Assembly: GCA_051883655.1 (NCBI GenBank)
Contig: JBJEUD010000085.1
Span: 3,100-67,099, forward strand
DNA length: 64,000 nucleotides
Source: Candidatus Faecivicinus sp.
GTDB lineage: Bacteria > Bacillota > Clostridia > Christensenellales > Aristaeellaceae
Direction: 5' to 3'
This document shows positions 1-64,000 of this stretch, piece after piece. Below the pieces are notes generated by a model. It was given only the letters and a program-made list of their open reading frames with translations, was not told where the DNA came from and did no database searches. The number at the start of each line of letters is the position of its first letter. The stretch's first letter is position 1. The position numbers were made by a program, and so were the translations under genes.

Positions 1-167
1 TCATAGTACCGTGGTAAACCAATGTCAACTCCTGTCGTCAAATCTCAATTATTTTCCACGATTTGCGCACACTAACTCCCTATTAGGATGTTCAAACCTC
101 ACAGTCCGCTTTATCCATTTTTCTCTTTTGCCGAGCGCCTGCAGGGAGCGGAGGGATTTCTCCGCCC

Positions 168-434
168 CTACAAAAGCAGCTGCAGCGCGATGACCATGCC
201 CGCCCCCGGCAGGCCGAGAAATCCGACGGCCATCGCCGTGAAGGGATTGATCTCCACCGAGAAGCCCACCAGCGAACCGAACGCATTCACCAGCCCCAAC
301 GCCAGCGCGCCCATGACGCATCCCGCCACCAGGCGCCACATGAACCGCATCGGCACCAGCAGCAGATACCCGATCAGGCACAGCAGCGCGAGTCCCACTG
401 CAAAGGATGCCACCAACTCCCACGGAATTTGCAT
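168..434 (-). CDS. bofA: BofA-family small membrane protein (pro-sigma-K processing inhibitor-like)
   Basis: 88-aa hydrophobic ORF (MQIPWELVASFAVGLALLCLIGYLL...GLPGAGMVIALQLLL) with BofA-like size and layout. GGAGGTG lies 10 nt upstream of the ATG at 434; the longer track start at 491 has no SD. Confidence 0.6.
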   Translation of the reverse strand: MQIPWELVASFAVGLALLCLIGYLLLVPMRFMWRLVAGCVMGALALGLVNAFGSLVGFSVEINPFTAMAVGFLGLPGAGMVIALQLLL

Positions 435-487
435 AGAAAAAAACACCTCCGCACTCTCATCGTATGCGAAGGCGTTGGAAAAATATG

Positions 488-1507
488 TCAAAGGATCAGC
501 ATGGCGTCGCCGAAGGAGAAGAAGCGGTACTCCCGCCGAACTGCTTCCTCATAGGCGGCGATGATGTGCTCCCGGTCGTACAGCGCGGAAACCAGCATCA
601 TCAGCGTGGAGCCGGGCAGATGGAAATTCGTGATCAGCGCATCCACCATCTGGTACTGATAGCCAGGGCGGATGAAGATCTTCGTCTCGCCCCGCTTCGG
701 CATCAGCGCGCCGTTCTCGGCCGCAGACTCCAGCGTGCGCACGCTGGTGGTGCCCACGGCGATCACGCGGCCGCCGCGCTCCCGGGCGGCATTGATCCTC
801 CGGGCCGCCTCCTCCGTCACCTCGAAGTACTCGGAGTGCATCTCGTGCTCCTCCACATTCTCCACCTTGACCGGGCGGAACGTGCCCAGGCCCACGTGCA
901 GCAGCACGGGAACGACCTCGATCCCCTTTTCGCGAATGCGCTGGAGGAGCTCGGGCGTGAAGTGCAGGCCCGCAGTGGGCGCGGCAGCGGAGCCCTCCTG
1001 TTTGGCATAGACGGTCTGATAGCGCTCGCGATCCTGCAGCCGCTCATGGATGTACGGCGGCAGCGGCATCTCTCCCAGCGCGTCCAGCGTCTCCTCGAAA
1101 GAGCCCTCGCACTCGAAATCCACAATGCGGCCGCCCACATCGGTGGTCTCCACAATCCGGCCGCGAAGGCGTCCGCCGCCGAAGATCACCTCCGCGCCCG
1201 GCTTCAGCTTCTTGCCCGGCTTCACCAGCGTCTCCCAGCGCTTGGGGCCGAGCTGGCGCAGCAGCAGCACCTCGCACGCGCCGCCGGTGGGGCGCTCGCC
1301 GATCAGCCGCGCCGGGATGACACGGGTCTCGTTGATCACCAGCACGTCTCCGGGATTCAGATAATCGATCACATCGTAGAAGTGCCTGTGTTCGATTTCA
1401 TGGGTGTCGCGGTGCAGCACCATCAGCCGGCTGTGGTCGCGGGGCTCCACCGGCGTCTGCGCGATGCGCTCCTCGGGCAGATCATACATAAAATCAGATA
1501 GCTTCAT
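488..1507 (-). CDS. queA: S-adenosylmethionine:tRNA ribosyltransferase-isomerase
   Basis: [31 protein letters not shown]... is a typical QueA N-terminus and the length (339 aa) fits. AAGGAG SD lies upstream of the ATG at 1507. Confidence 0.93.
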
Positions 1508-1530
1508 GTGTACTCCTTCAATGAATAATG

Positions 1531-2133
1531 TCAAATCTCCGCAGGACAGTCCGGCGCCGCTTCCACGAAGTGCTTCTCATACCGCTCCCAGTAGCCCCGA
1601 TACACGCGATCCGTCCGGCCATCCAGGTTGATCTGGTACATGCGGAACGTCACCACGATGTCCTTGGGCATCCAGCGCTCCACATAGGAATAGCAATAGC
1701 GCAGGCCGCAGCGCCGCATTACCGCGCCGCTGCGGGGATTGTTCGCGTCGTGCGTGGCGGTCAGATAGGGCACGCCGTCTCTGCGCGCCTGATCGACCAC
1801 CGCCTGCGCGGCCTCGGAGACAATTCCCCGGTGCCAGAATTCCCTTCGCAGACCGTAGCCCAGATCGAAGGGCTCCGCGCCGTCCACGCCCACATAGCCG
1901 ATGGGAATGCCATCCTCCCGGAGACAGATGGCATACTGGCAGCCCTCCGGCTGCGCATAGCGGCTGCGGTAGAACGCCTCCGCCTCTGCCAGCGTCCTGA
2001 TGGGGAACCAGGGGAGAAAGCGGTTGACCGCCTCGTCGCGATGAATCTCCAGAATCGCGGGGATGTCCTCCGGCGCAAACGGTCGGAGGATCAGCCGCGG
2101 TGTCTCCAGCGTCTTCACGCTGAGCATGCCCAT
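1531..2133 (-). CDS. GNAT family N-acetyltransferase (RimJ/RimL-like)
   Basis: [25 protein letters not shown]...GYVGV...[13 protein letters not shown] matches the GNAT pattern. AAGGAGG SD lies 8 nt upstream of the ATG at 2133. Confidence 0.8.
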
Positions 2134-2146
2134 TGGAGCGCCTCCT

Positions 2147-2584
2147 TTACAGCTGTCGGCTGACGAAATGGAAAATCTCACCGGGACCGCTCAGGATGTG
2201 CGGCATCAGCTCCGTGGGATAGACGGCCTTGCCCGGCAGCGCTTCGAGCGGCACCCAGCAGAAGTCCAGGTCGACGCGCTCGTTCCGGAGATCATCATAG
2301 CCGTGGAACACGCCCTCCAGGGGAATCTGTTCCGGGCGCTTCAGCGACACCTGATAGTACAGCGCGATCTGATGGCAGGGAAGCCCGCCCCAGGGGAAAA
2401 AGATCTCCCCCACGGCCAGAAGAGGGCCCACCCCCACGTCCGCATGCAGTTCCTCGCGGAACTCGCGCGCCAGCGTCTGTTTGGTGGACTCCATGGCAGC
2501 AACATGGCCGCCGATGATGGCATAGTCATCATCGGCGGGCTTTTGCAGCAAAATCCTGCCCTCGTGAATCAGAATTCCGCCCAC
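2147..2584 (-). CDS. NUDIX hydrolase; annotated start is a GTG and the N-terminus is probably displaced by a frame break (see finding)
   Basis: Nudix-box-like segment GGHVAAMESTKQTLAREFREELHADV. The frame stays open upstream of GTG 2584 but has no start codon there. An ATG at 2634, 2 nt after the ruvB stop, is in another frame. Confidence 0.75.
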   Translation of the reverse strand: MGGILIHEGRILLQKPADDDYAIIGGHVAAMESTKQTLAREFREELHADVGVGPLLAVGEIFFPWGGLPCHQIALYYQVSLKRPEQIPLEGVFHGYDDLRNERVDLDFCWVPLEALPGKAVYPTELMPHILSGPGEIFHFVSRQL

Positions 2585-2636
2585 GCGATAGAAAAAATCC
2601 AGCCGTCCTGCCTGAACAGGATATCCTTTTCCATGC

Positions 2637-3680
<1,044 letters not shown>

Positions 3681-3710
3681 GGCTTCTCCCTCTCTTTCCT
3701 TTCGTCAAAA

Positions 3711-5270
3711 TCAGCGGCGGCGCAGGCTCTTCACCAGATTCATCAGCGGCTGCACCCGAAGCGCGATGCAGCACAGCGCATACACGATCAGCGCCGCGCC
3801 CGCGCAGACCGCCAGCCGCAGGAACACCCGGCCGGTGCCCACCACATCGGGCACGAGGGCATTCATGCCAATGCAGACAAGGGCGCAGACGGCCGTTGCC
3901 GCAACAATCTTCACAAGCTCCTTCAGCACGCGCCTGAAGCCAATGTGGCCAAAGCGCTTTCTCAGCAGCGCGATCATCGCCGCGGTGCCCACATAGCCCG
4001 CGATGGACGTGGCCAGCGCAAGGCCGTTGGCGCCCATCAGCTGCCGCAGGATGAGATTGAGCACGATGTTCGTTGCCACCACCACGCACGACACGCGAAA
4101 CGGCGTCTTTGTGTCCTTCAGCGCGTGGAACATGCGGCTCAGGAAGTCGCGCATGCCGAACGCGGGAATGCCCACCAGATAGAAGATCAGCAGTCCGGCG
4201 GTCACCTGCACGTCCTCCAGCGTAAACCTGCCGCGCATGTAAGCGAACTTGATCACGTCCTTCGACAGCACGACGCCGATCACCACCACCGGCAGCACCA
4301 CCACGGACAGCTGCATCAGGCTGTCCAGCAGCATCCGCAGCGCGCCGCGCTCGTCGTGGTCGGCCACGTGCTTGCTCATCTTGGAGAACATGATCGTGGT
4401 CAGCGGAACGATCAGGATGCCCTGCAGGAACGTGATCAGGCGGTAGGACGAGGTCATCGCAGTCAGCGTGCCCTCCGCCAGCCCGGAAGCCAGCGCATGG
4501 TCGATCATGTGGTTCAGCTCGCTGATGCCCATGGAGAACATCGCCGGCAGCGCCAGCACCATCAGCCGGTGGAAGCGCTTGTCCTTGAAGTCCAGCACCG
4601 GCGAATAGTGGAACCAGCCGCGCATGAACGGAATCAGCACCACCAGCTGCAGCACATTCGCCGCAAACACGCCCCAGGCCACCGCCTCGATGCCATAGCT
4701 TTCCGAAAAGAGCACCGACGCTGTAATCACGCAGATGCTCAGCGGAAATCCGGTCAGCTGCGCGGCGATATAGCGCTCCATGGCATTGAGCAGGCTGGCC
4801 ACCGAGATGGAGGTGACGTTGAACACCAGCGCCAGCAGCATAATCCGGGTCAGGCGCGCCGTCAGCGCCGCCTTCTCCGCCTCGAAGCCGCTGTACACCA
4901 GATGCACCAGCGGCCCTGCCAGCACGTACATCACCGCCGAAACCACCAGCGCCGCCAGCGCGAACAGGTTGATGGAATTGCTGGCGAAGTGGTTGGAGTG
5001 CGCCAGACTGTTCTGCTCCCGCTCCTCCACATACAGCGGAATCAGCGTCGCCGAGATGCAGGAATTGAACAGCAGCACCGGCAGATAGAACAGGCTGTAC
5101 GCCGATACGTATGCGTCGTTTGCATAGGTCAGCCCGAAGTAGGCCGTGGTCACCATGTCGCGGGCAAAGCCCACCGCCTTGCTGAGGATGATCACCAGCG
5201 TTACCAGCATTGTGCTGTGAAAAATTTTCTCCTTGCGTGCCAAATGAAAAGCCTCCGATCCATATTCCAT
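3711..5270 (-). CDS. murJ: Lipid II flippase MurJ/MviN family
   Basis: Polytopic membrane protein of about 520 aa with the MurJ N-terminal signature LSKAVGFARDMVTTAYFG. Start chosen at MEYGSE (5270); an upstream ATG at 5306 or 5402 is possible. Confidence 0.85.
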   Translation of the reverse strand: MEYGSEAFHLARKEKIFHSTMLVTLVIILSKAVGFARDMVTTAYFGLTYANDAYVSAYSLFYLPVLLFNSCISATLIPLYVEEREQNSLAHSNHFASNSINLFALAALVVSAVMYVLAGPLVHLVYSGFEAEKAALTARLTRIMLLALVFNVTSISVASLLNAMERYIAAQLTGFPLSICVITASVLFSESYGIEAVAWGVFAANVLQLVVLIPFMRGWFHYSPVLDFKDKRFHRLMVLALPAMFSMGISELNHMIDHALASGLAEGTLTAMTSSYRLITFLQGILIVPLTTIMFSKMSKHVADHDERGALRMLLDSLMQLSVVVLPVVVIGVVLSKDVIKFAYMRGRFTLEDVQVTAGLLIFYLVGIPAFGMRDFLSRMFHALKDTKTPFRVSCVVVATNIVLNLILRQLMGANGLALATSIAGYVGTAAMIALLRKRFGHIGFRRVLKELVKIVAATAVCALVCIGMNALVPDVVGTGRVFLRLAVCAGAALIVYALCCIALRVQPLMNLVKSLRRR

Positions 5271-5403
5271 TTCAGTATACCATGGCAGGGTTAAAAACAA
5301 TATCATTTTCGCAGGGAAAAATGCATTTGACCCTGCCACAGGCCTGTGATATAATGCTTTCGTACGGCGCTTGCGCCAATTTACGCAGGATGGAAGGTTC
5401 AAT

Positions 5404-6159
5404 ATGAATCAGGAAGAGTCTGAAAAGGTTTTATATTGTGCGATGTCCATCGGCGAACAGCTGCTGATGAGCGGCGCGGAGGTCAGCCGCGTGGAGGACA
5501 CCATCCGCCGCATCTGCATGGCCTACGGCGCGACGCGGGTGGACGTATTTTCCATCACCTCCAGCATTGTCACCACCATGTTCCTTCCCGAACTCAAAAG
5601 CTGCACGCAGTCGCGCCGCGTCTCGTCCATGAAAAACGATTTCACCAAGCTCGACGCGCTGAACCAGCTCTCCCGATGGATCTGCACGGAGCTGCCCCAG
5701 CCGCAGGTCATTCTCGACAGACTGGACGGGATTCAGCGCGGCCCATCCTATGGCTTCGTCGTGCAGTTCCTGGTCTATGCGACGATCTCCGGCTCCTTCG
5801 CCGTGTTCTTCGGCGGCGACTGGCGCGATATGCTGGCGTCCGCCGTCATCGGCATCCTGCTGAAGTGTTTTGAATCGTTCGTCCGCAGGGGTTCGGTCAA
5901 CGCGCTCTTCTCCGCGCTGCTCTGCTCCAGCGCCGGCGGCCTGCTGGCGCACCTCGCGGTCCGGCTTCACCTGGGCACGCACGCGGATCTGATCAGCATC
6001 GGCAACATCATGCTGTTCATTCCCGGCATCATGTTCACCAATTCGCTGCGCGATCTGTTTTCCGGCGACACCATCACCGGCCTGATCCGGTTTGCAGAAT
6101 CGCTGCTGCTGGCCGTCATCGTTGCGCTGGGCTTCACCATTGCCGGATTTTTGTTCTAA
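5404..6159 (+). CDS. Threonine/serine exporter family protein, ThrE N-terminal-type (DUF1212)
   Basis: LYCAMSIGEQLLMSGAEVSRVEDTIRRICMAYGA is the characteristic DUF1212/ThrE opening, followed by TM helices. Confidence 0.8.
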   Translation: MNQEESEKVLYCAMSIGEQLLMSGAEVSRVEDTIRRICMAYGATRVDVFSITSSIVTTMFLPELKSCTQSRRVSSMKNDFTKLDALNQLSRWICTELPQPQVILDRLDGIQRGPSYGFVVQFLVYATISGSFAVFFGGDWRDMLASAVIGILLKCFESFVRRGSVNALFSALLCSSAGGLLAHLAVRLHLGTHADLISIGNIMLFIPGIMFTNSLRDLFSGDTITGLIRFAESLLLAVIVALGFTIAGFLF

Positions 6160-6175
6160 AAGGAGGCTGGCGGCC

Positions 6176-6622
6176 ATGAATCCTCTCATCCAACTGCCCG
6201 CAGCGCTGCTGGGCTCGCTGGGCTTCGGCGCGCTGTTCAACCTTCACGGCCGAAAGCTGGCCTTTGCCGCCCTGGGCGGACTGCTGTCCTGGAGCATCTA
6301 CCTGCTCGTCGAGCGCTTTTCGGACATCCCCTATCTCTGCGCCTTCATCGCCTCCGTATCGCTGACGCTCTATGCGGAGGCCATGGCCCGCATCCACAAG
6401 ACGCCGGTCACCGTCTTTCTGGTCACCGCCGCCATCCCGCTGATTCCCGGCGCGGGCCTGTACCGCTCCGCCAGCGCGCTCATGCTCAAGCAGATGGACA
6501 CCTTTGCCGACCAGGGCCTCTATACGCTGCTGTTCGCCGCCAGCATGTCCGCCGGCGTCACGCTGACCACGCTGCTGTTCCAGCTCGCACTCACCGGCAT
6601 GCGCCGCGGCAAATTCTCCTGA
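6176..6622 (+). CDS. Threonine/serine exporter family protein, C-terminal-type (DUF3815)
   Basis: 148-aa protein with 4-5 TM helices immediately after the DUF1212 gene, which is the usual split-ThrE pair arrangement. Confidence 0.7.
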   Translation: MNPLIQLPAALLGSLGFGALFNLHGRKLAFAALGGLLSWSIYLLVERFSDIPYLCAFIASVSLTLYAEAMARIHKTPVTVFLVTAAIPLIPGAGLYRSASALMLKQMDTFADQGLYTLLFAASMSAGVTLTTLLFQLALTGMRRGKFS

Positions 6623-6669
6623 GCGGCGCGCCATCGGCGTTGGCATGGCGTTAATTTCACGCTTCACTC

Positions 6670-6698
6670 TTGCAAAGTGCGAAAGCTACCATTATAAT
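6670..6698 (+). promoter_or_regulatory. Sigma-A-like promoter for the serC operon
   Basis: TTGCAA (6670-6675), 17-nt spacer, TATAAT (6693-6698), about 40 nt upstream of the serC start. Confidence 0.6.
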
Positions 6699-6738
6699 AG
6701 AATGAAACCATTGTTTGCTCCTTAAGGAGGGAAAACCC

Positions 6739-7818
6739 ATGAATCGCATCTACAACTTCGCCGCCGGCCCCTCGACCATGCCCCAGGAGGCGCTGGAGAC
6801 CGCCGCGCGCGAGATGCTGTGCTACGGCAATACCGGCATGTCCGTGATGGAGATGAGCCATCGCTCGGGCATGTATCTGGAGATCTTCAATGAAACCGAG
6901 GCCCTGGTCCGCGAGCTGATGCACATCCCCGAGGACTACGCCGTGCTGTTCCTGCAGGGCGGCGCCACCGGCCAGTTCGCCGCCATCCCGCTGAACCTGC
7001 TCTCGTCCGGCGCGGACTACATCGACAGCGGCAACTTCGCCCACGGCGCGCTCGTCGAGGCGCAGAAGTACGGCCCGGTGCGCTGCGTGGCCTCCTCCCG
7101 CGAGGAAAACTACGTGCGCATCCCGAAGTGGAACGCCGCCGACTTCAACCCCGCCGCCGATTATCTTTACATCACCACCAACAACACCATCTTCGGCACC
7201 CGCTATGCCGAGCTGCCCGAGACCGGCAGCGTGCCGCTGGTGGCCGACATGTCCTCCAACATCCTCTCCGAGGTCTGCGACGTGCGCCGCTTCGGCGTGA
7301 TCTATGCGGGCGCGCAGAAGAACATCGGTCCCGCCGGCCTGACGCTGGTGATCGTGCGCAAAGATCTGCTGGGCCGCGCCCGGAAGGACTGCCCGAAGGT
7401 CATGAACTGGTCGCTGATGGCGGACAACGGCTCCATGCTGAACACCCCGCCGACCTACGCCATCTACATGGCCGGCCTGTGCCTGAAGTGGCTGAAGAAG
7501 CAGGGCGGCGTCGAGGGCATCGAGCCGGTGAACATCGAAAAGGCGTCGATCCTCTACAATCTGCTGGACGACAGCGCCTTCTATCGCCCCACAGCCGAGC
7601 CCGCCTCCCGCAGCCGCATGAACGTGACCTTCACCACCCCCAGCGCCGAGCTGGACGCGAAGTTCGTGAAGGAAGCCGCCGCTGCCGGACTGGTCAACCT
7701 GAAGGGCCACCGCCTGGTGGGCGGCATCCGCGCCAGCATCTACAACGCCATGCCCATCGAGGGTGTGCGCGCGCTGGCGGAGTTCATGAAAAAATTCGAA
7801 ATGGAGAACGCGCAATGA
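6739..7818 (+). CDS. serC: Phosphoserine aminotransferase
   Basis: MNRIYNFAAGPSTMPQEALE..., GGATGQFAAIPLNL and AGAQKNIGPAGLTLVIVR match SerC throughout. GGAGGG SD. Confidence 0.95.
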   Translation: MNRIYNFAAGPSTMPQEALETAAREMLCYGNTGMSVMEMSHRSGMYLEIFNETEALVRELMHIPEDYAVLFLQGGATGQFAAIPLNLLSSGADYIDSGNFAHGALVEAQKYGPVRCVASSREENYVRIPKWNAADFNPAADYLYITTNNTIFGTRYAELPETGSVPLVADMSSNILSEVCDVRRFGVIYAGAQKNIGPAGLTLVIVRKDLLGRARKDCPKVMNWSLMADNGSMLNTPPTYAIYMAGLCLKWLKKQGGVEGIEPVNIEKASILYNLLDDSAFYRPTAEPASRSRMNVTFTTPSAELDAKFVKEAAAAGLVNLKGHRLVGGIRASIYNAMPIEGVRALAEFMKKFEMENAQ

Positions 7819-8984
7819 AATACAATGTTCAGACGCTGAATTCCATCTCCCCCGTCTACCACGGGACGCTGAAGGATGCGGAATACCTCGTCGGATCGAA
7901 CGTGACCAATCCGGACGCCATCCTCGTCCGCAGCGCGGACATGCACGACTATGCCATCGGCGAAAACCTGCTGTGCGTGGGCCGCGCGGGCGCGGGCGTG
8001 AACAACATCCCGCTGGACCGCATGGCCGAGGCCGGCGTGGTGGTCTTCAACTCCCCCGGCGCCAATGCCAACGCCGTGAAAGAACTGGTGGTGGCCGGCC
8101 TGCTGCTGGCTTCCCGCAGGATCACCGACGGCGTGGAGTGGTGCAAGACCCTGAGCGACGAGCCGGAGCTTGAAAAGCTGGTGGAAAAGGGCAAGAGCCA
8201 GTTCGTCGGCCCTGAGCTGGCCGGCAAGACGCTGGGCGTGGTGGGCCTGGGCGCCATCGGCGTGCTGGTGGCCAACATGGGTGTCGCGCTGGGCATGGAC
8301 GTGCTGGGCTATGACCCGTACATCTCCGTGGATCACGCCTGGAAGCTCTCCCGCTCCGTGGCCCACGTCACCGAGCTAAGCGAAATTCTCGGGCGCAGCG
8401 ACTACGTCACCCTGCATGTACCCCTGACGGACTCCACCCGCGACATGGTCGACGCCACCGTGCTCAGCCGCATGAAGCCGGGCGCGGCGCTGCTGAACTT
8501 CTCCCGCGGCGGACTGGTGAACACCGCCGCCGTGGTGGACGCGCTGGAGCATGGCCGCCTGCGCACCTACGTCACCGACTTTCCCTGCCGCGAGCTCATC
8601 GGCGTGAAGAACGCCGTGCTCACGCCCCATCTGGGCGCGTCCACGCCCGAGAGCGAGGACAACTGCGTGCGCATGGTCGCCCGGCAGATCGACGATTATC
8701 TGAAGAACGGCTCCATCGTCAACGCCTGCAACTATCCCAACTGCCCGCTGGGCCCGGTGACCATCCCCCGCATCGCGATTTTGCACAAGAATGTGCCCAA
8801 CGTCATCGGCTCCATCACCCAGCACCTGTCCGCCGAGGGTCTGAACATCGAAAACATGGTCAACCAGTCCCGCGGCGCGCTGGCCTATACCGTCGTGGAC
8901 GTGAGCGCCCGCCCCACCGACGCGCTGATCGACAAGCTGCGCGGCCTGGATACCAGCTATCGCGTCCGCCTGCTGCTGCCCTGA
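7815..8984 (+). CDS. serA: D-3-phosphoglycerate dehydrogenase with C-terminal ACT-like domain
   Basis: 2-hydroxyacid dehydrogenase pattern (GKTLGVVGLGAIGVLVA; HVPLTDSTRDM; TPHLGASTPE) plus an ACT-like tail. The ATG overlaps the serC stop (ATGA). The track ORF from 7128 is an out-of-frame-context extension. Confidence 0.9.
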   Translation: MKYNVQTLNSISPVYHGTLKDAEYLVGSNVTNPDAILVRSADMHDYAIGENLLCVGRAGAGVNNIPLDRMAEAGVVVFNSPGANANAVKELVVAGLLLASRRITDGVEWCKTLSDEPELEKLVEKGKSQFVGPELAGKTLGVVGLGAIGVLVANMGVALGMDVLGYDPYISVDHAWKLSRSVAHVTELSEILGRSDYVTLHVPLTDSTRDMVDATVLSRMKPGAALLNFSRGGLVNTAAVVDALEHGRLRTYVTDFPCRELIGVKNAVLTPHLGASTPESEDNCVRMVARQIDDYLKNGSIVNACNYPNCPLGPVTIPRIAILHKNVPNVIGSITQHLSAEGLNIENMVNQSRGALAYTVVDVSARPTDALIDKLRGLDTSYRVRLLLP

Positions 8985-9011
8985 TTTCATCCCTTACGGA
9001 GGCCGCCTCTC

Positions 9012-10232
9012 ATGAATACCGCACTGAAGAAGGCCCGCATCCTGCTGCCGGCCGCGAATGTTGAAAACGAAAAGTGGGCCGTGGTCGCCTGCGATCAGTT
9101 CACCGCCCAGCCCGAATACTGGGCTCAGGCCGACGCGCTGGTCGGCGACGCGCCCTCCACGCTGCGGCTGACGCTGCCGGAGGTCTATCTGAGCGAGCGC
9201 GAGTCCCGCACCCCCGCCATCCACGCCGCCATGCGGGACTATCTCGATCGCGGCGCGCTGACCGAGGCGGTGAACGGCTTTCTGCTGGTCGAGCGCATCA
9301 CGCCCTCCGGCGTGCGCCCCGGCCTGATGGTCGCCCTCGACCTGAACTGCTACGACTATGCCGCCGGCTCGACCTCCCTCATCCGCGCCACGGAGGGCAC
9401 CGTTCCCTCCCGCGTGCCGCCCCGGGCGAAAATCCGCGCGGGCGCGCCGCTGGAGCTGCCCCATGTGATGATGCTGATCGACGATCCCGGCAAGACCGTG
9501 ATCGAGCCATTGTACGCCCGGCGCGGAGCGCTGCGCCCGCTGTATGATTTCGAACTGATGCTGGGCGGCGGTCATCTGCGCGGCTGGGCCGTGGAAAATG
9601 AGGATGCCGATGGGGTTTTCTCCGCCGTCGAAGGGCTCGCAGAGCGCTGCGATGGCCTGCTCTATGCCGTCGGCGACGGCAACCACTCCCTCGCCGCCGC
9701 GAAGCAGTGCTGGATGCAGCTGCGGGAGCAGCTGAGCGAGGCCGAGCGCGAGTCCCATCCCGCGCGCTATGCGCTGGTCGAGCTGGTCAATCTGAACTGT
9801 CCGGCGCTGGTGTTTGAGCCGATTCACCGCGTGCTGTTCAACGTGGACTCCGAAGATCTGCTTCAAAAGCTCCGCGCCTGTTTGAATGAAAACGGTGTGT
9901 CGGAAGGCGAGGGCGGCGACCTGATCGTCTTCGACCGGGAGCGCGAGCTTTCCTTCCGGATGGCCCAGCACCCGCTGCCGGTTCTTCAGCCCTTCCTGGA
10001 CGGCTATCTCGCCGAACATCCTGAGGTTGAGATCGACTACATCCACGGCGACGCCGCGCTGCGCGAGCTGGTCGCCAACCATCCCCGCTCCATGGGCTTC
10101 ATGCCCCGCGCCTTCGACAAGGCCGAGCTCTTCGGCGCCATCCGCCGCTGGGGCGCACTGCCGCGCAAGACCTTCTCCATGGGCGAAGCCACCGAAAAGC
10201 GCTATTACATGGAGGCGCGAAAAATCCTGTAA
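9012..10232 (+). CDS. DUF1015 domain-containing protein
   Basis: 406-aa ORF. Motifs as I recall for DUF1015: WAVVACDQFTAQPEYW, HVMMLIDDP, VGDGNHSLAAAK. Same strand as serA and 27 nt after it; GGAGG SD. Confidence 0.6.
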   Translation: MNTALKKARILLPAANVENEKWAVVACDQFTAQPEYWAQADALVGDAPSTLRLTLPEVYLSERESRTPAIHAAMRDYLDRGALTEAVNGFLLVERITPSGVRPGLMVALDLNCYDYAAGSTSLIRATEGTVPSRVPPRAKIRAGAPLELPHVMMLIDDPGKTVIEPLYARRGALRPLYDFELMLGGGHLRGWAVENEDADGVFSAVEGLAERCDGLLYAVGDGNHSLAAAKQCWMQLREQLSEAERESHPARYALVELVNLNCPALVFEPIHRVLFNVDSEDLLQKLRACLNENGVSEGEGGDLIVFDRERELSFRMAQHPLPVLQPFLDGYLAEHPEVEIDYIHGDAALRELVANHPRSMGFMPRAFDKAELFGAIRRWGALPRKTFSMGEATEKRYYMEARKIL

Positions 10233-10236
10233 AGCA

Positions 10237-10275
10237 AACGATCCTCCCCGGTGCTCCCGGGAAGGATCGTTTTTC
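10237..10275. terminator. Bidirectional hairpin terminator between convergent DUF1015 and EamA genes
   Basis: aaacgatcctccccgg / ccgggaaggatcgttt stem followed by TTTTT on the plus strand. Confidence 0.7.
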
Positions 10276-11159
10276 TATTCCTGTCTGGCCAGCAGAAACA
10301 CCGTGGCCATGATGCACGCAAATCCGATCAGATCGATCCACTGAAACTCGGTGCCCAGCCAAAGCACGGAGAACAGCGTGGCCGAGACCGGCTCCACGCT
10401 GGCCAGCATGCTCGCGCGCACCGCGCCGATGTCGGCCACGCCCTGCAAATACAGCGTATAGCCCAGCACCGTGCCCATCACGACCACGCCGCCCACCGCC
10501 AGCCATCCGCCCACGTCCAGCGTCACGGGAATCGTCCACACCCGGATCGCGCTGCCGAACACCACGCCGCCCAGCAGCATCGCCCAGCCGGTGACGATCG
10601 TGCTGCCCCACCGGGGAATGATCCGCGCCGGAAGCAGCGTGTACAGCGCCAGGCTCACCGCCGACAGCAGCCCCCAGACCAGCCCTTCGCCCGAGAGCAC
10701 CATGGTGCGCGGATTGCCGTGGGTTGCCAGCAGATAGGTGCCGCCCACCGCCAGCACAATGGCCGCAGATTCCCGCCCGTCGGGCAGCCTGCGCAGCTTC
10801 AGGCACATCAGCGCCATGATCAGCACCGGGCCCAGGTATTGCAGCACCGTCGCCGTGCCTGCGTTGGTGTAGACAATCGAGGTCAGATAGGCATACTGGC
10901 TGAACACCAGTCCCGCCAGCGCAAACACGACGAGCTGGAGCGCATCCCTGCCGCTCTTCAGAATGTCCGCCGCGCGCCTGCCCGAGCGCGCCAGATTCAC
11001 TGCCGTCAGCAGCACACCCGCCGTCGTCATGCGCACCACCGTCAGCCAGGCGGAGTCCACCTGTCCATGGGAAAACAGATACTGTCCGCACGCGCCGGAA
11101 AAGCCCCAGAGGGCGCCGCCCGACAGCGTGCAGAGAATCCCCCTCGTGTTTTTGTTCAT
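10275..11159 (-). CDS. EamA/DMT family transporter
   Basis: 294-aa protein with 10 predicted TM helices and a duplicated EamA-type layout (ILCTLSGGALWGFSGACGQYLF...). Confidence 0.8.
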   Translation of the reverse strand: MNKNTRGILCTLSGGALWGFSGACGQYLFSHGQVDSAWLTVVRMTTAGVLLTAVNLARSGRRAADILKSGRDALQLVVFALAGLVFSQYAYLTSIVYTNAGTATVLQYLGPVLIMALMCLKLRRLPDGRESAAIVLAVGGTYLLATHGNPRTMVLSGEGLVWGLLSAVSLALYTLLPARIIPRWGSTIVTGWAMLLGGVVFGSAIRVWTIPVTLDVGGWLAVGGVVVMGTVLGYTLYLQGVADIGAVRASMLASVEPVSATLFSVLWLGTEFQWIDLIGFACIMATVFLLARQE

Positions 11160-11240
11160 CGTCTCATTCTTTCGCTTCTGAGATTCTTTGCCGCAGCGCG
11201 GAGGGCCCCATCGCCGGTTCCATCCGCGCTGTTTTTTTCG

Positions 11241-12497
11241 CTACCGCACCTGGCCGCTGCCGTAGATGACGTACTTGTAGGTGGTCAGCTCCTCCAGACC
11301 CATCGGGCCGCGGGCATGCAGCTTCTGGGTGGAGATGCCCATTTCGCACCCCAGTCCGAACTCGCCGCCGTCGGTGAAGCGGGTGGAGCAGTTGACATAC
11401 ACCGCCGCGCTGTCCACGCCCGCGGTGAACGCCTGCTGCGCCGCCGCGTCGCGGGCGACAATGGCCTCGCTGTGGCCCGTGGAGTGGGCCGCGATATGAG
11501 CGATGGCCGCCTGCACGTCGCGGACCACCTTCACCGCAAGAATGTAGTCCAGAAACTCGGTGTCAAAGTCCGCCTCCCCGGCGGGCGTGCCCGGAATGAT
11601 CTCCGCCGCGCGCGCATCCAGGCGCAGCTCTACGGGCGTTTTGCCCGCAGCGGCGCGGTCGTCCGTCAGCAGCCTGTGCAGCTTCGGCAGGAACGCCGCC
11701 GCGATGTCCTCATGCACCAGGCAGACCTCCTCGGCATTGCACACCGACGGGCGGCTGGTTTTGGCGTTCTCGATGATCCGCAGCGCCATGTCCTGATCCG
11801 CAGAAGCGTCCACGTAGACGTGGCAGATGCCCGTGCCGGTCTGTATGCAGGGAACCTTGGCGTTCTGGGTGCAGGCGCGAATCAGCCCCGCGCCGCCCCG
11901 GGGAATCAGCAGGTCGATGAGTCCCACCGCAGTCATCAGCTCGTTTGCGCTCTGGCGGGAGGTATCCTGCACCAGCTGCACCAGCGCCTCCGGCAGTCCC
12001 ACCTGGGCGAGGCCCCTCTGCAGCGCCCGCACGATGGCGTTGGCCGACCGGAACGCCTCCTTGCCGCCGCGCAGGACGCAGGCATTTCCGCTCTTGACCG
12101 CCAGCGCCGCGGCGTCGCTGGTGACGTTGGGACGGCTCTCATAGATGATGGCGATCACGCCCATCGGCACGCCGGTCTTTTCAATCACCATGCCGTTGGG
12201 GCGCTCCACGCGGGAGATCACGCGGCCCACGGGATCGGGCAGCAGCGCCACCTGGCGCACGCCGTCGGCCATGCCCGCCACGCGCTCGGGCGTCAGGCGC
12301 AGGCGATCCAGCATCACCTCGGAGATATGATCCTTCGCAGCGTCGATGTCCTCCGCATTGGCGGCGAGAATTTCCGCCTGCGAGGCGATCAGCTGGTCCG
12401 CCATGGCGTTCAGCGCGGCGTTCTTCATCTGCGAATCTGCGGCGCTGAGCTTTGGCCAGGCCGCGCGGGCGGCCCTCATGATTTCCAATGTCGTCAT
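11241..12497 (-). CDS. proA: Glutamate-5-semialdehyde dehydrogenase (gamma-glutamyl phosphate reductase)
   Basis: Full-length ProA pattern: [43 protein letters not shown]. Confidence 0.95.
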
Positions 12498-13267
12498 GCC
12501 TTTACCCTCCCAATGAACCGCGTGCCCACCGGCTTGCCGTCCAGAATTTCATAGATGATTTCGGGGCGCTCGCCGTTGGCGATGACCATGTCGATGCCCG
12601 CGTCGGTGACGCGTTTCGCCGCGCGCAGCTTGGTGACCATTCCGCCGGTGCCCAGCGCGGAGCCCTCCCCGCCGGCCAGCGCCATCACCTCGGGCGTCAG
12701 CGCCTCCACCACGGGAATCAGCTTCGCCTGCGGATCGGTTCTCGGGTTCGCGGTGTACAGTCCGTCGATATCCGACAGCAGGATCAGCAGCCCGGCGTCC
12801 ACGGTGGTGGCGACGATTGCGCCGAGGGTATCGTTGTCGCCGATGACGATCTCATCGGTGGCGACGGTGTCGTTTTCATTGATGACGGGCAGCGCACCCA
12901 GCTCCAGCAGGCGGAACATGGTATTGTGGAAGTGGGCGCGGCGGCCCTCGTCCTCCACGTCGCTGCCAGTGAGCAGCACCTGCGCCACCGTGTGGTTGTA
13001 CTGGGCAAACAGCCGGTCATAGGTGTACATCAGCTCGCACTGGCCAACGGCTGCGGCGGCCTGCTTGGTGGGGATATCCGTGGGGCGCTTGCTCAGCGAG
13101 AGCTTGCCCACGCCCATGCCGATCGCGCCCGACGATACGAGAATCACCTCATGTCCGGCATTCTTGACGTCGCTGAGCACCTTGCACAGCGTCTCCACGC
13201 GGCGGATGTTCATCCGGCCCGTGCTGTGCGCCAGCGTGGACGTTCCCACTTTGACGACAATTCTCAT
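12494..13267 (-). CDS. proB: Glutamate 5-kinase (short form without PUA domain)
   Basis: [14 protein letters not shown]..., [17 protein letters not shown] and [12 protein letters not shown]. The stop overlaps the proA start (ATGA). Confidence 0.93.
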
Positions 13268-13390
13268 GTTTCTCTCTCCTTATGCCACGCGCGCATCGCC
13301 GCGCCCGGCTGAATATCCGTTTCTCTTATGGAAATCCTAATTGCGCCTCAGTTCTCTGAGGCACTCAATGAATCAAAGGGGGAATTTCAC

Positions 13391-13597
13391 GTGGCGCTCA
13401 CTGAACTGCTTCAAAAGGATCCGGAAGCGATGGCGTTTTACCGCTCGCTGTACCCCTCGGTGCGCTCGGTCGTGGACCTGCACACCGAGGAGCTCGCCCG
13501 GAGCGAGGACCTCTATGCCCTCGCCAACAATGCCATGACCGAGGTTCTGCAGGTATACGGCGGCATCTACGACGACAGCACAAACCCGCCCGGCTGA
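13391..13597 (+). CDS. Small hypothetical protein (68 aa from GTG; the ATG at 13328 is possible but lacks an SD)
   Basis: Strong G/C third-position bias in this frame. AAGGGGGA SD lies 7 nt upstream of GTG 13391. No family recognised. Confidence 0.45.
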   Translation: MALTELLQKDPEAMAFYRSLYPSVRSVVDLHTEELARSEDLYALANNAMTEVLQVYGGIYDDSTNPPG

Positions 13598-13604
13598 TAT
13601 TTCG

Positions 13605-14183
13605 TCAGTCCGCAAAGCGATCCAGAATCCGCTGCCCCTCAATGGCGATGGCCTCGGCGTTGGGCGCCGGATAGTCCTTCGACATGGACTCCAGCGGCGT
13701 GCCGTTCAGTTCGGCCAGAAAGATCTGGATGCACGCGCTGTGCGTGACGACCAGCACATCCCCCTGGGCCTCCCGGAGAATGCCGAGCACCGCCCCGACA
13801 AACCGCGCCAGCACCTCGGCATAGGTCTCGCCGCCCGGCGGGCGGGTCTGCCTGCGGTGGGCATTCCAGACCGCATACAGCTCCGGCCAGCCCTCGGCGC
13901 TCTCCGGCCAGGTATGGCCCTCCCATTCGCCCAGGCCCATCTCCTGCAGTCCCGCGCGCGTCCGGCAATCGACGCCCAGGCGCCGGGCGACCAGCGCCGC
14001 CGTCTCCTTCGCGCGAAGCAATTCGCTGGTATACACGCGCACGATGGGTTCGCCGGCGAGCGCCTCCCCCAGCGCCCGGGCCTGCTGTACGCCCGCGGCG
14101 TTGAGGGGGATGTCGTTTCCGCCCTGGACCCACAGCCGGACGTTCCAGTCCGTCTGACCGTGCCTCGCAAACAGTACCCTCAT
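13605..14183 (-). CDS. Histidine phosphatase family protein (phosphoglycerate mutase/CobC-like)
   Basis: MRVLFARHGQTDWN (RHG motif) and a later HSACIQ histidine motif. Confidence 0.85.
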   Translation of the reverse strand: MRVLFARHGQTDWNVRLWVQGGNDIPLNAAGVQQARALGEALAGEPIVRVYTSELLRAKETAALVARRLGVDCRTRAGLQEMGLGEWEGHTWPESAEGWPELYAVWNAHRRQTRPPGGETYAEVLARFVGAVLGILREAQGDVLVVTHSACIQIFLAELNGTPLESMSKDYPAPNAEAIAIEGQRILDRFAD

Positions 14184-14197
14184 ATCGCGCCCTCGTT

Positions 14198-14956
14198 TCA
14201 GCCGTTGTTGATCTCGCAGAGCTCCAGCGCAGTATCCTGAATCAGCCGTTCAAACCGGGGCACATCCACCTCGTTGGACAGCATGCACACCACAAAGGGG
14301 CGCTTCGCGAAGATCACGCCCACATCGTGGGTGATCCCGTCGTCCTCTCCGGTCTTGTGCGCCAGCCGGATGCCCCGGCTGTGCAGATAGAACGGCAGCT
14401 TGCCGTTGAGGCGCTGATTCATCAGGATGTCCAGCATCCCGCGGTCCGCCTCGCCGCCCAGCAGCCCGTCCTGTGCCATCCGCGCCAGAAGCTCGCCGAT
14501 TCCCCGCGCGGTGACGGTGTTTTCAATGCCCTGCCGGGACTTCTCCGCGTCGAACAGCTTTCTCCTCAGGCGGATTCCGGGAATCCCCAGCTCCGCCATG
14601 GTCTGGTTGACGCGGTCGATCCCAAGGCGATCGATCATCAGGTTCGTGGCGGTGTTGTCGCTCAGGATGATCATCAGCGTGATCAGATCCATCGCGCTCA
14701 CCTTCAGCCCATCGTGCATGTAGGTCAGCGCGCCGCAGGAGGGCATCTTCGCCTCCGGGCGAATCTCGACCATCTCGCCCGGGTCCAGCGTTCCCGCCTG
14801 AATGCTGCGGAACGCCTCCACCATGATGGGAATCTTGATGACGCTGGCGGCCACCAGGGGCAGATCCGCCTGATACTCCACCGCTGTTTGGCCCAAAGGG
14901 CAATAATAAAAGCCAACTCGCCCCGGCATTTCCCGGATTCGCTCAAGACAGTTCAT
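14198..14956 (-). CDS. Class A beta-lactamase-related serine hydrolase, no signal peptide
   Basis: All three class-A motifs are present in order: SVIK (SxxK), SDN, KTG. The N-terminus MNCLERIREMPGRVGFYY is not a signal peptide. Confidence 0.8.
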   Translation of the reverse strand: MNCLERIREMPGRVGFYYCPLGQTAVEYQADLPLVAASVIKIPIMVEAFRSIQAGTLDPGEMVEIRPEAKMPSCGALTYMHDGLKVSAMDLITLMIILSDNTATNLMIDRLGIDRVNQTMAELGIPGIRLRRKLFDAEKSRQGIENTVTARGIGELLARMAQDGLLGGEADRGMLDILMNQRLNGKLPFYLHSRGIRLAHKTGEDDGITHDVGVIFAKRPFVVCMLSNEVDVPRFERLIQDTALELCEINNG

Positions 14957-14968
14957 GGCCCATTCTCC

Positions 14969-16612
14969 TCATCCGTTCAGATATTCCAATCCCCGGAACA
15001 CGTTCATGGCGCGAATGCCGGACAATCCGCCCAGCGACCGGGTGGACAGCACGGTGCCCGCCCGGAACAGCAGGCCCATGATGGGCAGGTCCTCCACCAG
15101 CTTCAGCTGAATCTGGCTGTACACCTGCTTCATGCTGGCTTCATCTGCCGCAATGGCCGTCTGTGAAACCAGCGCGGACATGGTCGCGTCGCTGTAATTG
15201 TTGAAGTTCAGATCGCCGCCCGATCCCAGCAGCTCCACCAGCACGGGCACTTCGCTGAGATTCACGCCGATGAGCGCCAGATCGTATTCCCCGTTCTTCA
15301 GCCGCTTCTTCAGTGCATCCCTTTCCAGCACCTCAACGGTGGTCTTCACGCCGACCGTGTTCAGATAGCCCGCGATCAGGTTCGCCGCATTTTCGCGGAT
15401 CGAGGAGGTGGCGTCGTTGTAGGTGATGATGTTCATCGTCAGCTCCTGCCGCTTGATGCCCTCCAGCTTGTCCAGGATCATGTCGCCGGTCAGGTCCTTC
15501 CATCCGGCCTCATTGAGCAGCTGCAGCGCGCGCTCCGGGCTGTAATAGTACTGCGCGCTCTGACTTTCGTAGAGCCAGGTTCCCGGCAGAATGGGCACCT
15601 CGCTCTGGATGGCCATGTCCAGATAGGCGTTGCTCGCAATCACCGACCGGTCGATGGCGTACATCACCGCCTGCCGCACCTTGACATTGGACAGCTCGGA
15701 GCTGGAGCTCAGATTCGGCACCAGCATCTCATAGGTCGTGGTGCCGTAGTCCATCGACGTCAGGTTGGACAGCTTGCGGCAGATGGCCGCATTGCTGCTC
15801 CGCGTGGACAGCATCTCCACCCGGTTGGTCTGCAGGCCCTCGATTGCGCTGCCGGAGGAATCGTAGCGGCAGAAGGTGATGGAGTTCAGCGTGGGCGCCT
15901 GCTTCCACCACAGTGGGTTGGCCTCGATGCGCACGGCGCTGTCGATATCGTAGCGCACGTACCAGTACGGGCCGGTGCCGCGCGGCATGTCGTCGTACAG
16001 CGTGGACGTCTCGACCACCGGGAAGTTCATCGCGTAGAGCGTGATGTATCCGGCGTAGTTGCCCTCCACCGCCAGCGTGCGGTCGTCGATGGCCTGCATG
16101 CGGGAGACGAGCTGCTTCAGCCGGGCCGTATAGGGATTGTCGTCCTCGTCCATCGAGATGAACAGCTCATAGGTCGCCTGCACGTCGTAGGCCGTCAGCG
16201 CGACGCCATTGTGGAAGGTGATGCCGTTGCGCAGGGTGAACTTCCACAGCTTGCCCTGATGCTCCCAGTTGTCTGCCAGCATCGGCGAGGGCTTCTGATT
16301 TTCATCCAGCGCCACCAGCGGCTCGAACACCAGCTGGTTCAGGCTCACCAGATCCCACTCGTTGCACAGAAACGGATTCAGCTTCGCATTGGACTGCGCC
16401 ACATAGCCAATCAGGAGATCGGCGTCGAACACGTCCATCTGCTGCTCCGCGGCCTCCTGCTCGACCTGCGCTTCGTCGATTGCGCTGAAATCGCCCGCCA
16501 GATCGCCGGCGAGCTCGCCCTCCTCCGCGACTGCCGCCGCAGTCAGCATCAGCGCCAGCAAAAGCGCCAGCATGGATCGAATCTTACGCATAGATCTTTT
16601 CATATTCCTCAT
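14969..16612 (-). CDS. ABC transporter substrate-binding protein, family 5 (peptide/nickel type), orphan
   Basis: Signal peptide MRKIRSMLALLLALMLTAAAVA and family-5 solute-binding protein (SBP) architecture of about 540 aa. No permease or ATPase genes are adjacent. The start is uncertain (16612, 16603 or 16591). Confidence 0.8.
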   Translation of the reverse strand: MRNMKRSMRKIRSMLALLLALMLTAAAVAEEGELAGDLAGDFSAIDEAQVEQEAAEQQMDVFDADLLIGYVAQSNAKLNPFLCNEWDLVSLNQLVFEPLVALDENQKPSPMLADNWEHQGKLWKFTLRNGITFHNGVALTAYDVQATYELFISMDEDDNPYTARLKQLVSRMQAIDDRTLAVEGNYAGYITLYAMNFPVVETSTLYDDMPRGTGPYWYVRYDIDSAVRIEANPLWWKQAPTLNSITFCRYDSSGSAIEGLQTNRVEMLSTRSSNAAICRKLSNLTSMDYGTTTYEMLVPNLSSSSELSNVKVRQAVMYAIDRSVIASNAYLDMAIQSEVPILPGTWLYESQSAQYYYSPERALQLLNEAGWKDLTGDMILDKLEGIKRQELTMNIITYNDATSSIRENAANLIAGYLNTVGVKTTVEVLERDALKKRLKNGEYDLALIGVNLSEVPVLVELLGSGGDLNFNNYSDATMSALVSQTAIAADEASMKQVYSQIQLKLVEDLPIMGLLFRAGTVLSTRSLGGLSGIRAMNVFRGLEYLNG

Positions 16613-17288
16613 AGTACTTCAATATTCGGCTCACATAGGTCCGGGTCGCGTCCGATGGAATGGTATCCAGCGTCTTGCCGTCGGCGCTGTACTCGGGGTT
16701 TTCCAGCCACTGATCCACCGTGCCCTGCCCCTGATGGTAGGCCGAGGAGGCGCAGCGCATGTCGCCGTCATAGCGGCGCATGAGAAATCCAAGATACCAG
16801 CAGCCATAGCGGATGTTGGTCTCCGGATCGAACAGGCAGCCCTCCGCGTAGGTCTCGTCGAACTTGCCGGAGATCCATTCCCCGGTGGACGGCAGCAGCT
16901 GCATCAGTCCCTGCGCGTTCACGCTGGAGACCGCCTCGGGGCGGTAGCTGGACTCCGCCAGGATCACCGACGCCACATAGGCCGGCTCCAGGTCGTTTTC
17001 CGCCGCATACTGCCGGATCAGCGCCTCATACTCCACCGGATAGGTGGTGATCGTCGTCCCGGGCTGGCGCTCCCACAGCAGCCACACGCCCAGTCCGCCG
17101 ATGCCGAGCACCAGCACCGCGATCATCAGCGCCCCAACGATCTTCAGCCCTACGCGGGCGCGGCGCTGAGCGCGCCTCCTTCCCCGGTTCTGAGGCCGTC
17201 TTTGCGCGCTCCCGTTCCGCTGGGAAGTCCTGGGGCGGCCTGCCCCGGATTCACTGCGTCGTTCACCCATCTTTCTTTCGTTTGCCAT
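16584..17288 (-). CDS. Lytic transglycosylase (SLT domain), membrane anchored
   Basis: Basic N-terminus plus a TM helix, then the SLT motif AESSYRPEAVSSVNAQGLMQLLPSTG. Confidence 0.85.
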   Translation of the reverse strand: MANERKMGERRSESGAGRPRTSQRNGSAQRRPQNRGRRRAQRRARVGLKIVGALMIAVLVLGIGGLGVWLLWERQPGTTITTYPVEYEALIRQYAAENDLEPAYVASVILAESSYRPEAVSSVNAQGLMQLLPSTGEWISGKFDETYAEGCLFDPETNIRYGCWYLGFLMRRYDGDMRCASSAYHQGQGTVDQWLENPEYSADGKTLDTIPSDATRTYVSRILKYYEEYEKIYA

Positions 17289-17304
17289 TCGTTCCTCCCG
17301 GAAT

Positions 17305-17919
17305 TCAGTCGAGTCGCTTGAGGAGCTGCTGATACAGCGCCGTCAGCTCCGATTGCGTGCGATCGATCGACCGATCTGTATTGATTGTTCTCGTCGCCTT
17401 CGCGCTGCGCTCCTCCGCGGACATCTGGCTGTCGATGCGCGCCTGCGCCTGTTCAGCCGTGAGCCCCCGGGACATCACGCGAATCAGCTGGGTCTCCGCG
17501 CCGGCCGTGACCGCCCAGGTCTCATCGCACAGCACGTCCATCCCCGTCTCAAACAGCAGCGGCACATCCAGCACCACCACCCGCTCGCCGCGCTCGCCGG
17601 CCTCCTGAATCTCCGACAGCACGCGCCGCTGCACCAGCGGATGGATGATTCCCTCCAACGCCCGGCGATGGGCCGCGGATTCGAACACGATCTGTCCCAG
17701 CGCGGCGCGGTCAAGGGAGCCGTCGGCATTGAACACGTCGTCGCCAAAGCGATCGCGAATGGCGGGCAGCGCCTCGCCGCCCGGCGCAGTCAGCTCGCGC
17801 GAAATCGCATCCGCATCCACATGGGCAGCGCCCAGGCCCTTCAGCCAGGCTGCCGCCATGGACTTCCCGCAGCCAATGCCGCCCGTCAGGCCCAGAATAA
17901 AGGGTTTATTTGCAAGCAC
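17305..17919 (-). CDS. coaE: Dephospho-CoA kinase
   Basis: ILGLTGGIGCGKS P-loop and 204-aa length. Lies directly downstream of polA, as in many bacteria. Confidence 0.92.
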   Translation of the reverse strand: MLANKPFILGLTGGIGCGKSMAAAWLKGLGAAHVDADAISRELTAPGGEALPAIRDRFGDDVFNADGSLDRAALGQIVFESAAHRRALEGIIHPLVQRRVLSEIQEAGERGERVVVLDVPLLFETGMDVLCDETWAVTAGAETQLIRVMSRGLTAEQAQARIDSQMSAEERSAKATRTINTDRSIDRTQSELTALYQQLLKRLD

Positions 17920-20485
17920 GCCAGTCGCCTCCCGTGGATATGTCCGTCCTGAGCGGTACCTTCAGCGTCACAACATTCTCCATGCAATCCCTCAGCAGCG
18001 CCTGCACGGACTCCACCTCATTCGCCGGCGCCTCGATGATCAGTTCATCGTGCACCTGCAAAATGAGCTTTGCCTGCAGCCCCTGTTCCTTCAGCGCCTT
18101 TGCCACCGCGACCATCGCCAGCTTGATGATGTCTGCCGCAGTTCCCTGGATGGGGCTGTTCATCGCGCAGCGCTCGCCGAAGGCGCGCAGGTTGTAGTTC
18201 GAGCTGGTCAGCTCCGGCAGATACCGGCGGCGGCCCATCATGGTGGTGACGTATCCCTTCTCGCGCCCCTCGGCCACCGCGCCGTCCATGTAGCGCTTCA
18301 CGCCGGGATAGCGCTCGAAGTAGCGCTCGATGAACGCCTTCGCCTCGGCACGGCTGACGGAGATGTTCTTCGCCAGCGTGAAATCGGAAATGCCGTAGAC
18401 GATGCCGAAGTTGACCGCCTTGGAGGCCGATCGCATCGCGCCGGTCACGCTGTCCAGCGGCACACCGTAGACCTCCGCCGCCGTGCGCGCATGGATGTCC
18501 TGTCCCTCCCGGAAGGCCTCGCACATGGTCTCGTCGCCGGAGATGTGCGCCAGCACGCGAAGTTCAATCTGCGAATAGTCCGCGTCCACCAGCACGCAGC
18601 CCGGCTTTGCCACGAACGCCCGGCGAATCTCCCGGCCCAGCTCCGTGCGCACGGGGATGTTCTGCAGATTGGGCTCCGCAGAGCTGATGCGGCCCGTGGC
18701 CGTGGCCACCTGATCGAACCGGGTGTGGATGCGGCCGTTTGCGTCGCGCATCACCAGCAGCGACTCAATATAGGTCGATTCCAGCTTCTGATACTTCCGG
18801 TATTCCAGAATCTTTGCGCAGATGGGATAGTCCTCCGCCAGATGCTCCAGCACCTCCGCGCTGGTGGAATAGCCGCGGGAGGTCTTCTTCGGCGCGGGCA
18901 GTCCCATGCGATCGAACAGCATCTCGCCCAGCTGCTTCGGCGAATTCAGATTGATTCGCTCGCCCGCCAGCCCGGCAATCTCGTCCACCAGCTCGGCGAT
19001 GCGCGCGCGGAAGGTCTTTCCCAGCTCCTCGAGCGCGTCCGCGTCCACCAGGAAGCCCTCGCGCTCCATGTCCCGCAGCACATAGGCCAGCGGCAGCTCC
19101 ACATCGCGATAGATGCCCTCCAGATCATTCTCCTTCAGCTGCTCCTGCTGGCGCAGGCTCAGCTCCCGCAGCGCCGTGGCCGGGTGCTGGCCGAAGCCGT
19201 CCACGCCCTCCTCCTCGCACAGCGCTTCCGCCGCAAAGGACGGCCGCTGGGGATTGAGCGCATAGGCCGCGAGCATCACGTCCGCAATCGGGCCGCGAAT
19301 CCGCTCCAGATCGACCGGAAGCGATTTGATGTCGTGCAATATCTTCCCGCAGTCCGCCTCCAGCAGCGGAAGCGCCGCCGACATGCACTCCTCTTCGGTC
19401 ACGCCCGCCGACAGCAGATCTCCGCCCAGATGCACGCACAGCCGGGCGGTATCGGTGGCCACCGTGAAGTCCGCTCCAACGCACATCGCCGCCCATTGCG
19501 CCGACTTCGCCAGCGCCTCGCAGCGCGCGCGCAGCGCCTTTGCATCGGGAAGCTGCTCGATCTCCGGCAGATCCGTCCGGGGCGCGGGTTCCGCCGCGAT
19601 TGTCTGCGGCGAGAAGCGCTTCGCCACCTCGGTCACGCGCTTGATGACGGCGTTCATCCGAAGCTCGCGCAAGCGCGGCAGTCCGCCGCCCACGTCGCCC
19701 AGCTTCAGATCGTCAAAGCGGAACGAAATCGGCGCGGCGCGGTCGATCGTCGCCAGCTCCTTGCTCAGCATGGCCAGATCGCGGTGCTCCATCAGCCGCT
19801 CGCGCAGCTTGCCCTTCTGCTCGGTCTCCGCGCGGCCGAGCACCTCCTCAAGGCATCCGTACTGCGCGATCAGCTTCAGCGCGGTCTTTTCGCCCACGCC
19901 CGGCACGCCGGGGATGTTGTCCGACGCATCGCCCATCAATCCCTTGACGTCGATGAGCTGCGCCGGCGCAAGGCCGTAGGTCTCTGCAATATATTCCGGC
20001 GTCACGCGCACGGTGTCGGTGATACCCTTCTTCGTATAGAGAATGGAGGTCATTTTGCCCACGAGCTGGAAGGAATCCCGATCGCCGGTGACCAGCACTG
20101 CCTCCCGGCCTTCCCGCTCGCACGCGGCAGAGACCGTTCCCAGAATGTCGTCGGCCTCATAGCCCTCCAGCTCCAGGATCGGGATGTGCATCAGGCCGAT
20201 CAGCTCGCGAATGATCGGGTCCTGCGCGCGCAGCTCATCGGGCATGGGCTTGCGCGTGCCCTTGTAATCCGCATAGCGCTGATGGCGCAGCGTGGGCGCG
20301 TGCACATCGAAAGCCACCGCCAGGCACTCCGGCTGCTCCTCCTCGATGACCTTCATCAGCATCATCATAAAGCCGTGCACGGCGTTTGTCGGCGTGCCGT
20401 CCGGCGCGGTCATCGGCGCCTGCAGGCCGTGGAAGGCCCTGTACATCAGGCTGTATCCGTCCAGCAAAACGATCTTTCCGGCCAT
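17906..20485 (-). CDS. polA: DNA polymerase I
   Basis: 5-prime nuclease N-terminus MAGKIVLLDGYSLMYRAFHG and polymerase motifs DYSQIELRVLAH, RRAAKAVNFGIVYG-like (RSASKAVNFGIVYG) and QVHDEL. AAGGAGGA SD lies upstream of the ATG at 20485; the track ORF start 20767 is an upstream extension. Confidence 0.96.
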   Translation of the reverse strand: MAGKIVLLDGYSLMYRAFHGLQAPMTAPDGTPTNAVHGFMMMLMKVIEEEQPECLAVAFDVHAPTLRHQRYADYKGTRKPMPDELRAQDPIIRELIGLMHIPILELEGYEADDILGTVSAACEREGREAVLVTGDRDSFQLVGKMTSILYTKKGITDTVRVTPEYIAETYGLAPAQLIDVKGLMGDASDNIPGVPGVGEKTALKLIAQYGCLEEVLGRAETEQKGKLRERLMEHRDLAMLSKELATIDRAAPISFRFDDLKLGDVGGGLPRLRELRMNAVIKRVTEVAKRFSPQTIAAEPAPRTDLPEIEQLPDAKALRARCEALAKSAQWAAMCVGADFTVATDTARLCVHLGGDLLSAGVTEEECMSAALPLLEADCGKILHDIKSLPVDLERIRGPIADVMLAAYALNPQRPSFAAEALCEEEGVDGFGQHPATALRELSLRQQEQLKENDLEGIYRDVELPLAYVLRDMEREGFLVDADALEELGKTFRARIAELVDEIAGLAGERINLNSPKQLGEMLFDRMGLPAPKKTSRGYSTSAEVLEHLAEDYPICAKILEYRKYQKLESTYIESLLVMRDANGRIHTRFDQVATATGRISSAEPNLQNIPVRTELGREIRRAFVAKPGCVLVDADYSQIELRVLAHISGDETMCEAFREGQDIHARTAAEVYGVPLDSVTGAMRSASKAVNFGIVYGISDFTLAKNISVSRAEAKAFIERYFERYPGVKRYMDGAVAEGREKGYVTTMMGRRRYLPELTSSNYNLRAFGERCAMNSPIQGTAADIIKLAMVAVAKALKEQGLQAKLILQVHDELIIEAPANEVESVQALLRDCMENVVTLKVPLRTDISTGGDWRACK

Positions 20486-20586
20486 CGAATTGTCCTCCTT
20501 CATAACTACCCATTTTATTATACCAGATTCTATGCAAAAATACAAATAAACCCCTGTGTCGGGAATGTGAAAAAAGAAAATGGATA

Positions 20587-20615
20587 TGGACAGTCTTGCC
20601 TGCGCATGGTATGAT
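20587..20615 (+). promoter_or_regulatory. Sigma-A-like promoter with extended -10
   Basis: TGGACA (20587-20592), 17-nt spacer ending in TGG, TATGAT (20610-20615). Confidence 0.5.
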
Positions 20616-20660
20616 AAATAGGAGGATGCCCTCCATCCCGCAAAACTGCTGAGGTGAACT

Positions 20661-21131
20661 ATGAAAAAGCTGAACATCATCCTGCTGGTCGTGCTCATTC
20701 TGCTGGTCGCCTTTGTGGCGTACTTCTTCATTGGCGGCACGCTGCAGGCGCAGCCCCAGGCGGCCACCGCCCCCGCCGCCGACCATCCCGAAGCCTTTGC
20801 TTCGATTCAAAACATCCTGTCCTCCGGCGCCGCGCCGAGGCAATTTGCGGAGCTTCCCGCCAGCGCCGACGGCTGCACGCTGGCAGACGTCACGATCACG
20901 CTGTCCAACTACGGCCTGTTCGACGCGGAGTGGATTGACGTCTCCGTGACCCCCGCCGACGGGGACATCGCCGTGTACTCGCTGACGGGCGAGGCCTCCT
21001 CCCTTCCCGCCCGCTCCACCGGCCAGATCAACCTGAAGCTGATCACCACCGCCGCTCCCGGCGTTCAGCGAACCGTGGAGATCCACTACTACATCTTCGG
21101 CATGCTGCGCTCCATCTCGCTGACGATTTGA
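20661..21131 (+). CDS. Hypothetical membrane-anchored protein
   Basis: N-terminal TM helix MKKLNIILLVVLILLVAFVAYFFIGG, then a soluble part of about 120 aa. Has its own promoter and terminator. No family recognised. Confidence 0.55.
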   Translation: MKKLNIILLVVLILLVAFVAYFFIGGTLQAQPQAATAPAADHPEAFASIQNILSSGAAPRQFAELPASADGCTLADVTITLSNYGLFDAEWIDVSVTPADGDIAVYSLTGEASSLPARSTGQINLKLITTAAPGVQRTVEIHYYIFGMLRSISLTI

Positions 21132-21150
21132 CGCGCGCCCTTTCCGACAG

Positions 21151-21189
21151 AACAGCTCCCGCAGGACATCGTCCCGCGGGAGCTGTTTT
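21151..21189 (+). terminator. Rho-independent terminator
   Basis: aacagctcccgc / gcgggagctgtt stem with an inner GGAC/GTCC pairing, followed by TTTT. Confidence 0.75.
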
Positions 21190-21205
21190 ATGGAGTCACT
21201 CATTC

Positions 21206-21248
21206 ATAAAAATGCGCTGCCGAACGCAATCGGTTCGGCAGCGCATTT
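21206..21248 (-). terminator. Rho-independent terminator closing the CotH/VTC/DUF4956/LTD operon
   Basis: aaatgcgctgccgaac / gttcggcagcgcattt stem. On the minus strand it is followed by TTTTTAT. Confidence 0.75.
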
Positions 21249-21283
21249 CGCTTTGGAGCGCCGCGCGCGCAATTCTGCGGCGA

Positions 21284-22549
21284 TCAGCCGTTGGCCGCGC
21301 CGGGCGTGGGCGTCGCCGTCGACCACGTGCCGTCGGCCGCCTTGGACCAGGCGGTGTCGCTCTTCATCAGGTCGAAATCCACGCGGTCGACCACCTGTCC
21401 CGTCGCATCGGCGAGCAGCACCGATTCGCCCTCGGAGCTCAGTCCGAAGTTGGCGTGGGGATTGCCTGCGTCGGCGCGGTCCAGTCCGGACGCGTAGATG
21501 ATCCTGTACTCGCCCGGCTGCAGCACGAAGCCCTCGGGGATTCGCCACTTGGTCGGCTGGCCGACTGTGTCGGACGCGAACCAGCCGCTCAGGTCGATGG
21601 CCGCGCCGGTGGTATTGTGCAGCTCGAAATAGTCGTGGAACCCGCCGTTTTCGTCGGGAGCATATTTCGTGTTCGAGGAGACAACCTCGGTGATCTCCAC
21701 GCCGGCATCGGTTCTCGCCTGGTGCAGCGCGGTATAGCTCTCGGCCGAATTGGACAGGCCCGGCGTGGCCATGCTGCTCACGGACCAGGTGGTCTCGTCC
21801 TGGCGCACATAGGCCATATCGGCCGTCATCGCGGGGAAGTTCACCGAATCCACCGCCGTGCCGGAGCCATTGAACAGCATCAGCGTGCCGCCCTGGGACG
21901 ACAGCCGGAAGGGCGCATGATACGCCTTGCCTGCCTCCTGCTGGAGCGTGCTGTCCGCATAGACGATGGCGCACTCGCCGGGCTGCAGCGTGTGGTTCGG
22001 GAAGGTGAACACATTCGCGGAGTGCTCATTCTTGCCCAGCGAGTAGCCGGCCAGGTTGACCGCCTTGCCGCTCACATTGGCGACCTCAATCCAGTCCGCC
22101 GTCAGGCCATTGTCATCCACGGCGGTGCTGTCGTTGCTGCTCATCAGCTCGTTGATGCGGATCGGGCCGCTTCCGTGAATCTCGGACACAGCGGACGACG
22201 CCGTCACCGCGCCGTTATTCTGACCCACCGAGAATCCATTGGGCCAGATCAGCTGCGCCGCGACGCCGATGGCAATCAGCGCGATGGCAATGCCCGCCAG
22301 CCGGCCGAAGTCATACGGCAGCCGTCGGGGCGCTCTCGCCGGTCCCCGCTGCGGCACAGCGCTGCGCACAGGCGCGGCGGGCCTCGCCGGCGCGGCAGGT
22401 CTTGCCGGCGGATTCGGCCGGGTCTGCCCTGCGGGACCGCCCGTGACAGAGCGCACCCTCACGACAGGCCGCTGGGCCGGGCGATCGTACGGCTCCTGGC
22501 GGCGCTGCGGCATTCCACCCGGTCTGACCGGGCGCTTGTTTTGCGACAC
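21284..22549 (-). CDS. Membrane-anchored protein with two lamin-tail domains (LTD) and a Pro/Arg-rich cytoplasmic N-terminus
   Basis: GTG start with AAGGAGGG SD. TM helix LAGIAIALIAIGVAAQLIW. Two LTD-type repeats: IRINELMSSN...DWIEVANVSGKAVNLAGYSL and VEITEVVSSN...DYFELHNTTGAAIDLSGWFAS. Confidence 0.75.
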   Translation of the reverse strand: MSQNKRPVRPGGMPQRRQEPYDRPAQRPVVRVRSVTGGPAGQTRPNPPARPAAPARPAAPVRSAVPQRGPARAPRRLPYDFGRLAGIAIALIAIGVAAQLIWPNGFSVGQNNGAVTASSAVSEIHGSGPIRINELMSSNDSTAVDDNGLTADWIEVANVSGKAVNLAGYSLGKNEHSANVFTFPNHTLQPGECAIVYADSTLQQEAGKAYHAPFRLSSQGGTLMLFNGSGTAVDSVNFPAMTADMAYVRQDETTWSVSSMATPGLSNSAESYTALHQARTDAGVEITEVVSSNTKYAPDENGGFHDYFELHNTTGAAIDLSGWFASDTVGQPTKWRIPEGFVLQPGEYRIIYASGLDRADAGNPHANFGLSSEGESVLLADATGQVVDRVDFDLMKSDTAWSKAADGTWSTATPTPGAANG

Positions 22550-22620
22550 GGGATTCCCTCCTTATTCCCACGCGGGGCGATGCACTCGCGCCCGTGCGGG
22601 TTGATCCTTCGGAATGTGGA

Positions 22621-23280
22621 TTACGCAGCCTCGCCCTGATAGGAGACCAGCGTCGCATCCTGCACGCCGGGAACGGAATGAATCTTGTTCAGCACGGCTT
22701 CGGGCTTGTCGAGGCGAACCTCATAGGTCATCTCGATGCCGGCGCTGGAGATGTTCTTGGACTTCAGCTTCTGAATGCGGATGCTGCCGACGAGCTGGGT
22801 GACCGGGCGCTCGGCCTCTTCGGTCATGCGCACCACCAGCAGATAGCTGTTCAGGCCCTTGGACTGGATGTTCACCAGCAGGGTGAGCAGCAGGGCGATG
22901 AACACCACGGAGAGCGCGGTGAGCAGATACTGGCCCGCGCCCAGCAGAATGCCCGTGGTCAGCGCCCAGAACATGTAAGCGGTATCCAGCGGATCCTTCA
23001 CCGCCGTGCGGAAGCGGACGATGGACAGCGCGCCCACCATGCCCATGGACAGGGCAATGGAATTGCGGATGCACAGCACCACAGGCGTGGTGATCAGCGT
23101 CATCATGATCAGCGTCATGGCAAAATTGCTGGAATACATCACACCGCGATAATTGCGGCGGTAGACCCATGCGATTCCGTAGCCCAGCACTACGGCGAGA
23201 AGCATCGACACGATAATGGTCAGAATCGAAGAGACGCCCAGCGTCATGGAGCTGGTCAGATCGGCGGTCAGGTTGTTCAT
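22621..23280 (-). CDS. DUF4956 domain-containing membrane protein
   Basis: SILTIIVSMLLAVVLGYGIAWVYRR...GALSIVRFRTAVKDPLDTAYMFWALTTGILLGAGQY matches the DUF4956 pattern as I recall it. GGAGGAGG SD lies upstream of the ATG at 23280. Confidence 0.7.
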   Translation of the reverse strand: MNNLTADLTSSMTLGVSSILTIIVSMLLAVVLGYGIAWVYRRNYRGVMYSSNFAMTLIMMTLITTPVVLCIRNSIALSMGMVGALSIVRFRTAVKDPLDTAYMFWALTTGILLGAGQYLLTALSVVFIALLLTLLVNIQSKGLNSYLLVVRMTEEAERPVTQLVGSIRIQKLKSKNISSAGIEMTYEVRLDKPEAVLNKIHSVPGVQDATLVSYQGEAA

Positions 23281-23338
23281 CGGTATTTCCTCCTCCATCA
23301 TTATCGCTTCCACATTTCGGGAAGTTGTGCACAAAATA

Positions 23339-24088
23339 TCAGTCGAAGCTGCCTCCGCCCAGCGGCTCAAAGCGGCGGCAAAGCACGTATTTCGAAACAG
23401 CGCTTCGCTCCGCCCGGATTCCGGTCAGCAGCTTGTGAATGTGATCGGGCAGATAGCTGTCGAACTTGACCTCGAGGATCTCCAGCTTTTCGTCCAGCGG
23501 ACTGATCACGGGGATGTGCGGATTGAACAGGTCCGTGCTGCCCAGCCCCGACCTGAGCTTCAGGTCAAACGTGATGCGCACGTTCTCCGCCGGGTGCAGA
23601 TAGGCCTCCCGCTCGTAATCCACAATCACGCTGGGCCGGAGCAGCTTTGTGCGCATCTGCACGAACATGTCCTGCAGCAGCGGGTTGCTGGACCGGTACA
23701 GCCCCCGGGGATCGCCCGCGATCATCTGCTCGCAGAGCCTGCGGGTAATCTGCACGGAGGACTTCTGGATCAGGTCGCCCAGCTTGCGCTTGCGCTCCAG
23801 GAAGATCTCCTCATCGGAATAGCGGTAGATGCGGATGCGGTACTTGTCGCGGTGCATCACGCCGCCCACCTTGTCGAAATACGCGCTGTCGTCGATATCG
23901 TCGAAGTAGAGCGATCGTATGGCGTAGGGGCGGCCGCCGCGGCAATGGGAATCCAGCTTCATGCCCCTTCGCAGCTGAATGCGCAGCGCCTCGACCTCGG
24001 CGGGATGAATGAAGTATTTCAGTTCATGCCGCGCGGGCAGTTCGGCTCTCTTCTGCTGCAAGCTCTTTCCCCCTTCATTACGCGCCAT
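23339..24088 (-). CDS. VTC-domain (polyphosphate polymerase-like, triphosphate-tunnel fold) protein
   Basis: HELKYFI... opening (tunnel-fold ExK-type motif), RSLYFDD and YRIRIYRY, as in bacterial VTC-domain proteins. GGAGGTGG SD. The start overlaps the cotH-like stop by 11 nt. Confidence 0.7.
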   Translation of the reverse strand: MARNEGGKSLQQKRAELPARHELKYFIHPAEVEALRIQLRRGMKLDSHCRGGRPYAIRSLYFDDIDDSAYFDKVGGVMHRDKYRIRIYRYSDEEIFLERKRKLGDLIQKSSVQITRRLCEQMIAGDPRGLYRSSNPLLQDMFVQMRTKLLRPSVIVDYEREAYLHPAENVRITFDLKLRSGLGSTDLFNPHIPVISPLDEKLEILEVKFDSYLPDHIHKLLTGIRAERSAVSKYVLCRRFEPLGGGSFD

Positions 24089-27000
24089 AGTTCTGTGCCA
24101 CCTCCAGCGCCTCGCCAAAGTATTTGTACATTTCTTCCGTGCTCATCTTCAGGTATTCCGTGGTGCTGAAGTACTTCAGCAGCTTCATCGGGCGCTCCAC
24201 CGCGTAGTTGATCAGGAACTTGAGCTCCTTCTGGTATTTCTCCGCCGACGTGTTCCAGCGCGCCAGCTGTTCGGGCAGCAGCGGCTCGAGGATTTCATAG
24301 CGCTCGCGGATCATCCTGACGACGTTTTCGGAGGAGAACGTCGTCGCCATCTCCTGGCCCATGTGGGTCAGGAACTCGTCGCGGAAGCGCGGATTCTTCA
24401 TGCACGCGATGAACAGCGTGTTGTCCGTGCGCGAGTTGGCGCCCATGCCGCCCGGCGTCAGCCAGCGGTTGATGGAGTTGGTGTCCGTGGTAAACGCCCA
24501 GTCGAAGTCGAACAGCACCCAGCGCCACTTGCCGTCGGCGTTGGCGTTGCGATAGCGCTTGACGTTGAGCGTGTCGGTATTGCCCGTGAAGATCTCGACG
24601 GCCATGTACTCAATGAAATTCTGAATGTCGATGGCCTGGTCCAGATTCTCATAGAACGCATCGGTGGTGGGATCTGCCTTCTTCACCGCCGCGAGCAGCG
24701 CGGCGAAGGTCTCGTTGGAGCCCTGCATGGTGTTGGTGTTGGCCTTCACCAGGTCGATGTCGTCCTCGTCCCCCTCCCAGCCCTCAAACTGGCAGATTGA
24801 CTCAGGATTGATGCGCTCGCGGATGTTGTACTGCCCCCAGTACTGGCCATCCAGATAGAGCACGCAGATCTCCGTCTCCTGATACAGCACCGACGTGTCC
24901 GCCGCCAGCGCGCTGAGGATGGAGTCGCGCATGCGGGTCTTGTCGGTATCCTGGCCGGAGGAGCGCAGAATGAACGACTGATACTCGGTATAATCGCGGT
25001 TGGAGAACAGCGCGATGGGGAAGCGGCTGGAGCCGTACCGGGTGCGGGCAATCACCTTGAATGCCTGCTGGTATTCCGCGCGGCTGTACTGTCCGTGCAG
25101 CTTGATGCCGCAGCCCTGCGAGAGCAGCTCGCTTCCGTCCCCGCCGTAGATTTCCACATGGGCCTCGCGCTCCCAGTCCTGCCAGAAGTTCGCGCCTGTA
25201 TAGGGATAGTCGCTGGAGGCGTTCGGCCCCTTGACCATGATGCCCGTCTCCTCACTGGTCAGGTTCGCGGGATCGGACACGAGCGAGACGACGTAGACGC
25301 CATTGCCGTTGTTGACGTCATAGAGATAGCTCTGGGTATCCATAAAGGACTCCAGATAGTTGTCCGCATACACGCGGGTGCGCAGGATGGTGGTGGACGA
25401 AATCTCGATCGGGCCGGTGTACAGCGTATCCGATTCGTCCGGATCGCTGGAATCCAGCGTATAGTAGATGCGCGCATTCGGCACCGCGCTGGTGATCTCC
25501 ACCGAAACCGTCTCGCCGGTGGTAAACATGCCGCCGCGGACGGAATAGGTGGGCGCAGGCGCCTTGCCCATATAGGCCGCGCCGTCGTTGCGGGCCAGGG
25601 GCGTCGCCAGAGAGAAGAACCGCAGGCCGCCAACGCCTTCCACGCGCCCGTAGGTCACGCCTTCATACTGCTGCGGCACATGGATCCGGTCGACGATGGT
25701 CCCGTCGGGATAGCTGAGCGTCAGCGAATAGCCGCCGTCCGCAGACAGGCTGAAATTCGTGTAGATCTTGCCGCCCTCCACCTTGTCCTCGCCGGAGCAG
25801 AACACCGCGGCGTACTGGCCGGGCTGAAGGACGGTGCCCTCCGGGAACTGCCACTTGCGGGGCCGGGAGGCGTTGTCGGACAGGCCCCAGCCGGACAAAT
25901 CGACAGCCGTCGAGCCCGAATTGTACAGTTCAATCCAGTCCGGCGTGCTGCCGGAGGCCGCTGCGGCGATCTCGTTGATGATCACGCCTTCGGAATTGTA
26001 CTGCCGTATGCTCTCTCCCGCCGTCGCCGCGCTCTCCAGCGTATTGGCCATGCCCGGTGTGGGCGCAGAGCTGAGCGTCCAGCTGTTGTCGACCAGCGAA
26101 TAGGCCTGATCGGTCTCCAGCGCAGGCACCTCAACCATCGAGGCCGTTTTTCCATCGCTGCGGGTCAGAATGACCTGTGTGCCGTCGCCGTTCAAGCGGA
26201 AGCTGGCGTGCAGATGGGCGGGATCCTTCCGGTCATAGCCGGAACAGTGAACGATCAGACTGCCGCCGGCGGGAATGGAGACCTCCGGAAACTGCCAGCG
26301 GGCGACGTTCGCAAGGTCGTCGCTCAAAAACCAGCCCTTCAGGCTGATCTCCGCATCACTGACATTGGTCAGCTCCACATAATCATAGTACTCGCCGTTT
26401 TCATCGGCCGCATAGGTCGCGTTTCGCGACATGACCTCCGCAATGACAACTCCGCTGTCCTCAATCGTCAGTTCAGCGGTCTGGGTCGCAGCCGACTCCG
26501 CCACGCGATTGGCCTCGCCCGGCGTCGACGCAAAGCTGGTCTGCCATTCGCCCGCGCCGTCCCGGCAATAGACCTGATCCGCCTCCAGCGGGGGCGTCTG
26601 AATGGAATCCACCGCCTGTCCTGCGGCGTTCAGCAGCGTCAGTGTTTCTCCGGAGGAGGCGATTTTGAACGGCAGGTGGATCTCGCCGTCCTTCGAAGCG
26701 TCCTTTCCGTCGGCATAGACCACCAGATATCCGCCCGCCGCAATCGTCGTGCCCGAGAAGCGGTACATCTGCGTCGGATCGCCGTTGGTCATGATCACGT
26801 AGCCCGAAAGCGATGCGTCCGCGCTTCCCGTGTTTTCCAGCTCGATCCAGTCCGGCAGCGAGCCATCCGCGCGCATCAGTGCGGACGCGTTTGACGCCAT
26901 CACCTCGCTGAAGCGAACCGGGCTCTCTGCAGTCACCGTGGTATTGTAGCCCGCGCTCGCGGACACACCGCCCGGGTTCTGCGCCGCCAAAACGCACAGC

Positions 27001-27089
27001 AGCGCGATCAGAACTCCGGCTGCCGCGAGCAATCCCAGACCGATCGCGCTTTCCCGGATTCCCACCCGGTGTTTCTTCTTCTTAGCCAC
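24078..27089 (-). CDS. CotH kinase family protein with N-terminal membrane anchor and three lamin-tail domains
   Basis: GTG start with GGAGG SD. TM helix AIGLGLLAAAGVLIALLCVLAA. Three LTD repeats (FSEVMASN...DWIELENTG; VIAEVMSRN...DYVELTNVS; VIINEIAAA...DWIELYNSG). CotH-type core: GIKLHGQYSRAEYQQAFKVIAR...FILRSSGQD...LYLDGQYWGQYNIRERI. Confidence 0.85.
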   Translation of the reverse strand: MAKKKKHRVGIRESAIGLGLLAAAGVLIALLCVLAAQNPGGVSASAGYNTTVTAESPVRFSEVMASNASALMRADGSLPDWIELENTGSADASLSGYVIMTNGDPTQMYRFSGTTIAAGGYLVVYADGKDASKDGEIHLPFKIASSGETLTLLNAAGQAVDSIQTPPLEADQVYCRDGAGEWQTSFASTPGEANRVAESAATQTAELTIEDSGVVIAEVMSRNATYAADENGEYYDYVELTNVSDAEISLKGWFLSDDLANVARWQFPEVSIPAGGSLIVHCSGYDRKDPAHLHASFRLNGDGTQVILTRSDGKTASMVEVPALETDQAYSLVDNSWTLSSAPTPGMANTLESAATAGESIRQYNSEGVIINEIAAAASGSTPDWIELYNSGSTAVDLSGWGLSDNASRPRKWQFPEGTVLQPGQYAAVFCSGEDKVEGGKIYTNFSLSADGGYSLTLSYPDGTIVDRIHVPQQYEGVTYGRVEGVGGLRFFSLATPLARNDGAAYMGKAPAPTYSVRGGMFTTGETVSVEITSAVPNARIYYTLDSSDPDESDTLYTGPIEISSTTILRTRVYADNYLESFMDTQSYLYDVNNGNGVYVVSLVSDPANLTSEETGIMVKGPNASSDYPYTGANFWQDWEREAHVEIYGGDGSELLSQGCGIKLHGQYSRAEYQQAFKVIARTRYGSSRFPIALFSNRDYTEYQSFILRSSGQDTDKTRMRDSILSALAADTSVLYQETEICVLYLDGQYWGQYNIRERINPESICQFEGWEGDEDDIDLVKANTNTMQGSNETFAALLAAVKKADPTTDAFYENLDQAIDIQNFIEYMAVEIFTGNTDTLNVKRYRNANADGKWRWVLFDFDWAFTTDTNSINRWLTPGGMGANSRTDNTLFIACMKNPRFRDEFLTHMGQEMATTFSSENVVRMIRERYEILEPLLPEQLARWNTSAEKYQKELKFLINYAVERPMKLLKYFSTTEYLKMSTEEMYKYFGEALEVAQNYGA

Positions 27090-27273
27090 TCTGTGCCTCC
27101 ATTCAGGCGATTACTACCCCTATGATTGCATATATCAATATAATACACCGCAAAACGCGCCAAATGTAGTCAATTTTCCAATATCTATCTGAATATTTTG
27201 TAAAATCGCCCTCACCGGAAGTGAAAAGCGCCCGTCGCCAGCCTCTGCGCCTCCTCTTCTCCCGCTGGCGCAC

Positions 27274-27305
27274 AAAAAACGCCGCTCGTCGATGGACGAG
27301 CGGCG
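27274..27305 (-). terminator. Rho-independent terminator after rny
   Basis: cgccgctcgtc-gatg-gacgagcggcg stem. On the minus strand it is followed by TTTTTT. Confidence 0.8.
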
Positions 27306-27314
27306 TCGGCAGAA

Positions 27315-28847
27315 TCACTTGGCGAAGTCCACCGCGCGGGTTTCGCGGATGACGTTGACCTTGATCTGTCCGGGATACTCCATTTCCTTCTCGATGCGCT
27401 TGACGATCTCCTTGGCCAGGATGAGCGTGCCAGCGTCGTTGACGTCCTCCGGCTTGACGATGATGCGAACCTCGCGGCCGGACTGGATGGCGTAGCAGGT
27501 CTCCACGCCGTCGAAGGAGTAGGCGATGGATTCCAGCTTCTCGAGCCGCTTGATGTAGTTCTCCAGCGACTCTCTGCGCGCGCCGGGACGGGCGGCGGAG
27601 ATGGCGTCGGCCGCCTGAACCAGGACGGCTTCCACCGACTTCTGCTCCACGTCGTTGTGATGCGCGGCGATGGCGTTGACCACCAGATCGTTCTCGCGGA
27701 ACTTCTTCGCCAGCTCGGCGCCGATGGTCACGTGAGTGCCCTCGACCTCGTGGTCGATGGCCTTGCCGATGTCATGCAGCAGGCCCGCGCGCTTGGCCAG
27801 CTGAACGTCCGCGCCCAGCTCTGCGGCCATGACGCCCGCCAGATGGCTGACCTCGATGGAGTGGCGAAGCACGTTCTGGCCGTAGCTGGTGCGGTAGCGC
27901 ATGCGTCCCAGCAGCTTGACCAGCTCGGGATGGATGCCGTGCAGATTCGTCTCGAAGATGGCCTGTTCGCCGGCTTCGCGGATCTGCTGGTCGACTTCCT
28001 TCTTGGCCTTCTCGACCATCTCCTCGATGCGGGCGGGATGGATGCGTCCATCCATGATCAGCTTCTCGAGGGCGATGCGGGCGACCTCGCGGCGCACCGG
28101 GTCGAAGGCGGAAATGATGACGGCCTCGGGCGTGTCGTCGATGATCAGATCGACGCCGGTCGCCGTCTCGAGGGTGCGGATGTTGCGGCCCTCGCGGCCG
28201 ATGATGCGGCCCTTCATGTCGTCGTTGGGGAGCGCCACGACGGAGACGGTGGTCTCGGCGACGTGGTCAGCGGCGCACTTCTGAATCGCCAGGGAGATCA
28301 GGCTGCGCGCCTTCTTGTCCGCCTCTTCCTTGGCGCGGGCTTCGATCTCCCGGACCATGACGGCGGCGTCGTGATAGGCTTCCTTCTGAACGCGGTCGAT
28401 CAGAATGCCCTTGGCCTCATCGGAGGTCATGCCTGCGATGCGCTCCAGTTCGCCCTGCTGCTTCGCGTGCATGGCGTTGGCTTCCGCTTCGACGCGCTCA
28501 ACCTCGCGGTATTTCTCGTTCAGTGCTTCTTCTCTGGCTTCCAGATTGCTCTGTTTCTTATCGTATGCTTCTTCGCGCTGGTTCACCCTGCGCTCAAGCC
28601 GCGTCACTTCACTGCGGCGGTCACGAACTTCCTTATCAAGCTCCGACTTCAAGCGGATGACCTCTTCCTTGGCGCTGAGCAGGATTTCCTTTTTTTGATC
28701 CTCCGCCTTGCGCGTCGCATCCTCGACCAGATTCTTTGCCATTTCCTCGCTCTGGCCGATTTTCTTTTCGATCACGTTCTTGCGGTACACATATCCTGCC
28801 AACACACCAACCACCAGCGCAACCACAGCCGTGATTGCGTAAAACAA
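27315..28847 (-). CDS. rny: Ribonuclease Y
   Basis: N-terminal TM helix, coiled-coil, KH domain ([12 protein letters not shown]) and HD domain ([17 protein letters not shown]...LLHDIGKA). Start placed at TTG 28847 (SD GGAG/GGGGGA 7 nt upstream), which gives the usual short pre-TM N-terminus. The track ORF extends to ATG 28946. Confidence 0.93.
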
Positions 28848-28959
28848 GTTATCGTCCCCCTTCTCCTCATCAAATTTTGAATTTCCGAAAGCGAATGAAC
28901 TTCGCCCGCATTGGCATGCGCATAACGATTCATATGCAAAGTGCATGGCTAACAGACTT

Positions 28960-28988
28960 ATTTTATACTGTACGCCCTATAATGTCAA
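28960..28988 (-). promoter_or_regulatory. Sigma-A-like promoter for rny
   Basis: Minus strand: TTGACA (28988-28983), 17 nt, TAAAAT (28965-28960). This implies a leader of about 100 nt before the TTG start. Confidence 0.5.
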
Positions 28989-29039
28989 GCAAAAAAACGT
29001 TACCTTTACATCTTTCGCCGCACCTGTGCCGCGAATCCC

Positions 29040-29068
29040 TTGCCAATTCCATGCCCAGCCTGTATAAT
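29040..29068 (+). promoter_or_regulatory. Sigma-A-like promoter for the large membrane protein gene
   Basis: TTGCCA (29040-29045), 17 nt, TATAAT (29063-29068). Confidence 0.6.
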
Positions 29069-29117
29069 AAACTGGTAATTGAGCGCCCCCGCTGCGGGCT
29101 TTGAAAGGAATCGGATT

Positions 29118-30986
29118 ATGAACGAGATGCTTCTGACGGCCCTTCGCGCCATCCTGCTGTGCCTGTCGTTTTTCGGGCTGTGCGCGACTGTGCGCAACTC
29201 GCTGAAACTGAACCGCTTTATCGTGCCCGCCTTCGCGGCCTGCACGATCATCTGCGTGCTGATGTTCGCCGGCATGCTGCATGTGCTGAAATACGGCTTT
29301 TATCTGCTGTACTTCGGCGGCTTTGCCGGTCTGATCTATACCTATATTGTCCGCAGGGTCCGGCCGGACTGGCTGCTGATCGGCCTGTTCGCGGTCTTCG
29401 CGGGATATCTGGCCTGGCGGATGGGCCCGACCCACTTGAATGAGTGGGACGATCTGTCCCACTGGGGGCTGGTCGCCCGCCACCTGCTGCGCGCGGACGC
29501 CTTCCCGGACGCTTCGACGACCACTGTCACCTTCCAGTCCTATCCGTTGGGATCGGCCTGCTTCATCTATTATGTCGGCCGCACGGTGTGCAATACAGAG
29601 GGACTCTATCTGTTTGCGCAAAACCTCCTCTGCGGGCTTCTGTTCACGCCCGTGCTGGCCCATATCCGCGGAAACCGCCGTTATCTCTATCCTGCGGCCG
29701 GCCTTCTGTTCGTCCTGCTGTTCCGCTTCAACCATGCCATGGACACCCTGTTCGTGGACTGGCAGCTGAGCTTTCTGGGCATCGGCGCCGCAGCCTCGGT
29801 GCTTTACTACAAAGACGATCTGCGCAAGGCAGTGCTGGCCGGCATGCCCTGCATCATCGCCGTGGTCTTTCTGAAGAACAGCGGCCTGTTCTTCTCGGCG
29901 GCCACGGCTGCGCTGCTGGCCTGGGTCGCGCACCGCAACGGCCGTTCGCGGGGGCGCGCGGCGGGCGTGCTGCTGGCGAGCATTCTCGCGGCGGCCGCGG
30001 CCTATCTGCTGTGGACGGTGCATGTGCGGCTGGACTTCGTCGACGGCATGTCCACGAAGCACGCCGTTTCCATTTCCCAATATGCGAGCAATCTGAACTC
30101 CAAGGGCCTGATTACGGTTCTGCGCATCGTCAAGCGCATGCTGCTCGCGCTGATTCACCCCTATTTCTTCCAGGTGTTCTCCGCGCTGTTCATGGTCGCC
30201 GCCTTCGCCCTGAACCGGCTGGCGTGCCGCTTCCGCCCGGAGCTGCAGTCTCTGCGCCGCCCGACCGCCCACGGCCTTTGGGCCTGCGTTGCGGCCTACG
30301 CCGTCTGGCACTTCATGGTATTCCTCATGTACGTGTTCTCCATGTCCACCGCGGAGGCCCTGCGGCTCGCGTCCTACTGGCGCTACAGCACCACCGGCCT
30401 GCTTTACATGATGGGCTGCGCCGCCATCCTGCTGTTCGACCTCCTCAGCCGGCCGGAGCTACGCCCGGCCAGGTGGGTGAAATTCGCATGCATCGGCACG
30501 GCGGTGGTCTGTGCAGCCGTCGCGCCGATTCTCGCCGTGTCTGAATTCGACATGGTAGAATTGCGCGCCTACTATCCCGCCTTTGTTCAGCGCGAAACGG
30601 AATACAACCCGCTGCGCGCCGGCACGCTGAAGGCCAAGGAGGCCTATGACCTCCCGGAAGACGGCAGCTATCTGATCTACGCCGGAGGAGACATCATCGG
30701 CGCCGCTGCAAACGCCTATTACCGCGCCGTCAAGTACGACCTGAACAGTCTGAACATCGACATCATCGCCCGCATCATCGACGACAAGGAGACGAATGCC
30801 GAATACACGATCAAATCCGACGAGGTCAGCGGCACCTTCGATTCCCCCATCGATTTCCTGGAAAGCCATCTGGACAATTACGATGCTTTTCTGATCCTGT
30901 TCGAGGACGAGCGGTTTGAAACGGATGTCGCGGACTTTCTGAGCGCCTGGACCGGCGATACGCCCGTCCTCTTCATCTATCGCTGA
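29118..30986 (+). CDS. Hypothetical polytopic membrane protein (about 12 or more TM helices plus a soluble C-terminal domain of about 150 aa); possible GT-C-type glycosyltransferase
   Basis: Hydrophobic-helix pattern throughout aa 1-470. Acidic loop motif HLNEWDDLSHWG after the early TM helices. No family recognised with certainty. Confidence 0.6.
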   Translation: MNEMLLTALRAILLCLSFFGLCATVRNSLKLNRFIVPAFAACTIICVLMFAGMLHVLKYGFYLLYFGGFAGLIYTYIVRRVRPDWLLIGLFAVFAGYLAWRMGPTHLNEWDDLSHWGLVARHLLRADAFPDASTTTVTFQSYPLGSACFIYYVGRTVCNTEGLYLFAQNLLCGLLFTPVLAHIRGNRRYLYPAAGLLFVLLFRFNHAMDTLFVDWQLSFLGIGAAASVLYYKDDLRKAVLAGMPCIIAVVFLKNSGLFFSAATAALLAWVAHRNGRSRGRAAGVLLASILAAAAAYLLWTVHVRLDFVDGMSTKHAVSISQYASNLNSKGLITVLRIVKRMLLALIHPYFFQVFSALFMVAAFALNRLACRFRPELQSLRRPTAHGLWACVAAYAVWHFMVFLMYVFSMSTAEALRLASYWRYSTTGLLYMMGCAAILLFDLLSRPELRPARWVKFACIGTAVVCAAVAPILAVSEFDMVELRAYYPAFVQRETEYNPLRAGTLKAKEAYDLPEDGSYLIYAGGDIIGAAANAYYRAVKYDLNSLNIDIIARIIDDKETNAEYTIKSDEVSGTFDSPIDFLESHLDNYDAFLILFEDERFETDVADFLSAWTGDTPVLFIYR

Positions 30987-31020
30987 ACGAATCCAATCCG
31001 CTTCTTCGCGGGCTGCCGCT

Positions 31021-31349
31021 TTGCCTGTCCTTCTTTGGACTGTGCGCGGCACGCTGAAGCGGAACCGGTTCAGCCCGCCCGGCTTTGCCCGATTGATCGA
31101 TACCTGTTTGATCCGCCCGGGCTGGCTGCTGATCGGCCTGTTTGCGGTCCTCGCGCTGTTTCCGGTCTGGCGGTTTCGCGCATCCAGGGCACGCTCCGCG
31201 CCAAATCCGCCGGCGAACTGCCGGACAAGCAGCTCGACGGCTGCGACGCGATCATCCTGATGGCGGAGAACGCCGAACTGGAGGCCGCGCTGAGCGAACT
31301 GCTGGCCGGCAGCAAAGCCGACATTCCCATCATTCGCACCTATACATAA
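31021..31349 (+). pseudogene. Collapsed remnant of a paralogue of the 29118-30986 membrane protein gene
   Basis: A 21-nt exact repeat (ctggctgctgatcggcctgtt) occurs at 29369-29389 and 31122-31142. N-terminal similarity: LSFFGLCA..LK.NRF. The C-terminal segments GTLRAKSAGELPD and DAIILMAENAELEAALSELLAG..IPIIRTY mirror GTLKAKEAYDLPE and DAFLILFEDERFETDVADFLSAW..PVLFIYR. Confidence 0.65.
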
Positions 31350-31352
31350 AGC

Positions 31353-31391
31353 GATCGCCTGCGGAGCATCCTCCGCAGGCGATCATTTTTT
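31353..31391. terminator. Bidirectional hairpin terminator
   Basis: gatcgcctgcggag-catc-ctccgcaggcgatc stem followed by TTTTTT on the plus strand. It overlaps the stop of the minus-strand methyltransferase gene. Confidence 0.7.
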
Positions 31392-31952
31392 CCGCGCGTT
31401 CGCGTACCGGAGGCTCCTCCGCTCCGCTTCGAACACATAATAGCCGTCGACCTCGCGCACGCGCACGCCGCCGAACACGGCCTTCAGCTTGTTGCGGTAC
31501 CAGTCCAGCCGCTTGGTGACCATCACCATCCGGCCGCCGAGCTTCAGGCGGTTGAAGCCCTTTTCGATGAACCGCTTCGCCACGGCAAAGTCACTCTGGT
31601 AGGGCGGGTTGCTGAGGATCAGGTCGAAGCCCGACTCGTCCACGGCTTCAAAGCCGTCGGACAGCACAATTTTCACGCCTTCCACGCCGTTGAGCGCCGC
31701 GTTTTCCCGGGCGGCTTCGACGGCGCCCTCGTCCGCGTCCGACATCACCACATTCTCCGCGCCGCACTTCTTCGCCGCCGCGATGCCCACCACGCCGCAG
31801 CCGCAGCCCAGATCCATCACCCGCATGCCCGGCCGAAGCTCCACCGTGGAAAGCATCGTCAGCGTGCCGCGGTCCACATGCTGCGGAGAAAACAGCCCCG
31901 GCTGCGTCCGGAGGGTCAGCTGTTCGCCCAGCACCTCGGCTTTGATCGTCAT
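31383..31952 (-). CDS. Class I SAM-dependent methyltransferase (RsmC/RlmG-type small MTase domain)
   Basis: VMDLGCGCGVVGIAAA (SAM motif I) and LSNPPYQ (NPPY motif), 189 aa. AGGGAGGA SD lies upstream of the ATG at 31952; the track ORF start at 32570 is a spurious extension. Confidence 0.8.
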   Translation of the reverse strand: MTIKAEVLGEQLTLRTQPGLFSPQHVDRGTLTMLSTVELRPGMRVMDLGCGCGVVGIAAAKKCGAENVVMSDADEGAVEAARENAALNGVEGVKIVLSDGFEAVDESGFDLILSNPPYQSDFAVAKRFIEKGFNRLKLGGRMVMVTKRLDWYRNKLKAVFGGVRVREVDGYYVFEAERRSLRYANARKK

Positions 31953-32072
31953 GTTCAATTCCTCCCTTGCAACGCCATTATAGCACACCTGCGCAGCAGA
32001 CAAAAGTATAATTCTCGAAAGTTGGGAAAAGCTGTTGATGTTGGCAATGCTTCGCCGGAGAGGAGGATGCCC

Positions 32073-32624
32073 ATGGCGCTGCCGATGGTCACCGCCGCCG
32101 TGGCGCTTTTCTACCTCAGCGCGATTCCCATTCACGCCGCCGTGTGCCTGCGGCTGGGGGCGAACGCCGGGTTCGGGCTCGGCGTGTCGCCCTTCGAGGC
32201 GCGGTTTGCGCTCCAAAGAGCGCTGCATCAGCAGGGCAGCGGCGGAAAACTCCCTCATTTCTGGAAAAAAATCTCCTGGCAGGACGCGCTGTCGGGCGCG
32301 CTGCGGGCCCTTCGATATGCCTCCGCCCACGTCAAGATCGAGCGCATCCGCCTGGACGGCACGTTCGCCTCGGACGACGCCGCGCTGACCGCGCTGGTCT
32401 GCGGCGGCACAACGGCTCTCGGCGGCGCGCTGGGCTGCGTCCTCGGGCGCGAGGTCCGCTTCAACCTGCGGCCGGACTTTTCCGGCGGCCCGATGCGGGT
32501 GGATCTGACGGGAATGATCTCGATGCGCGTCGGGCATATTATGCTTGCTGCGCTGCTCGGAGCGCTCCAATATGGATCGAGGAGGTTGAAAGAATGGACA
32601 AGCATCCCATTGAAAGCATCATGA
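32073..32624 (+). CDS. ytfI: DUF2953/YtfI-like sporulation-associated protein
   Basis: N-terminal TM helix plus the segment IERIRLDGTFASDDAALTALVCGGTTALGGAL, typical of DUF2953. It directly precedes and overlaps ytfJ, as in Bacillus. Confidence 0.5.
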   Translation: MALPMVTAAVALFYLSAIPIHAAVCLRLGANAGFGLGVSPFEARFALQRALHQQGSGGKLPHFWKKISWQDALSGALRALRYASAHVKIERIRLDGTFASDDAALTALVCGGTTALGGALGCVLGREVRFNLRPDFSGGPMRVDLTGMISMRVGHIMLAALLGALQYGSRRLKEWTSIPLKAS

Positions 32625-33043
32625 CCACGACAATGGAAAACATCCGCGACATGATCGACGTCAACACCGTCATCGGCGACGCCATTCCCACGGCCGACGG
32701 CTGCACCGTCATTCCGATTTCCCGCGTGAGCTTCGGCTTCGTGGCGGGCGGCGGCGAGTACACCGTGCCGTCCCACGGCCGCGCGGACGCCGGTCAGCCC
32801 CAGAAGGATCTGCCCTTTGCCGGCGGCACCGGCGCGGGCGTCACCGTACAGCCGCTGGGCTTCCTGGTCACCGGACCGGATCAGGTGCGCCTGCTGCCCG
32901 CCCAGCCCTACGCGCCCATCGACCGCATCATCGAGCTGATGCCCCAGGCCATGTGCGAAATCAAGAACGCGCTGTGTGCCTGCGTGAACAAGAAGAAGGA
33001 CGAAGCACAGCCCCAGCCGCCCCAGCCCGCGCCCGCCAACTGA
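32594..33043 (+). CDS. ytfJ: GerW/YtfJ family sporulation protein
   Basis: HPIESIMTTTMENIRDMIDVNTVIGDAIPTADGCTVIPISRVSFGFVAGGGEY...GTGAGVTVQPLGFLV is the YtfJ/GerW signature. Confidence 0.85.
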   Translation: MDKHPIESIMTTTMENIRDMIDVNTVIGDAIPTADGCTVIPISRVSFGFVAGGGEYTVPSHGRADAGQPQKDLPFAGGTGAGVTVQPLGFLVTGPDQVRLLPAQPYAPIDRIIELMPQAMCEIKNALCACVNKKKDEAQPQPPQPAPAN

Positions 33044-33094
33044 CGCATGAACAGATCCCTCCCGCGCATATGCTTGCCAGGGAGGGATTTGTTC

Positions 33095-34063
33095 ATGCAG
33101 CCGACTTTGGCCATCACCGTGCCCGCACCGGGCATGATTTTCATCAACGGGCGCTTTCTGGGCGAAGCCGCGCCCGACGCGCCGCTGATTGCGCCGGTGC
33201 ACAGCTTCGGCGCAGTCTATCTGGAATACCGGCCGCTGGAGCCGGGCTGGCTTTCGATGGCGCGAAAGCTGGTGCTGTCCGCCGGAAAGCCGCTGAGCGA
33301 CGTTCTCGCAGAGGACGTATTCGCCGTCTGCTGGCCGGGCGGCATTACGGAAGTGGAGCTCGCGCCCCCTCAGCGCCGGGAAGACGCCGCCGAAGCGCTG
33401 ACCCTGGACGGGCTGAACGGCAGAATCGTCCGCGGCGAGCACAGCCGCATTGAGCTGAACGGCCTGAGCTGTCCGTTTCCGGAAAACGGACAGTCGCCGG
33501 AGCTGCGCAGGCTGAACGGCTGCATTGCGCTCATGGGCGCTGCGGGAGACGGCCGCTATCTGCTCACCTTCTCCCCGGACCTGACCCGGCAGACGGGCTC
33601 TCTGCAGGCCGACCGGCTGGAATTTGAGTCCGACAGCCTGCTGAAGGCGATGACCCTGCGCCGCGACGTGGCCGGGCACGCCGCGCTGGAGCGCTGGCAG
33701 ATCGACGCCTCCGGGCTCCGCCTGATCTCCTCCGAGCCCGTTTGGGAGGACGGCGCTCCCCGCGCGCCCTCGACGCCGGAAGAAGCCGCCCGCGCTGCGG
33801 CGGAGGCCGCGCTGCTCGGCCGGTTCGACGAGGCGGACGCCCACCTTTCCCCCGCGCTGCGCGCCCGCCGTCCTCTGGACCTGATCGGCGAGCTCTGCGC
33901 GCTGTGCCTGCCAATGAAATATTCACCGCCCACCGGCCGGCCCTGCGTCGGCCTGCTGCACGTGGACAGCGGCAGCTGCGCCACCGTGATCCCCATGTAC
34001 TATCAGGCGGAGCAAGCCGGCGGCCGCTGGCTGCTGACCGCGCTCTCCATCGAGGCGCAGTAA
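33095..34063 (+). CDS. Hypothetical protein (322 aa)
   Basis: GGAGGGA SD 7 nt upstream of the ATG. Coding-type G/C third-position bias. No family recognised. Same strand as ytfJ and 51 nt after it. Confidence 0.55.
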   Translation: MQPTLAITVPAPGMIFINGRFLGEAAPDAPLIAPVHSFGAVYLEYRPLEPGWLSMARKLVLSAGKPLSDVLAEDVFAVCWPGGITEVELAPPQRREDAAEALTLDGLNGRIVRGEHSRIELNGLSCPFPENGQSPELRRLNGCIALMGAAGDGRYLLTFSPDLTRQTGSLQADRLEFESDSLLKAMTLRRDVAGHAALERWQIDASGLRLISSEPVWEDGAPRAPSTPEEAARAAAEAALLGRFDEADAHLSPALRARRPLDLIGELCALCLPMKYSPPTGRPCVGLLHVDSGSCATVIPMYYQAEQAGGRWLLTALSIEAQ

Positions 34064-34072
34064 ATGTTCCTG

Positions 34073-34121
34073 AAAAAAATCGCCCCCGCTCCCGGACACT
34101 GCCTGGGAGCGGGGGCGATTT
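34073..34121. terminator. Bidirectional hairpin terminator
   Basis: aaatcgcccccgctccc / gggagcgggggcgattt stem flanked by A7 (5-prime) and TTT (3-prime). It is stronger for the minus-strand GNAT gene. Confidence 0.75.
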
Positions 34122-34160
34122 GTCAATGCCTGTCAAGGCGGACTGGCCGGGCGCATATCC

Positions 34161-34700
34161 TCAGAGTGAAGCTCCGCGTTCGATCCAGTACCGCTCCAGA
34201 TTCACGCCCTCACCGGGCTCGAACACCGTGGACTCGTACACGCCGCCGTTGGCGAGGATGGTCCGGCGGCTGCCCTCGTTGGTGTCAATGCAGGTGACGA
34301 GCACCCGCTCCAGCCCCAGCTTCCAGCAGCGGGGCAGCGCTTCCCTCAGCATCCAGGCGGCATAGCCCTTCCGTCGCTCGTCGGGGCGCACCGAATAGCC
34401 GATGTGGCCCGCATACCGCTCGAGAAAATCATTGAAGCGATGCCGGATCTGGATCATGCCCACGATGCGGCCATCAGATTTTCGCACGCAGACGTACTGC
34501 GTGCTGGGCACCCAGTTTCCGGGCACGGTGGCGGGATCCGCGAGCAGCGCGTTGAATTCCAGCCAATCCCGCGGATCGGCGTGCCGGCGGAGCGAGCCGC
34601 AGCCATCCATGGAATCCCCCGCGTCCAGAAACGCCTGCCGATAGGAGATGATCTCCGGCGCCATGGAAATCTCCGGCAGAACCAGTTCAAGTGCATCCAT
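34161..34700 (-). CDS. GNAT family N-acetyltransferase
   Basis: IVGMIQIRHRFNDFLERYAGHIGYSVRPDERRKGYAAWMLREAL is a GNAT core. AGGAGGGA SD lies upstream of the ATG at 34700. Confidence 0.8.
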   Translation of the reverse strand: MDALELVLPEISMAPEIISYRQAFLDAGDSMDGCGSLRRHADPRDWLEFNALLADPATVPGNWVPSTQYVCVRKSDGRIVGMIQIRHRFNDFLERYAGHIGYSVRPDERRKGYAAWMLREALPRCWKLGLERVLVTCIDTNEGSRRTILANGGVYESTVFEPGEGVNLERYWIERGASL

Positions 34701-34795
34701 CCGAATCCCTCCTGTTTTTTCATTCATTATATTCATCTGCGGCGCATCCGTCCATCCCTTCCCCAGCTTTCGGCAATATTTTACGCAATTTCACC

Positions 34796-34823
34796 TATAC
34801 AGGCAAATATTGCGTGTTATAAT
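34796..34823 (+). promoter_or_regulatory. Candidate extended -10 promoter for the marR operon
   Basis: TATACA (34796-34801), 16 nt ending in TGT, TATAAT (34818-34823). Confidence 0.45.
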
Positions 34824-34825
34824 GT

Positions 34826-34854
34826 TTGACATACAACAGTTAGCCAGTTGTCAA
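34826..34854 (+). promoter_or_regulatory. Inverted repeat, candidate MarR operator
   Basis: TTGACAtaCAAC ... GTTGTCAA (arms TTGACA/TGTCAA and CAAC/GTTG), placed between the -10 and the SD of marR. Confidence 0.35.
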
Positions 34855-34883
34855 TATTAAGAATCTTTATAAGGAGAACGAAT

Positions 34884-35342
34884 ATGAACAACAGGCATGC
34901 GGCATTGCTGGACATCATGTGCCTGGCAAACTGCCTCTCCCGGGAGCTGGGCGCCCTGAATGCGGAGCGCAGCAGCGCGGGCATCTCCCGCGTGAACGCG
35001 CAGATTCTCGAATACCTGGTCTCCCACGAGGAGTGCGACGTGTTTCAAAAGGACATCGAGGAGGAATTCTCCATCCGCCGGAGCACCGTCTCAAAGGTTG
35101 TGCGCCTGATGGAGATGAAGGGCCTGATTCAGCGCGAAGCCGTCGCGCAGGACGCGCGTCTGAAGCGGCTGATGCTCACCGACCGGGCGCGGGAAATCCA
35201 CAGAGTCGCCTCCGGAGAATTTGCCGCCTTTGAAGAACGCGCCACCAAGTCGCTCTCCGACGGAGAGGTTCAAACCCTGCGGACGCTGCTGGAAAAGATC
35301 AGCTGCTCCCTGAAACCTGACAATAACGAGGGAAACGTATGA
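34884..35342 (+). CDS. MarR family transcriptional regulator
   Basis: Winged-helix segment QKDIEEEFSIRRSTVSKVVRLMEMKGLIQREAVAQDARLKRLMLT. AAGGAG SD. Confidence 0.88.
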   Translation: MNNRHAALLDIMCLANCLSRELGALNAERSSAGISRVNAQILEYLVSHEECDVFQKDIEEEFSIRRSTVSKVVRLMEMKGLIQREAVAQDARLKRLMLTDRAREIHRVASGEFAAFEERATKSLSDGEVQTLRTLLEKISCSLKPDNNEGNV

Positions 35343-38263
35343 GAATCGGATTGGACATCGGCTCCACCACGATCAAAACCGTGGTGTTTGACGATCAGAA
35401 CAACATTGTTTTTCGCCACTACGAGCGCCATTGCGCCCGCATCAACGAGCTCGCCTGCTCGCTGCTGCAGCAGATCGACGCGCAGTTCCCGAACACGCCC
35501 TTCCGCATGGCCATCTCCGGCTCTGCGGGCATGGGACTGGCCGAGGACGTGGGCGTGGAATTTCTCCAGGAGGTCTATGCCACCCGCCTTGCGCTGAAAA
35601 AACTGGCGCCCGAAACGGATGTGGCCATCGAGCTGGGCGGCGAGGACGCAAAAATCCTGTTCCTCACCGGCGCGGGCGGTCTGGAGGTGCGCATGAACGG
35701 CAGCTGTGCCGGCGGCACCGGCGCGTTCATCGACCAGATGGCCACGCTGATGGACGTGCCCGTGGAGGACCTGGAAACCCTCTCCCGCGCCCATGAGCGC
35801 ACCTACGCCATCGCCTCCCGCTGCGGCGTGTTCGCCAAGTCGGACATCCAGCCGCTGCTCAACCAGGGCGCGCGCAAGGAGGACATCGCCCGAAGCATCT
35901 TCGAAGCCGTGGCCGGCCAGACCATCACCGGACTGGCGCAGGGCCGGCACATCGCCGGAAACGTGGTCTACCTCGGCGGCCCGCTGACCTTCTTCTCCCA
36001 GCTGCGCGACAGCTTCGACAAGGCGCTGAACATCCATGGCGTATGCCCGGACGATTCGCTGTTCTCCGTGGCCATCGGCGCGGCGGAGCACGCACAGGAG
36101 GAATTTCTCCTGCCGGAGCTGATCGACAGGATTCTCCACCGCAATGTCCGCGCGGAGCGCGCCAGCTGCCCGCCGCTGTTCGCCAGCGCGGAGGAGTACG
36201 AGGCCTTCCGCACCCGCCATGAGGCCACGAGCATCCCCACCATCTCCGACCCCGACTATTCCGGCAACGTCTACATCGGCATCGACGCCGGCTCCACCAC
36301 CATCAAGGCCGTGGCCATCGACGAGAATCTGCGCATCCTGAAGAGCGCCTATCTCTCCAACAAGGGCAACCCCATTCCCGCCGTGTGCGACTTCCTGATC
36401 TCCTTCTACCGCGAGTATCCCAAGGCCACCGTGGCGGGCGCCGCCTCCACCGGCTACGGCGAGGCGCTGGTCAAGGAGGCCTTCCGCCTGGACGGCGGCG
36501 TGGTGGAAACCATCGCCCATTATCTGGCCGCGAAGCAGCTGCAGCCGGACGTGGACTTCATCATCGACATCGGCGGCCAGGACATCAAGTGCTTCCGCAT
36601 CCGCGACGGCGCGATCGACGACATCTTCCTCAACGAGGCCTGCTCCTCGGGCTGCGGCTCGTTCATCCAGACCTTCGCCAGCACCTGGGGCCTGCCGGTC
36701 AGCGAATTTGCCCGGAAGGGCCTGCTGGCGAAGCATCCCGTGGAGCTGGGCTCCCGCTGCACGGTGTTCATGAACTCCTCGGTCAAGCAGGCGCAGAAGG
36801 ACGGCGCTTCGCTGGAGGACATCTCCGCGGGCCTGTCCATCAGCATCGTGAAGAATGCGCTTTACAAGGTCATCCGCACCGCCAACGCCAGGGAGCTGGG
36901 CCGGCACATCGTGGTGCAGGGCGGCACCTTCTTAAACGACGCCGTGCTGCGCGCCTTTGAGCGCGAGATCGGACACGACGTGGTTCGCCCCAACATCGCC
37001 GGCCTGATGGGCGCTTACGGCGTGGCCGTTTGGATTCGCTCCAGCGGCTGGGGCAAGAGCAACGTGCTCTCCCTGGACGAATTGATGAACTTCTCCCAGA
37101 CCTCCGAGAGCATGCGCTGCAAGGGCTGCGAAAACAAGTGCCAGCTGACCATCATCAAATTCGACGGCGGCCGCCGCTTCATCAGCGGAAACCGCTGTGA
37201 GCGCATGATCCGCGGCAAGAAGGTGGAACTGCCCAACATGTACGCCGAGAAGCGCAAAATGCTGCGCGAGCTGCCCGCAGGCAGCGGCAGGCGCGGCCGC
37301 ATCGGCATCCCCATGGGCCTGAATTTCTACGAGCTGTATCCCTTCTGGAACGAGCTGTTCACCCGGCTGGGCTTTGAACTGATCCAGTCGCCGGAGTCCA
37401 GCCACGCGCTGTACGCCTCCGGCCAGATGACGATTCCCTCGGACACCGCCTGCTATCCGGCGAAGATGCTCCACGGCCACATCGAATGGCTGCTCAAGCA
37501 GAACGTGGACGCCATCTTCTACCCCTGCATGAGCTACAACTTCGACGAGTTCAAGGGCGACAACCACTACAACTGTCCGGTGGTGGCCTACTATCCCGAG
37601 GTGCTCCGTCTGAACATCCCTCAGCTGAAGGATGTGAAGTTCATCTGCGATTACATCGGCATCCATCGCCCGGCGGACTTTGAGCGGAAGTTCCCGAAAA
37701 TCCTGGACAAATATTTTCCCGGCATTCCCGCCCGCGAGGTGCGCGAGGCCGTCCGCGCGGCCTATCAGGCCTATGAGGCGCACATGAAGCGCATCCACGA
37801 GCGCGGTCAGGCCATGCTGAAGCAGGCCCGCGCCGAAGGGCGGCAGGTGATCGTGCTCTGCGGCCGGCCCTACCACATCGACCCGGAAATCAGCCACGGC
37901 ATCGACCGGCTGATCGGCGAGCTGGGCGCCGTGGTCGTCACCGAGGACGCCGTCAGCCCGCTGGTGGAGAAGTTCCCCACCCAGGTTCTCAACCAGTGGA
38001 CCTATCACGCCCGTCTGTACGCCGCAGCGAAGTACGTCGCCCAGTGCGGCGACCCCGGAATCAATCTGGTTCAGCTCGTGTCCTTCGGCTGCGGCGTGGA
38101 CGCCATCACCACCGACGAGACCCGCCGCATTCTCCACGAGGGCGGCAAGCTCTACACCCAGATCAAGATCGACGAAATCACCAACCTCGGCACGGTGCGC
38201 ATCCGCCTGCGCAGCCTGTTTGCCGCGCTGGAGCAGGAGGAACGCGCGCATGGAAAGAGTTGA
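35339..38263 (+). CDS. Fusion protein: two BcrAD/BadFG/HgdC-type activase ATPase domains plus a 2-hydroxyacyl-CoA-dehydratase-component-like C-terminal domain
   Basis: Two repeats of the activase pattern: MRIGLDIGSTTIKTVV...SCAGGTGAFIDQ...RCGVFAKSD, and YIGIDAGSTTIKAVAI...ACSSGCGSFIQ...RCTVFMNSS. Cys cluster CKGCENKC, then a dehydratase-like domain of about 380 aa. ATGA overlap with marR. Confidence 0.8.
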   Translation: MRIGLDIGSTTIKTVVFDDQNNIVFRHYERHCARINELACSLLQQIDAQFPNTPFRMAISGSAGMGLAEDVGVEFLQEVYATRLALKKLAPETDVAIELGGEDAKILFLTGAGGLEVRMNGSCAGGTGAFIDQMATLMDVPVEDLETLSRAHERTYAIASRCGVFAKSDIQPLLNQGARKEDIARSIFEAVAGQTITGLAQGRHIAGNVVYLGGPLTFFSQLRDSFDKALNIHGVCPDDSLFSVAIGAAEHAQEEFLLPELIDRILHRNVRAERASCPPLFASAEEYEAFRTRHEATSIPTISDPDYSGNVYIGIDAGSTTIKAVAIDENLRILKSAYLSNKGNPIPAVCDFLISFYREYPKATVAGAASTGYGEALVKEAFRLDGGVVETIAHYLAAKQLQPDVDFIIDIGGQDIKCFRIRDGAIDDIFLNEACSSGCGSFIQTFASTWGLPVSEFARKGLLAKHPVELGSRCTVFMNSSVKQAQKDGASLEDISAGLSISIVKNALYKVIRTANARELGRHIVVQGGTFLNDAVLRAFEREIGHDVVRPNIAGLMGAYGVAVWIRSSGWGKSNVLSLDELMNFSQTSESMRCKGCENKCQLTIIKFDGGRRFISGNRCERMIRGKKVELPNMYAEKRKMLRELPAGSGRRGRIGIPMGLNFYELYPFWNELFTRLGFELIQSPESSHALYASGQMTIPSDTACYPAKMLHGHIEWLLKQNVDAIFYPCMSYNFDEFKGDNHYNCPVVAYYPEVLRLNIPQLKDVKFICDYIGIHRPADFERKFPKILDKYFPGIPAREVREAVRAAYQAYEAHMKRIHERGQAMLKQARAEGRQVIVLCGRPYHIDPEISHGIDRLIGELGAVVVTEDAVSPLVEKFPTQVLNQWTYHARLYAAAKYVAQCGDPGINLVQLVSFGCGVDAITTDETRRILHEGGKLYTQIKIDEITNLGTVRIRLRSLFAALEQEERAHGKS

Positions 38264-39509
38264 ATTCACTCAGGAGATGAAAAAGGACTATACCATTCTC
38301 GTCCCCGACATGCTGCCGGTGCACTTCTCGCTGCTGATGAACGCCTTTGAGCTGCACGGCTACCACATGGAGGTGCTGAAAAACGACGGCGCGAATGTGG
38401 TCAACGCCGGCCTTCAGTACGTCCACAACGACACCTGCTATCCGGCGCTGCTGGTCATCGGCCAGTTCATCGACGCGCTGCAGAGCGGCCGCTACGACCT
38501 GCACAAGGTGGCGCTGATGATCACCCAGACTGGCGGCGGCTGCCGCGCCTCCAATTACATCCATCTGCTGCGCAAGGCGCTGGACAAGGCGGGCTTCGGC
38601 TACATCCCGGTCATCTCGCTGAACCCTTCCGGCCTGGAGAAAAACAGCGGCTTCCAGTTCACCCCGTCCATGCTGATCGAGGCGCTGTACTCCGTCCTGT
38701 ACGGCGACGTGCTGATGCTGCTGAAGAATCAGGCCGAGCCCTATGAGATCGAGGCCGGGAGCACCATGCGGCTGGTCAACCACTGGGTCGACGCGCTGAC
38801 GGCACAGTTCAGGAAGAATGTCGTGCTTCCGGTGGTCCGCTTCAAGCGCAACCTGTGCGCCATTGCCCGGGACTTCGAGGCGCTGCCCCGCCGCCAGGAG
38901 GAGAAGATCAAGGTTGGCATCGTCGGCGAGATCTACGTGAAGTACTCCGCCATGGGCAACAACCATCTGGAGCAGTTCCTGCTGGATCAGGGCTGCGAGG
39001 TGAACGTGCCCGGCCTGATGGGCTTCCTGGCCTATTGCGTGGAGGTGCGCATCGACGACATCGAGCTCTACGGCGGCAGCCGGAAGTCCAGGTGGCTTCT
39101 GAACCGCGCCATGGACGTGGTCACCCACTTCGAAAAGGTCATCGCCAAGTGCATCCGCGAAAACAGCCACTATCAGCCCGCGGAGCTTTTCCGCAAGTCG
39201 AAGGCCCACCTGAACGGACTGCTGGGCTACGGCTGCAAGATGGGCGAGGGCTGGCTGCTGCCCTCCGAGATGGTCGAGCTGATCGAGAGCGGCGTGAACA
39301 ACATCGTCTGCGTGCAGCCCTTCGGCTGCCTGCCCAACCACATCGTGGGCAAGGGGCCGATCCATGCGCTGCGCGAGCGCTATCCGCTGGCCAACATTGT
39401 CCCCATCGACTACGACCCCAGCGCCACCCGCGTCAACCAGGAAAACCGCCTGAAGCTGATGCTGTCCGTGGCGAAGGAGAACATGGCCAGCCAGAAATCC
39501 GCCGGTTGA
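38250..39509 (+). CDS. 2-hydroxyacyl-CoA dehydratase family protein (D-component-like subunit)
   Basis: MERVEFTQEMKKDYTILVPDMLPVHFSLLMNAFELHGYHMEVL...VHNDTCYPALLVIGQFIDAL...GGGCRASNY is typical of this family. It overlaps the upstream gene by 14 nt. Confidence 0.8.
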   Translation: MERVEFTQEMKKDYTILVPDMLPVHFSLLMNAFELHGYHMEVLKNDGANVVNAGLQYVHNDTCYPALLVIGQFIDALQSGRYDLHKVALMITQTGGGCRASNYIHLLRKALDKAGFGYIPVISLNPSGLEKNSGFQFTPSMLIEALYSVLYGDVLMLLKNQAEPYEIEAGSTMRLVNHWVDALTAQFRKNVVLPVVRFKRNLCAIARDFEALPRRQEEKIKVGIVGEIYVKYSAMGNNHLEQFLLDQGCEVNVPGLMGFLAYCVEVRIDDIELYGGSRKSRWLLNRAMDVVTHFEKVIAKCIRENSHYQPAELFRKSKAHLNGLLGYGCKMGEGWLLPSEMVELIESGVNNIVCVQPFGCLPNHIVGKGPIHALRERYPLANIVPIDYDPSATRVNQENRLKLMLSVAKENMASQKSAG

Positions 39510-39553
39510 GCGCCGTTCCGGACCGAAGCTCCGGGGATCCGGCCGATTTTCCC

Positions 39554-39584
39554 ATCCTCCCCGCCCTAGGCGGGGAGGATTTGC
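39554..39584 (+). terminator. Hairpin terminator after the dehydratase genes
   Basis: atcctccccgcc / ggcggggaggat stem followed by TTTG. Confidence 0.6.
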
Positions 39585-39594
39585 AGTTCGCGAA

Positions 39595-39623
39595 TTGACA
39601 TCCGTTTTGAATCGTGCTATACT
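39595..39623 (+). promoter_or_regulatory. Sigma-A promoter of the thiamine operon
   Basis: TTGACA (39595-39600), 17 nt, TATACT (39618-39623). Confidence 0.7.
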
Positions 39624-39627
39624 ATCC

Positions 39628-39716
39628 ATCACAGGGGAGCTTGTCGTACAGGCTGAGAGGAAGGTTTGACCTTCGACCCTTATACCTGATGCGGGTAATG
39701 CCGCCGTAGGAAGTCG
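39628..39716 (+). promoter_or_regulatory. TPP (THI-box) riboswitch
   Basis: GGGGAGC...GGCTGAGAGG(stem)ACCC..ACCTGATGCGGGTAATGCCGCCGTAGGAAG matches the THI-box consensus. It sits between the promoter and the terminator hairpin upstream of thiM. Confidence 0.9.
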
Positions 39717-39735
39717 AATTATGCGTTCCGTGCGG

Positions 39736-39765
39736 AGTACCACCACCAGGTGGTACTCTTTTTTT
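39736..39765 (+). terminator. Riboswitch expression-platform terminator
   Basis: agtaccacc-acca-ggtggtact stem followed by T7. Confidence 0.8.
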
Positions 39766-39872
39766 CAGCGAAACGGGCGTAGAATCGCGGATTCTGAAGA
39801 AAACCCCCGATTCGATCTGCGCAGCGGCAGAAAGCCCTTTCTGCCGCGAAAACGCCCTTGGGGAGGAGACTC

Positions 39873-40682
39873 ATGCTCGGAGAAATCATCAGGCAGAATC
39901 GCGCGTCCAGGCCCCTTGTGCACTGCATTACCAATTACGTCACGGCGAATGACTGCGCCAATCTGCTCCTCGCCTGCGGCGGTTCGGCGATCATGTCCGA
40001 CGACCCGGAGGAGGTGGCGGAGGTGACCGCTGCGTGCGACGGCCTCGTGCTGAACATGGGAACGCCCAACCCGCGCAAGCTGGAGGCCATGCTCAAAGCC
40101 GGCCGCGCGGCCAACGCGCTGGGGCATCCGGTGGTCCTCGACCCGGTGGGCGCGGGCTGTTCGACCTTGCGAAAGCAGGCGGCGCATCGGCTGCTGGAGG
40201 AGGTGCGCTTCGCGGCCATCCGGGGCAATGCCAGTGAAATCGCTTCGCTGGCGCGCGGCAGCGCAACCCATCGCGGCGTGGACGCCGAGCCCGACGAGAC
40301 CTCCGGCGATGCGCTGGAAAGCGCGCGGCAGCTGGCCAAAGCGCTCGGCGCCGTCGTCATCGTCACCGGGGACACGGACATCGTGGTCGACGCCGAGCAG
40401 ACCTGCCTCGTGCGAAACGGCCATCCCATGATGCGCTCCGTGACGGGCACGGGCTGCCAGCTCTCCGCGCTGATCGGCGCATACGTGACCTCCAACCCGG
40501 ACAGGCCGCTGCAGGCGGCGCTGGCCGCCGTGTGCGCCATGGGGCTCTGCGGCGAAATTGCCCACGAGCGCCTGACCCCCCTGGACGGCAACGCCAGCTA
40601 TCGCAATTACATGATCGACGCGATCTACCGTCTCACGCCCGAGGCGTTGGAGAAAGGAGCAAGATATGAAACCAGTCTCTGA
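39873..40682 (+). CDS. thiM: Hydroxyethylthiazole kinase
   Basis: PLVHCITNYVTANDCANLLLACGGSAIM, and VLDPVGAG and TGTGCQLSALIGAY motifs. GGGGAGGAG SD. Confidence 0.93.
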   Translation: MLGEIIRQNRASRPLVHCITNYVTANDCANLLLACGGSAIMSDDPEEVAEVTAACDGLVLNMGTPNPRKLEAMLKAGRAANALGHPVVLDPVGAGCSTLRKQAAHRLLEEVRFAAIRGNASEIASLARGSATHRGVDAEPDETSGDALESARQLAKALGAVVIVTGDTDIVVDAEQTCLVRNGHPMMRSVTGTGCQLSALIGAYVTSNPDRPLQAALAAVCAMGLCGEIAHERLTPLDGNASYRNYMIDAIYRLTPEALEKGARYETSL

Positions 40683-41307
40683 ACTGCTGCGCCTGTACGC
40701 GGTCACCGACCACAGCTGGCTCAACGGCCGGACGCTTTTCGACCAGGTGGAGGAGGCGCTCGCCGGCGGCGCGACCTGCGTGCAGCTCCGGGAAAAGTCG
40801 CTGGACCGCGACGCATTTTTGCAGGAGGCCATCGAAATCGCCCGGCTGTGCCATCGCCACGGCGTTCCTCTGCTCATCAACGACGACGTGGACATCGCCC
40901 GGCGCAGCGGCGCGGACGGCGTGCACGTCGGCCAGGACGACATGGAGGCGCACCTCGCCCGCGAGCTGCTGGGCCCGGACATGATCGTCGGCGTGACCGC
41001 CAAGACCGTGGAGCAGGCGCTCCGCGCACAGGAGGCCGGCGCGGATTATCTGGGCAGCGGCGCCGTGTTCGGCTCCTCCACCAAGCTCAACGCCAAGCCC
41101 ATGACCAGGGAGCGGCTGCGCTCGATCTGCGACGCCGTCTCCATCCCCGTGGTGGCCATCGGAGGGATCAACCGAAACAACCTCCTGGAGCTTGCGGGCA
41201 CGGGCATCCATGGCGTCGCCGTGGTTTCCGGCATCTTCGCCGCCGCAGATATCGAGCAGGAATGCCGCCATCTGCGCATGCTATCCGATCAAATTGTCGG
41301 CAGATAA
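40666..41307 (+). CDS. thiE: Thiamine-phosphate synthase
   Basis: LYAVTD...GATCVQLREK...LLINDDVDIA...GADGVHVGQDD...ADYLGSGAVFGSSTK...VVAIGGI. Confidence 0.93.
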   Translation: MKPVSELLRLYAVTDHSWLNGRTLFDQVEEALAGGATCVQLREKSLDRDAFLQEAIEIARLCHRHGVPLLINDDVDIARRSGADGVHVGQDDMEAHLARELLGPDMIVGVTAKTVEQALRAQEAGADYLGSGAVFGSSTKLNAKPMTRERLRSICDAVSIPVVAIGGINRNNLLELAGTGIHGVAVVSGIFAAADIEQECRHLRMLSDQIVGR

Positions 41308-41402
41308 CACCCTTTCTCTGCGGCATTTGAAATGATCCTTGAAGGGAGGCGCAAGCACCGCTCGCAAAGAGCCCATCAGAGGGGGAGCGCCCTGTGATGC
41401 GA

Positions 41403-41510
41403 AAACAGCGATGGGAAGCCGTGTTCCGGCGTGAGAGGAGACCAGTGAGTCTCGACCGACCAGCAGACCCGATGACATGGGCCATGCTGTCCCCGTGAGG
41501 GAGGCTGTTT
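41403..41510 (+). promoter_or_regulatory. Second, divergent TPP riboswitch upstream of thiW
   Basis: P1 aaacagc (41403-41409) pairs with gctgttt (41504-41510). Core: GGGAAGCCG-tgttc-CGGC G TGAGA GGAGAC-cagtga-GTCTC ... ACCCGAT GACA..GCCATGC..TGTC CCCGTGAGGGAG parallels GGGG.GCC..GGC TGAGA .. ACCTGAT..AATGCC..CGTAGGGA. Confidence 0.6.
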
Positions 41511-41559
41511 TTGTCGTGCTTTGCCGCCCTCAACCCAACCAACAAAGGAGAGAATTTCA

Positions 41560-42075
41560 ATGAAGCAGAATCGAACCCTTCAAGTCACCATTGCCGGCCT
41601 GCTCTGCGCCATCGCCATCGTCGGCAGCATGTTTTCCTTCCCGGTATTCGGCAGCAAATGCTCGCCCGTTCAGCACATGGTCAACGTCATCTGCGGCGTG
41701 CTGCTGGGCCCGTGGTACGGACTCGGCGCGGCGTTCCTGGCGTCGCTGATCCGCAACCTGCTGGGCCTGGGCAGCCTGCTGGCCTTCCCGGGCAGCATGT
41801 GCGGCGCGCTGCTGTGCGGCCTGACCTACAAGTTCAGCAAGAAGCTGCTGCCGACGCTGGCGGCGGAAATCCTCGGCACCGGCGTGATCGGCGGCCTGCT
41901 GGCCTACCCCATCGCCATCGGCTTCATGGGCGTGTCCGCGGCCAACGTCGCCTTCTATGCCTACATCGTTCCCTTCCTCATCTCCACCGGCGTCGGCTCC
42001 GTGATTGCGGGCGCAGTCCTCTTTGCGCTGCAGAAGAACGGCGCGCTGGAGTCCATGCAGAACCGTCTCCATTGA
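41560..42075 (+). CDS. thiW: ECF-type S component ThiW (predicted thiazole precursor transporter)
   Basis: 171-aa protein with 5-6 TM helices; LQVTIAGLLCAIAIVGSMFSFPVFGSKCSPVQHMVNVICGVLLGPWYG is the ThiW pattern. AAAGGAGAG SD. Confidence 0.8.
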   Translation: MKQNRTLQVTIAGLLCAIAIVGSMFSFPVFGSKCSPVQHMVNVICGVLLGPWYGLGAAFLASLIRNLLGLGSLLAFPGSMCGALLCGLTYKFSKKLLPTLAAEILGTGVIGGLLAYPIAIGFMGVSAANVAFYAYIVPFLISTGVGSVIAGAVLFALQKNGALESMQNRLH

Positions 42076-42225
42076 TTTTACCTCCGGCTGCGGCGAACGC
42101 GCCGCAGCCGGCAATCGGGAAGCCCGCTTCGACCACCTGCGTCGAGGCCTTCAAGCGGCAGACCGGGGGCACCACTCTCTGTCGCTATACAAAAGAAATG
42201 CTGGATCAAAGAAAGGAGATTCACC

Positions 42226-43044
42226 ATGTGTGAAAAGATGAGAACAGCATTATCCATCGCTGGAAGCGATTCCAGCGGAGGCGCCGGCATTCAGGCAGAT
42301 ATGAAGACCATGTCCGCTCATGGCGTCTACGCCATGACCGCGATCACGGCTCTGACTGCCCAGAACACGACCGGCGTCACAAGTATCCTGGAGGTAACCC
42401 CTGAATTTCTGGCCGACCAGCTGGACGCCGTGTTTACAGACATCTTCCCCGACGCGGTCAAGATCGGCATGGTTTCCTCTGCGGCGCTGATCAACGTCAT
42501 CGCCGAAAAGCTGAAGGCGTACGGCGCCCGGCACATCGTCGTCGATCCCGTCATGGTGGCGACCTCGGGCTCAAAGTTGATTCAGGACGAGGCGCTCGGC
42601 ACGCTCAAGGCGCAGCTTCTGCCCCTGGCCGAGGTCGTGACGCCCAACATCCCGGAGGCGGAAATCCTCTCCGGCCGGCCGATCCGCAGCGCAGCGGACA
42701 TGGAAGCCGCCGCAAAGGCCATCTCGGAGGCCTACGGCTGCGCCGTGCTGCTCAAGGGCGGCCACGATTTGAACGACGCCAACGATCTGCTGTACAAGGA
42801 TGGAACCGCCGCATGGTTCTACGGCCGCCGCATCGACAACCCCAACACGCATGGAACCGGCTGCACCCTCTCCAGCGCCATCGCCTCCAATCTGGCCCGC
42901 GGCATGGAGCTGAACGAAGCTGTTCGGCGTGCGAAGGCCTACATTTCGGGCGCGCTCGCGGCCATGCTGAACCTCGGCGCCGGCCGCGGCCCCATGAACC
43001 ATCTGTTTGATTTGAAGAGCGAATACATCAGGGAGGTGGAATGA
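42226..43044 (+). CDS. thiD: Hydroxymethylpyrimidine/phosphomethylpyrimidine kinase
   Basis: ALSIAGSDSSGGAGIQADMKT...VKIGM...VVDPVMVATSG...LKGGH...HGTGCTLSSAIASNLA. Confidence 0.94.
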   Translation: MCEKMRTALSIAGSDSSGGAGIQADMKTMSAHGVYAMTAITALTAQNTTGVTSILEVTPEFLADQLDAVFTDIFPDAVKIGMVSSAALINVIAEKLKAYGARHIVVDPVMVATSGSKLIQDEALGTLKAQLLPLAEVVTPNIPEAEILSGRPIRSAADMEAAAKAISEAYGCAVLLKGGHDLNDANDLLYKDGTAAWFYGRRIDNPNTHGTGCTLSSAIASNLARGMELNEAVRRAKAYISGALAAMLNLGAGRGPMNHLFDLKSEYIREVE

Positions 43045-43712
43045 TGCCAAACCTCTCTGTTTCCGATATGCTGCATCAGGCAGCAGCGCCCGTCTGGGCC
43101 CAGTGCCTCGCCCATCCCTTTGTCACCGGCATCGGCGACGGCACCCTTCCGGTGGAGAAATTCCAGTACTTCATGCTTCAGGATTATCTCTACCTGTTCG
43201 ACTATGCCCGCGTGTTTGCGCTGGGCGTGGTGAAGGCCCGCAGCCCGGAGCTGATGCGCACCTTTGCCAGAAATGTGGAGTCCATTCTCAACGGTGAAAT
43301 GAACATCCACCGGGCCTACATGAAGCGGCTGGGCATCACAGAAGAACAGGTGCTGGCCGTGCAGCCCGCGCTGGACAACCTCTCCTATACGAACTACATG
43401 CTCTCCGTCGCGCACGCGGGAACGCCGGTGGAGATCGTCGCCTCGATCCTGGCCTGCTCCTGGAGCTACGCCGAGATCGGCCAGGCGCTGGCGAAGCGCC
43501 CCGGCGCGCTGGAGCATCCCTTCTACGGCGAGTGGATTCAAAGCTACGCCGGTGAGGAGTATGCCGCCTGCAATCAGGCGCTGATCGACCTGATGAACCG
43601 CCTGGCCGCAGACGCCCCGCAGGAGCAGCTGGACGTGCTGAAGGAAATCTTCGTGAACTGCAGCCGTTATGAGCTGGGCTTCTGGAACATGGCGTGGGAA
43701 ATGCGCGTATGA
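43041..43712 (+). CDS. tenA: Thiaminase II / aminopyrimidine aminohydrolase
   Basis: HPFVTGIGDGTLPVEKFQYFMLQDYLYLFDYARVFA...CSWSYAEIG; 223 aa. Confidence 0.9.
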   Translation: MMPNLSVSDMLHQAAAPVWAQCLAHPFVTGIGDGTLPVEKFQYFMLQDYLYLFDYARVFALGVVKARSPELMRTFARNVESILNGEMNIHRAYMKRLGITEEQVLAVQPALDNLSYTNYMLSVAHAGTPVEIVASILACSWSYAEIGQALAKRPGALEHPFYGEWIQSYAGEEYAACNQALIDLMNRLAADAPQEQLDVLKEIFVNCSRYELGFWNMAWEMRV

Positions 43713-44470
43713 GCGTGCTTTCGCTGGAGCGCGTCTCCTATCAATATCCCGGCGAGGACTTCGACATCGTCGATGAGCTGTCCTTCGAAGTCGCCCCCGG
43801 CTCCTTCCACTGCATTCTGGGCGTGAGCGGCTGCGGCAAGAGCACGATCTTCCGCATGATCAACGGCCTGCTTCGCCCGAAGAAGGGGACGATCCGCGTC
43901 CACGGCCGCCCCATCTCCGAGCAAAAGCACTACTGCGGCTACATGCCGCAGAAGGACCTGCTCTTCCCGTGGAGAAGCGTCGGCGAAAACCTCGCGCTGC
44001 CCCTGGAGATTCAGCGCGGCATGAGCAAAAGGGAACGGCTGGAAAGGGTCGATCAGGCGCTCGCGGAGGTGGGGCTCCCGGGCTGCCGCGACAAGCGCCC
44101 GGACGAGCTCTCCGGCGGCATGCGCCAGCGCGCGGCCTTCGCCCGCACCATGCTCGCCGGCAGCGATCTGCTCCTGCTGGACGAGCCCTTCTCCGCGCTG
44201 GACTTCCTGACCCGGATTTCCATGCAGGAATGGCTGCTTGAGCAATGGCAGCGCAGCCGCAAGACCATTCTGTTCATCACCCACGACGTGGAGGAGGCAC
44301 TGTTTCTCTCCTCGAGCGTCCTGGTCGTGGAGAACACGCCGATCCGCGCGCTGAAGGAGATCCCCGTCCCGCTGGATTATCCGAGGGATCGAAAGGTGCT
44401 GGCCCGGCCGGAGATCGTCGAGCTGCGCGAGGCGCTGATCGGCATGCTCAGAAGGCAGGTGTCCGAATGA
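43709..44470 (+). CDS. thiZ: ABC transporter ATP-binding protein (NitT/TauT family; HMP-precursor importer ATPase)
   Basis: Walker A GVSGCGKST, signature LSGGMRQR, Walker B LLLLDEP. ATGA overlap with tenA. Lies within the TPP-regulated operon. Confidence 0.8.
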   Translation: MSVLSLERVSYQYPGEDFDIVDELSFEVAPGSFHCILGVSGCGKSTIFRMINGLLRPKKGTIRVHGRPISEQKHYCGYMPQKDLLFPWRSVGENLALPLEIQRGMSKRERLERVDQALAEVGLPGCRDKRPDELSGGMRQRAAFARTMLAGSDLLLLDEPFSALDFLTRISMQEWLLEQWQRSRKTILFITHDVEEALFLSSSVLVVENTPIRALKEIPVPLDYPRDRKVLARPEIVELREALIGMLRRQVSE

Positions 44471-45222
44471 AGAAGTCCAACAGGGGCAATCTGCCCGCGC
44501 TGATCCTCCTGTTCGCGCTGCTGCTGCTCTGGCAGCTGGGCGCGATGGAGCTCAACGCCGCTTACATTCTGCCCACGCCGATGCAGATTCTCGGCAAGCT
44601 GTGGGAGCTGCGCGACGTGCTGTTCACCGTTCATCTTCCCGCAACGATGGGCGTGACCATGCTGGGGCTCGGCATCTCGCTGGGGCTGGGGCTGGGCCTC
44701 GCCGTGCTGATGGACGTCAGTCCGCTCTGCCGCAAGGCGCTGTACCCGCTGGTGGTGGCCTCGCAGACCATTCCCACCACTGCAATCGCCCCGCTTTTTG
44801 TGCTCTGGTTCGGCTACGGCATCTGGAGCAAGGTGCTGGTGGCTGTGCTGATTACCTTTTTTCCCATCACCATCACCGTCTATGACGGACTGCAGTCCGC
44901 CCGGATCGAAATGATGGAGCTGCTGATGACCTACGGCGCCACCCGGCGGGATATCTTTTGCAAGATCAAGGTCCCGTGCGCGCTGCCCTACTTCTTCTCC
45001 GCAATCAAGATGGCCATCCCCATGAGCATCATCGGCGCGGCCATCGGCGAATGGCTGGGCGCCCAGAGCGGCCTGGGATACTTCTCCCGCCGCATGATGA
45101 CGCAGCTGGACGGCGCGGGCGTGTTCGCGCCCATCGTGCTGCTCTCGGCCGTCGCCATGGTCGCCGTGGGCCTGATCGCCCTTCTGGAGAAGGCAGTGGT
45201 GCGCTGGCGCGGTGAATTCTAA
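44467..45222 (+). CDS. thiX: ABC transporter permease (NitT/TauT family)
   Basis: 251-aa protein with 6 TM helices and the permease loop motif. The start overlaps the thiZ stop. Confidence 0.8.
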   Translation: MKKSNRGNLPALILLFALLLLWQLGAMELNAAYILPTPMQILGKLWELRDVLFTVHLPATMGVTMLGLGISLGLGLGLAVLMDVSPLCRKALYPLVVASQTIPTTAIAPLFVLWFGYGIWSKVLVAVLITFFPITITVYDGLQSARIEMMELLMTYGATRRDIFCKIKVPCALPYFFSAIKMAIPMSIIGAAIGEWLGAQSGLGYFSRRMMTQLDGAGVFAPIVLLSAVAMVAVGLIALLEKAVVRWRGEF

Positions 45223-45241
45223 AAAAGGAGTGTTTGAAATT

Positions 45242-46222
45242 ATGAAGCGCATTTTTGCGATGATTCTGGTTGTCTGCCTGTCGCTGATGGGCGTCTCCTG
45301 TTTCGCCGAGGAAGCGAAGGAGCTGGACGTGGTGCTGGACTGGTATCCCAACGCACTGCACGCATTCATGTACGTGGCCATTGAAAAGGGCTATTACGCC
45401 GAAGAGGGGCTGAAGGTGAACATTCGCTTCCCCTCCAACGCCAACGACGCCATCTCCCTGGTCGCCGCGGGCCGCGCGGACATCGGCCTGTACTATCAGC
45501 AGGACGTCATTCAGGCGCGCGCCAACCAGAGCGTGCCGGTCAAGTCCATCGGCGCCGTGGTTCAGGGCCCGCTGAACATCGTCCTCTTCCTCTCGGAGGA
45601 GAACATCACCGGCCCCGGCGACCTGGTGGGCAAGACCATCGGCTATGCGGGCACCGAGCTCTCCGAGGCCCTGATCCGCAGCATCATGGAAAACGCGGGC
45701 GCGGATTACAGCGACGTCACCATGATCGACGTGGGCTTTGACCTGATGAGCTCCATGACCACCGGCAATGTGGACGCGACCATCGGCTGTCTGGTCAACC
45801 ACGAGGTGCCGCAGATGGAGGAGGAGGGCTTCGAGGTCAACTGGTTTGCCCTGGACGACTACGGCGTGCCGACCTATTACGAGGGCGTCTTCCTGGCCAA
45901 CGACGCGATGATCGACAGCGATTCCGAGACGCTTTCGGCCTTCCTGAGGGCCTCCGCGAAGGGCTTTGCGGACATGCAGGCCGACCCGGAGGAGGCGCTG
46001 CAGATCCTGCTGGCGAATCAGAGCGCGGAGAACTTCCCGCTCAGCGAGACCGTCGAGCGCAAGAGCATGAGCGTCCTGCTTCCGATGATGGAGACGGAGG
46101 TCGCCGCCTTCCTCTCCCAGTCCGACACCTGCTGGCAGGAGAACATCGACTGGATGCGCGCTCAGGGCCTGATCGACGGCGAAGTCGCGTTGGACGACGT
46201 TCGCGTGAATCTGGAATACTGA
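45242..46222 (+). CDS. thiY: NMT1/THI5-like substrate-binding protein (HMP-precursor binding)
   Basis: Signal/lipoprotein-like N-terminus MKRIFAMILVVCLSLMGVSC, then LDVVLDWYPNALHAFMYVAIEKGYY, typical of the NMT1/ThiY family. Confidence 0.8.
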   Translation: MKRIFAMILVVCLSLMGVSCFAEEAKELDVVLDWYPNALHAFMYVAIEKGYYAEEGLKVNIRFPSNANDAISLVAAGRADIGLYYQQDVIQARANQSVPVKSIGAVVQGPLNIVLFLSEENITGPGDLVGKTIGYAGTELSEALIRSIMENAGADYSDVTMIDVGFDLMSSMTTGNVDATIGCLVNHEVPQMEEEGFEVNWFALDDYGVPTYYEGVFLANDAMIDSDSETLSAFLRASAKGFADMQADPEEALQILLANQSAENFPLSETVERKSMSVLLPMMETEVAAFLSQSDTCWQENIDWMRAQGLIDGEVALDDVRVNLEY

Positions 46223-46271
46223 TTTGAAGCGCGCGGGAGTCCGCTTTGATGGAATCCCCCCTTGATACACC

Positions 46272-46313
46272 ATTGCCCCGAAGCCGTGCATTGCACGGCT
46301 TCGGGGCAATTTC
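46272..46313. terminator. Bidirectional hairpin terminator
   Basis: Near-perfect palindrome attgccccgaagccgtgca / tgcacggcttcggggcaat followed by TTT. Confidence 0.7.
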
Positions 46314-46410
46314 ACAAATGGGGAGCTGTTCAAAGATGCAAAGAGGAGGTCTGGTTCTATGAAGCGCTGCGCAGGCATCATCTATTGCGACAGACTCCTG
46401 TCGGGGAAAG

Positions 46411-47598
46411 TCAGTCCTCAACGCTGATGGTCATGTACATCATGCTCTTGCGGGGAATGCCCTGCTCGTCCTTGACGCGGAAATCGCTGTACACCAGCGC
46501 AGCAGTGCGGTCGTCAAGGGCGACCATGTTGGTGTAGCAGCAACTGGCAGTGTTCAGAGTGTGCCCAGGATAGGGTTCGGGTTCGCGGATGGATTCGAGA
46601 ATTTCGATGGGCTCGTTCCACTTCAGGCATGCGGGATCATCGGTAGCGCGTACGCGGATGCCGGGCCGGCCGTAGGTCGCCAGCGTCACGCCACACTTCA
46701 GCGTCAGCAGGCAGGGCCATACGCCCAGCCAGTCGAACTTCTCGGGATCGGACCATGTATAGCCGCCGTCGGTGGATCGGGTGAAATAGCACGGACCGGG
46801 ATCGATCACGCTGCCATTGGTGCGGATCAGGCGAATCATGGAGCCGTCGGGCGCGAAGGTGATGTCGTTTTCGCCGTAGCCCTCATAATTGAACGCCTGA
46901 GGATCCACGTCGGTGTCCGGCTTGTACAGCAGGCTGCTGGTCATCTCCCAGGTGCGGCCTTCGTCGGTGGACTTGAACAGATAATTGCACAGATAGGGAA
47001 TGTAAGCGCCGTTCTTCGGATCGGTGCCTGCCAGATAGTAGTGGGGCATCCACAGCGCGCCGTCGGGTGCGATGCGCAGGCGGCCGCGGGGGGATGGCGG
47101 CACGAACACGCCCTGACAGCTGCGCATCATGAAGTAAGGCTGGTTGACCTTGGATTCTTCATGGACGCCGGTGGGATGCTCATCGTTGGAGCGGACAAAG
47201 ATCCAGCCATGATTGCAGAAATCAATCTCGTCCGCGGCGTAAATCGTGTGTCCCAGCCAAGTGGTGCGTCCCAAAGGCCTGGGCAGTCTGAGGCCTTCCA
47301 TCGGAATGGAAGGGCCTGTCCATGGGGACAGCACATCGCCGTTCGGCAGCTTTACGCCCAGCTGGCCTTTATAGTGGTCGGGATCGTCCTGCGCCCACGT
47401 CCTGCCGCCGTCGGTACTCACGCAGCAGCCGGGCTTGCTGCCGTAGGCGGTTTCAGAGTCGGCACAGATACTGAAGGTGTACACCAGCTTGCCGTCGTCC
47501 AGCTTGTGGATACTGGGAAATTGATAGCTTCCCCAGCCTGCGAAGCGCGCGTCAGGTCCCTGCGATACGACGACGGGTTTGGAAAAGCGAAGCTTCAT
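46411..47598 (-). CDS. BNR/Asp-box repeat protein, sialidase-like beta-propeller, no signal peptide
   Basis: Asp-boxes STDGGRTW, STDEGRTW and STDGGYTW. The N-terminus MKLRFSKPVVVSQG is not a signal peptide. Confidence 0.75.
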   Translation of the reverse strand: MKLRFSKPVVVSQGPDARFAGWGSYQFPSIHKLDDGKLVYTFSICADSETAYGSKPGCCVSTDGGRTWAQDDPDHYKGQLGVKLPNGDVLSPWTGPSIPMEGLRLPRPLGRTTWLGHTIYAADEIDFCNHGWIFVRSNDEHPTGVHEESKVNQPYFMMRSCQGVFVPPSPRGRLRIAPDGALWMPHYYLAGTDPKNGAYIPYLCNYLFKSTDEGRTWEMTSSLLYKPDTDVDPQAFNYEGYGENDITFAPDGSMIRLIRTNGSVIDPGPCYFTRSTDGGYTWSDPEKFDWLGVWPCLLTLKCGVTLATYGRPGIRVRATDDPACLKWNEPIEILESIREPEPYPGHTLNTASCCYTNMVALDDRTAALVYSDFRVKDEQGIPRKSMMYMTISVED

Positions 47599-47616
47599 AT
47601 CTCGTTTTGCCTCCTG

Positions 47617-48519
47617 TCAGGATTCATACATGAACGGAACGGTCCATGCGCTGCCGCGCTCGCGGGTGCAGATTTCCTGCTCGTTGGCCCATGCGAGATG
47701 GCGGTCGGAGACGGGCAACAGGTCGTACAGATCCGGGGTAGCGGGCACAAAGGCTTCAGCATAGCCGGTGCGGTTGTGGTGGCCGTAGGCACCCTCGTTG
47801 ACCTCGGTGCGGCGCAGAGCGTAGCGTCCGCCGTACTGCTGGCTGACCATGCAGTTCAACGCCTTGACCTTCTTGTCGATCACCTCCGTGATGTCCACAT
47901 AGATCGGAACAAAGGGCATGTGCATCGCGCCCAGGAAGCTGTAGCACTGGGTCATGGGAGAGGCGATCATGTAGAACTGGCGAGCGACGCGCCAGCCAGG
48001 GGTGTTGGTTTCGTAGTCGGTGGTGCCGGCGAGCGCAAGAGCGTGATTGACGATCTTTGCGCTGGTAGCATGCTGGTTGCCGATGCCGCCGCCTTCGAGG
48101 GGATAGTGGTTGATGACGATCTGGGGACGAACCTTGCGGATGGTCTGAGCCACGGCGCGGATCATCTCAGGATCCTCCACGATGATGCTGTCGTCAAAGC
48201 CAAGGAAGATCACGTCTTCCTGCGGAATGCCAAAGCAGGCGCATGCTTCGATGACCTCCTGCTCCTTGTTGCTCTTGCGCGCCGTCTTGATGGAATCGAG
48301 ATTGGCTTGTTCCTCGGCAGTTACCTTGCGCTTTCTGAACTCCTCAGAGAGCACAGTATCGTGGATGCGAAGACCGCCGGTGAGAGAGGCGCAAACCACG
48401 CGATCGCCCGCGGCAACGTGGCAGGCCATCGTACCTCCGCAGTGGTCGAACACATCTGCGGGATGGGCGCCGATGACAAGGATGGTGAGCTTTTGACGGT
48501 TCTGGCCTTGATTTTCCAT
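47617..48519 (-). CDS. PIG-L/LmbE family deacetylase
   Basis: LTILVIGAHPADVFDHCGGT opening, typical of PIG-L N-deacetylases; 300 aa. Confidence 0.75.
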   Translation of the reverse strand: MENQGQNRQKLTILVIGAHPADVFDHCGGTMACHVAAGDRVVCASLTGGLRIHDTVLSEEFRKRKVTAEEQANLDSIKTARKSNKEQEVIEACACFGIPQEDVIFLGFDDSIIVEDPEMIRAVAQTIRKVRPQIVINHYPLEGGGIGNQHATSAKIVNHALALAGTTDYETNTPGWRVARQFYMIASPMTQCYSFLGAMHMPFVPIYVDITEVIDKKVKALNCMVSQQYGGRYALRRTEVNEGAYGHHNRTGYAEAFVPATPDLYDLLPVSDRHLAWANEQEICTRERGSAWTVPFMYES

Positions 48520-48552
48520 GATTGAACTCCTCCAGACCTGTGTTTTGTGCGA

Positions 48553-49359
48553 TTATTTGCCCAGTTCGTCCAGTAGCTCATAGAAGCCTCTGCGCTTTTC
48601 GCGATAGAAGCTGGTCAGGGCGCTTACATCGGAGCCGAGGTTCAGCAGCTGGAAGCCCTCGTCAATGAATATGCGGGGGTCGTCCGTGCAGACGGTGCCC
48701 AGTGCCTTGCCGTATTTGCGGGCGGTCTTTGCGATGCGCTTGCGGGCAGCGATCACGTCTTCGTGGTTGACGTTGTCGCCGTGACCGATGGCGTGAGAGA
48801 AATCGCCGGGGCCGAAGAAGAGGATATCATAGCCCGGCAAATCGCAGATCGCCTCGAGATCCTTTTCCAGGGGCTCGGGATCCTCGATCTGCAGAATGAC
48901 CATTTTGTTTTCGTTGGACTGGCGCAGGTATTCGACGGTGGGCAGCATGCCGTACTGGCCGTCGCCATTGCCGCCGTCGATGGGGCGACGTCCGACAGGA
49001 TAGAAGCGAACCTGATTGATCAGCGCCTTTACATCCTCAAGGGACATGATGTGGGGCACCATGATCCCCGTGGCGTCTGCCTCAAGAGGGCGTATGTAAT
49101 CACTGTAGGAGCCGCGGGGAACGCGCACCAGCAGGTCGGTATCATGTGCCTTGCACACGGCGATCTGGGATTTGATCGTGTCAATGCCCAGCGGACAGTG
49201 CTCCATGCAGGTCCACACGCAGTCAAATCCGCTCATGGCGGCAATCTCGGTGGCCTCCTGACCGGAAACGTTCACTTTGATGGAGCAGGCGATTTTATTG
49301 GCGCGGATCTTGTCCAGCACCTTGCTGCGCCGAATGGAGTAGGTCAATTCCTGGTACAT
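48553..49359 (-). CDS. HpcH/HpaI family (class II, 2-keto-3-deoxy-acid) aldolase
   Basis: DCVWTCMEHCPLGIDT...LLVRVP...GIMVPHI...ILQIEDPE...DILFFGPGDFSHAIG is the HpcH/HpaI pattern. Confidence 0.8.
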   Translation of the reverse strand: MYQELTYSIRRSKVLDKIRANKIACSIKVNVSGQEATEIAAMSGFDCVWTCMEHCPLGIDTIKSQIAVCKAHDTDLLVRVPRGSYSDYIRPLEADATGIMVPHIMSLEDVKALINQVRFYPVGRRPIDGGNGDGQYGMLPTVEYLRQSNENKMVILQIEDPEPLEKDLEAICDLPGYDILFFGPGDFSHAIGHGDNVNHEDVIAARKRIAKTARKYGKALGTVCTDDPRIFIDEGFQLLNLGSDVSALTSFYREKRRGFYELLDELGK

Positions 49360-49368
49360 GCGCTTTTC

Positions 49369-50481
49369 TCATTCCTTTCCCGGGAGCTCCCATCGCGTAT
49401 ACATCAGCGTGCAGGGTTCATTCTCGACGGGTTTCTGATAGTACACTGTCAGGATGCTGTGATCTGCCAGTTCGACCGAGGCGGGATAGCCGAGGTCGCT
49501 GGAGGGTGCATTGGTATCGATGAGGTAGTCCATGTCCCACGACTGGCCGCCGTCGCGGCTGATCATGGCGGACTCGCCGAAGGGTTCTTTGCGACGGCCG
49601 TATACGCACACCAGCGCGCCGGAGGAATGCTGGATCAGATGGGGCGGGGAACCGCAGCAGCCGAGATCCCGTGCCACGGTCCACGTTCTTCCGCCGTCGG
49701 TGGACTCGGTCTGGAAGATGGTGAAGGGCTCGTGGTTGCGATAGCCCTCCGCGTGCTGATAGCGGATGTGGCCGATGAGTTTGCTGTCGGGCAGCTCAAT
49801 CACATGAGGCTCGAAGTAATTGTTGTTGTGAGTGCCTTCCGGCAGTGGGATGGCGGCCAGAGTTTCCCATGTTGCACCCTCGTCAGAGGAAATGCAGGCG
49901 TAGATTGCACCGCCGTCACCGATGGGCTCTTTGTTGATGAAGTCCTTGCCGAGGATCAGCAGTCGTCCGTCGCGCAGCTTTGCCGGGCCGTGGGGCGCGG
50001 TGACAGGGATGCGGTGGGGCTCGCCCCACGTGACGCCGCCGTCTTCGCTCAGTCGGCAGAAGGAACCGGCGTACTTCTCGTTCAGCGCATCGGTGTAGTG
50101 CATGGTCATGGCGTCAAATACCGCCTTCTGCTGATCGCTGAGGCTCTCTCTCGCATGGATATAGCGGGAGAGATACTTGGTTTCGAGGTTGAACCATGTC
50201 AGCAGCAGCTTGCTGCCGCCGAGGTAAAGAATGCCAGCATCGCGATCGTCCAGAGGCGTGTCGTTGACGATAATTGGGCCGAGCCATGTTTTGCCGTCGT
50301 TGCGGCTGATGTACATTGTGGTCTTTCCGCAGAAGCACAGATGGCTCATGCGCATGCCGGAAGCCACGGCGATGAGGGTACCATCCGGGAGCCGCTCGAC
50401 GGAGGGCCATGCAGTGTAACCAAAGATGGACTCCGGATTTCGGCAGATGCAGCCCTTATCGAGGATTTTTACTTTTTTCAT
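49369..50481 (-). CDS. BNR/Asp-box repeat protein, sialidase-like beta-propeller, no signal peptide
   Basis: Five Asp-boxes: SRNDGKTW, SEDGGVTW, SSDEGATW, STDGGRTW, SRDGGQSW. AGGAGA SD lies 9 nt upstream of the ATG at 50481. Confidence 0.75.
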   Translation of the reverse strand: MKKVKILDKGCICRNPESIFGYTAWPSVERLPDGTLIAVASGMRMSHLCFCGKTTMYISRNDGKTWLGPIIVNDTPLDDRDAGILYLGGSKLLLTWFNLETKYLSRYIHARESLSDQQKAVFDAMTMHYTDALNEKYAGSFCRLSEDGGVTWGEPHRIPVTAPHGPAKLRDGRLLILGKDFINKEPIGDGGAIYACISSDEGATWETLAAIPLPEGTHNNNYFEPHVIELPDSKLIGHIRYQHAEGYRNHEPFTIFQTESTDGGRTWTVARDLGCCGSPPHLIQHSSGALVCVYGRRKEPFGESAMISRDGGQSWDMDYLIDTNAPSSDLGYPASVELADHSILTVYYQKPVENEPCTLMYTRWELPGKE

Positions 50482-50550
50482 TACATTCATTCTCCTGGAA
50501 ATTGCGGGAGTATCCAAGGATCTCCCGCAGTATCAGTTGGAATGCAGTTG

Positions 50551-52041
50551 TTATTTGGCGAGCATCTCTTCATATTCGGCAATGATGTCATCCAAACCGG
50601 CAGCGCTCAGGTCGGCGAGGTAGCCATCCCAGGCTTCGTCGATATCGATATTGCCCATCAAGGCGTCGGCGTAGAAGGTGTCGGCGACGGTGGAAACGTC
50701 AGCGCCGTACCAGGTGTTGGCTTCATTCTCGCCGGAAACGTAGAAGTTCTTGCCGTGATAGACGACAGGATTTGCCTGAGCGATGGCGTGCGACTCGACG
50801 TACTCGGTCATGACTTCCTTGTTGTACTCCTCAAAGGACTTGGGCTGCATGCCCCACCAGTAGCCAACGCCTTCTGCCATAAGCGCTGCGTTGTCGGTGA
50901 TGAGCTTCTTGTAGTAGCCGTCAACCTTCTCATAGTGCACGCCTTCGGTGCCGAAGTACATGTAGTCATACAGCTCGGAATCGGATGCCATGGCCTCCTT
51001 GATTTCCATGATCTTGATGCACTCTTCATCGGTGGTGTCGTAGCCGAACATGAAGGCGCCCTGATTGCCGAGGGCAGAGGGGTAGTCAACGTAGGAGCCG
51101 CCTCCCTCGAATGCGGGCATGTAAGAGATCACAGCATCGGGGTTCTGGTCGGTGACCATGTTCTGCAGAATGCCGGAGGAGCACCAGGAGGCGTTGTCAG
51201 GCAGCACGCCGAACAGGCCCTGGCCCCACTTTTCACGCTGCTTGGTGCGGTCGTCCGTGATGGTTTCGGGATCGATGATGCCCTCCTTGTACCAGCTCTG
51301 CAGGAGTTTCATGACTTCCTTGTACGCCTCGGTAGCGCTGGTATAGACCACAGAGCCATCTTCCTGAGCATAGTAGGAATTCTTCATGATGCCATAGGCG
51401 CCGAAGACGTAGTTGAAGTAGTAGCGGCCGTTGCCGTTCATGCCATAGGTGTCGTCCACGCCGTTCCCATCGGGATCGTCATAGGTGAAGGCATACAGCA
51501 TGTCGTGGAACTCTTCTACATTGGTGGGCATGGACAGGCCCAGATTGTCCAGCCAGTCCTGACGAACCAGGAAGATGCCGGGCTCCATGAAGTTGGCCAT
51601 GACCAGCGGAACAGCGTACAGCTCGCCGTCCACGGAGCACTGGTCAATCAGCGTCTGAACGTCGCCGCCAACCAGGGAAGCAGCCTTCTCCATCCAGGTG
51701 GGCATGTACTGTTCGAGCCATTCAACGGGAATGGAACGGGCAAGTCCCTGCTCCACACAGGTGTTGAACTGATCTGCGCCGAGGGTGAGGTTCAGCACGT
51801 CGAACTCGCCGCCGCCGGAGAGCCACAGATTGAACTGTTCCTCATCCATTGCGTCAATGGACGGAAACTCGAGGTTGACGTTGAAGCGCTCCTCCAGATA
51901 GAGCTCACGCTCCTGATCCGGCTGGGGAGACTGGGAATAGCCCACCCAGGTGATCGTCAGGCGCTCTTCTTCCGCAGAGGCGATCGCTGCCATGGAGAGA
52001 ATGAGCATGAGAGCCAGTACGATGGAAAGGAACTTTTTCAT
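50551..52041 (-). CDS. Extracellular solute-binding protein (large LplA-type carbohydrate binding protein)
   Basis: Signal peptide MKKFLSIVLALMLILSMAAIASA; 496 aa. Lies upstream of the enzymes and downstream of the two permeases. Confidence 0.8.
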   Translation of the reverse strand: MKKFLSIVLALMLILSMAAIASAEEERLTITWVGYSQSPQPDQERELYLEERFNVNLEFPSIDAMDEEQFNLWLSGGGEFDVLNLTLGADQFNTCVEQGLARSIPVEWLEQYMPTWMEKAASLVGGDVQTLIDQCSVDGELYAVPLVMANFMEPGIFLVRQDWLDNLGLSMPTNVEEFHDMLYAFTYDDPDGNGVDDTYGMNGNGRYYFNYVFGAYGIMKNSYYAQEDGSVVYTSATEAYKEVMKLLQSWYKEGIIDPETITDDRTKQREKWGQGLFGVLPDNASWCSSGILQNMVTDQNPDAVISYMPAFEGGGSYVDYPSALGNQGAFMFGYDTTDEECIKIMEIKEAMASDSELYDYMYFGTEGVHYEKVDGYYKKLITDNAALMAEGVGYWWGMQPKSFEEYNKEVMTEYVESHAIAQANPVVYHGKNFYVSGENEANTWYGADVSTVADTFYADALMGNIDIDEAWDGYLADLSAAGLDDIIAEYEEMLAK

Positions 52042-52096
52042 GGGGTTACCTCCTTCTTATTGATCCCGCTTGCCTGCGGGATAGCTACATAATGGA

Positions 52097-52978
52097 TTAT
52101 CCCTTCAGCGCGCCGACCATAACGCCTTTGACGAAATATTTCTGCAGGAAGGGATACACCAGCAGAATCGGGCCGAGAGAAATCACAATGGTGGCAGCGC
52201 GAACCGACGAGGACGCTACGTTGGCATCCACCATCAGCGAGTTTTCATTCATGCCCTGTGCTTCGATTACCATCTCGCGCACCAGCAGCGCCAGGGGTTT
52301 CATGTCCGGAGCGTTCGTGTAGAGCATGGCGTCGAAATAGGCATTCCACTGTCCGACCGCGACCCATAGCGCCAGCACTGCGAGGATGGGCTTGGACAGC
52401 GGCAACAGGATCTGGAAGATGATGCGCAGCGGGTGCGCGCCGTCGATGGCGGCGGATTCCTCCAGTTCGTAGGGCAGGCTCTGGACGAAGTTGCGGGCAA
52501 TGACCAGGTTCCATGCAGAGGTCAGTCCGGGCAAAATCAGCGCCCAGCGGGAGCCGATCAGACCGAGATTCTTGATCAGCAGATAACCGGGAATCAATCC
52601 GCCACTGAAGAACATGGTGAATACAATCAGGAAGGTGATGACATTCTTGAACGGCATGCCGCGGCGGCTCAGACCGTATGCGCCGAAGTAGGTGAGCATG
52701 ACGTGCAGGCTGGTGGTGGCGACGGTGCGGATGATGGTGTTCTTATAAGCGGACCAGATCTGGTTCCTGCCGAATACATACCGGTAGGCGGCGAGACTCC
52801 ATTCCTTGGGCCAGAACTTGAAGCCGATGCTGTCGGCAGTTCTGGAAGATGAAAAGGATTGAACCACAGTTGTCCACAGCGGGTACAGGAAGGCAAAACT
52901 GAAAATGACCATGATGACGGAAATCACTGCGATCATGATCTTGTCCGAATTGGTGCGGCGATGCATCATCATTACCAT
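52097..52978 (-). CDS. Carbohydrate ABC transporter permease (LplC-type)
   Basis: 6 TM helices and the EAA-type loop ESAAIDGAHPLRIIFQILLPLSKP. Confidence 0.88.
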   Translation of the reverse strand: MVMMMHRRTNSDKIMIAVISVIMVIFSFAFLYPLWTTVVQSFSSSRTADSIGFKFWPKEWSLAAYRYVFGRNQIWSAYKNTIIRTVATTSLHVMLTYFGAYGLSRRGMPFKNVITFLIVFTMFFSGGLIPGYLLIKNLGLIGSRWALILPGLTSAWNLVIARNFVQSLPYELEESAAIDGAHPLRIIFQILLPLSKPILAVLALWVAVGQWNAYFDAMLYTNAPDMKPLALLVREMVIEAQGMNENSLMVDANVASSSVRAATIVISLGPILLVYPFLQKYFVKGVMVGALKG

Positions 52979-53922
52979 ATGCCCCCTTCCCCGTGGCTAA
53001 GCTTCTTGGCCGCCCAGTTTGTTGCGATGACCAGTACAAAACCAATCCCGTTTTTGAAAAGGCTGATGGCGGTGGACAGACTGTAATCCATCTTGCCCTC
53101 AAGGCCCACGCGGTAGGCGTAGGTATCGATGATGTCGCCGGTCTCGTAAAGCAGTGAGTTGTAGGTGTTGAAAACCTGATCAAAACCGCCGCTGAGGATG
53201 CCGCCGATGGACATGATCAGCTGGATGGAAACAACGCTCATGATGGACGGCAGCGTGATGTACCACATGCACTTCAGGCGGCTCGCGCCGTCGATGGCTG
53301 CAGCCTCATATTGCTCCGTAGGGATGCCGGCGATGGCGGCCAGATAGATGACGGAGCTCCATCCCATCTCCTTCCATATTCCTGAGATGACCAGTATCGA
53401 TCGGTAGTATCTCGAATCCGCCATGAAGTAGACCGGCTCGAAGCCCAGCAGCTGCAGCAGGTAGTTGACTGCGCCGCGGGTAGGGCTGAGCAATTCGGTG
53501 ATGATACCTCCCAGAATGACCCACGAGATAAAGTGGGGCAGATAGGAGATGGTCTGCACTGTCTTTTTGAATTTGCTGCTGGTTATTTCATTCAGCATCA
53601 GCGCAAAGAGAATGGGCATAGGGAATCCGAAGATGATGCGGTAAACGCTGATCAGGAGGGTGTTGCGCACTGTTCGCAGGAACATCGCGCTGCCGAACAG
53701 GCGCTCAAAGTTGGTAAATCCAATCCATGGCGAGCCGAGAATGCCCTTTCGGATGGCGTATTTCTTGAATGCCAGCACAATGCCGTACATCGGCACGTAA
53801 TGAAAGAGGATGAAGAATGCAATGACAGGAATCAGCAGGATGTAAGCCCATCTGTACTTGTACATGGTTCGCAGAAGGCTTGTTTTGTTTCTGAGGGTGG
53901 TTGGCACAGACGGGTTGCTCAT
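52972..53922 (-). CDS. Carbohydrate ABC transporter permease (LplB-type)
   Basis: YRWAYILLIPVIAFFILFHYVPMYGIVLAFK and the EAA loop EAAAIDGASRLKCMWYITLPSI. Confidence 0.88.
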   Translation of the reverse strand: MSNPSVPTTLRNKTSLLRTMYKYRWAYILLIPVIAFFILFHYVPMYGIVLAFKKYAIRKGILGSPWIGFTNFERLFGSAMFLRTVRNTLLISVYRIIFGFPMPILFALMLNEITSSKFKKTVQTISYLPHFISWVILGGIITELLSPTRGAVNYLLQLLGFEPVYFMADSRYYRSILVISGIWKEMGWSSVIYLAAIAGIPTEQYEAAAIDGASRLKCMWYITLPSIMSVVSIQLIMSIGGILSGGFDQVFNTYNSLLYETGDIIDTYAYRVGLEGKMDYSLSTAISLFKNGIGFVLVIATNWAAKKLSHGEGGIW

Positions 53923-53971
53923 TTGCGCTCACAACTCCTTTGCAGTGGATATGAATACGTCTTTGAACCGG

Positions 53972-55024
53972 TCAGGTTTTGCGGATGACGAACTCCGGCA
54001 CAAAGTTGCGCACGGTGATCGGGTGTGCTTCGTCGCCCTCGATGCGGCGAATCAGCTGCTGAATGGCGCTCTTGCCGATGCGCTCCACAGGAAAGGAGAT
54101 GCTGGTCAGCGGTGGATTATGTATTTTGGAAAGCATGGTATCATTGATTCCTACCAGCGAAAGCTCGCCGGGAATGCTCTTGCCGCTCTCGGTGATGACG
54201 TCTCTCAGATGCACCATCACGTTGTCCGGGGCGACGATGCTGTCATATTCGTCGCTGAGCGCCTTCAGCTTCATGCGGATTTCGCGGATGTCGTTGCTCC
54301 ATTCGATCAGATATCGAGGATCCCGCTCCAATTCGTAGCGCTCGGCGAACTCCTCGTAGGCATCCAGTTCCTCCTGGACGAACTTCGCGGAATCGTGCAG
54401 CACGATGACGGTTTTGCGCTTGCCGGTGGTATACAGATAGTCCAGCGCGTTTTCCATGCCCCTCTTCAGGTCCATGGAATAGGTGTCGGTCTCGATGCCG
54501 GGCAAGCTGCGGTTGATGCACACAGTAGGGATCTGATTCAGCAGCGCGTGCACCCGCTGCATGTCGCCAATGAACTTGGGATCGTCCTTCGGCGGAACAA
54601 TGAGAAGCCCGACCGCGCCGGCATCGATCAGATGCTCGAGACTGTCGCAGAATACGTCGTAGCGCTCGGAGTGGTTTACCAGTGAAAGATAGTAATCCAC
54701 CGGAAGATTCTTCTGAATGTGCTCCAGAATCATGTTTTCAACGCGCATACCCACGCAGAAATCAAACATCATTACGCCGATCATGCGGTTTTTGTGGGGC
54801 GTGTGAATCACATAGGTGCCATTGCCCTCGCGCACGGTGGCGAGACCTTCGTTTACCAGCATGGCGATGGCGGTGTTGACGGTGTTCTTGCTCATGCCGT
54901 ATTCATCTGCCAGTGCGCGGATGGAGGGCAGCTTGCTGTCTTCTCCGTACTTGCCTTCAGCAATGTCGTTTTTCAGAATTTCATAAAGCTGGCGGGCTTT
55001 GCCCATAGTGACAATTTGTTTCAT
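53972..55024 (-). CDS. GntR-family HTH regulator fused to a LacI/PBP1-type sugar-binding domain
   Basis: ARQLYEILKNDIAEGKYGEDSKLPSIRALADEYGMSKNTVNTAIAMLVNEGL (GntR HTH), followed by a periplasmic-binding-protein-like domain of about 270 aa. Confidence 0.85.
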   Translation of the reverse strand: MKQIVTMGKARQLYEILKNDIAEGKYGEDSKLPSIRALADEYGMSKNTVNTAIAMLVNEGLATVREGNGTYVIHTPHKNRMIGVMMFDFCVGMRVENMILEHIQKNLPVDYYLSLVNHSERYDVFCDSLEHLIDAGAVGLLIVPPKDDPKFIGDMQRVHALLNQIPTVCINRSLPGIETDTYSMDLKRGMENALDYLYTTGKRKTVIVLHDSAKFVQEELDAYEEFAERYELERDPRYLIEWSNDIREIRMKLKALSDEYDSIVAPDNVMVHLRDVITESGKSIPGELSLVGINDTMLSKIHNPPLTSISFPVERIGKSAIQQLIRRIEGDEAHPITVRNFVPEFVIRKT

Positions 55025-55099
55025 GTAAAGAAGCTCCATTCGATGCGGATTGATGGATAAGGTGGGTGAGTCATGTTCGAGTGTCCCAATTAATAGGCC

Positions 55100-55116
55100 A
55101 AGTGTCTTATACACTT
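55100..55116 (-). promoter_or_regulatory. Palindrome, candidate GntR-type operator
   Basis: AAGTGTcttatACACTT (GT-N-AC type with an AT-rich centre), immediately downstream of the -10 of the GntR promoter. Confidence 0.35.
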
Positions 55117-55144
55117 ATTATAACAGATTCTTCACATCTGTCAA
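55117..55144 (-). promoter_or_regulatory. Sigma-A-like promoter (extended -10) of the GntR/ABC/BNR operon
   Basis: Minus strand: TTGACA (55144-55139), 16 nt ending in TGT, TATAAT (55122-55117). Confidence 0.55.
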
Positions 55145-55217
55145 TAGAGAATTTTGATTGAGACCACAGAAAGATTGCATCTTGCCCCTTTCCCAAAGGA
55201 ATCCTTTCCTTCGGTAC

Positions 55218-55385
55218 TTCGGCGCAAACACGATGTGCGTCGTTGTCCCGGAACCTGCGCCGCCGGTTCTGACCAATCGTCGTCGCGTCCGGCGCCGTCT
55301 CCGTCAAATTCAGCCCGCAAAACCGCTTGTTCGCGCTGTTGTCGTTGATCTCTTCCTCCAACCGCGCTTCAGACTTGACCCCGTT
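55218..55385 (-). mobile_element. Remnant of an IS5/IS1182-type transposase N-terminal (DUF772-like) region
   Basis: The translated segment GVKSEARLEEEINDNSANKRFCGLNLTETAPDATTIGQNRRRRF parallels the conserved GLSD.ELEE.L.D....R.FLGL.L.D.VPDHST..RFR.RL block. No catalytic domain and no inverted repeats were seen. Confidence 0.5.
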
Positions 55386-55446
55386 TTTTCGCATAATGAT
55401 GACCGTTGACTTTGGTTTGTCAACGGTCTGCTGTGATAGGTATTGT

Positions 55447-55475
55447 TTGCATTTTGAAAACAGGCATGCTATAAT
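55447..55475 (+). promoter_or_regulatory. Sigma-A-like promoter for the AraC-family gene
   Basis: TTGCAT (55447-55452), 17 nt, TATAAT (55470-55475). SD AAGGGGGA. Confidence 0.6.
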
Positions 55476-55500
55476 AATAGAAATCAAGGGGGAATCCAGC

Positions 55501-56361
55501 ATGCCCGATCTCATCAATGGTGAAACCGCGATGATCGCCTATCAGACGTTCGAGGGAAAGCCCACATCCTCGTATGTCCCCGAGGTTCATGTCGCGGACC
55601 GTCATCTTCACAAAGAGGTAGAAATGGCTTTCGTGGAAAAGGGCAAACTGACCGTTCGGATCATGGACGAGATCGACGTAGCGGTACATGAAGGCGAAGT
55701 CATCTCCATCAGCGGCAGCACGCTGCACAAGTATACCAACGAGGATCCCGGCACGATCATCATCAAGACCAAATTCATGAAGGACTGGCTGTTTCTGCCC
55801 TTCCTGGACGAGCAGGAGCGCGCAAACTGCCAGCATCTGTACGACGAGGTTTTTGTCGCGCGCGCCGAACAGCCCGTGCGCGAACTCTTTGCCGCGCTGG
55901 TGGCCAGTGAGGATCATCCCTATAACGATCTGTTTGTATTTTCCAAGATTCTCGAGCTGACTGCCTACCTGCTCAAAAACCCCGGCGCCATCCGCCGGGA
56001 GGAGCCGGTCAACATCGAGAGCGCACTGCACATGGACAAGGTGCTGCACTTTCTGCAGACGAACTGCAGCAATCCCAATCTCACACTGCCCATGCTCGCC
56101 CAGCACCTGGGACTTTCGGAGAGCTATTGCTCAAAGTTCTTCAGCAAGAATGTGAAAATGACTTTCGTCGAATACGTCAACGCGCTCCGCGCCAACGCCG
56201 CGCAGTATATGCTGATCAACTCCGACGCCAGCATTACGGAAATTCAGCAGAAGGCCGGTTTTGGCAGCATTCAGACCTTCAACCGCGTATTCAAAAAGCA
56301 AACCAAGATGACCCCCAGCGAATACCGGCAGCGCAAAGGCAAGGGCCGTCAGTGCAAATAG
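55501..56361 (+). CDS. AraC family transcriptional regulator (cupin sensor plus HTH)
   Basis: C-terminal AraC HTH: LAQHLGLSESYCSKFFSKNVKMTFVEYVNALRANAAQYMLINSDASITEIQQKAGFGSIQTFNRVFKKQTKMTPSEYR. Confidence 0.9.
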   Translation: MPDLINGETAMIAYQTFEGKPTSSYVPEVHVADRHLHKEVEMAFVEKGKLTVRIMDEIDVAVHEGEVISISGSTLHKYTNEDPGTIIIKTKFMKDWLFLPFLDEQERANCQHLYDEVFVARAEQPVRELFAALVASEDHPYNDLFVFSKILELTAYLLKNPGAIRREEPVNIESALHMDKVLHFLQTNCSNPNLTLPMLAQHLGLSESYCSKFFSKNVKMTFVEYVNALRANAAQYMLINSDASITEIQQKAGFGSIQTFNRVFKKQTKMTPSEYRQRKGKGRQCK

Positions 56362-56386
56362 TCCCGTTGGCACGCCCGAAGTTCAT

Positions 56387-56426
56387 AAAAACCGAAGCCG
56401 TCGCAAAGCGACGGCTTCGGTTTTTT
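56387..56426. terminator. Bidirectional hairpin terminator
   Basis: aaaaaccgaagccgtcgc-aaa-gcgacggcttcggttttt stem with A5 and T6 flanks. It overlaps the SDR stop codon. Confidence 0.8.
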
Positions 56427-57165
56427 ACATATAGGATCCTCCGGAAACAACCAGGCATTCGCCCGTGATAAAACTGGAATCATCCGAAGCCAGGAACGCG
56501 GCTGCCGCCGCCAGCTCCTCCGGCTTGCCCAGGCGTCCGAGCGGAATCGCCGCCAGGAAGCGCTGCATCGTGGCCTCGGGAACTGCGCGAAGCATCTCGG
56601 TGTCCACATAGCTGGGCGCAATGCAATTCACGGTAATGCTGTTGCGGGCAAGGTCGCGCGCCATGCACTTTGTCAGTCCGATCACGCCCGCCTTGGACGC
56701 ACCGTAATTCGTCTGACCAAGATTGCCAAATGCGGATACGGACGCCAGGTTGACGATCTTTCCATAATTGCGCGCCCGCATTCCTGGAATGACGCACTTC
56801 GCGCAATTATAGATTCCGGTCAGATTGACGCGAATCACGTCGTCCCATTGATCATCCGTCATCTTGTGAAACATTGCGTCCCGCGTGATGCCCGCGTTAT
56901 TGACCAGGATATCAATGCGCCCAAAGCGCGATTCCACCGCCGAAAACGCGCGGGCCGCGCTCTCGCGATCGCCTACGTCCAACTCGTAGCCGCCTGCGCG
57001 CGCTCCGGTGGGATCCAGACTGCGCGCAGCCGCTTCAATCCTGACGGGATTGACGTCCATCATCGCCACATAATCGCAGCCGTCCTCCAGCAGGCGCTTT
57101 GCGATCGCCAGGCCAATGCCCTGCGCGGCGCCGGTTACTGCGGCAATTTTACCAGTGAGTCTCAT
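56425..57165 (-). CDS. SDR family oxidoreductase (FabG-like)
   Basis: TGAAQGIGLAIAKRL (TGxxxGIG), NNAG, and the YGASKAG catalytic motif. Confidence 0.9.
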   Translation of the reverse strand: MRLTGKIAAVTGAAQGIGLAIAKRLLEDGCDYVAMMDVNPVRIEAAARSLDPTGARAGGYELDVGDRESAARAFSAVESRFGRIDILVNNAGITRDAMFHKMTDDQWDDVIRVNLTGIYNCAKCVIPGMRARNYGKIVNLASVSAFGNLGQTNYGASKAGVIGLTKCMARDLARNSITVNCIAPSYVDTEMLRAVPEATMQRFLAAIPLGRLGKPEELAAAAAFLASDDSSFITGECLVVSGGSYM

Positions 57166-58610
57166 GAAAGCGTCTCTTCCTTTCCATTCAGTTTCATTAC
57201 AGCTTCATACAGCGCATCCTCGCCGCCCACATTTCCGGGGAAGATGACATAGGGCAAGCCCGGGAATTTGCTTTCAGCGCCGGTTTGCCACACGGGGATT
57301 CCAGGCAGAATCTGGCCCATGACCCGCGCCTTCTTCACCTTCAGAGCCGCCGTGCCAATTTCGCTGGAGGTGATGCCGCCCTTTGCCAGAATGAATCTGG
57401 GCCGAAGCGTCAGATCGCGGACAAAGCCGGTTACCGCGTCGGAAATCCGCAGCGACAGGCGAAGGTCGTCCTCCGCGTTTCCGGTATTCGCATCCAGCCG
57501 GGTGCGGCTGGTATACACCGCCGCCGTGCGCCCTTCGCGCAGGGCCTTTTCTTCCCGGCGAAGCACTCTTGCGCGCTCGTCGGCAAAGGCCGATTCATCG
57601 TTGACTGTGCGCACATCGAATTCGATGAACTCAATCGGGCAGCGCCTTTTCAGAAAGTCCAGCTGCAGCGTCGTCTTCTGAACGTGCGAGCCCACGATGA
57701 TCAGCCCGCCGTTTCGGTTGTCCGGATCCCTCAGCTCGCGTCCGGACAGCAGCGGACGGTCGCCGACGCCGCCCAGCACCTTCGTAACCGCAGCGGCGCT
57801 GCGAAACAGAAAGCGCTTGCCCGAGGTCACCGCTTCAATGAAGCCCAGCGCAAACACCTCGACATCGGAATAGTCAATCGCATTTACGACAACCTTGCCA
57901 AAATCGTGCACAGACGCCAGTATGCGCGCCACCCCTTCCGCGTCCCCGCGCCGCAAGAGTTCAAGGGGAACGGAGGCGACGTCGCCCGCGCGAATCGCGC
58001 CGCCATGCTTTTCCTCAATGTATTCCTTCAGATTCGACGCCCGATAGCCGAAGGTGCGGTCCCGTGCAAATTCCGTCTGCCCGGCCGGCGTCAGTTCTCC
58101 GTTCATGGCCACATAGTGCACATCGTCCACCGTATAGCGGCCGCCCTCCTTAAAAAATGGGATCAGAATCTCGCCATCGTATTTCTGCCCGGTCTGTTCC
58201 TCCAAAACGCTGCGCAGAACCTGCGTTTCCAGAGGATAGTGGCCGCGGAGTGTGGAATCGCTTCGGCTGATCACGACAAAGTCCTGCGCCGTTTCGCGGG
58301 CAGCCCGGGCAATGGCGCGAGCCATCGCAGCATGCTCCGCTTCGGTGCGCTCGCGGGAAAAGCCGCGGGAATTGGTCAGGATGAAGAACATCCTCTCCGG
58401 CGCGCGAAACGCCTCCAGCAGTGTATCTTCCCTCCAGTCCGTGTAAACGCAGACGTCATGAACCGTCTGGACGCCGGTGGGATCGTCGTCCAGCACGACG
58501 ATCTTGCGTTCGAAGCGGGCAAGCGCCGCCCGAAGCGCCGACTGTATGCCGGCGGAGTCCGCAGACGGATAGCCGTCCAGGGCGCTCATCGGCAATCGTC
58601 TTTCATTCAT
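57162..58610 (-). CDS. Four-carbon acid sugar kinase family protein (DUF1537)
   Basis: IVVLDDDPTGVQTVHDV N-terminal motif, two-domain length of 482 aa, and C-terminal ...ILPGIPVW...PYVIFPGNVG. Confidence 0.8.
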   Translation of the reverse strand: MNERRLPMSALDGYPSADSAGIQSALRAALARFERKIVVLDDDPTGVQTVHDVCVYTDWREDTLLEAFRAPERMFFILTNSRGFSRERTEAEHAAMARAIARAARETAQDFVVISRSDSTLRGHYPLETQVLRSVLEEQTGQKYDGEILIPFFKEGGRYTVDDVHYVAMNGELTPAGQTEFARDRTFGYRASNLKEYIEEKHGGAIRAGDVASVPLELLRRGDAEGVARILASVHDFGKVVVNAIDYSDVEVFALGFIEAVTSGKRFLFRSAAAVTKVLGGVGDRPLLSGRELRDPDNRNGGLIIVGSHVQKTTLQLDFLKRRCPIEFIEFDVRTVNDESAFADERARVLRREEKALREGRTAAVYTSRTRLDANTGNAEDDLRLSLRISDAVTGFVRDLTLRPRFILAKGGITSSEIGTAALKVKKARVMGQILPGIPVWQTGAESKFPGLPYVIFPGNVGGEDALYEAVMKLNGKEETLS

Positions 58611-58625
58611 ACTGCTCAGCTCCTT

Positions 58626-59813
58626 TTACATGCGTTCAAATGCGGCGCTCAACCCCTGTCCGCCTCCGATGCACAGGGACGCCAGGCCATAGCGCGCGCT
58701 GCGCCGCTGCATTTCGGACAACAGCTTGACGGTGATCACCGCACCTGTCGCGCCAATGGGATGCCCCAGCGAGATGCCCGAGCCATTGGGATTGACCCGA
58801 GCAGGATCCAGATCCAGATCCTGGATGCAGGCCATTGCTTGCGATGCGAAGGCCTCGTTGAGCTCCGCAAGATCAAAGTCCGAGGGTTTCAGACCGGACT
58901 TGCGCGCCAGCGCCAATGTGGAGGCGACAGGGCCAAGGCCCATGTACATGGGGTCCACACCCGCAGCGGCAAAGTCCACGATCCGCGCAATCGGCTTCAG
59001 CTCCAGCGCACGCGCCCGGCTTTCGCTCATGATCACCACAGCGGCCGCCGCATCGTTGACGCCGGAGGCATTGCCCGCAGTAACCAATCCATCCGGGCCC
59101 AGCAGAGGCCTGAGCCGCGCGAGCTTTTCCATGCTGGTCTCCCGGGGATGCTCGTCGGTGTCAAAGACGCGGACCTGTTTCTGAACCTTCACCTCCACGG
59201 GGACAATCTGATCCCGGAAGAGCCCCGCGTCGATGGCGGCGCGTGCCCGGCGCTGACTTTCCAGCGCATAGGCGTCCAGTTGCTCCCGCGTATAGCCGTA
59301 GCGGCGCGCAATGTTCTCGGCCGTGATGCAGATATGCTGGTTGGGACCGGAAAACGGTTCGCACAGCGCAGTGGTCAGCGCGTCTTCCAGCATGTTCGTT
59401 CCAACGCCCATGCGCATTCCCCAGCGAGCGCCCCGCAGCAGATAGGGATAGCTGGACATGCTCTCAGCGCCGCCGGCCAGAACCACCTCCGCATCGCCGC
59501 TTTCGATCAGCATCGCGCCGGTCACAATGGCCTGAAGGCCGGACGCGCACAGGCGGTTGACCGTCTGCGCCGAGGCCTCCTTGCGCACGCCGGCGTTGAT
59601 GCCGATCAGCCGCGCCATAAACGCATTTACACCATACTGGCCCACGCAGCCGAACACGACTTCGTCGACCTCATCCCCCGTCATTCCCGCTCTGCTAAGG
59701 GCTTCCGAGGCCGCGATTGTGCCCAGGCTCACCGTATCAAAGTCCTTCAGGGATCCGCCAAAGCTGCCCACTGCGGTTCGGGCCATGGAAACGATTACTG
59801 GCTTGTGAAACAT
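58626..59813 (-). CDS. Acetyl-CoA C-acetyltransferase (thiolase II)
   Basis: VIVSMARTAVGSFGGS, NRLCASGLQAI (active-site Cys), GISLGHPIGATG and CIGGGQG. GGAGG SD lies upstream of the ATG at 59813. Confidence 0.92.
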   Translation of the reverse strand: MFHKPVIVSMARTAVGSFGGSLKDFDTVSLGTIAASEALSRAGMTGDEVDEVVFGCVGQYGVNAFMARLIGINAGVRKEASAQTVNRLCASGLQAIVTGAMLIESGDAEVVLAGGAESMSSYPYLLRGARWGMRMGVGTNMLEDALTTALCEPFSGPNQHICITAENIARRYGYTREQLDAYALESQRRARAAIDAGLFRDQIVPVEVKVQKQVRVFDTDEHPRETSMEKLARLRPLLGPDGLVTAGNASGVNDAAAAVVIMSESRARALELKPIARIVDFAAAGVDPMYMGLGPVASTLALARKSGLKPSDFDLAELNEAFASQAMACIQDLDLDPARVNPNGSGISLGHPIGATGAVITVKLLSEMQRRSARYGLASLCIGGGQGLSAAFERM

Positions 59814-59878
59814 GATTGACGCCTCCAAATATCAGTAAATCCCGCACAACGCTCGGATGTGCTTTGTGCGGGATCGCT

Positions 59879-60814
59879 TTAGAATTCCACCTTGTCAATG
59901 CCCTTGAGCTGAAGCTGCTCGCGGGCGTCATCCGGCGTTCCGATGGGATAGTCCAATTCCTCGAGAATCCTGCGGATCTTCGCCACCTGCTCGGCATTGG
60001 ACCGGGCCAGCGTGCCATCGGGCTTGATGTACAGGCCGTCCTCCATGCCCACGCGGACATTGCCTCCCTGCAGGGCCATCATCGTGGCCAGGCGGAACAT
60101 TCTGCGGCCCGGCGCAACGCAGCAGTACTGAATATCGTTGCCCAGCAGCTTCTTCGCCTGATCGATGATGAACAGCATTCCCTCGTTGCTGATGGGCATG
60201 CCGCCCATGATGCCCGGCACGAACTGCAGATATACGGGCTTCTGAATGACGCCCTTCTTGACGAAATGCTCCAGGTTCTTGATCTGGCCGTAGTCGAACA
60301 GCTCAAACTCCGGCCGCGTGCCGCAGCGGTTCATTGTGGTCACGCAGTACTCGATATCGGCGAATGTGTTCTTAAACACATTGTCCCAGGTGCGGGTGAT
60401 GAAGGGCTTTTCCCAATCGTACTGGAAATCCACACCCTCCGCCAGCCGGGAAAAGCAGAAGTTGATGGAACCGCCGTTTGCCGAGGCCATCTCCGGTTTG
60501 AACCGTTCGATCACCGCAAAGCGCTCCTGGGTTGTCATGCCCTGGGCGCCGCCGGTCGTGATGCCGATTACAACATTGCACTGCTTTTTGATGCCCGTGA
60601 GGATCTTTTCAAAGGTATCGTAATCGGCCGTGGGCTTTCCGTCCTCCAGGCGCGCATGGATGTGGACGATGGACGCGCCCGCCTTGTACGCATCTACAGC
60701 ATTCTGAATGATCTGATCCGCATCCTTGGGAAGGAAGGGGGACATCGTTGGCGTATGCACGCCGCCAGTAATCGCCGCAGAAATGAGAACCTTTCGCTGA
60801 GCCTTGCCAGCCAT
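59879..60814 (-). CDS. Beta-keto acid cleavage enzyme (BKACE/DUF849, 3-keto-5-aminohexanoate cleavage enzyme family)
   Basis: VLISAAITGGVHTPTMSPFLPKDADQIIQNAVDAYKAGASIVHIHAR is the BKACE opening; 311 aa. Confidence 0.85.
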   Translation of the reverse strand: MAGKAQRKVLISAAITGGVHTPTMSPFLPKDADQIIQNAVDAYKAGASIVHIHARLEDGKPTADYDTFEKILTGIKKQCNVVIGITTGGAQGMTTQERFAVIERFKPEMASANGGSINFCFSRLAEGVDFQYDWEKPFITRTWDNVFKNTFADIEYCVTTMNRCGTRPEFELFDYGQIKNLEHFVKKGVIQKPVYLQFVPGIMGGMPISNEGMLFIIDQAKKLLGNDIQYCCVAPGRRMFRLATMMALQGGNVRVGMEDGLYIKPDGTLARSNAEQVAKIRRILEELDYPIGTPDDAREQLQLKGIDKVEF

Positions 60815-60829
60815 AAAACCGCCTCCTGT

Positions 60830-61612
60830 CTATTTTGCCGCCTGCCGCAGAATGGCCAGCGACCCGATGGCGCGCGGCGAATCCAGCGGCAGATCGATTT
60901 CCAGTGTGATATCGCCGTCATATCCCGCTTCGGCCAGTTTTCGAACGCGTTCGATGTGCATTCCCGCCTTTTCGGGCTTCAGAAACGAACGCTGCTGCGG
61001 AGTGCCGTCGTCGTCAGAGATATGCGCGTGAAAAATCCAGGGAAGCTCCTCTTGCAGAAAGCGCCTGTCCGCCTCCCCCTCGTGCTCCATGTTGTAAAAA
61101 TCCACGACCACGCCGACATTGCCGAGCGCCGCCGCACGGGCAATCCGCAAAGCTTCATCGACACGATTGATCCAGTTGCAATAGCACTGTCCCAGTGCTT
61201 CGACGCAGACGCGTATGCCCGCCAATCCGAATACCTCGCCTGTCGCGCGGAAGAAATCAACCGTCTGCTGAAACGCCCGGTCCGAAGCGTAGTGCTCCGG
61301 CAGGATCCGGGAAAACGGAGAGCCAATTCCAACCGTGCGAACGCCAAGCGCCTGCGCGCGGGGCAGCAGCTTTCTCGCGTAGGCCGCCGCGCGAACGGGA
61401 TCCGCGCCCTCCCCTGCAATCACCAGATCGCCCGGGCAATAGGCGTTGAAGCCCAGACAGGGAATCCGCGCACGATCCAGCTCCCGCCTGAGCGCGTCAA
61501 AGTCCCGCTGATCCATCCTCTGAACGCGCTTCCCTGCCAGCTCCACGTAATCAAAGCCGCAGTTTTTGGCCAGCGCCGCTTCACCCGGCGCGATGGAAAC
61601 ACCGACCCTCAT
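60830..61612 (-). CDS. Sugar phosphate isomerase/epimerase (xylose-isomerase-like TIM barrel)
   Basis: 260-aa AP_endonuc_2-type pattern (FDYVEL..., CVEALGQ..., HAHISDDDG). Confidence 0.75.
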   Translation of the reverse strand: MRVGVSIAPGEAALAKNCGFDYVELAGKRVQRMDQRDFDALRRELDRARIPCLGFNAYCPGDLVIAGEGADPVRAAAYARKLLPRAQALGVRTVGIGSPFSRILPEHYASDRAFQQTVDFFRATGEVFGLAGIRVCVEALGQCYCNWINRVDEALRIARAAALGNVGVVVDFYNMEHEGEADRRFLQEELPWIFHAHISDDDGTPQQRSFLKPEKAGMHIERVRKLAEAGYDGDITLEIDLPLDSPRAIGSLAILRQAAK

Positions 61613-62058
61613 CCTCTGCGCTCCGCATCCATCTGCTCCAGTTTTTTCACACGGCGATGGAAATCCTCATCCTCGGAAAAGCGCGCGTTCAGAAAGATCC
61701 CGATGAGTTCCTCCGCCACCGTGTGGCCGATGATCTGCCCGCCCATGGCGATGATCTGCACATTATCGTGTTCGACGCACTGATGCGCGGTATAGACGTC
61801 GTGGCAAACCGAGGCACGAATGCCCGGAACCTTGTTGCAGGCGATGCAGGCGCCCACGCCGGTGCCGCAGAACATGATGCCGCGCTCCGCCCGTCCGGAA
61901 AGAACGGCCTCGCACACCGCCCTGGCAATATCCGGAAAATCCACCGGTTCAGGATCGTAGCAGCCCATATCGAGGATTTCATGCCTGCGGTTCAGTTCGG
62001 GCAGCAGCTTCTGCTTGAGCGCGAAGCCCGCATGATCGGAACCAACGGCAATTTTCAT
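61609..62058 (-). CDS. rpiB: RpiB/LacA/LacB family sugar-phosphate isomerase
   Basis: MKIAVGSDHAGFALKQKL...GIMFCGTGVGACIACNKVPGIRA...HDNVQIIAMGGQIIG. Confidence 0.88.
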   Translation of the reverse strand: MKIAVGSDHAGFALKQKLLPELNRRHEILDMGCYDPEPVDFPDIARAVCEAVLSGRAERGIMFCGTGVGACIACNKVPGIRASVCHDVYTAHQCVEHDNVQIIAMGGQIIGHTVAEELIGIFLNARFSEDEDFHRRVKKLEQMDAERRG

Positions 62059-62501
62059 GCAAGCTCCCTCCTGCTGCGGTCAATATAGCACACTCCGTAT
62101 TCATCCAGATACCGCTTGAGCTCCAGATCGCCAAGCTCAACCAGAGAAACCTCCAGCAGATACAAAACCTCGCAGCCCACCTCAAGATGCCCGTTATAGG
62201 CCCTGCCCTGGGCGTCGGAAAACGCCGCGTGGGCATGGACGTCGCCGTCGAGGATCAATCCCTGGATCGCTCCGATCTCGCAGGCCCGGTCGATGGTAAC
62301 AAACACATTTTCGGGATCGTCTGCCGTACTGGCCACATAGTGATACCGCATTTTCCGGGCGGAACCGATTGCGCTGACGATCATGGCGTTTTTAACGTTC
62401 ATCTCGCGGCACGCCGCGCCAATTCCCTCCAGGATGTCCTCTCCCTTGGACAGATTCACCACAATTTTCCGGCCGCTGCCTTCACCCGCAAAGTACCTCA
62501 T
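62055..62501 (-). CDS. PPC (DUF296) domain-containing protein
   Basis: 148 aa. The layout GEDILEGIGAACREMNVKNAMIVSAIGSARKMRY...GDVHAHAAFSD is typical of PPC/DUF296. Confidence 0.65.
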   Translation of the reverse strand: MRYFAGEGSGRKIVVNLSKGEDILEGIGAACREMNVKNAMIVSAIGSARKMRYHYVASTADDPENVFVTIDRACEIGAIQGLILDGDVHAHAAFSDAQGRAYNGHLEVGCEVLYLLEVSLVELGDLELKRYLDEYGVCYIDRSRRELA

Positions 62502-62514
62502 GCTGTCGTCCTCC

Positions 62515-63354
62515 TTATCCTTTCACGCTGCCTGCCGTAACGCCCTCGATCAGATACCGCTGAAAAGCGATAAACATGACAAACAGCGGAATCAGAGAGA
62601 CAATCGACATGGCAAACATTGCGCCCCAGTAGCTTTCGCCCATCGCATCCACATATTGTCTCAGGGCGATGGACACGGTGAATGTCTTGATGTTGCTCAG
62701 ATAGATCATCTGGGTAAAGAAGTCGTTCCATGTCCAGATGAAGGTGAAGATGCAGGTGGTAATGATGGTGGGAACAGACAAGGGAATCACAATGCGCAGA
62801 TAGTGAGCCGTATAGCCGCAGCCGTCAATTCTGGCGGCTTCATCAATTTCCTTCGGCAGGCCGCGCATATACTGGGTCATCATGAATACGAAGAAGCCCT
62901 CTGTCGCCAGAAATTTGGGAACGATCATCGGCAGATAGGTGTTCACCCAGCCGATCTTGTTGTACACAATGTACTGGGGAATCAGGCGCACGTGCAGCGG
63001 CAGCATCATCGCCGCCATCATCAGCATAAACCAAACATTCCGCAGCGGAAAATTCAGCTTGGAAAAGGCATACGCCGTCATGGAACAGGAAATCACATTG
63101 CCGATCATCGCGGCAAATACAATCAGAAATGAGTTGCCCAGAAACCTTGCGAAGCTGTAACCGGAAATGCCGGACCAGCCCACCCTGTAATTCTCCAGAG
63201 TCCAGGTTTTCGGCAGAAAGGAACTGCTTTGGAAGATTTCGGTGCCCGGCTTAAAGGAGCTGGTGAGCATCCACAGCAGGGGATAGATCATGAAAACACC
63301 GAAGGCAATGACCAGAATATGGAACAAAGCAGTGTTGATTTTTCTCTTTGTCAT
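62515..63354 (-). CDS. Carbohydrate ABC transporter permease (CUT1 family)
   Basis: 6 TM helices and the EAA loop EAARIDGCGYTAHYLRIVIPLSVP. Confidence 0.9.
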   Translation of the reverse strand: MTKRKINTALFHILVIAFGVFMIYPLLWMLTSSFKPGTEIFQSSSFLPKTWTLENYRVGWSGISGYSFARFLGNSFLIVFAAMIGNVISCSMTAYAFSKLNFPLRNVWFMLMMAAMMLPLHVRLIPQYIVYNKIGWVNTYLPMIVPKFLATEGFFVFMMTQYMRGLPKEIDEAARIDGCGYTAHYLRIVIPLSVPTIITTCIFTFIWTWNDFFTQMIYLSNIKTFTVSIALRQYVDAMGESYWGAMFAMSIVSLIPLFVMFIAFQRYLIEGVTAGSVKG

Positions 63355-63370
63355 GACGCCGGCCCCCTTC

Positions 63371-64000
63371 TCAATCGTAATAGACCCATTTTTTGGCCGT
63401 GCCGAAGATGATTCCCGTGAAAACGGCGATGATCACCACCAGCACCCAGGCCAGCGCGCAGGCATATCCCATCTTGAAATACGAGAAGCCCTGCAGATAG
63501 ATATTCAGCGTATAGAACAGCGTCGAGTTCATCGGTCCGCCGGTGCCTCCGGAAACGATGTAGGCCGGCGTGAACGCCTGGAACGCGTTGATGAACTGCA
63601 TCACGACGTTGAAAAAGACCATTGGAGTGAGCAGCGGCAGCGTAATTGCAAAGAACTGCCGGGGCTTGCTTGCGCCGTCGATGGTGGCGGCTTCATAATA
63701 ATCGTTGCTGATCTGTTTGAGCGAGGACAGGAAGATTACCATTGATGCGCCGAACTGCCAGATCAGCAGCACAATCAGCGTATAAATAGCCGTATCCGGC
63801 GAATTGATCCAGTTCCTGCCCTGAATGCCGAATACGCTCAGCAGCCGGTTGATCAGGCCTTCCTTATTGAAAATCTGTCTCCACAGAATGGATACGGCAA
63901 TGCTGCTGCCAAACAGGGAAGGAAGATAGTAGACTGCGCGGTAGAACCGCACGCCGCGCCGGTTGCGCTTGAACAGCACCGCGAGCAGCAGCGCGAACAC
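63371..64000 (-). CDS. Carbohydrate ABC transporter permease (CUT1 family), N-terminus outside the window
   Basis: EAA loop EAATIDGASKPRQFFAITLPLLTP. The ORF is open to the window edge. Confidence 0.88.
   Translation of the reverse strand: MFALLLAVLFKRNRRGVRFYRAVYYLPSLFGSSIAVSILWRQIFNKEGLINRLLSVFGIQGRNWINSPDTAIYTLIVLLIWQFGASMVIFLSSLKQISNDYYEAATIDGASKPRQFFAITLPLLTPMVFFNVVMQFINAFQAFTPAYIVSGGTGGPMNSTLFYTLNIYLQGFSYFKMGYACALAWVLVVIIAVFTGIIFGTAKKWVYYD

Follow-up and report, generated by a model that had tools for sequence, protein, structure and literature searches.

A stand-alone VTC–DUF4956–CotH gene set with lamin-tail-domain surface proteins in Christensenellales: a possible polyphosphate module of the cell envelope

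Introduction

Genes for a CotH-family protein, a polyphosphate (polyP) polymerase and a DUF4956 membrane protein have been described as a set, cotH–polyP-polymerase–DUF4956 (–DUF4832), that accompanies Gram-positive pel loci as accessory genes (Whitfield et al., bioRxiv 10.1101/768473 / PMC7112168). In Streptococci, Clostridia and Bifidobacteria the triad adjoins pel operons, and the authors reported finding none outside pel loci (bioRxiv 10.1101/768473). When the S. intermedius triad (SIR_1594/1593/1592) was knocked out, ΔCotH gave less Pel and ΔDUF4956 more Pel, both lowered aggregation, and ΔVTC had no phenotype; polyP was suggested by the authors of that study to stay cytoplasmic (PMC12345266). 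For the single components, points of reference are the yeast VTC complex (Vtc4/Vtc3 or Vtc2/Vtc1, PDB 3g3q, 3g3r, 7ytj, 8i6v), which couples polyP polymerisation to translocation and in which basic residues, arranged in rings, surround the cytoplasmic entrance of the polyP channel (bioRxiv 10.1101/2023.01.27.525886); Bacillus CotH, a spore-coat kinase (PMC7821199); and MgtC, known for regulating ATP synthase and PhoR and not as a transporter or channel (PMC12345266).

Here, we analyse an occurrence of the gene set in a gut member of the Clostridia, on a 64,000-nt stretch of contig JBJEUD010000085.1 (assembly GCA_051883655.1), hereafter the window, whose first letter is position 1 in all coordinates. 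An earlier note on this DNA knew of no experimentally defined function for the gene combination, a statement made out of date by the published description of the triad (bioRxiv 10.1101/768473) and the S. intermedius mutants (PMC12345266). The gene set as such is already known; what is analysed here is a stand-alone, lamin-tail-domain (LTD)-bearing form of it.

Results

The operon is a minus-strand run of four co-directional genes situated between rny and polA and flanked by two strong terminators. The cotH-LTD gene (27089..24078; GTG start, RBS GGAGG, 1003 aa) is followed by the VTC-domain gene (24088..23339; ATG start, 249 aa), the DUF4956 gene (23280..22621; ATG start, RBS GGAGGAGG, 219 aa) and the LTD2 gene (22549..21284; GTG start, 421 aa). 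An overlap of 11 nt between cotH-LTD and VTC and gaps of 58 nt (VTC-DUF4956) and 71 nt (DUF4956-LTD2) confirm the four-gene structure given in the earlier note. The VTC start is ambiguous: an alternative TTG at 24061, where the proteins of close relatives are called, gives 240 aa and a 16-nt gap to cotH-LTD, and the two genes are tightly coupled with either start. The automated ORF listing stretches the VTC and DUF4956 frames too far, to upstream TTG codons. A putative promoter region read from the sequence (27139..27206, minus strand) combines an AT-rich upstream element, GATTTTACAAAATATTCAGATAGATATTGGAAAATTGACTACATTTG (27207-27161), with a -10-like element, GTGTATTATA (27148-27139), and it is kept in relatives having a different upstream gene. 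The rny terminator (stem 27307-27278) folds with -27.3 kcal/mol (z -3.8); the operon's own intrinsic terminator (21206..21244, minus strand; stem 21244-21214 and a T-run to 21206, with UUUUUAU 3' of the hairpin) has -29.8 kcal/mol (z -6.3), and none of the shuffled controls folded as well as either of them. A scan of neighbours in the window, among them rny, polA and coaE, gave housekeeping genes and genes that match no Pfam family, with no sporulation genes flanking the operon.

The VTC-domain protein is soluble, with no TM helices by hydropathy, and its Pfam VTC match (2.6e-36) reaches 125.8 bits, where the cutoff is 23. The AF2 model (pLDDT 93.5) finds Vtc4 structures as its best PDB matches in Foldseek (3g3r, E 1.5e-14), and profile alignment to Vtc4 (E 1.3e-11) pairs K24, R84, R86, K100, K109, Y158, R160, R171, E206 and K208 with Vtc4 K200, R264, R266, K281, K294, Y359, R361, R373, E426 and K428, respectively. 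Every alignable triphosphate and Mn ligand of Vtc4 (listed in bioRxiv 10.1101/2023.01.27.525886) is retained, and K200, R264, R266, K281, Y359, R361 and E426 are positions invariant across 49 diverse bacterial homologues. S232/K233 are likewise invariant and were placed as equivalents of S457/K458 by spacing alone, not by alignment. The tunnel Lys/Arg/Glu residues that the earlier note wished to see checked are thus conserved, and the catalytic tunnel domain has the yeast fold. Unlike the yeast enzyme, the window protein has neither an SPX domain nor the covalent three-helix Vtc-type TM domain, and as throughout the bacterial family, it carries Glu (E22) in place of Thr198, on the strand bearing the ExExK motif in triphosphate-tunnel (TTM) hydrolases, which leaves room for hydrolase chemistry. 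A TTM enzyme of another kind (triphosphatase, polyP/NTP hydrolase or cyclase), in an operon devoted to phosphate scavenging or signalling, would accord with an invariant E22 at the ExExK glutamate site of canonical TTM hydrolases, with further Foldseek matches to ygiF, other TTM triphosphatases and cyclases (E 1e-7 to 1e-8), and with the company that LTDs elsewhere keep with extracellular phosphoesterases (PMC6085458). We nevertheless judge it highly unlikely: Vtc4, Vtc2 and Vtc3 lead the matches by about six orders of magnitude in E-value over any other TTM (the next class, ygiF, is at 2e-8), the protein retains the basic ligands specific to Vtc4, Y359 and R361 among them, and the NCBI family name, assigned by homology, is 'polyphosphate polymerase domain-containing protein'. 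The literature searched holds no activity data for bacterial VTC-domain proteins; from fold and residues, polyP synthesis is the probable activity. The polyP kinases established in prokaryotes, PPK1 and PPK2, would likewise produce polyP from NTP, but have unrelated folds and neither a dedicated membrane partner nor a surface kinase partner.

The DUF4956 protein is polytopic by hydropathy (Pfam DUF4956, 1.2e-9). It has five TM helices, predicted N-out/C-in, and a C-terminal β-α-β-β-α-β ACT-like domain, the secondary structure being read from a low-confidence AF2 model (pLDDT 64). Alignment reveals an invariant core, GMVGALSIVRFRTAVKDPLD...FW, as well as a basic motif, R89-F-R91-x3-K95, that is likewise invariant, lies where TM3 is predicted to end on the cytoplasmic side and is found in the archaeal copy too. 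As in yeast VTC, the enzyme would have a membrane partner with invariant basic residues on the cytoplasmic face; unlike in yeast, there are no Vtc1 homologues, and the partner's place is taken by this MgtC-like protein with its five helices and ACT-like domain. MgtC HMM matches, all sub-threshold, occur in 21/39 DUF4956 members, and MgtC C-terminal domains (2lqj, 7qa5) are among the top Foldseek matches. DUF4956 accordingly appears, from profile and model similarity, to be a remote relative of MgtC/SapB (Salmonella MgtC), sharing five predicted TM helices and the C-terminal ACT-like βαββαβ at weak HMM and Foldseek similarity, and to be unrelated to Vtc1-type channel subunits, so that the passage of polymer through DUF4956 envisaged in the earlier note is left unsupported. 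It departs from MgtC in falling below the Pfam MgtC gathering score, in having its own invariant RFRTAVKDP motif and in being always paired with a VTC enzyme; moreover, we know of no link of DUF4956 to Mg2+ or ATP synthase.

In the cotH-LTD protein, a cationic N-tail and a TM helix (16-34) precede three LTDs, a β-sandwich (523-586) and the CotH domain (662-968). Pfam recovers LTD ×3 (5.7e-55), CotH (5.5e-42) and a CHB_HEX_C_1/Fn3_assoc β-sandwich; the LTD, CotH, VTC and DUF4956 domains had been called correctly before, and the β-sandwich is added to the three LTDs and CotH core listed then. D839/N842 and D861/D863 are invariant and align to the catalytic motifs of 5jd9 (Asp/Asn, D-x-D), hence the kinase residues are kept. 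Both LTD proteins have a single N-terminal TM helix behind a cationic tail by hydropathy, and an N-in/C-out anchor is predicted in 59/60 CotH-LTD proteins; CotH and LTDs would therefore lie outside the membrane, as had been proposed, and not in the cytoplasm. LTD2 consists of an 83-aa Arg/Pro-rich cytoplasmic tail, a TM helix (84-102) and two LTDs (Pfam, 1.7e-35). At 35% BLASTP identity to the CotH-LTD protein over 341 aa (E 8e-62), it is, judged by sequence, a kinase-less paralogue of the anchor and LTD1-2 part. LTD2 is present in only 10/80 loci, and its tail is polycationic in 9/11 complete orthologues. These tails, together with charged disordered extensions borne by VTC homologues of other lineages, would fit polyanion binding.

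Compared with Bacillus CotH (PDB 5jd9; B. subtilis D228/D251), the window protein has the same Pfam domain, Asp/Asn loop and D-x-D metal site, but it is membrane-anchored, outward-facing and fused to LTDs and a β-sandwich, and its operon is without sporulation link or nearby CotB-/CotG-like SKR proteins. A sporulation or spore-coat module, suggested by the role of CotH in Bacillus (PMC7821199) and by one distant locus in a BofA-encoding organism, is scarcely credible in view of the Sec-type N-in anchor, which does not suit a mother-cell cytoplasmic location, the triad's occurrence in non-sporulating Streptococci and Bifidobacteria (bioRxiv 10.1101/768473) and in an archaeon, and the window neighbours noted above.

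Conservation was assessed on Christensenellales loci from 80 species-level genomes (VTC identity 50–92%). DUF4956 adjoins VTC in 79/79 evaluable loci, and the CotH-LTD gene lies directly upstream in 66/74 (89%), 20 of these loci having the order C-V-D and 46 the order C-D-V, with many D→V gaps of just 2-5 nt. Recurrence of the block in 66/74 evaluable species-level genomes places the arrangement beyond chance. The triad was also found in a spore-former that encodes BofA and, together with GatD/GatE, on a contig of archaeal origin; co-conservation is thus not confined to close relatives and holds in both gene orders and at VTC identities as low as 50%. Because of their invariant adjacency and frequent 2-5-nt spacing, VTC and DUF4956 are expected to act jointly, quite probably as a complex.

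The pel-locus triad comprises the same three families, contiguous and co-directional, with CotH predicted extracytoplasmic, VTC cytoplasmic and DUF4956 having 4-5 TM helices and an ACT-like domain. In the window and in at least 66 related species, by contrast, the set is free-standing, the flanks examined containing no pel genes, which contradicts the published report of its absence outside pel loci. The window CotH protein has N-terminal LTDs (three) and a CHB_HEX_C β-sandwich in place of a C-terminal FN3, and the operon adds the polycationic-tailed 2×LTD paralogue and is without the DUF4832 hydrolase. Proximity to pel operons (bioRxiv 10.1101/768473) and the Pel and aggregation changes in ΔCotH and ΔDUF4956 (PMC12345266) invite a reading in which the target of the module, for modification or regulation, is an exopolysaccharide or a glycopolymer of the wall, with VTC/DUF4956 tuning polymer output. 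In it, CotH would be a glycan or matrix-protein kinase. Fam20B and POMK, kinases of the secretory pathway, offer the model for this; C. perfringens NELoc-2 (CotH, two VTC, a glycosyltransferase and a polysaccharide deacetylase), the GT2 and GH16 genes upstream in locus L084 and the CHB_HEX_C_1/Fn3_assoc domain of the CotH protein point the same way. We judge the reading unlikely: in Christensenellales, no non-module family recurs in more than 10/80 loci, those identified are housekeeping, and neither pel nor polysaccharide-synthesis genes are among the recurrent flank genes scanned in the 80 loci; the window neighbours scanned agree. It overlaps our best explanation, yet needs no polyP export.

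Discussion

Our best explanation, tentative as a whole, is an autonomous cell-envelope unit built on the invariant VTC-DUF4956 core, which would supply a phosphoanhydride polymer for surface CotH/LTD proteins to bind or use. The soluble Vtc4-like enzyme would most likely polymerise NTP γ-phosphate into inorganic polyP, working at the cytoplasmic membrane face with the MgtC-like five-helix DUF4956, and the pair would make the polymer available at the membrane or on its far side. The usual third component is the anchored, outward-facing CotH-family kinase with its three LTDs and carbohydrate-associated β-sandwich, to which the window's lineage adds the kinase-less 2-LTD paralogue with polycationic cytoplasmic tail. 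These surface proteins might bind the polymer or phosphorylate a surface protein or glycopolymer with it. Any product would go to the cell exterior, in contrast to the vacuole lumen in yeast. To our knowledge, a monoderm cell offers no source of ATP on its outer face, and it is plausible that polyP is produced at the membrane and passed on to the surface kinase. That polyP reaches the outer face is somewhat doubtful, and its use by CotH as donor is quite unlikely; we know of no protein-kinase-like enzyme using polyP.

Several observations count against the best explanation: the want of a known precedent for such a polyP-using enzyme, E22, the distance of DUF4956 from Vtc1-type subunits and its low-confidence model, the opposite Pel effects of ΔCotH and ΔDUF4956, and the silent ΔVTC, which, at least for the assay used, makes it less likely that VTC, DUF4956 and CotH act in this order in one strictly linear pathway. 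So do the 8/74 loci in which the VTC-DUF4956 pair, flanked by housekeeping genes, is without adjacent cotH. The latter also favour a membrane-tethered polyP synthase/regulator serving the cytoplasm (storage, stress, phosphate homeostasis), with the ACT-like domain as sensor; CotH-LTD would then share no more than the transcript, as an ordinary ATP-dependent kinase, surface-bound or secreted, or as an adhesin. MgtC as the nearest DUF4956 relative, being a regulator and no transporter, the failure of ΔVTC to phenocopy ΔCotH and the S. intermedius authors' own suggestion speak for it as well (PMC12345266). We regard this alternative as rather doubtful, in that the 89% CotH adjacency survives a change of gene order and divergence to 50% identity, is seen in a spore-former and an archaeon as well, and is therefore hard to explain without functional coupling; nor is an ATP source evident for an outward-facing kinase. 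If the best explanation, a core pair supplying polymer to the cell surface, is true, the module may represent a third, overlooked prokaryotic route to make and perhaps export polyP.

Organization and control region of the operon

The operon (27089-21284, minus strand) is a real, well-delimited unit and constitutes a stand-alone, LTD-rich variant of a previously noticed gene triad. Its four genes, all on the minus strand, are cotH-LTD (27089..24078; GTG start, 1003 aa), VTC (24088..23339; ATG start, 249 aa), DUF4956 (23280..22621; ATG start, 219 aa) and LTD2 (22549..21284; GTG start, 421 aa), each preceded by a GGAGG-type ribosome-binding site. The gene coordinates bear out the 11-nt overlap of cotH-LTD with VTC and the subsequent gaps of 58 and 71 nt recorded in an earlier note on this DNA. 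A start of VTC at TTG 24061 would replace the overlap by a 16-nt gap; this position is the called start in relatives, the first nine VTC residues are unconserved, and from this comparison the TTG may be the true start. Two terminators flank the block, that of rny (stem 27307-27278; -27.3 kcal/mol, z -3.8) and the operon's own (21244-21206, minus strand; -29.8 kcal/mol, z -6.3), and neither was matched in folding by any dinucleotide shuffle. Within the window, the operon is flanked by rny and by polA/coaE, and the GC content of the operon region matches that of the rest of the window. The domain and topology calls of the earlier note hold up as well: Pfam recovers three LTDs plus CotH, then VTC, DUF4956 and a further two LTDs, and hydropathy gives TM-anchored LTD proteins, a VTC protein devoid of TM segments and a polytopic DUF4956 protein. 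Pfam adds a CHB_HEX_C_1/Fn3_assoc β-sandwich in the cotH-LTD protein, absent from the earlier note. In each LTD protein, a cationic tail is followed by a single N-terminal TM helix.

Upstream of cotH-LTD (27139-27207, minus strand) there is an AT-rich element (GATTTTACAAAATATTC.G..AGATATTGGAA..TTG) together with a -10-like box, GTGTATTATA, and both are kept in relatives that have a different upstream gene. The TTTACA-N5-TTCAGA arrangement upstream of cotH-LTD is similar to the direct repeats to which OmpR/PhoP-type regulators bind, and by this analogy the region may contain a phosphate-responsive control site.

Several features of the surroundings are recorded for completeness. A 635-aa ORF (29079-30986, plus strand), divergent from rny and lacking a Pfam match, reads in translation like a hydrophobic, multi-helix membrane protein; it is not kept beside the module in relatives. 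Convergent with the operon, a gene (20661-21131, plus strand) encodes a 156-aa protein that has a TM helix at its N-terminus and no Pfam match, and three relatives' loci (L001-L003) have a gene of equal size, position and orientation between LTD2 and polA. Two segments of the window, ~50000-56000 and 62000-64000, have a GC content of 0.53-0.57 compared to ~0.62 elsewhere and may be of foreign origin or differ in composition for another reason.

Conservation of the module across genomes

The VTC query matched 4,983 representatives of 50%-identity clusters at E≤1e-3, and a search of a species-level genome collection with a 12-sequence VTC alignment gave at least 597 matching stretches. The best 80 of these loci (50-92% VTC identity, mostly Christensenellales and Oscillospiraceae MAGs) were analysed for gene content by iterated HMM searches of all ORFs. 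DUF4956 adjoins VTC in every evaluable locus (79/79), often with a DUF4956→VTC gap of just 2-5 nt, and a gene for CotH, three LTDs and the β-sandwich lies directly upstream in 66 of the 74 loci evaluable for it, while the adjacent cotH is missing in the other 8. The order of genes is cotH-VTC-DUF4956 in 20 loci and cotH-DUF4956-VTC in 46. LTD2 is a separate downstream gene in only 10 of the best 80 loci, 8 of which show ≥71% VTC identity. Clustering of the non-module neighbours over the 80 loci revealed no family present in more than 10, and the recurrent neighbours that were identified are housekeeping genes (SNF2 helicase, MATE, ABC transporter, P-type ATPase, DnaE, DEAD helicase, RNA methyltransferase). 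In the loci lacking cotH, a conserved extra partner was likewise not found, the neighbours again being housekeeping genes. The closest relative among the best 80 has URO-D, not rny, upstream, and the four genes therefore move together. Co-conservation, proposed in the earlier note as a check, thus extends beyond close relatives, the triad being kept down to 50% VTC identity.

The CotH–VTC–DUF4956 module is found further in a more distant, BofA-encoding organism, in lineages whose VTC has a charged, disordered N-terminal extension of 150-400 aa, and on a contig where GatD and GatE score above cutoff against the archaeal equivalogs. The linkage of VTC to DUF4956 is invariant and that of cotH nearly so, in spite of rearranged gene orders and in two domains of life. 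Individual loci have particularities of their own. On the archaeal contig (L086/L087, 5685-15829), there are genes for a CotH of 1221 aa without LTD, a 197-aa protein, VTC, DUF4956, and proteins of 306 and 1106 aa; the 197-, 306- and 1106-aa proteins lack a Pfam match and may be lineage-specific partners. In the metagenome locus of the VTC homologue P0151, the cotH–VTC–DUF4956 block has a divergent gene for a Ppx-GppA exopolyphosphatase immediately upstream and a gene for a YibE_F membrane protein downstream. In one genome (L047, 3-8776), DUF4956–VTC is preceded by a tandem of three CotH-type genes, of which two encode full paralogues with CotH and three LTDs and one is cut off by the contig edge.

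Vtc4-like fold and aligned Vtc4 ligands of the VTC protein

The VTC protein matches Pfam VTC (PF09359) at 125.8 bits (cutoff 23, E 2.6e-36) over model positions 2-230 of 235. Its AF2 model (pLDDT 93.5, pTM 0.88) has as its top 13 Foldseek matches in the PDB exclusively chains of Vtc4, Vtc2, Vtc3 or Vtc5, the best being Vtc4 (3g3r_B; E 1.5e-14, TM 0.68); the first other tunnel enzyme in the list is ygiF (2e-8). A family profile built from 49 diverse bacterial homologues aligns with yeast Vtc4 (E 1.3e-11) and pairs VTC K24, R84, R86, K100, K109, Y158, R160, R171, E206 and K208 with Vtc4 K200, R264, R266, K281, K294, Y359, R361, R373, E426 and K428, respectively. All ten residues are invariant among the 49 homologues. 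Among them are the counterparts of the Vtc4 residues K200, R264, R266, K281, Y359, R361 and E426, which coordinate Mn2+-triphosphate in the cryo-EM structure of VTC and on which polyP synthesis in vivo depends (bioRxiv 10.1101/2023.01.27.525886). The tunnel residues, which the earlier note wanted verified, are hence present as far as Vtc4 ligands can be aligned. VTC K233 does not vary in the family and S232 hardly does; they are matched to Vtc4 S457/K458 by their spacing after E206 alone, the HMM alignment having stopped short of that segment and a search with the C-terminal VTC sub-profile having returned no Vtc4 match. K458 is the residue that separates active Vtc4 from the inactive Vtc2 and Vtc3.

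One position departs from the yeast enzyme. E22 (window ~24025-24023) is invariant in the bacterial family, whereas Vtc4 has Thr198 there. It occupies the middle of the β1 'ExExK' strand (here R-H-E-L-K), the strand that bears ExExK in the TTM hydrolases. Judged from this alignment, E22 may have a bearing on metal binding and on how far the chemistry leans to polymerase or hydrolase, and with this difference from Vtc4, hydrolase chemistry is conceivable. As a rival account of the operon, one in which VTC is not a polymerase seems to us quite unlikely.

Many VTC homologues of other lineages (among them P0125, P0129 and P0151, and that of L085) have an N-terminal extension of 150-400 aa, strongly charged (K/R/E/P-rich), apparently disordered and without a Pfam match; the VTC domain is C-terminal in every case.

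The DUF4956 membrane protein

DUF4956 has an almost invariant core, GMVGALS-IV-RFRTAVKDP-D...FW, which recurs in the archaeal copy. Matches to Pfam MgtC (PF02308) reach 17.7-18.1 bits and occur, below threshold, in 21 of 39 orthologues (best E 3.2e-4); because these scores lie under the gathering cutoff of 31.4, DUF4956 is to be viewed only as a remote homologue of MgtC/SapB. The AF2 model, derived from a shallow alignment of 84% mean identity and hence of low confidence (pLDDT 64), has five helices and ends in a βαββαβ tail. The Foldseek result is accordingly weak: the best matches of the tail, at E ~5e-3, include ACT domains as well as the C-terminal domains of MgtC (2lqj, 7qa5). A phmmer search of DUF4956 against the PDB gave noise only. 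By the positive-inside rule, RFR...K is predicted to lie in the cytoplasm, as is the ACT-like domain.

Outward-facing CotH and LTD proteins

The cotH-LTD protein matches Pfam CotH (PF08757) at 144.8 bits (cutoff 23.8) over model positions 1-320 of 322. D839/N842 and D861/D863, invariant among 30 orthologues, pair with FDGFVHN (catalytic loop) and WDYD (D-x-D) of Bacillus cereus CotH (5jd9). That structure was reached solely by the 30-sequence profile (E 1.8e-4), phmmer with the protein or its domain finding no match in the PDB. In B. subtilis CotH, the catalytic Asp (D228) and the metal-binding Asp (D251) are both required for activity (PMC7821199). The fold and the aligned active-site residues are conserved in CotH as they are in VTC. 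In 59/60 full-length CotH-LTD proteins, a TM anchor in N-in/C-out orientation comes after a cationic tail, and the CotH and LTD domains face outward. LTD2 is a paralogue of the anchor and LTD1-2 part of the CotH protein (35% identity over 341 aa, E 8e-62). Its N-terminal 83 aa (window 22301-22549) form an Arg/Pro-rich, polycationic cytoplasmic tail (net +8 to +13) kept in composition, not in sequence, in 9 of 11 complete orthologues (L004, L006-L012, L030); from this composition, the tail could be a disordered, polyanion-binding region.

Membrane anchoring (N-in/C-out) and housekeeping flanks set the operon's CotH apart from the spore-coat CotH. A role in sporulation was rejected based on topology and on taxonomic spread, the triads being found in non-spore-formers and in an archaeon. 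We regard a spore-coat function as highly improbable.

Relation to the pel-associated gene cluster

That nothing was known of this gene combination, as the earlier note had it, is out of date. The combination is not new, for it has been described in pel loci and in S. intermedius. Whitfield et al. listed 'cotH, poly-phosphate polymerase, DUF4956, DUF4832' as accessory genes that directly adjoin the pel operons of Streptococci, Clostridia and Bifidobacteria (bioRxiv 10.1101/768473). In S. intermedius, the CotH, VTC and DUF4956 proteins (SIR_1594, SIR_1593 and SIR_1592) were annotated and their genes deleted singly: Pel was increased in ΔSIR_1592 and decreased in ΔSIR_1594, both mutants showed reduced aggregation in artificial sputum medium, and ΔSIR_1593 behaved like wild type (PMC12345266). 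The authors of that study suggested that polyP remains cytoplasmic, and they did not find the triad outside pel loci (PMC12345266). Besides, NELoc-2 of C. perfringens has CotH and two VTC-domain genes. The literature searched contained no biochemical study of prokaryotic VTC-domain proteins or of DUF4956.

The operon shares with the pel-associated cluster the contiguous cotH, VTC-type and DUF4956 genes, an arrangement recurring in 66/74 loci, but it lacks contiguous pelDEA(DA)FG and the DUF4832 hydrolase. Neither pel nor DUF4832 genes occurred among the Pfam-scanned recurrent flank families of the best 80 loci. From the window and its relatives it is evident that the module does not depend on pel. 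With the Pel phenotypes on one side and these pel-free loci on the other, a function of the module in modifying an exopolymer is unlikely. A unit making polyP for the cytoplasm, with CotH acting independently, would accord with the authors' suggestion and has to be set against the recurrence of cotH next to VTC; we rate it as possible, if rather doubtful.

Mechanistic proposal

The explanation we favour, tentatively and at somewhat less than an even chance, is that of a coupled envelope module. VTC would polymerise phosphate at the membrane in complex with DUF4956, and the polymer or its phosphoryl groups would serve the CotH and LTD proteins at the surface. Consistent with an outward route of polyP, the kinase faces outward, where it is without ATP; the basic RFR...K, at the mouth of DUF4956 on the cytoplasmic side, is reminiscent of the rings of K/R in the polyP channel of yeast; polycationic tails and extensions occur in the cytoplasm; and LTDs elsewhere are found with extracellular phosphoesterases acting on polyanions (PMC6085458). 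Against it, the likeness of DUF4956 is to a regulator (MgtC) and to no known channel, deletion of VTC is silent in S. intermedius, cotH is absent next to VTC in some loci, and E22 leaves room for hydrolase chemistry. Furthermore, we know of no PKL kinase that uses polyP. The structural observations of the earlier note stand, and the mechanism it proposed came through the in-silico attempts at refutation, with the status of a reasonable hypothesis. In its most specific form, which we judge quite unlikely, the proposal is of a VTC-type coupled synthase-exporter: the Vtc4-like enzyme and an MgtC-like DUF4956 oligomer would extrude polyP to the cell surface, LTD domains would hold the chain there, and the anchored CotH-family kinase would phosphorylate surface proteins or glycans from polyP, independently of ATP. 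Compared to the eukaryotic VTC complex, the 249-aa VTC lacks both the SPX domain and the C-terminal Vtc-type TM domain, and the membrane partner is DUF4956/MgtC-like in place of Vtc1-type channel subunits.

Biological significance

Bacterial polyP synthesis is credited to PPK1 and PPK2, and VTC is regarded as eukaryotic. A review of VTC distribution surveyed eukaryotes only (PMC10657179). Prokaryotic VTC-domain clusters nevertheless number in the thousands, and the relatives examined always share one membrane partner. If VTC is a polymerase, it would represent an unstudied source of polyP in archaea, in Streptococci, in the abundant Clostridia of the gut and in the pathogenicity loci of C. perfringens, and it would be relevant to where the catalytic domain of eukaryotic VTC came from. 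The autonomy of the triad corrects the published inference of pel-specificity, and the pel-free loci offer simpler genetic backgrounds for its study. The near-obligate link to an outward-facing CotH kinase raises the question of what powers phosphorylation outside the membrane. Export and use of polyP at the surface, improbable as we hold it to be, would amount to a major finding: PPK1 and PPK2 would be joined by a third prokaryotic route to polyP, the eukaryotic VTC machine would have an ancestor or analogue among prokaryotes, and monoderm bacteria and archaea would have a new way to deliver phosphoryl-transfer energy outside the membrane.

Follow-up and report, generated by a model that had tools for sequence, protein, structure and literature searches.

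A Candidatus Faecivicinus operon with an oligosaccharide-type importer, two cytoplasmic sialidase-fold propellers and a class II pyruvate aldolase: a candidate locus for the use of acidic-sugar glycosides

An eight-gene operon of Candidatus Faecivicinus sp. combines a regulator and a CUT1-type importer with two cytoplasmic proteins of the sialidase fold, a PIG-L-fold metalloenzyme and a class II pyruvate aldolase. It lies in a 64,000-nucleotide stretch of contig JBJEUD010000085.1 (the window), to which all coordinates refer. Tentatively, and at a little short of an even chance, we read it as a substrate-inducible locus for the use of acidic-sugar glycosides, in which the propellers would free an ulosonic-type acid for the aldolase. 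If this is true, acidic glycosides would be imported, cleaved inside the cell and made to release pyruvate by a non-NanA route in an uncultured gut Clostridia bacterium. The features are:

55117..55144, minus strand: sigma-70-type promoter, TTGACA-16-TATAAT with extended TG (12/12 consensus matches)
53972..55039, minus strand: regulator with a GntR winged helix and a LacI-type sugar-binding domain, Peripla_BP_3 (PF00392, 1.1e-18; PF13377, 3.4e-19)
52972..53922, minus strand: ABC permease 1, CUT1 type (PF00528, 1.1e-13)
52097..52978, minus strand: ABC permease 2, CUT1 type (PF00528, 5.5e-11)
50551..52041, minus strand: large extracellular solute-binding protein, 496 aa, with a DUF3502 C-terminus (PF12010)
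49369..50517, minus strand: BNR1, BNR_2 sialidase-fold propeller with five Asp-boxes (PF13088, 2.7e-15)
48553..49359, minus strand: HpcH_HpaI class II (metal-dependent) pyruvate aldolase (PF03328, 1.1e-24)
47617..48519, minus strand: PIG-L/LmbE-fold metalloenzyme of the 'HPAD' subfamily (PF02585, 1.9e-16)
46411..47598, minus strand: BNR2, BNR_2 sialidase-fold propeller with three Asp-boxes (PF13088, 3.6e-7, just under the cut-off)
46272..46310, no strand: perfect palindrome with 19-nt arms between converging operons (from the sequence)

All eight genes are closely packed downstream of the promoter (55144-55117), with spacings from overlap (7 nt between permease 2 and permease 1) to gaps of 55 nt. 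This tight packing and the full consensus match of the promoter bear out the single minus-strand transcription unit proposed in an earlier sequence-only reading, and Pfam agrees with the gene order and domain content described there. The longest open reading frame of the regulator (53972-55114) begins with GTG. With the end of the -10 box at 55117, however, this frame would start upstream of the predicted transcription start, so that translation probably begins at ATG 55039 or 55024. The palindrome probably acts as a bidirectional terminator; on its side of the operon, a converging thiamine-salvage operon ends at 46222, while a diverging AraC gene starts at 55327 at the other end.

The importer is of the CUT1 type without its own ATPase; the earlier observation that the unit contains no ABC ATPase gene was correct. 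Permease 1 has only distant NCBIfam matches, which are UgpA/MalF-like. The binding protein carries a hydrophobic N-terminal signal sequence, and its nearest solved relatives, Smon0123 and AlgQ1/AlgQ2 (E about 1e-22, nearly full length), are binders of acidic oligosaccharides. Smon0123 binds unsaturated glycosaminoglycan disaccharides (PMC5430744).

No hydrophobic N-terminal segment was found in BNR1, the HpcH aldolase, the PIG-L protein or BNR2, which agrees with the claim that the propellers lack signal peptides; BNR1 and BNR2 are cytoplasmic sialidase-fold proteins, and a recount of the Asp-boxes gave the same numbers as before. Both AF2 models are six-bladed propellers, with a pLDDT of 92.5 for BNR1 (probable start at ATG 50490 or 50481) and 96.6 for BNR2. 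Their match to GH33 sialidases (VIA Z 31-34 for BNR1, 22-25 for BNR2) spans more than 300 residues and outscores all other fold classes. In structure and in sequence, both come closest to Dfer_1899 of Dyadobacter fermentans (PDB 5HX0), with a VIA Z of 40.2 to BNR1 (323 residues, rmsd 2.5) and 28.2 to BNR2 and a profile E-value of 7e-25. It has the DLGYP and R-containing motifs in common with the propellers and, like them, no RIP arginine (AFPSV), but with an identity of only about 20-23% and as a structural-genomics protein of unknown function it allows no functional transfer. The two propeller families are homologous to each other (hhalign probability 99.4%). That of BNR1 is very large and spans phyla, with more than 6000 homologues at an identity of about 50%, and that of BNR2 is smaller, with about 200; no characterised member was found in either, nor in the aldolase and HPAD subfamilies.

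Within the BNR1 family R56, H59, D90-D93, E236, R252, R309 and Y344 are invariant, and within the BNR2 family Q26, D47, E243, R259 and R311, with Y355 nearly so. Common to both are a Glu (E236/E243), two Arg (R252/R259 and R309/R311) and a Tyr (Y344/Y355), which are spaced as in the sialidase catalytic core and which alignment would place in the pocket; in a stretch bounded by matching Asp-boxes, BNR2 E243 and R259 are in register with a Glu and an Arg of the P. gingivalis sialidase. GH33 enzymes, KDNases and the pseudaminidase among them, conserve the RIP arginine; its position holds Ala/Trp in BNR1 and Gln in BNR2, invariantly within each family. BNR1 also has Phe at the aligned acid/base position, so the active site is unlike that of every known ulosonic-acid hydrolase. 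The previous description of the propellers as sialidase-like thus holds for the GH33-like fold, the Glu/Tyr pair and two of the three arginines, but not for the RIP arginine, and a canonical GH33 sialidase was rejected for both proteins.

The aldolase motifs EH-P, RVP, QIE and GPxD align with those of GarL (1DXE), and the intact catalytic motifs support an active class II pyruvate aldolase that would stand in for a NanA-type lyase. This substitution had been noticed before, and indeed the unit holds no NanA-type (DHDPS-family) lyase, NanK or NanE. HpaI is among the closest characterised relatives, yet the protein scores far under the equivalog cut-offs of GarL, HpaI and RhmA. It belongs to a small, distinct subfamily with only 59 cluster representatives at E<=1e-30, found in only about 6% of Clostridia genomes, and no fusion with a propeller occurs among the best 150 aldolase representatives.

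In the PIG-L-fold protein the metal ligands are kept, but Ala replaces the general-base Asp of the LmbE/PIG-L deacetylase motif (H-P-A-D versus H-x-D-D; motif as defined in PMC4101496). Of 40 aligned sequences, all have H19, P20 and D22; the 35 close relatives all have A21 as well, whereas the other five, which are distant PIG-L proteins, read HPDD. The name 'PIG-L N-deacetylase' is therefore apt as a family label but not for the catalytic base, and the de-N-acetylation step, together with the N-acylated sugar deduced from it, gained no positive support. The closest characterised relative is the GalB hydratase (5CGZ, AHSAD), which aligns with residues 13-243. As the HPAD subfamily accompanies the aldolase in other genomes, a hydratase-aldolase pair would be as likely as de-N-acetylation.

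Neighbourhood conservation, suggested earlier as a check, was found in part: the operon as a whole was seen again only in L035, from a close relative, and in part in L064, whereas its modules recur across phyla. A BNR2-family gene lies less than 10 kb from an aldolase-subfamily gene in 5/80 loci (Oscillospiraceae, Christensenellaceae, Faecousia and Planctomycetia). The HPAD subfamily occurs in 5/398 other Clostridia genomes, all five of which also have the aldolase subfamily, within 4 kb in three; in one of them (G091) the gap is 16 bp and a giant BNR_2 protein is encoded just upstream. An HPAD PIG-L gene also adjoins a BNR2-family gene in the metagenome locus L115. Aldo-keto reductases, dehydrogenases and an FGGY kinase in related loci fit the processing of an aldehyde product. 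On the other hand, most aldolase-subfamily genes of Clostridia are not beside any BNR gene, and in 26/27 loci the partner is GH127, GHL10, an FGGY kinase or an AKR, which counts against the reading given at the outset, as do the unrelated contexts of BNR1 homologues at 35-47% identity.

From these gene contents, folds, conserved residues and linkages we infer the following pathway. The regulator would govern the single promoter, and the importer, with an ATPase borrowed from elsewhere in the genome, would take in an acidic oligosaccharide, a cargo suggested by the kinship of the binding protein to binders of uronate-containing oligosaccharides. BNR1 and BNR2, as putative glycosidases with a sialidase-like Glu/Tyr pair and two of three carboxylate-binding arginines, would most likely act on two different linkages, in each case freeing a 2-keto-3-deoxy (ulosonic-type) sugar acid. 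Just ahead of the aldolase, the PIG-L-fold protein may serve as an accessory zinc enzyme, adding water to an unsaturated or dehydrated form of the acid in the manner of GalB or stripping an acyl group by a non-canonical mechanism. The aldolase would then split this 4-hydroxy-2-oxo acid to yield pyruvate together with an aldehyde or an aldose, a product to be handled by genes elsewhere in the genome. Candidate sugars are of the Kdo/Dha type, which is our leading guess, the sialic type and the uronate type.

It is unlikely, though worth serious weighing, that the propellers instead cut a neutral or 6-deoxy sugar or a bond in an uronate-containing or unsaturated oligosaccharide, with HPAD protein and aldolase forming a hydratase-aldolase pair on an unsaturated or oxidised acid that arises downstream, so that the propeller product is not the aldolase substrate. 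The aldolase subfamily partners unrelated glycosidases (GH127, GHL10, BNR_2), HPAD-aldolase pairing recurs without BNR genes, the Asp-to-Ala change is common to the HPAD subfamily and GalB, and the binding protein is akin to proteins that have unsaturated uronate oligosaccharides as ligands. Related BNR loci also hold enzymes of non-phosphorylative sugar oxidation (AKR, GFO/IDH/MocA, SDR, amidohydrolase-type lactonase candidates and MR/MLE dehydratases), but neither the operon nor L035 has a dehydrogenase, lactonase or dehydratase that could convert a neutral sugar into a 2-keto-3-deoxy acid. Moreover, the two kept arginines and the Glu/Tyr pair favour a carboxylate-bearing ketoside, and Glu48 and His164, reportedly catalytic in GalB, are unmatched in the HPAD alignment.

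Distinctly less probable is the original proposal of an N-acylated nonulosonic substrate (sialic, legionaminic or pseudaminic), with intracellular sialidases, de-N-acetylation by the PIG-L protein and the HpcH aldolase in place of NanA. Functionally, the sialidase fold matches best, the unit lacks a NanA-type lyase, and the genome, which is 84% complete, yielded no NanE. In addition, L115 sets an HPAD PIG-L gene and a BNR2-like gene beside amino-sugar genes, namely those for a NagB-like protein, an APH-type kinase and a PIG-L with the canonical HQDD motif, and the ligand of the nearest binding protein of solved structure is a disaccharide of a uronate and an amino sugar (PMC5430744). However, the arginine that GH33 conserves is missing in both propellers, the general base of all characterised LmbE-type deacetylases is missing in the PIG-L protein, and the closest orthologous operon (L035) has no PIG-L gene. 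Both propeller families also abound in phyla of soils and lakes (Planctomycetota, Chloroflexota, Armatimonadota), habitats in which host sialoglycans are scarce. A non-carbohydrate locus, in which propellers and hydratase-aldolase pair break down a plant aromatic or some other acid that is not a sugar, is very improbable: HpaI and GalB do work in aromatic ring-cleavage pathways, but the importer and the sugar-binding regulator domain are of carbohydrate type, no ring-cleavage dioxygenase or other aromatic-pathway gene occurs in the operon or related loci, and the organism is from an anaerobic gut Clostridia lineage whose nearest relative is a chicken-gut MAG.

The importers whose solved binding proteins are nearest to that of the operon are Sphingomonas AlgQ1/Q2 and Streptobacillus Smon0121-0123, and in the latter system the glycoside is likewise cleaved in the cytoplasm after import (PMC5430744). 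These systems proceed with a GH88 hydrolase or alginate lyases and then KdgK and KdgA, whereas the operon has sialidase-fold proteins and an HpcH aldolase. GalB with the CHA aldolase, and HpaH with HpaI, are hydratase-aldolase pairs of aromatic ring cleavage, and the operon resembles them in that a PIG-L-fold metal enzyme with Ala for the general base adjoins a class II pyruvate aldolase. The identity to GalB is only about 20%, the context is a sugar importer and not an aromatic pathway, and the partner aldolase of GalB is said to be of a different fold family.

In nan clusters, such as that of Bifidobacterium longum subsp. infantis, intracellular GH33 sialidases work together with a NanA lyase. 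The proposed logic is the same, as a capped oligosaccharide is imported, a cytoplasmic six-bladed propeller removes an acidic keto-sugar and this is split into pyruvate and an aldose, and the fold match is strong (Z 22-34). Unlike the nan sialidases, neither propeller has the RIP arginine, and BNR1 is also without the aligned acid/base Asp; in place of a class I DHDPS-type lyase there is a metal-dependent HpcH enzyme of class II, and the NanK/NanE of nan clusters have no counterpart in the operon. BT1020 of Bacteroides thetaiotaomicron (PDB 5MQS), a periplasmic multidomain GH143 enzyme of a Bacteroidota PUL that is not known to have an aldolase partner, is structurally much less similar than GH33 (Z 23.1 to BNR1; not among the best 50 matches listed for BNR2). 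It takes off side chain D (Araf-Dha) of rhamnogalacturonan-II and thus offers a likeness of another kind, a gut-bacterium propeller glycosidase that acts on a non-sialic 2-keto-3-deoxy sugar acid (bioRxiv 10.64898/2026.03.13.711244).

Four of the eight genes in the operon at 46411-55114 belong to uncharacterised families or subfamilies, namely two sialidase-fold propellers (BNR1 and BNR2), an aldolase and a PIG-L-fold protein with an 'HPAD' motif (the HPAD protein). All eight genes lie on the minus strand, with spacings that range from a 7-nt overlap to a 55-nt gap:

55144-55117, minus strand: promoter, perfect TTGACA-16-TATAAT with extended TG
gene 1, minus strand: regulator (GntR and Peripla_BP_3 domains)
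genes 2-3, minus strand: two permeases (BPD_transp_1)
50551-52041, gene 4, minus strand: binding protein, 496 aa (DUF3502)
49369-50517, gene 5, minus strand: BNR1 propeller (BNR_2)
48553-49359, gene 6, minus strand: aldolase (HpcH_HpaI)
47617-48519, gene 7, minus strand: HPAD protein with a PIG-L fold
46411-47598, gene 8, minus strand: BNR2 propeller (BNR_2)
46272-46310: perfect palindrome with 19-nt arms, closing the operon

The Pfam domains of all eight genes match the order given by the sequence-only reading, and promoter, tight spacing and palindrome agree with its single minus-strand unit. BNR1 has five Asp-boxes and BNR2 three, as counted there. A hydrophobic N-terminus is present in the binding protein and absent from BNR1, the aldolase, the HPAD protein and BNR2, in line with the earlier description of leaderless propellers. 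Likewise, neither the canonical nan set (NanA, NanK, NanE) nor an ATPase gene was found in the operon. On gene content, promoter, palindrome, Asp-boxes and N-termini, what was seen earlier thus holds in all details.

The operon is flanked by a converging thiamine-salvage operon (end 46222) and a diverging AraC gene (start 55327). A 2.94 Mb MAG contains the window on its contig C85, and the closest named relative among the loci compared is Candidatus Faecivicinus avistercoris, a chicken-gut MAG of the class Clostridia. The importer and regulator part (window positions 50001-56000) has a G+C content of 0.53-0.57 versus 0.60-0.67 in the genome around it, which suggests acquisition by transfer.

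The two permeases together with the extracellular binding protein constitute a CUT1-type importer. The sole ATPase candidate seen in the genome is a weak MalK-type OB-domain match on contig C61, below the cut-off. Among solved structures, the closest to the binding protein are the acidic-oligosaccharide binders Smon0123 and AlgQ1/AlgQ2 (E about 1e-22 each); Smon0123 binds unsaturated chondroitin disaccharides (PDB 5GUB, 5GX6 to 5GX8; PMC5430744). NanE (PF04131) was not found in the genome, of which the MAG covers only 84%, and three DHDPS-family genes lie elsewhere in it, so that a NanA outside the unit is possible.

Both propellers show a six-bladed beta-propeller with Asp-boxes, a trait of GH33, in AF2 models with a pLDDT of 92.5 (BNR1) and 96.6 (BNR2). 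The top structural match for both is 5HX0, a function-unknown protein from Dyadobacter (VIA Z 40.2 for BNR1 and 28.2 for BNR2), followed by many structures of GH33 sialidases (VIA Z 31-34 and 22-25, respectively) and, below these, by GH93 arabinanase (Z 28.3 and 21.4). BT1020 reached Z 23.1 against BNR1 and was absent among the matches listed for BNR2.

For the active site, the RIP and acid/base positions were compared in blade-1 alignments to PDB sialidases, because a class-sample search for canonical GH33 had given a non-canonical family. The GH33 arginine triad, one member of which belongs to the blade-1 (F/Y)RIP motif, is incomplete in both BNR1 and BNR2. BNR1 reads G-Y-T-A-W-P in this region versus S-Y-R-I-P in NanA, and BNR2 reads S-Y-Q-F-P versus N-Y-R-I-P in the Micromonospora viridifaciens sialidase. 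A36 of BNR1 is paired with Q26 of BNR2 by hhalign; W37 (BNR1) and Q26 (BNR2) are invariant in their own family alignments. The acid/base Asp372 of NanA lies opposite F62 in BNR1, and the invariant D47 of BNR2 lies three residues before the position opposite Asp92 of the M. viridifaciens enzyme, both in weak alignments (E 0.002 and 0.1).

Two other arginines are conserved in BNR1 (R252, R309) and BNR2 (R259, R311); of the arginine triad singled out for checking by the sequence-only reading, these would be two members, and the RIP Arg is missing. A candidate Glu/Tyr pair is invariant in BNR1 (E236, Y344), and in BNR2 E243 is invariant and Y355 nearly so; the two pairs align with one another. E243 and R259 of BNR2 are in register with one Glu and one Arg in the Porphyromonas gingivalis sialidase. 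The two families are homologous (hhalign probability 99.4%), and the Glu, two Arg and Tyr common to both are spaced like the sialidase Glu, Arg2, Arg3 and Tyr. In our reading of these alignments, both propellers would be active enzymes with an altered carboxylate-binding site. The assignment to a GH33-like fold is right, yet neither propeller is a canonical sialidase.

The BNR1 family comprises more than 6000 cluster representatives (~50% identity) in Bacillota, Planctomycetota, Chloroflexota and Armatimonadota, and the BNR2 family about 200 members; database names for both are 'exo-alpha-sialidase' or none. No conserved neighbourhood of the BNR1 family was found in thirteen Clostridia loci, where the partner counts were weak (AP_endonuc_2 in four, DHDPS in three). 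One locus (L034:4309-8136; G147:C78) carries three BNR1-like paralogues of ~430 aa in tandem, head to tail. A third BNR_2 family (L195-L201, e.g. L195:1396-2394) is leaderless, ~335 aa long and lacks RIP; it has a conserved C-H-A-S-T motif and the best Pfam BNR_2 scores in Clostridia (~260 bits). In the cultured isolate Paenibacillus sp. HJGM_3 (L109, 4917-20487), a group of three BNR_2 proteins, of which one carries an F5/8 type C domain, is accompanied by a CUT1 importer, a GH4 glycosidase and two genes resembling MR/MLE acid-sugar dehydratases; this strain may be a workable model for the study of these families.

The aldolase matches PF03328 over the full length with 87 bits (cut-off 25). 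Its motifs EH-P, RVP, QIE and GPxD align with those of GarL (1DXE), and the catalytic His and Arg and the metal-binding Glu and Asp are kept. Scores against the NCBIfam equivalogs for GarL, HpaI and RhmA (YfaU) amount to 69-108 bits, below their cut-offs of 369-441, and no solved member is more than ~30% identical. The substrate should be a 4-hydroxy-2-oxo (2-keto-3-deoxy) acid, cleaved to pyruvate and an aldehyde. The subfamily is small, with 59 representatives at E<=1e-30 among 1.8 billion proteins, and is carried by only ~6% of the Clostridia genomes sampled. All 27 aldolase genes of the Clostridia sample are open frames of 256-298 aa. Among the best 150 representatives no fusion of aldolase and propeller was found; the long forms are tandem aldolase repeats or, in one case, an apparent chimera of aldolase and binding protein. 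Seen from the aldolase, a BNR gene is a neighbour in only one of 27 loci, and GH127, GHL10, FGGY and AKR genes serve as partners at the others. The aldolase looks like a shared end-step that was recruited by several types of cytoplasmic glycosidases. At three loci spread over two genera of Clostridia (L232:7662-9587, L234:7693-9609, L235:3363-5288), a glycosidase of GH127, the beta-L-arabinofuranosidase family, directly adjoins the aldolase-subfamily gene.

Characterised LmbE/PIG-L deacetylases share the motif H-x-D1-D2 and a further His; both His and D2 are metal ligands, and D1 serves as general base (PMC4101496). In the HPAD protein the metal ligands H19, D22 and H150 are present and invariant; the motif reads H19-P20-A21-D22, with Ala21 in place of D1. 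HPAD occurs in 35/35 close relatives and HPDD in 5/5 distant canonical PIG-L proteins of the same alignment. Of the aldolase and deacetylase proposed as substitutes for the nan route, the former holds up, with its catalytic motifs, and the latter lacks support.

The second-best solved match of the HPAD protein is the 4-oxalomesaconate (CHM) hydratase GalB (5CGZ; residues 13-243, E 1.7e-6), with AHSAD versus AHPAD in our protein, and some family members are auto-annotated at JGI as 4-oxalomesaconate hydratase. The motif Ala in GalB is reportedly the hallmark by which the PIG-L fold became a hydratase instead of a hydrolase, and Glu48 and His164 are reported to be catalytic (Mazurkewich and co-workers, 2016). 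The Glu48 position corresponds to H53, nearly invariant but a His, and the His164 position to a non-conserved Leu, at ~20% identity. Because these other catalytic residues are unmatched, HPAD forms a subfamily separate from GalB; going by the alignment, the protein would be GalB-like in action at most, and not an orthologue.

A search of 398 further Clostridia genomes found the HPAD subfamily in five, all of which also have the aldolase subfamily; in three of them the two genes are less than 4 kb apart. In one genome (G091) a giant BNR_2 protein is followed by HPAD and then, after a gap of 16 bp, by the aldolase, and the contig carries a BNR1-like gene ~10 kb upstream. In a metagenome locus (L115), the HPAD gene adjoins a BNR2-like gene, with amino-sugar genes around. 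Some family members (L115:9845-10885, P0286, P0294) have an N-terminal signal-like extension, so the enzyme may act outside the cytoplasm in some non-Clostridia lineages. A cassette that recurs in one Clostridia family (L236:5335-10429, L259, L261) runs from an HPAD PIG-L gene through a GHL10-like hydrolase and then a 604-aa protein with no Pfam match to an HpcH aldolase.

The closest orthologous operon (L035) encodes the regulator, both permeases, the binding protein, BNR1 (77% identity), the aldolase (83%) and BNR2 (69%), and no PIG-L gene. Within 10 kb, 5 of 80 BNR2-family loci, spread over several families and a second phylum, carry the aldolase subfamily; given the rarity of the aldolase this linkage is far above chance, with the reservation that relatives are not independent. 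The neighbourhood conservation called for by the sequence-only reading is therefore seen for the BNR2-aldolase module, which recurs, and not for the complete operon, which occurs elsewhere only in L035 and partially in L064. L064 and L087 are fuller versions with extra BNR_2 genes, a second aldolase, aldo-keto reductases, dehydrogenases, amidohydrolases, an aminotransferase and an FGGY kinase. A 684-aa open frame in L064 (1667-3721) combines binding-protein similarity with a BNR_2 domain and could represent a fusion, or else an artefact from simple ORF calling. URO-D-like proteins (PF01208) adjoin BNR2-family or HPAD genes at L064:7544-8653 and L115:8502-9668, and two further ones lie near BNR1 homologues.

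Taken together, we tentatively favour a route, which we consider quite possible, in which an acidic glycoside would be imported, a 2-keto-3-deoxy sugar acid would be released in the cytoplasm by BNR1 and BNR2, the HPAD enzyme might optionally convert the released acid, and aldol cleavage would yield pyruvate. Somewhat unlikely, if a serious competitor, is that the propellers cut another type of bond and the HPAD-aldolase pair processes a downstream unsaturated or oxidised acid; the resemblance of the binding protein to binders of unsaturated oligosaccharides speaks for it, and the sialidase-like Glu, two Arg and Tyr against it. An N-acyl nonulosonic acid, as first proposed, is improbable. Fold and importer are shared with the favoured route, and the de-N-acetylation step is weakened: the general-base D1 is absent and the closest orthologous operon lacks the PIG-L gene. 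The HPAD motif, the gene linkages and that operon therefore provide no positive support for de-N-acetylation, and a pair of hydratase and aldolase is no less likely. A non-carbohydrate role of a locus with such an importer is very improbable.

Within the favoured route, Kdo or Dha are attractive as the sugar because both are common in gut and environment, as are the propeller families; the case for them is circumstantial. The neighbouring DUF1537/BKACE operon, which might have taken up a four-carbon product of Dha cleavage, was rejected as evidence, its genes being unlinked to any related locus.

The auto-annotations 'exo-alpha-sialidase' and 'PIG-L deacetylase' are probably both wrong in detail. 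One of the two sialidase-fold families has thousands of members across phyla. The identity of the substrate would correct thousands of gene annotations; it could also reveal how acidic keto-sugars such as Kdo or Dha, with no catabolic genes known to be assigned to them, are recycled by gut and environmental bacteria, and such work would test the PIG-L fold as a recruited hydratase in sugar metabolism.

Literature searches on 5HX0, or on 'sialidase-like' with 'HpcH' and 'aldolase', found no such system, and according to a 2026 preprint, pathways for D-Kdo secreted by Bacteroides thetaiotaomicron are unconfirmed in other gut microbes. It is conceivable, if rather doubtful, that the operon represents the first gene-level route in gut Clostridia for glycosides of non-sialic ulosonic acids, Kdo or Dha. 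On this reading, the sugar would come from bacterial LPS, capsules or plant rhamnogalacturonan-II, the propellers would be two new sialidase-fold ketosidase families with two carboxylate-binding arginines only, and a new PIG-L-fold hydratase would rehydrate the dehydrated (2-ene) product. As an activity, Kdo aldolase has been on record since 1966, and the literature searched yielded no gene assigned to it; the class II aldolase of the operon would then be the long-sought Kdo/Dha aldolase.
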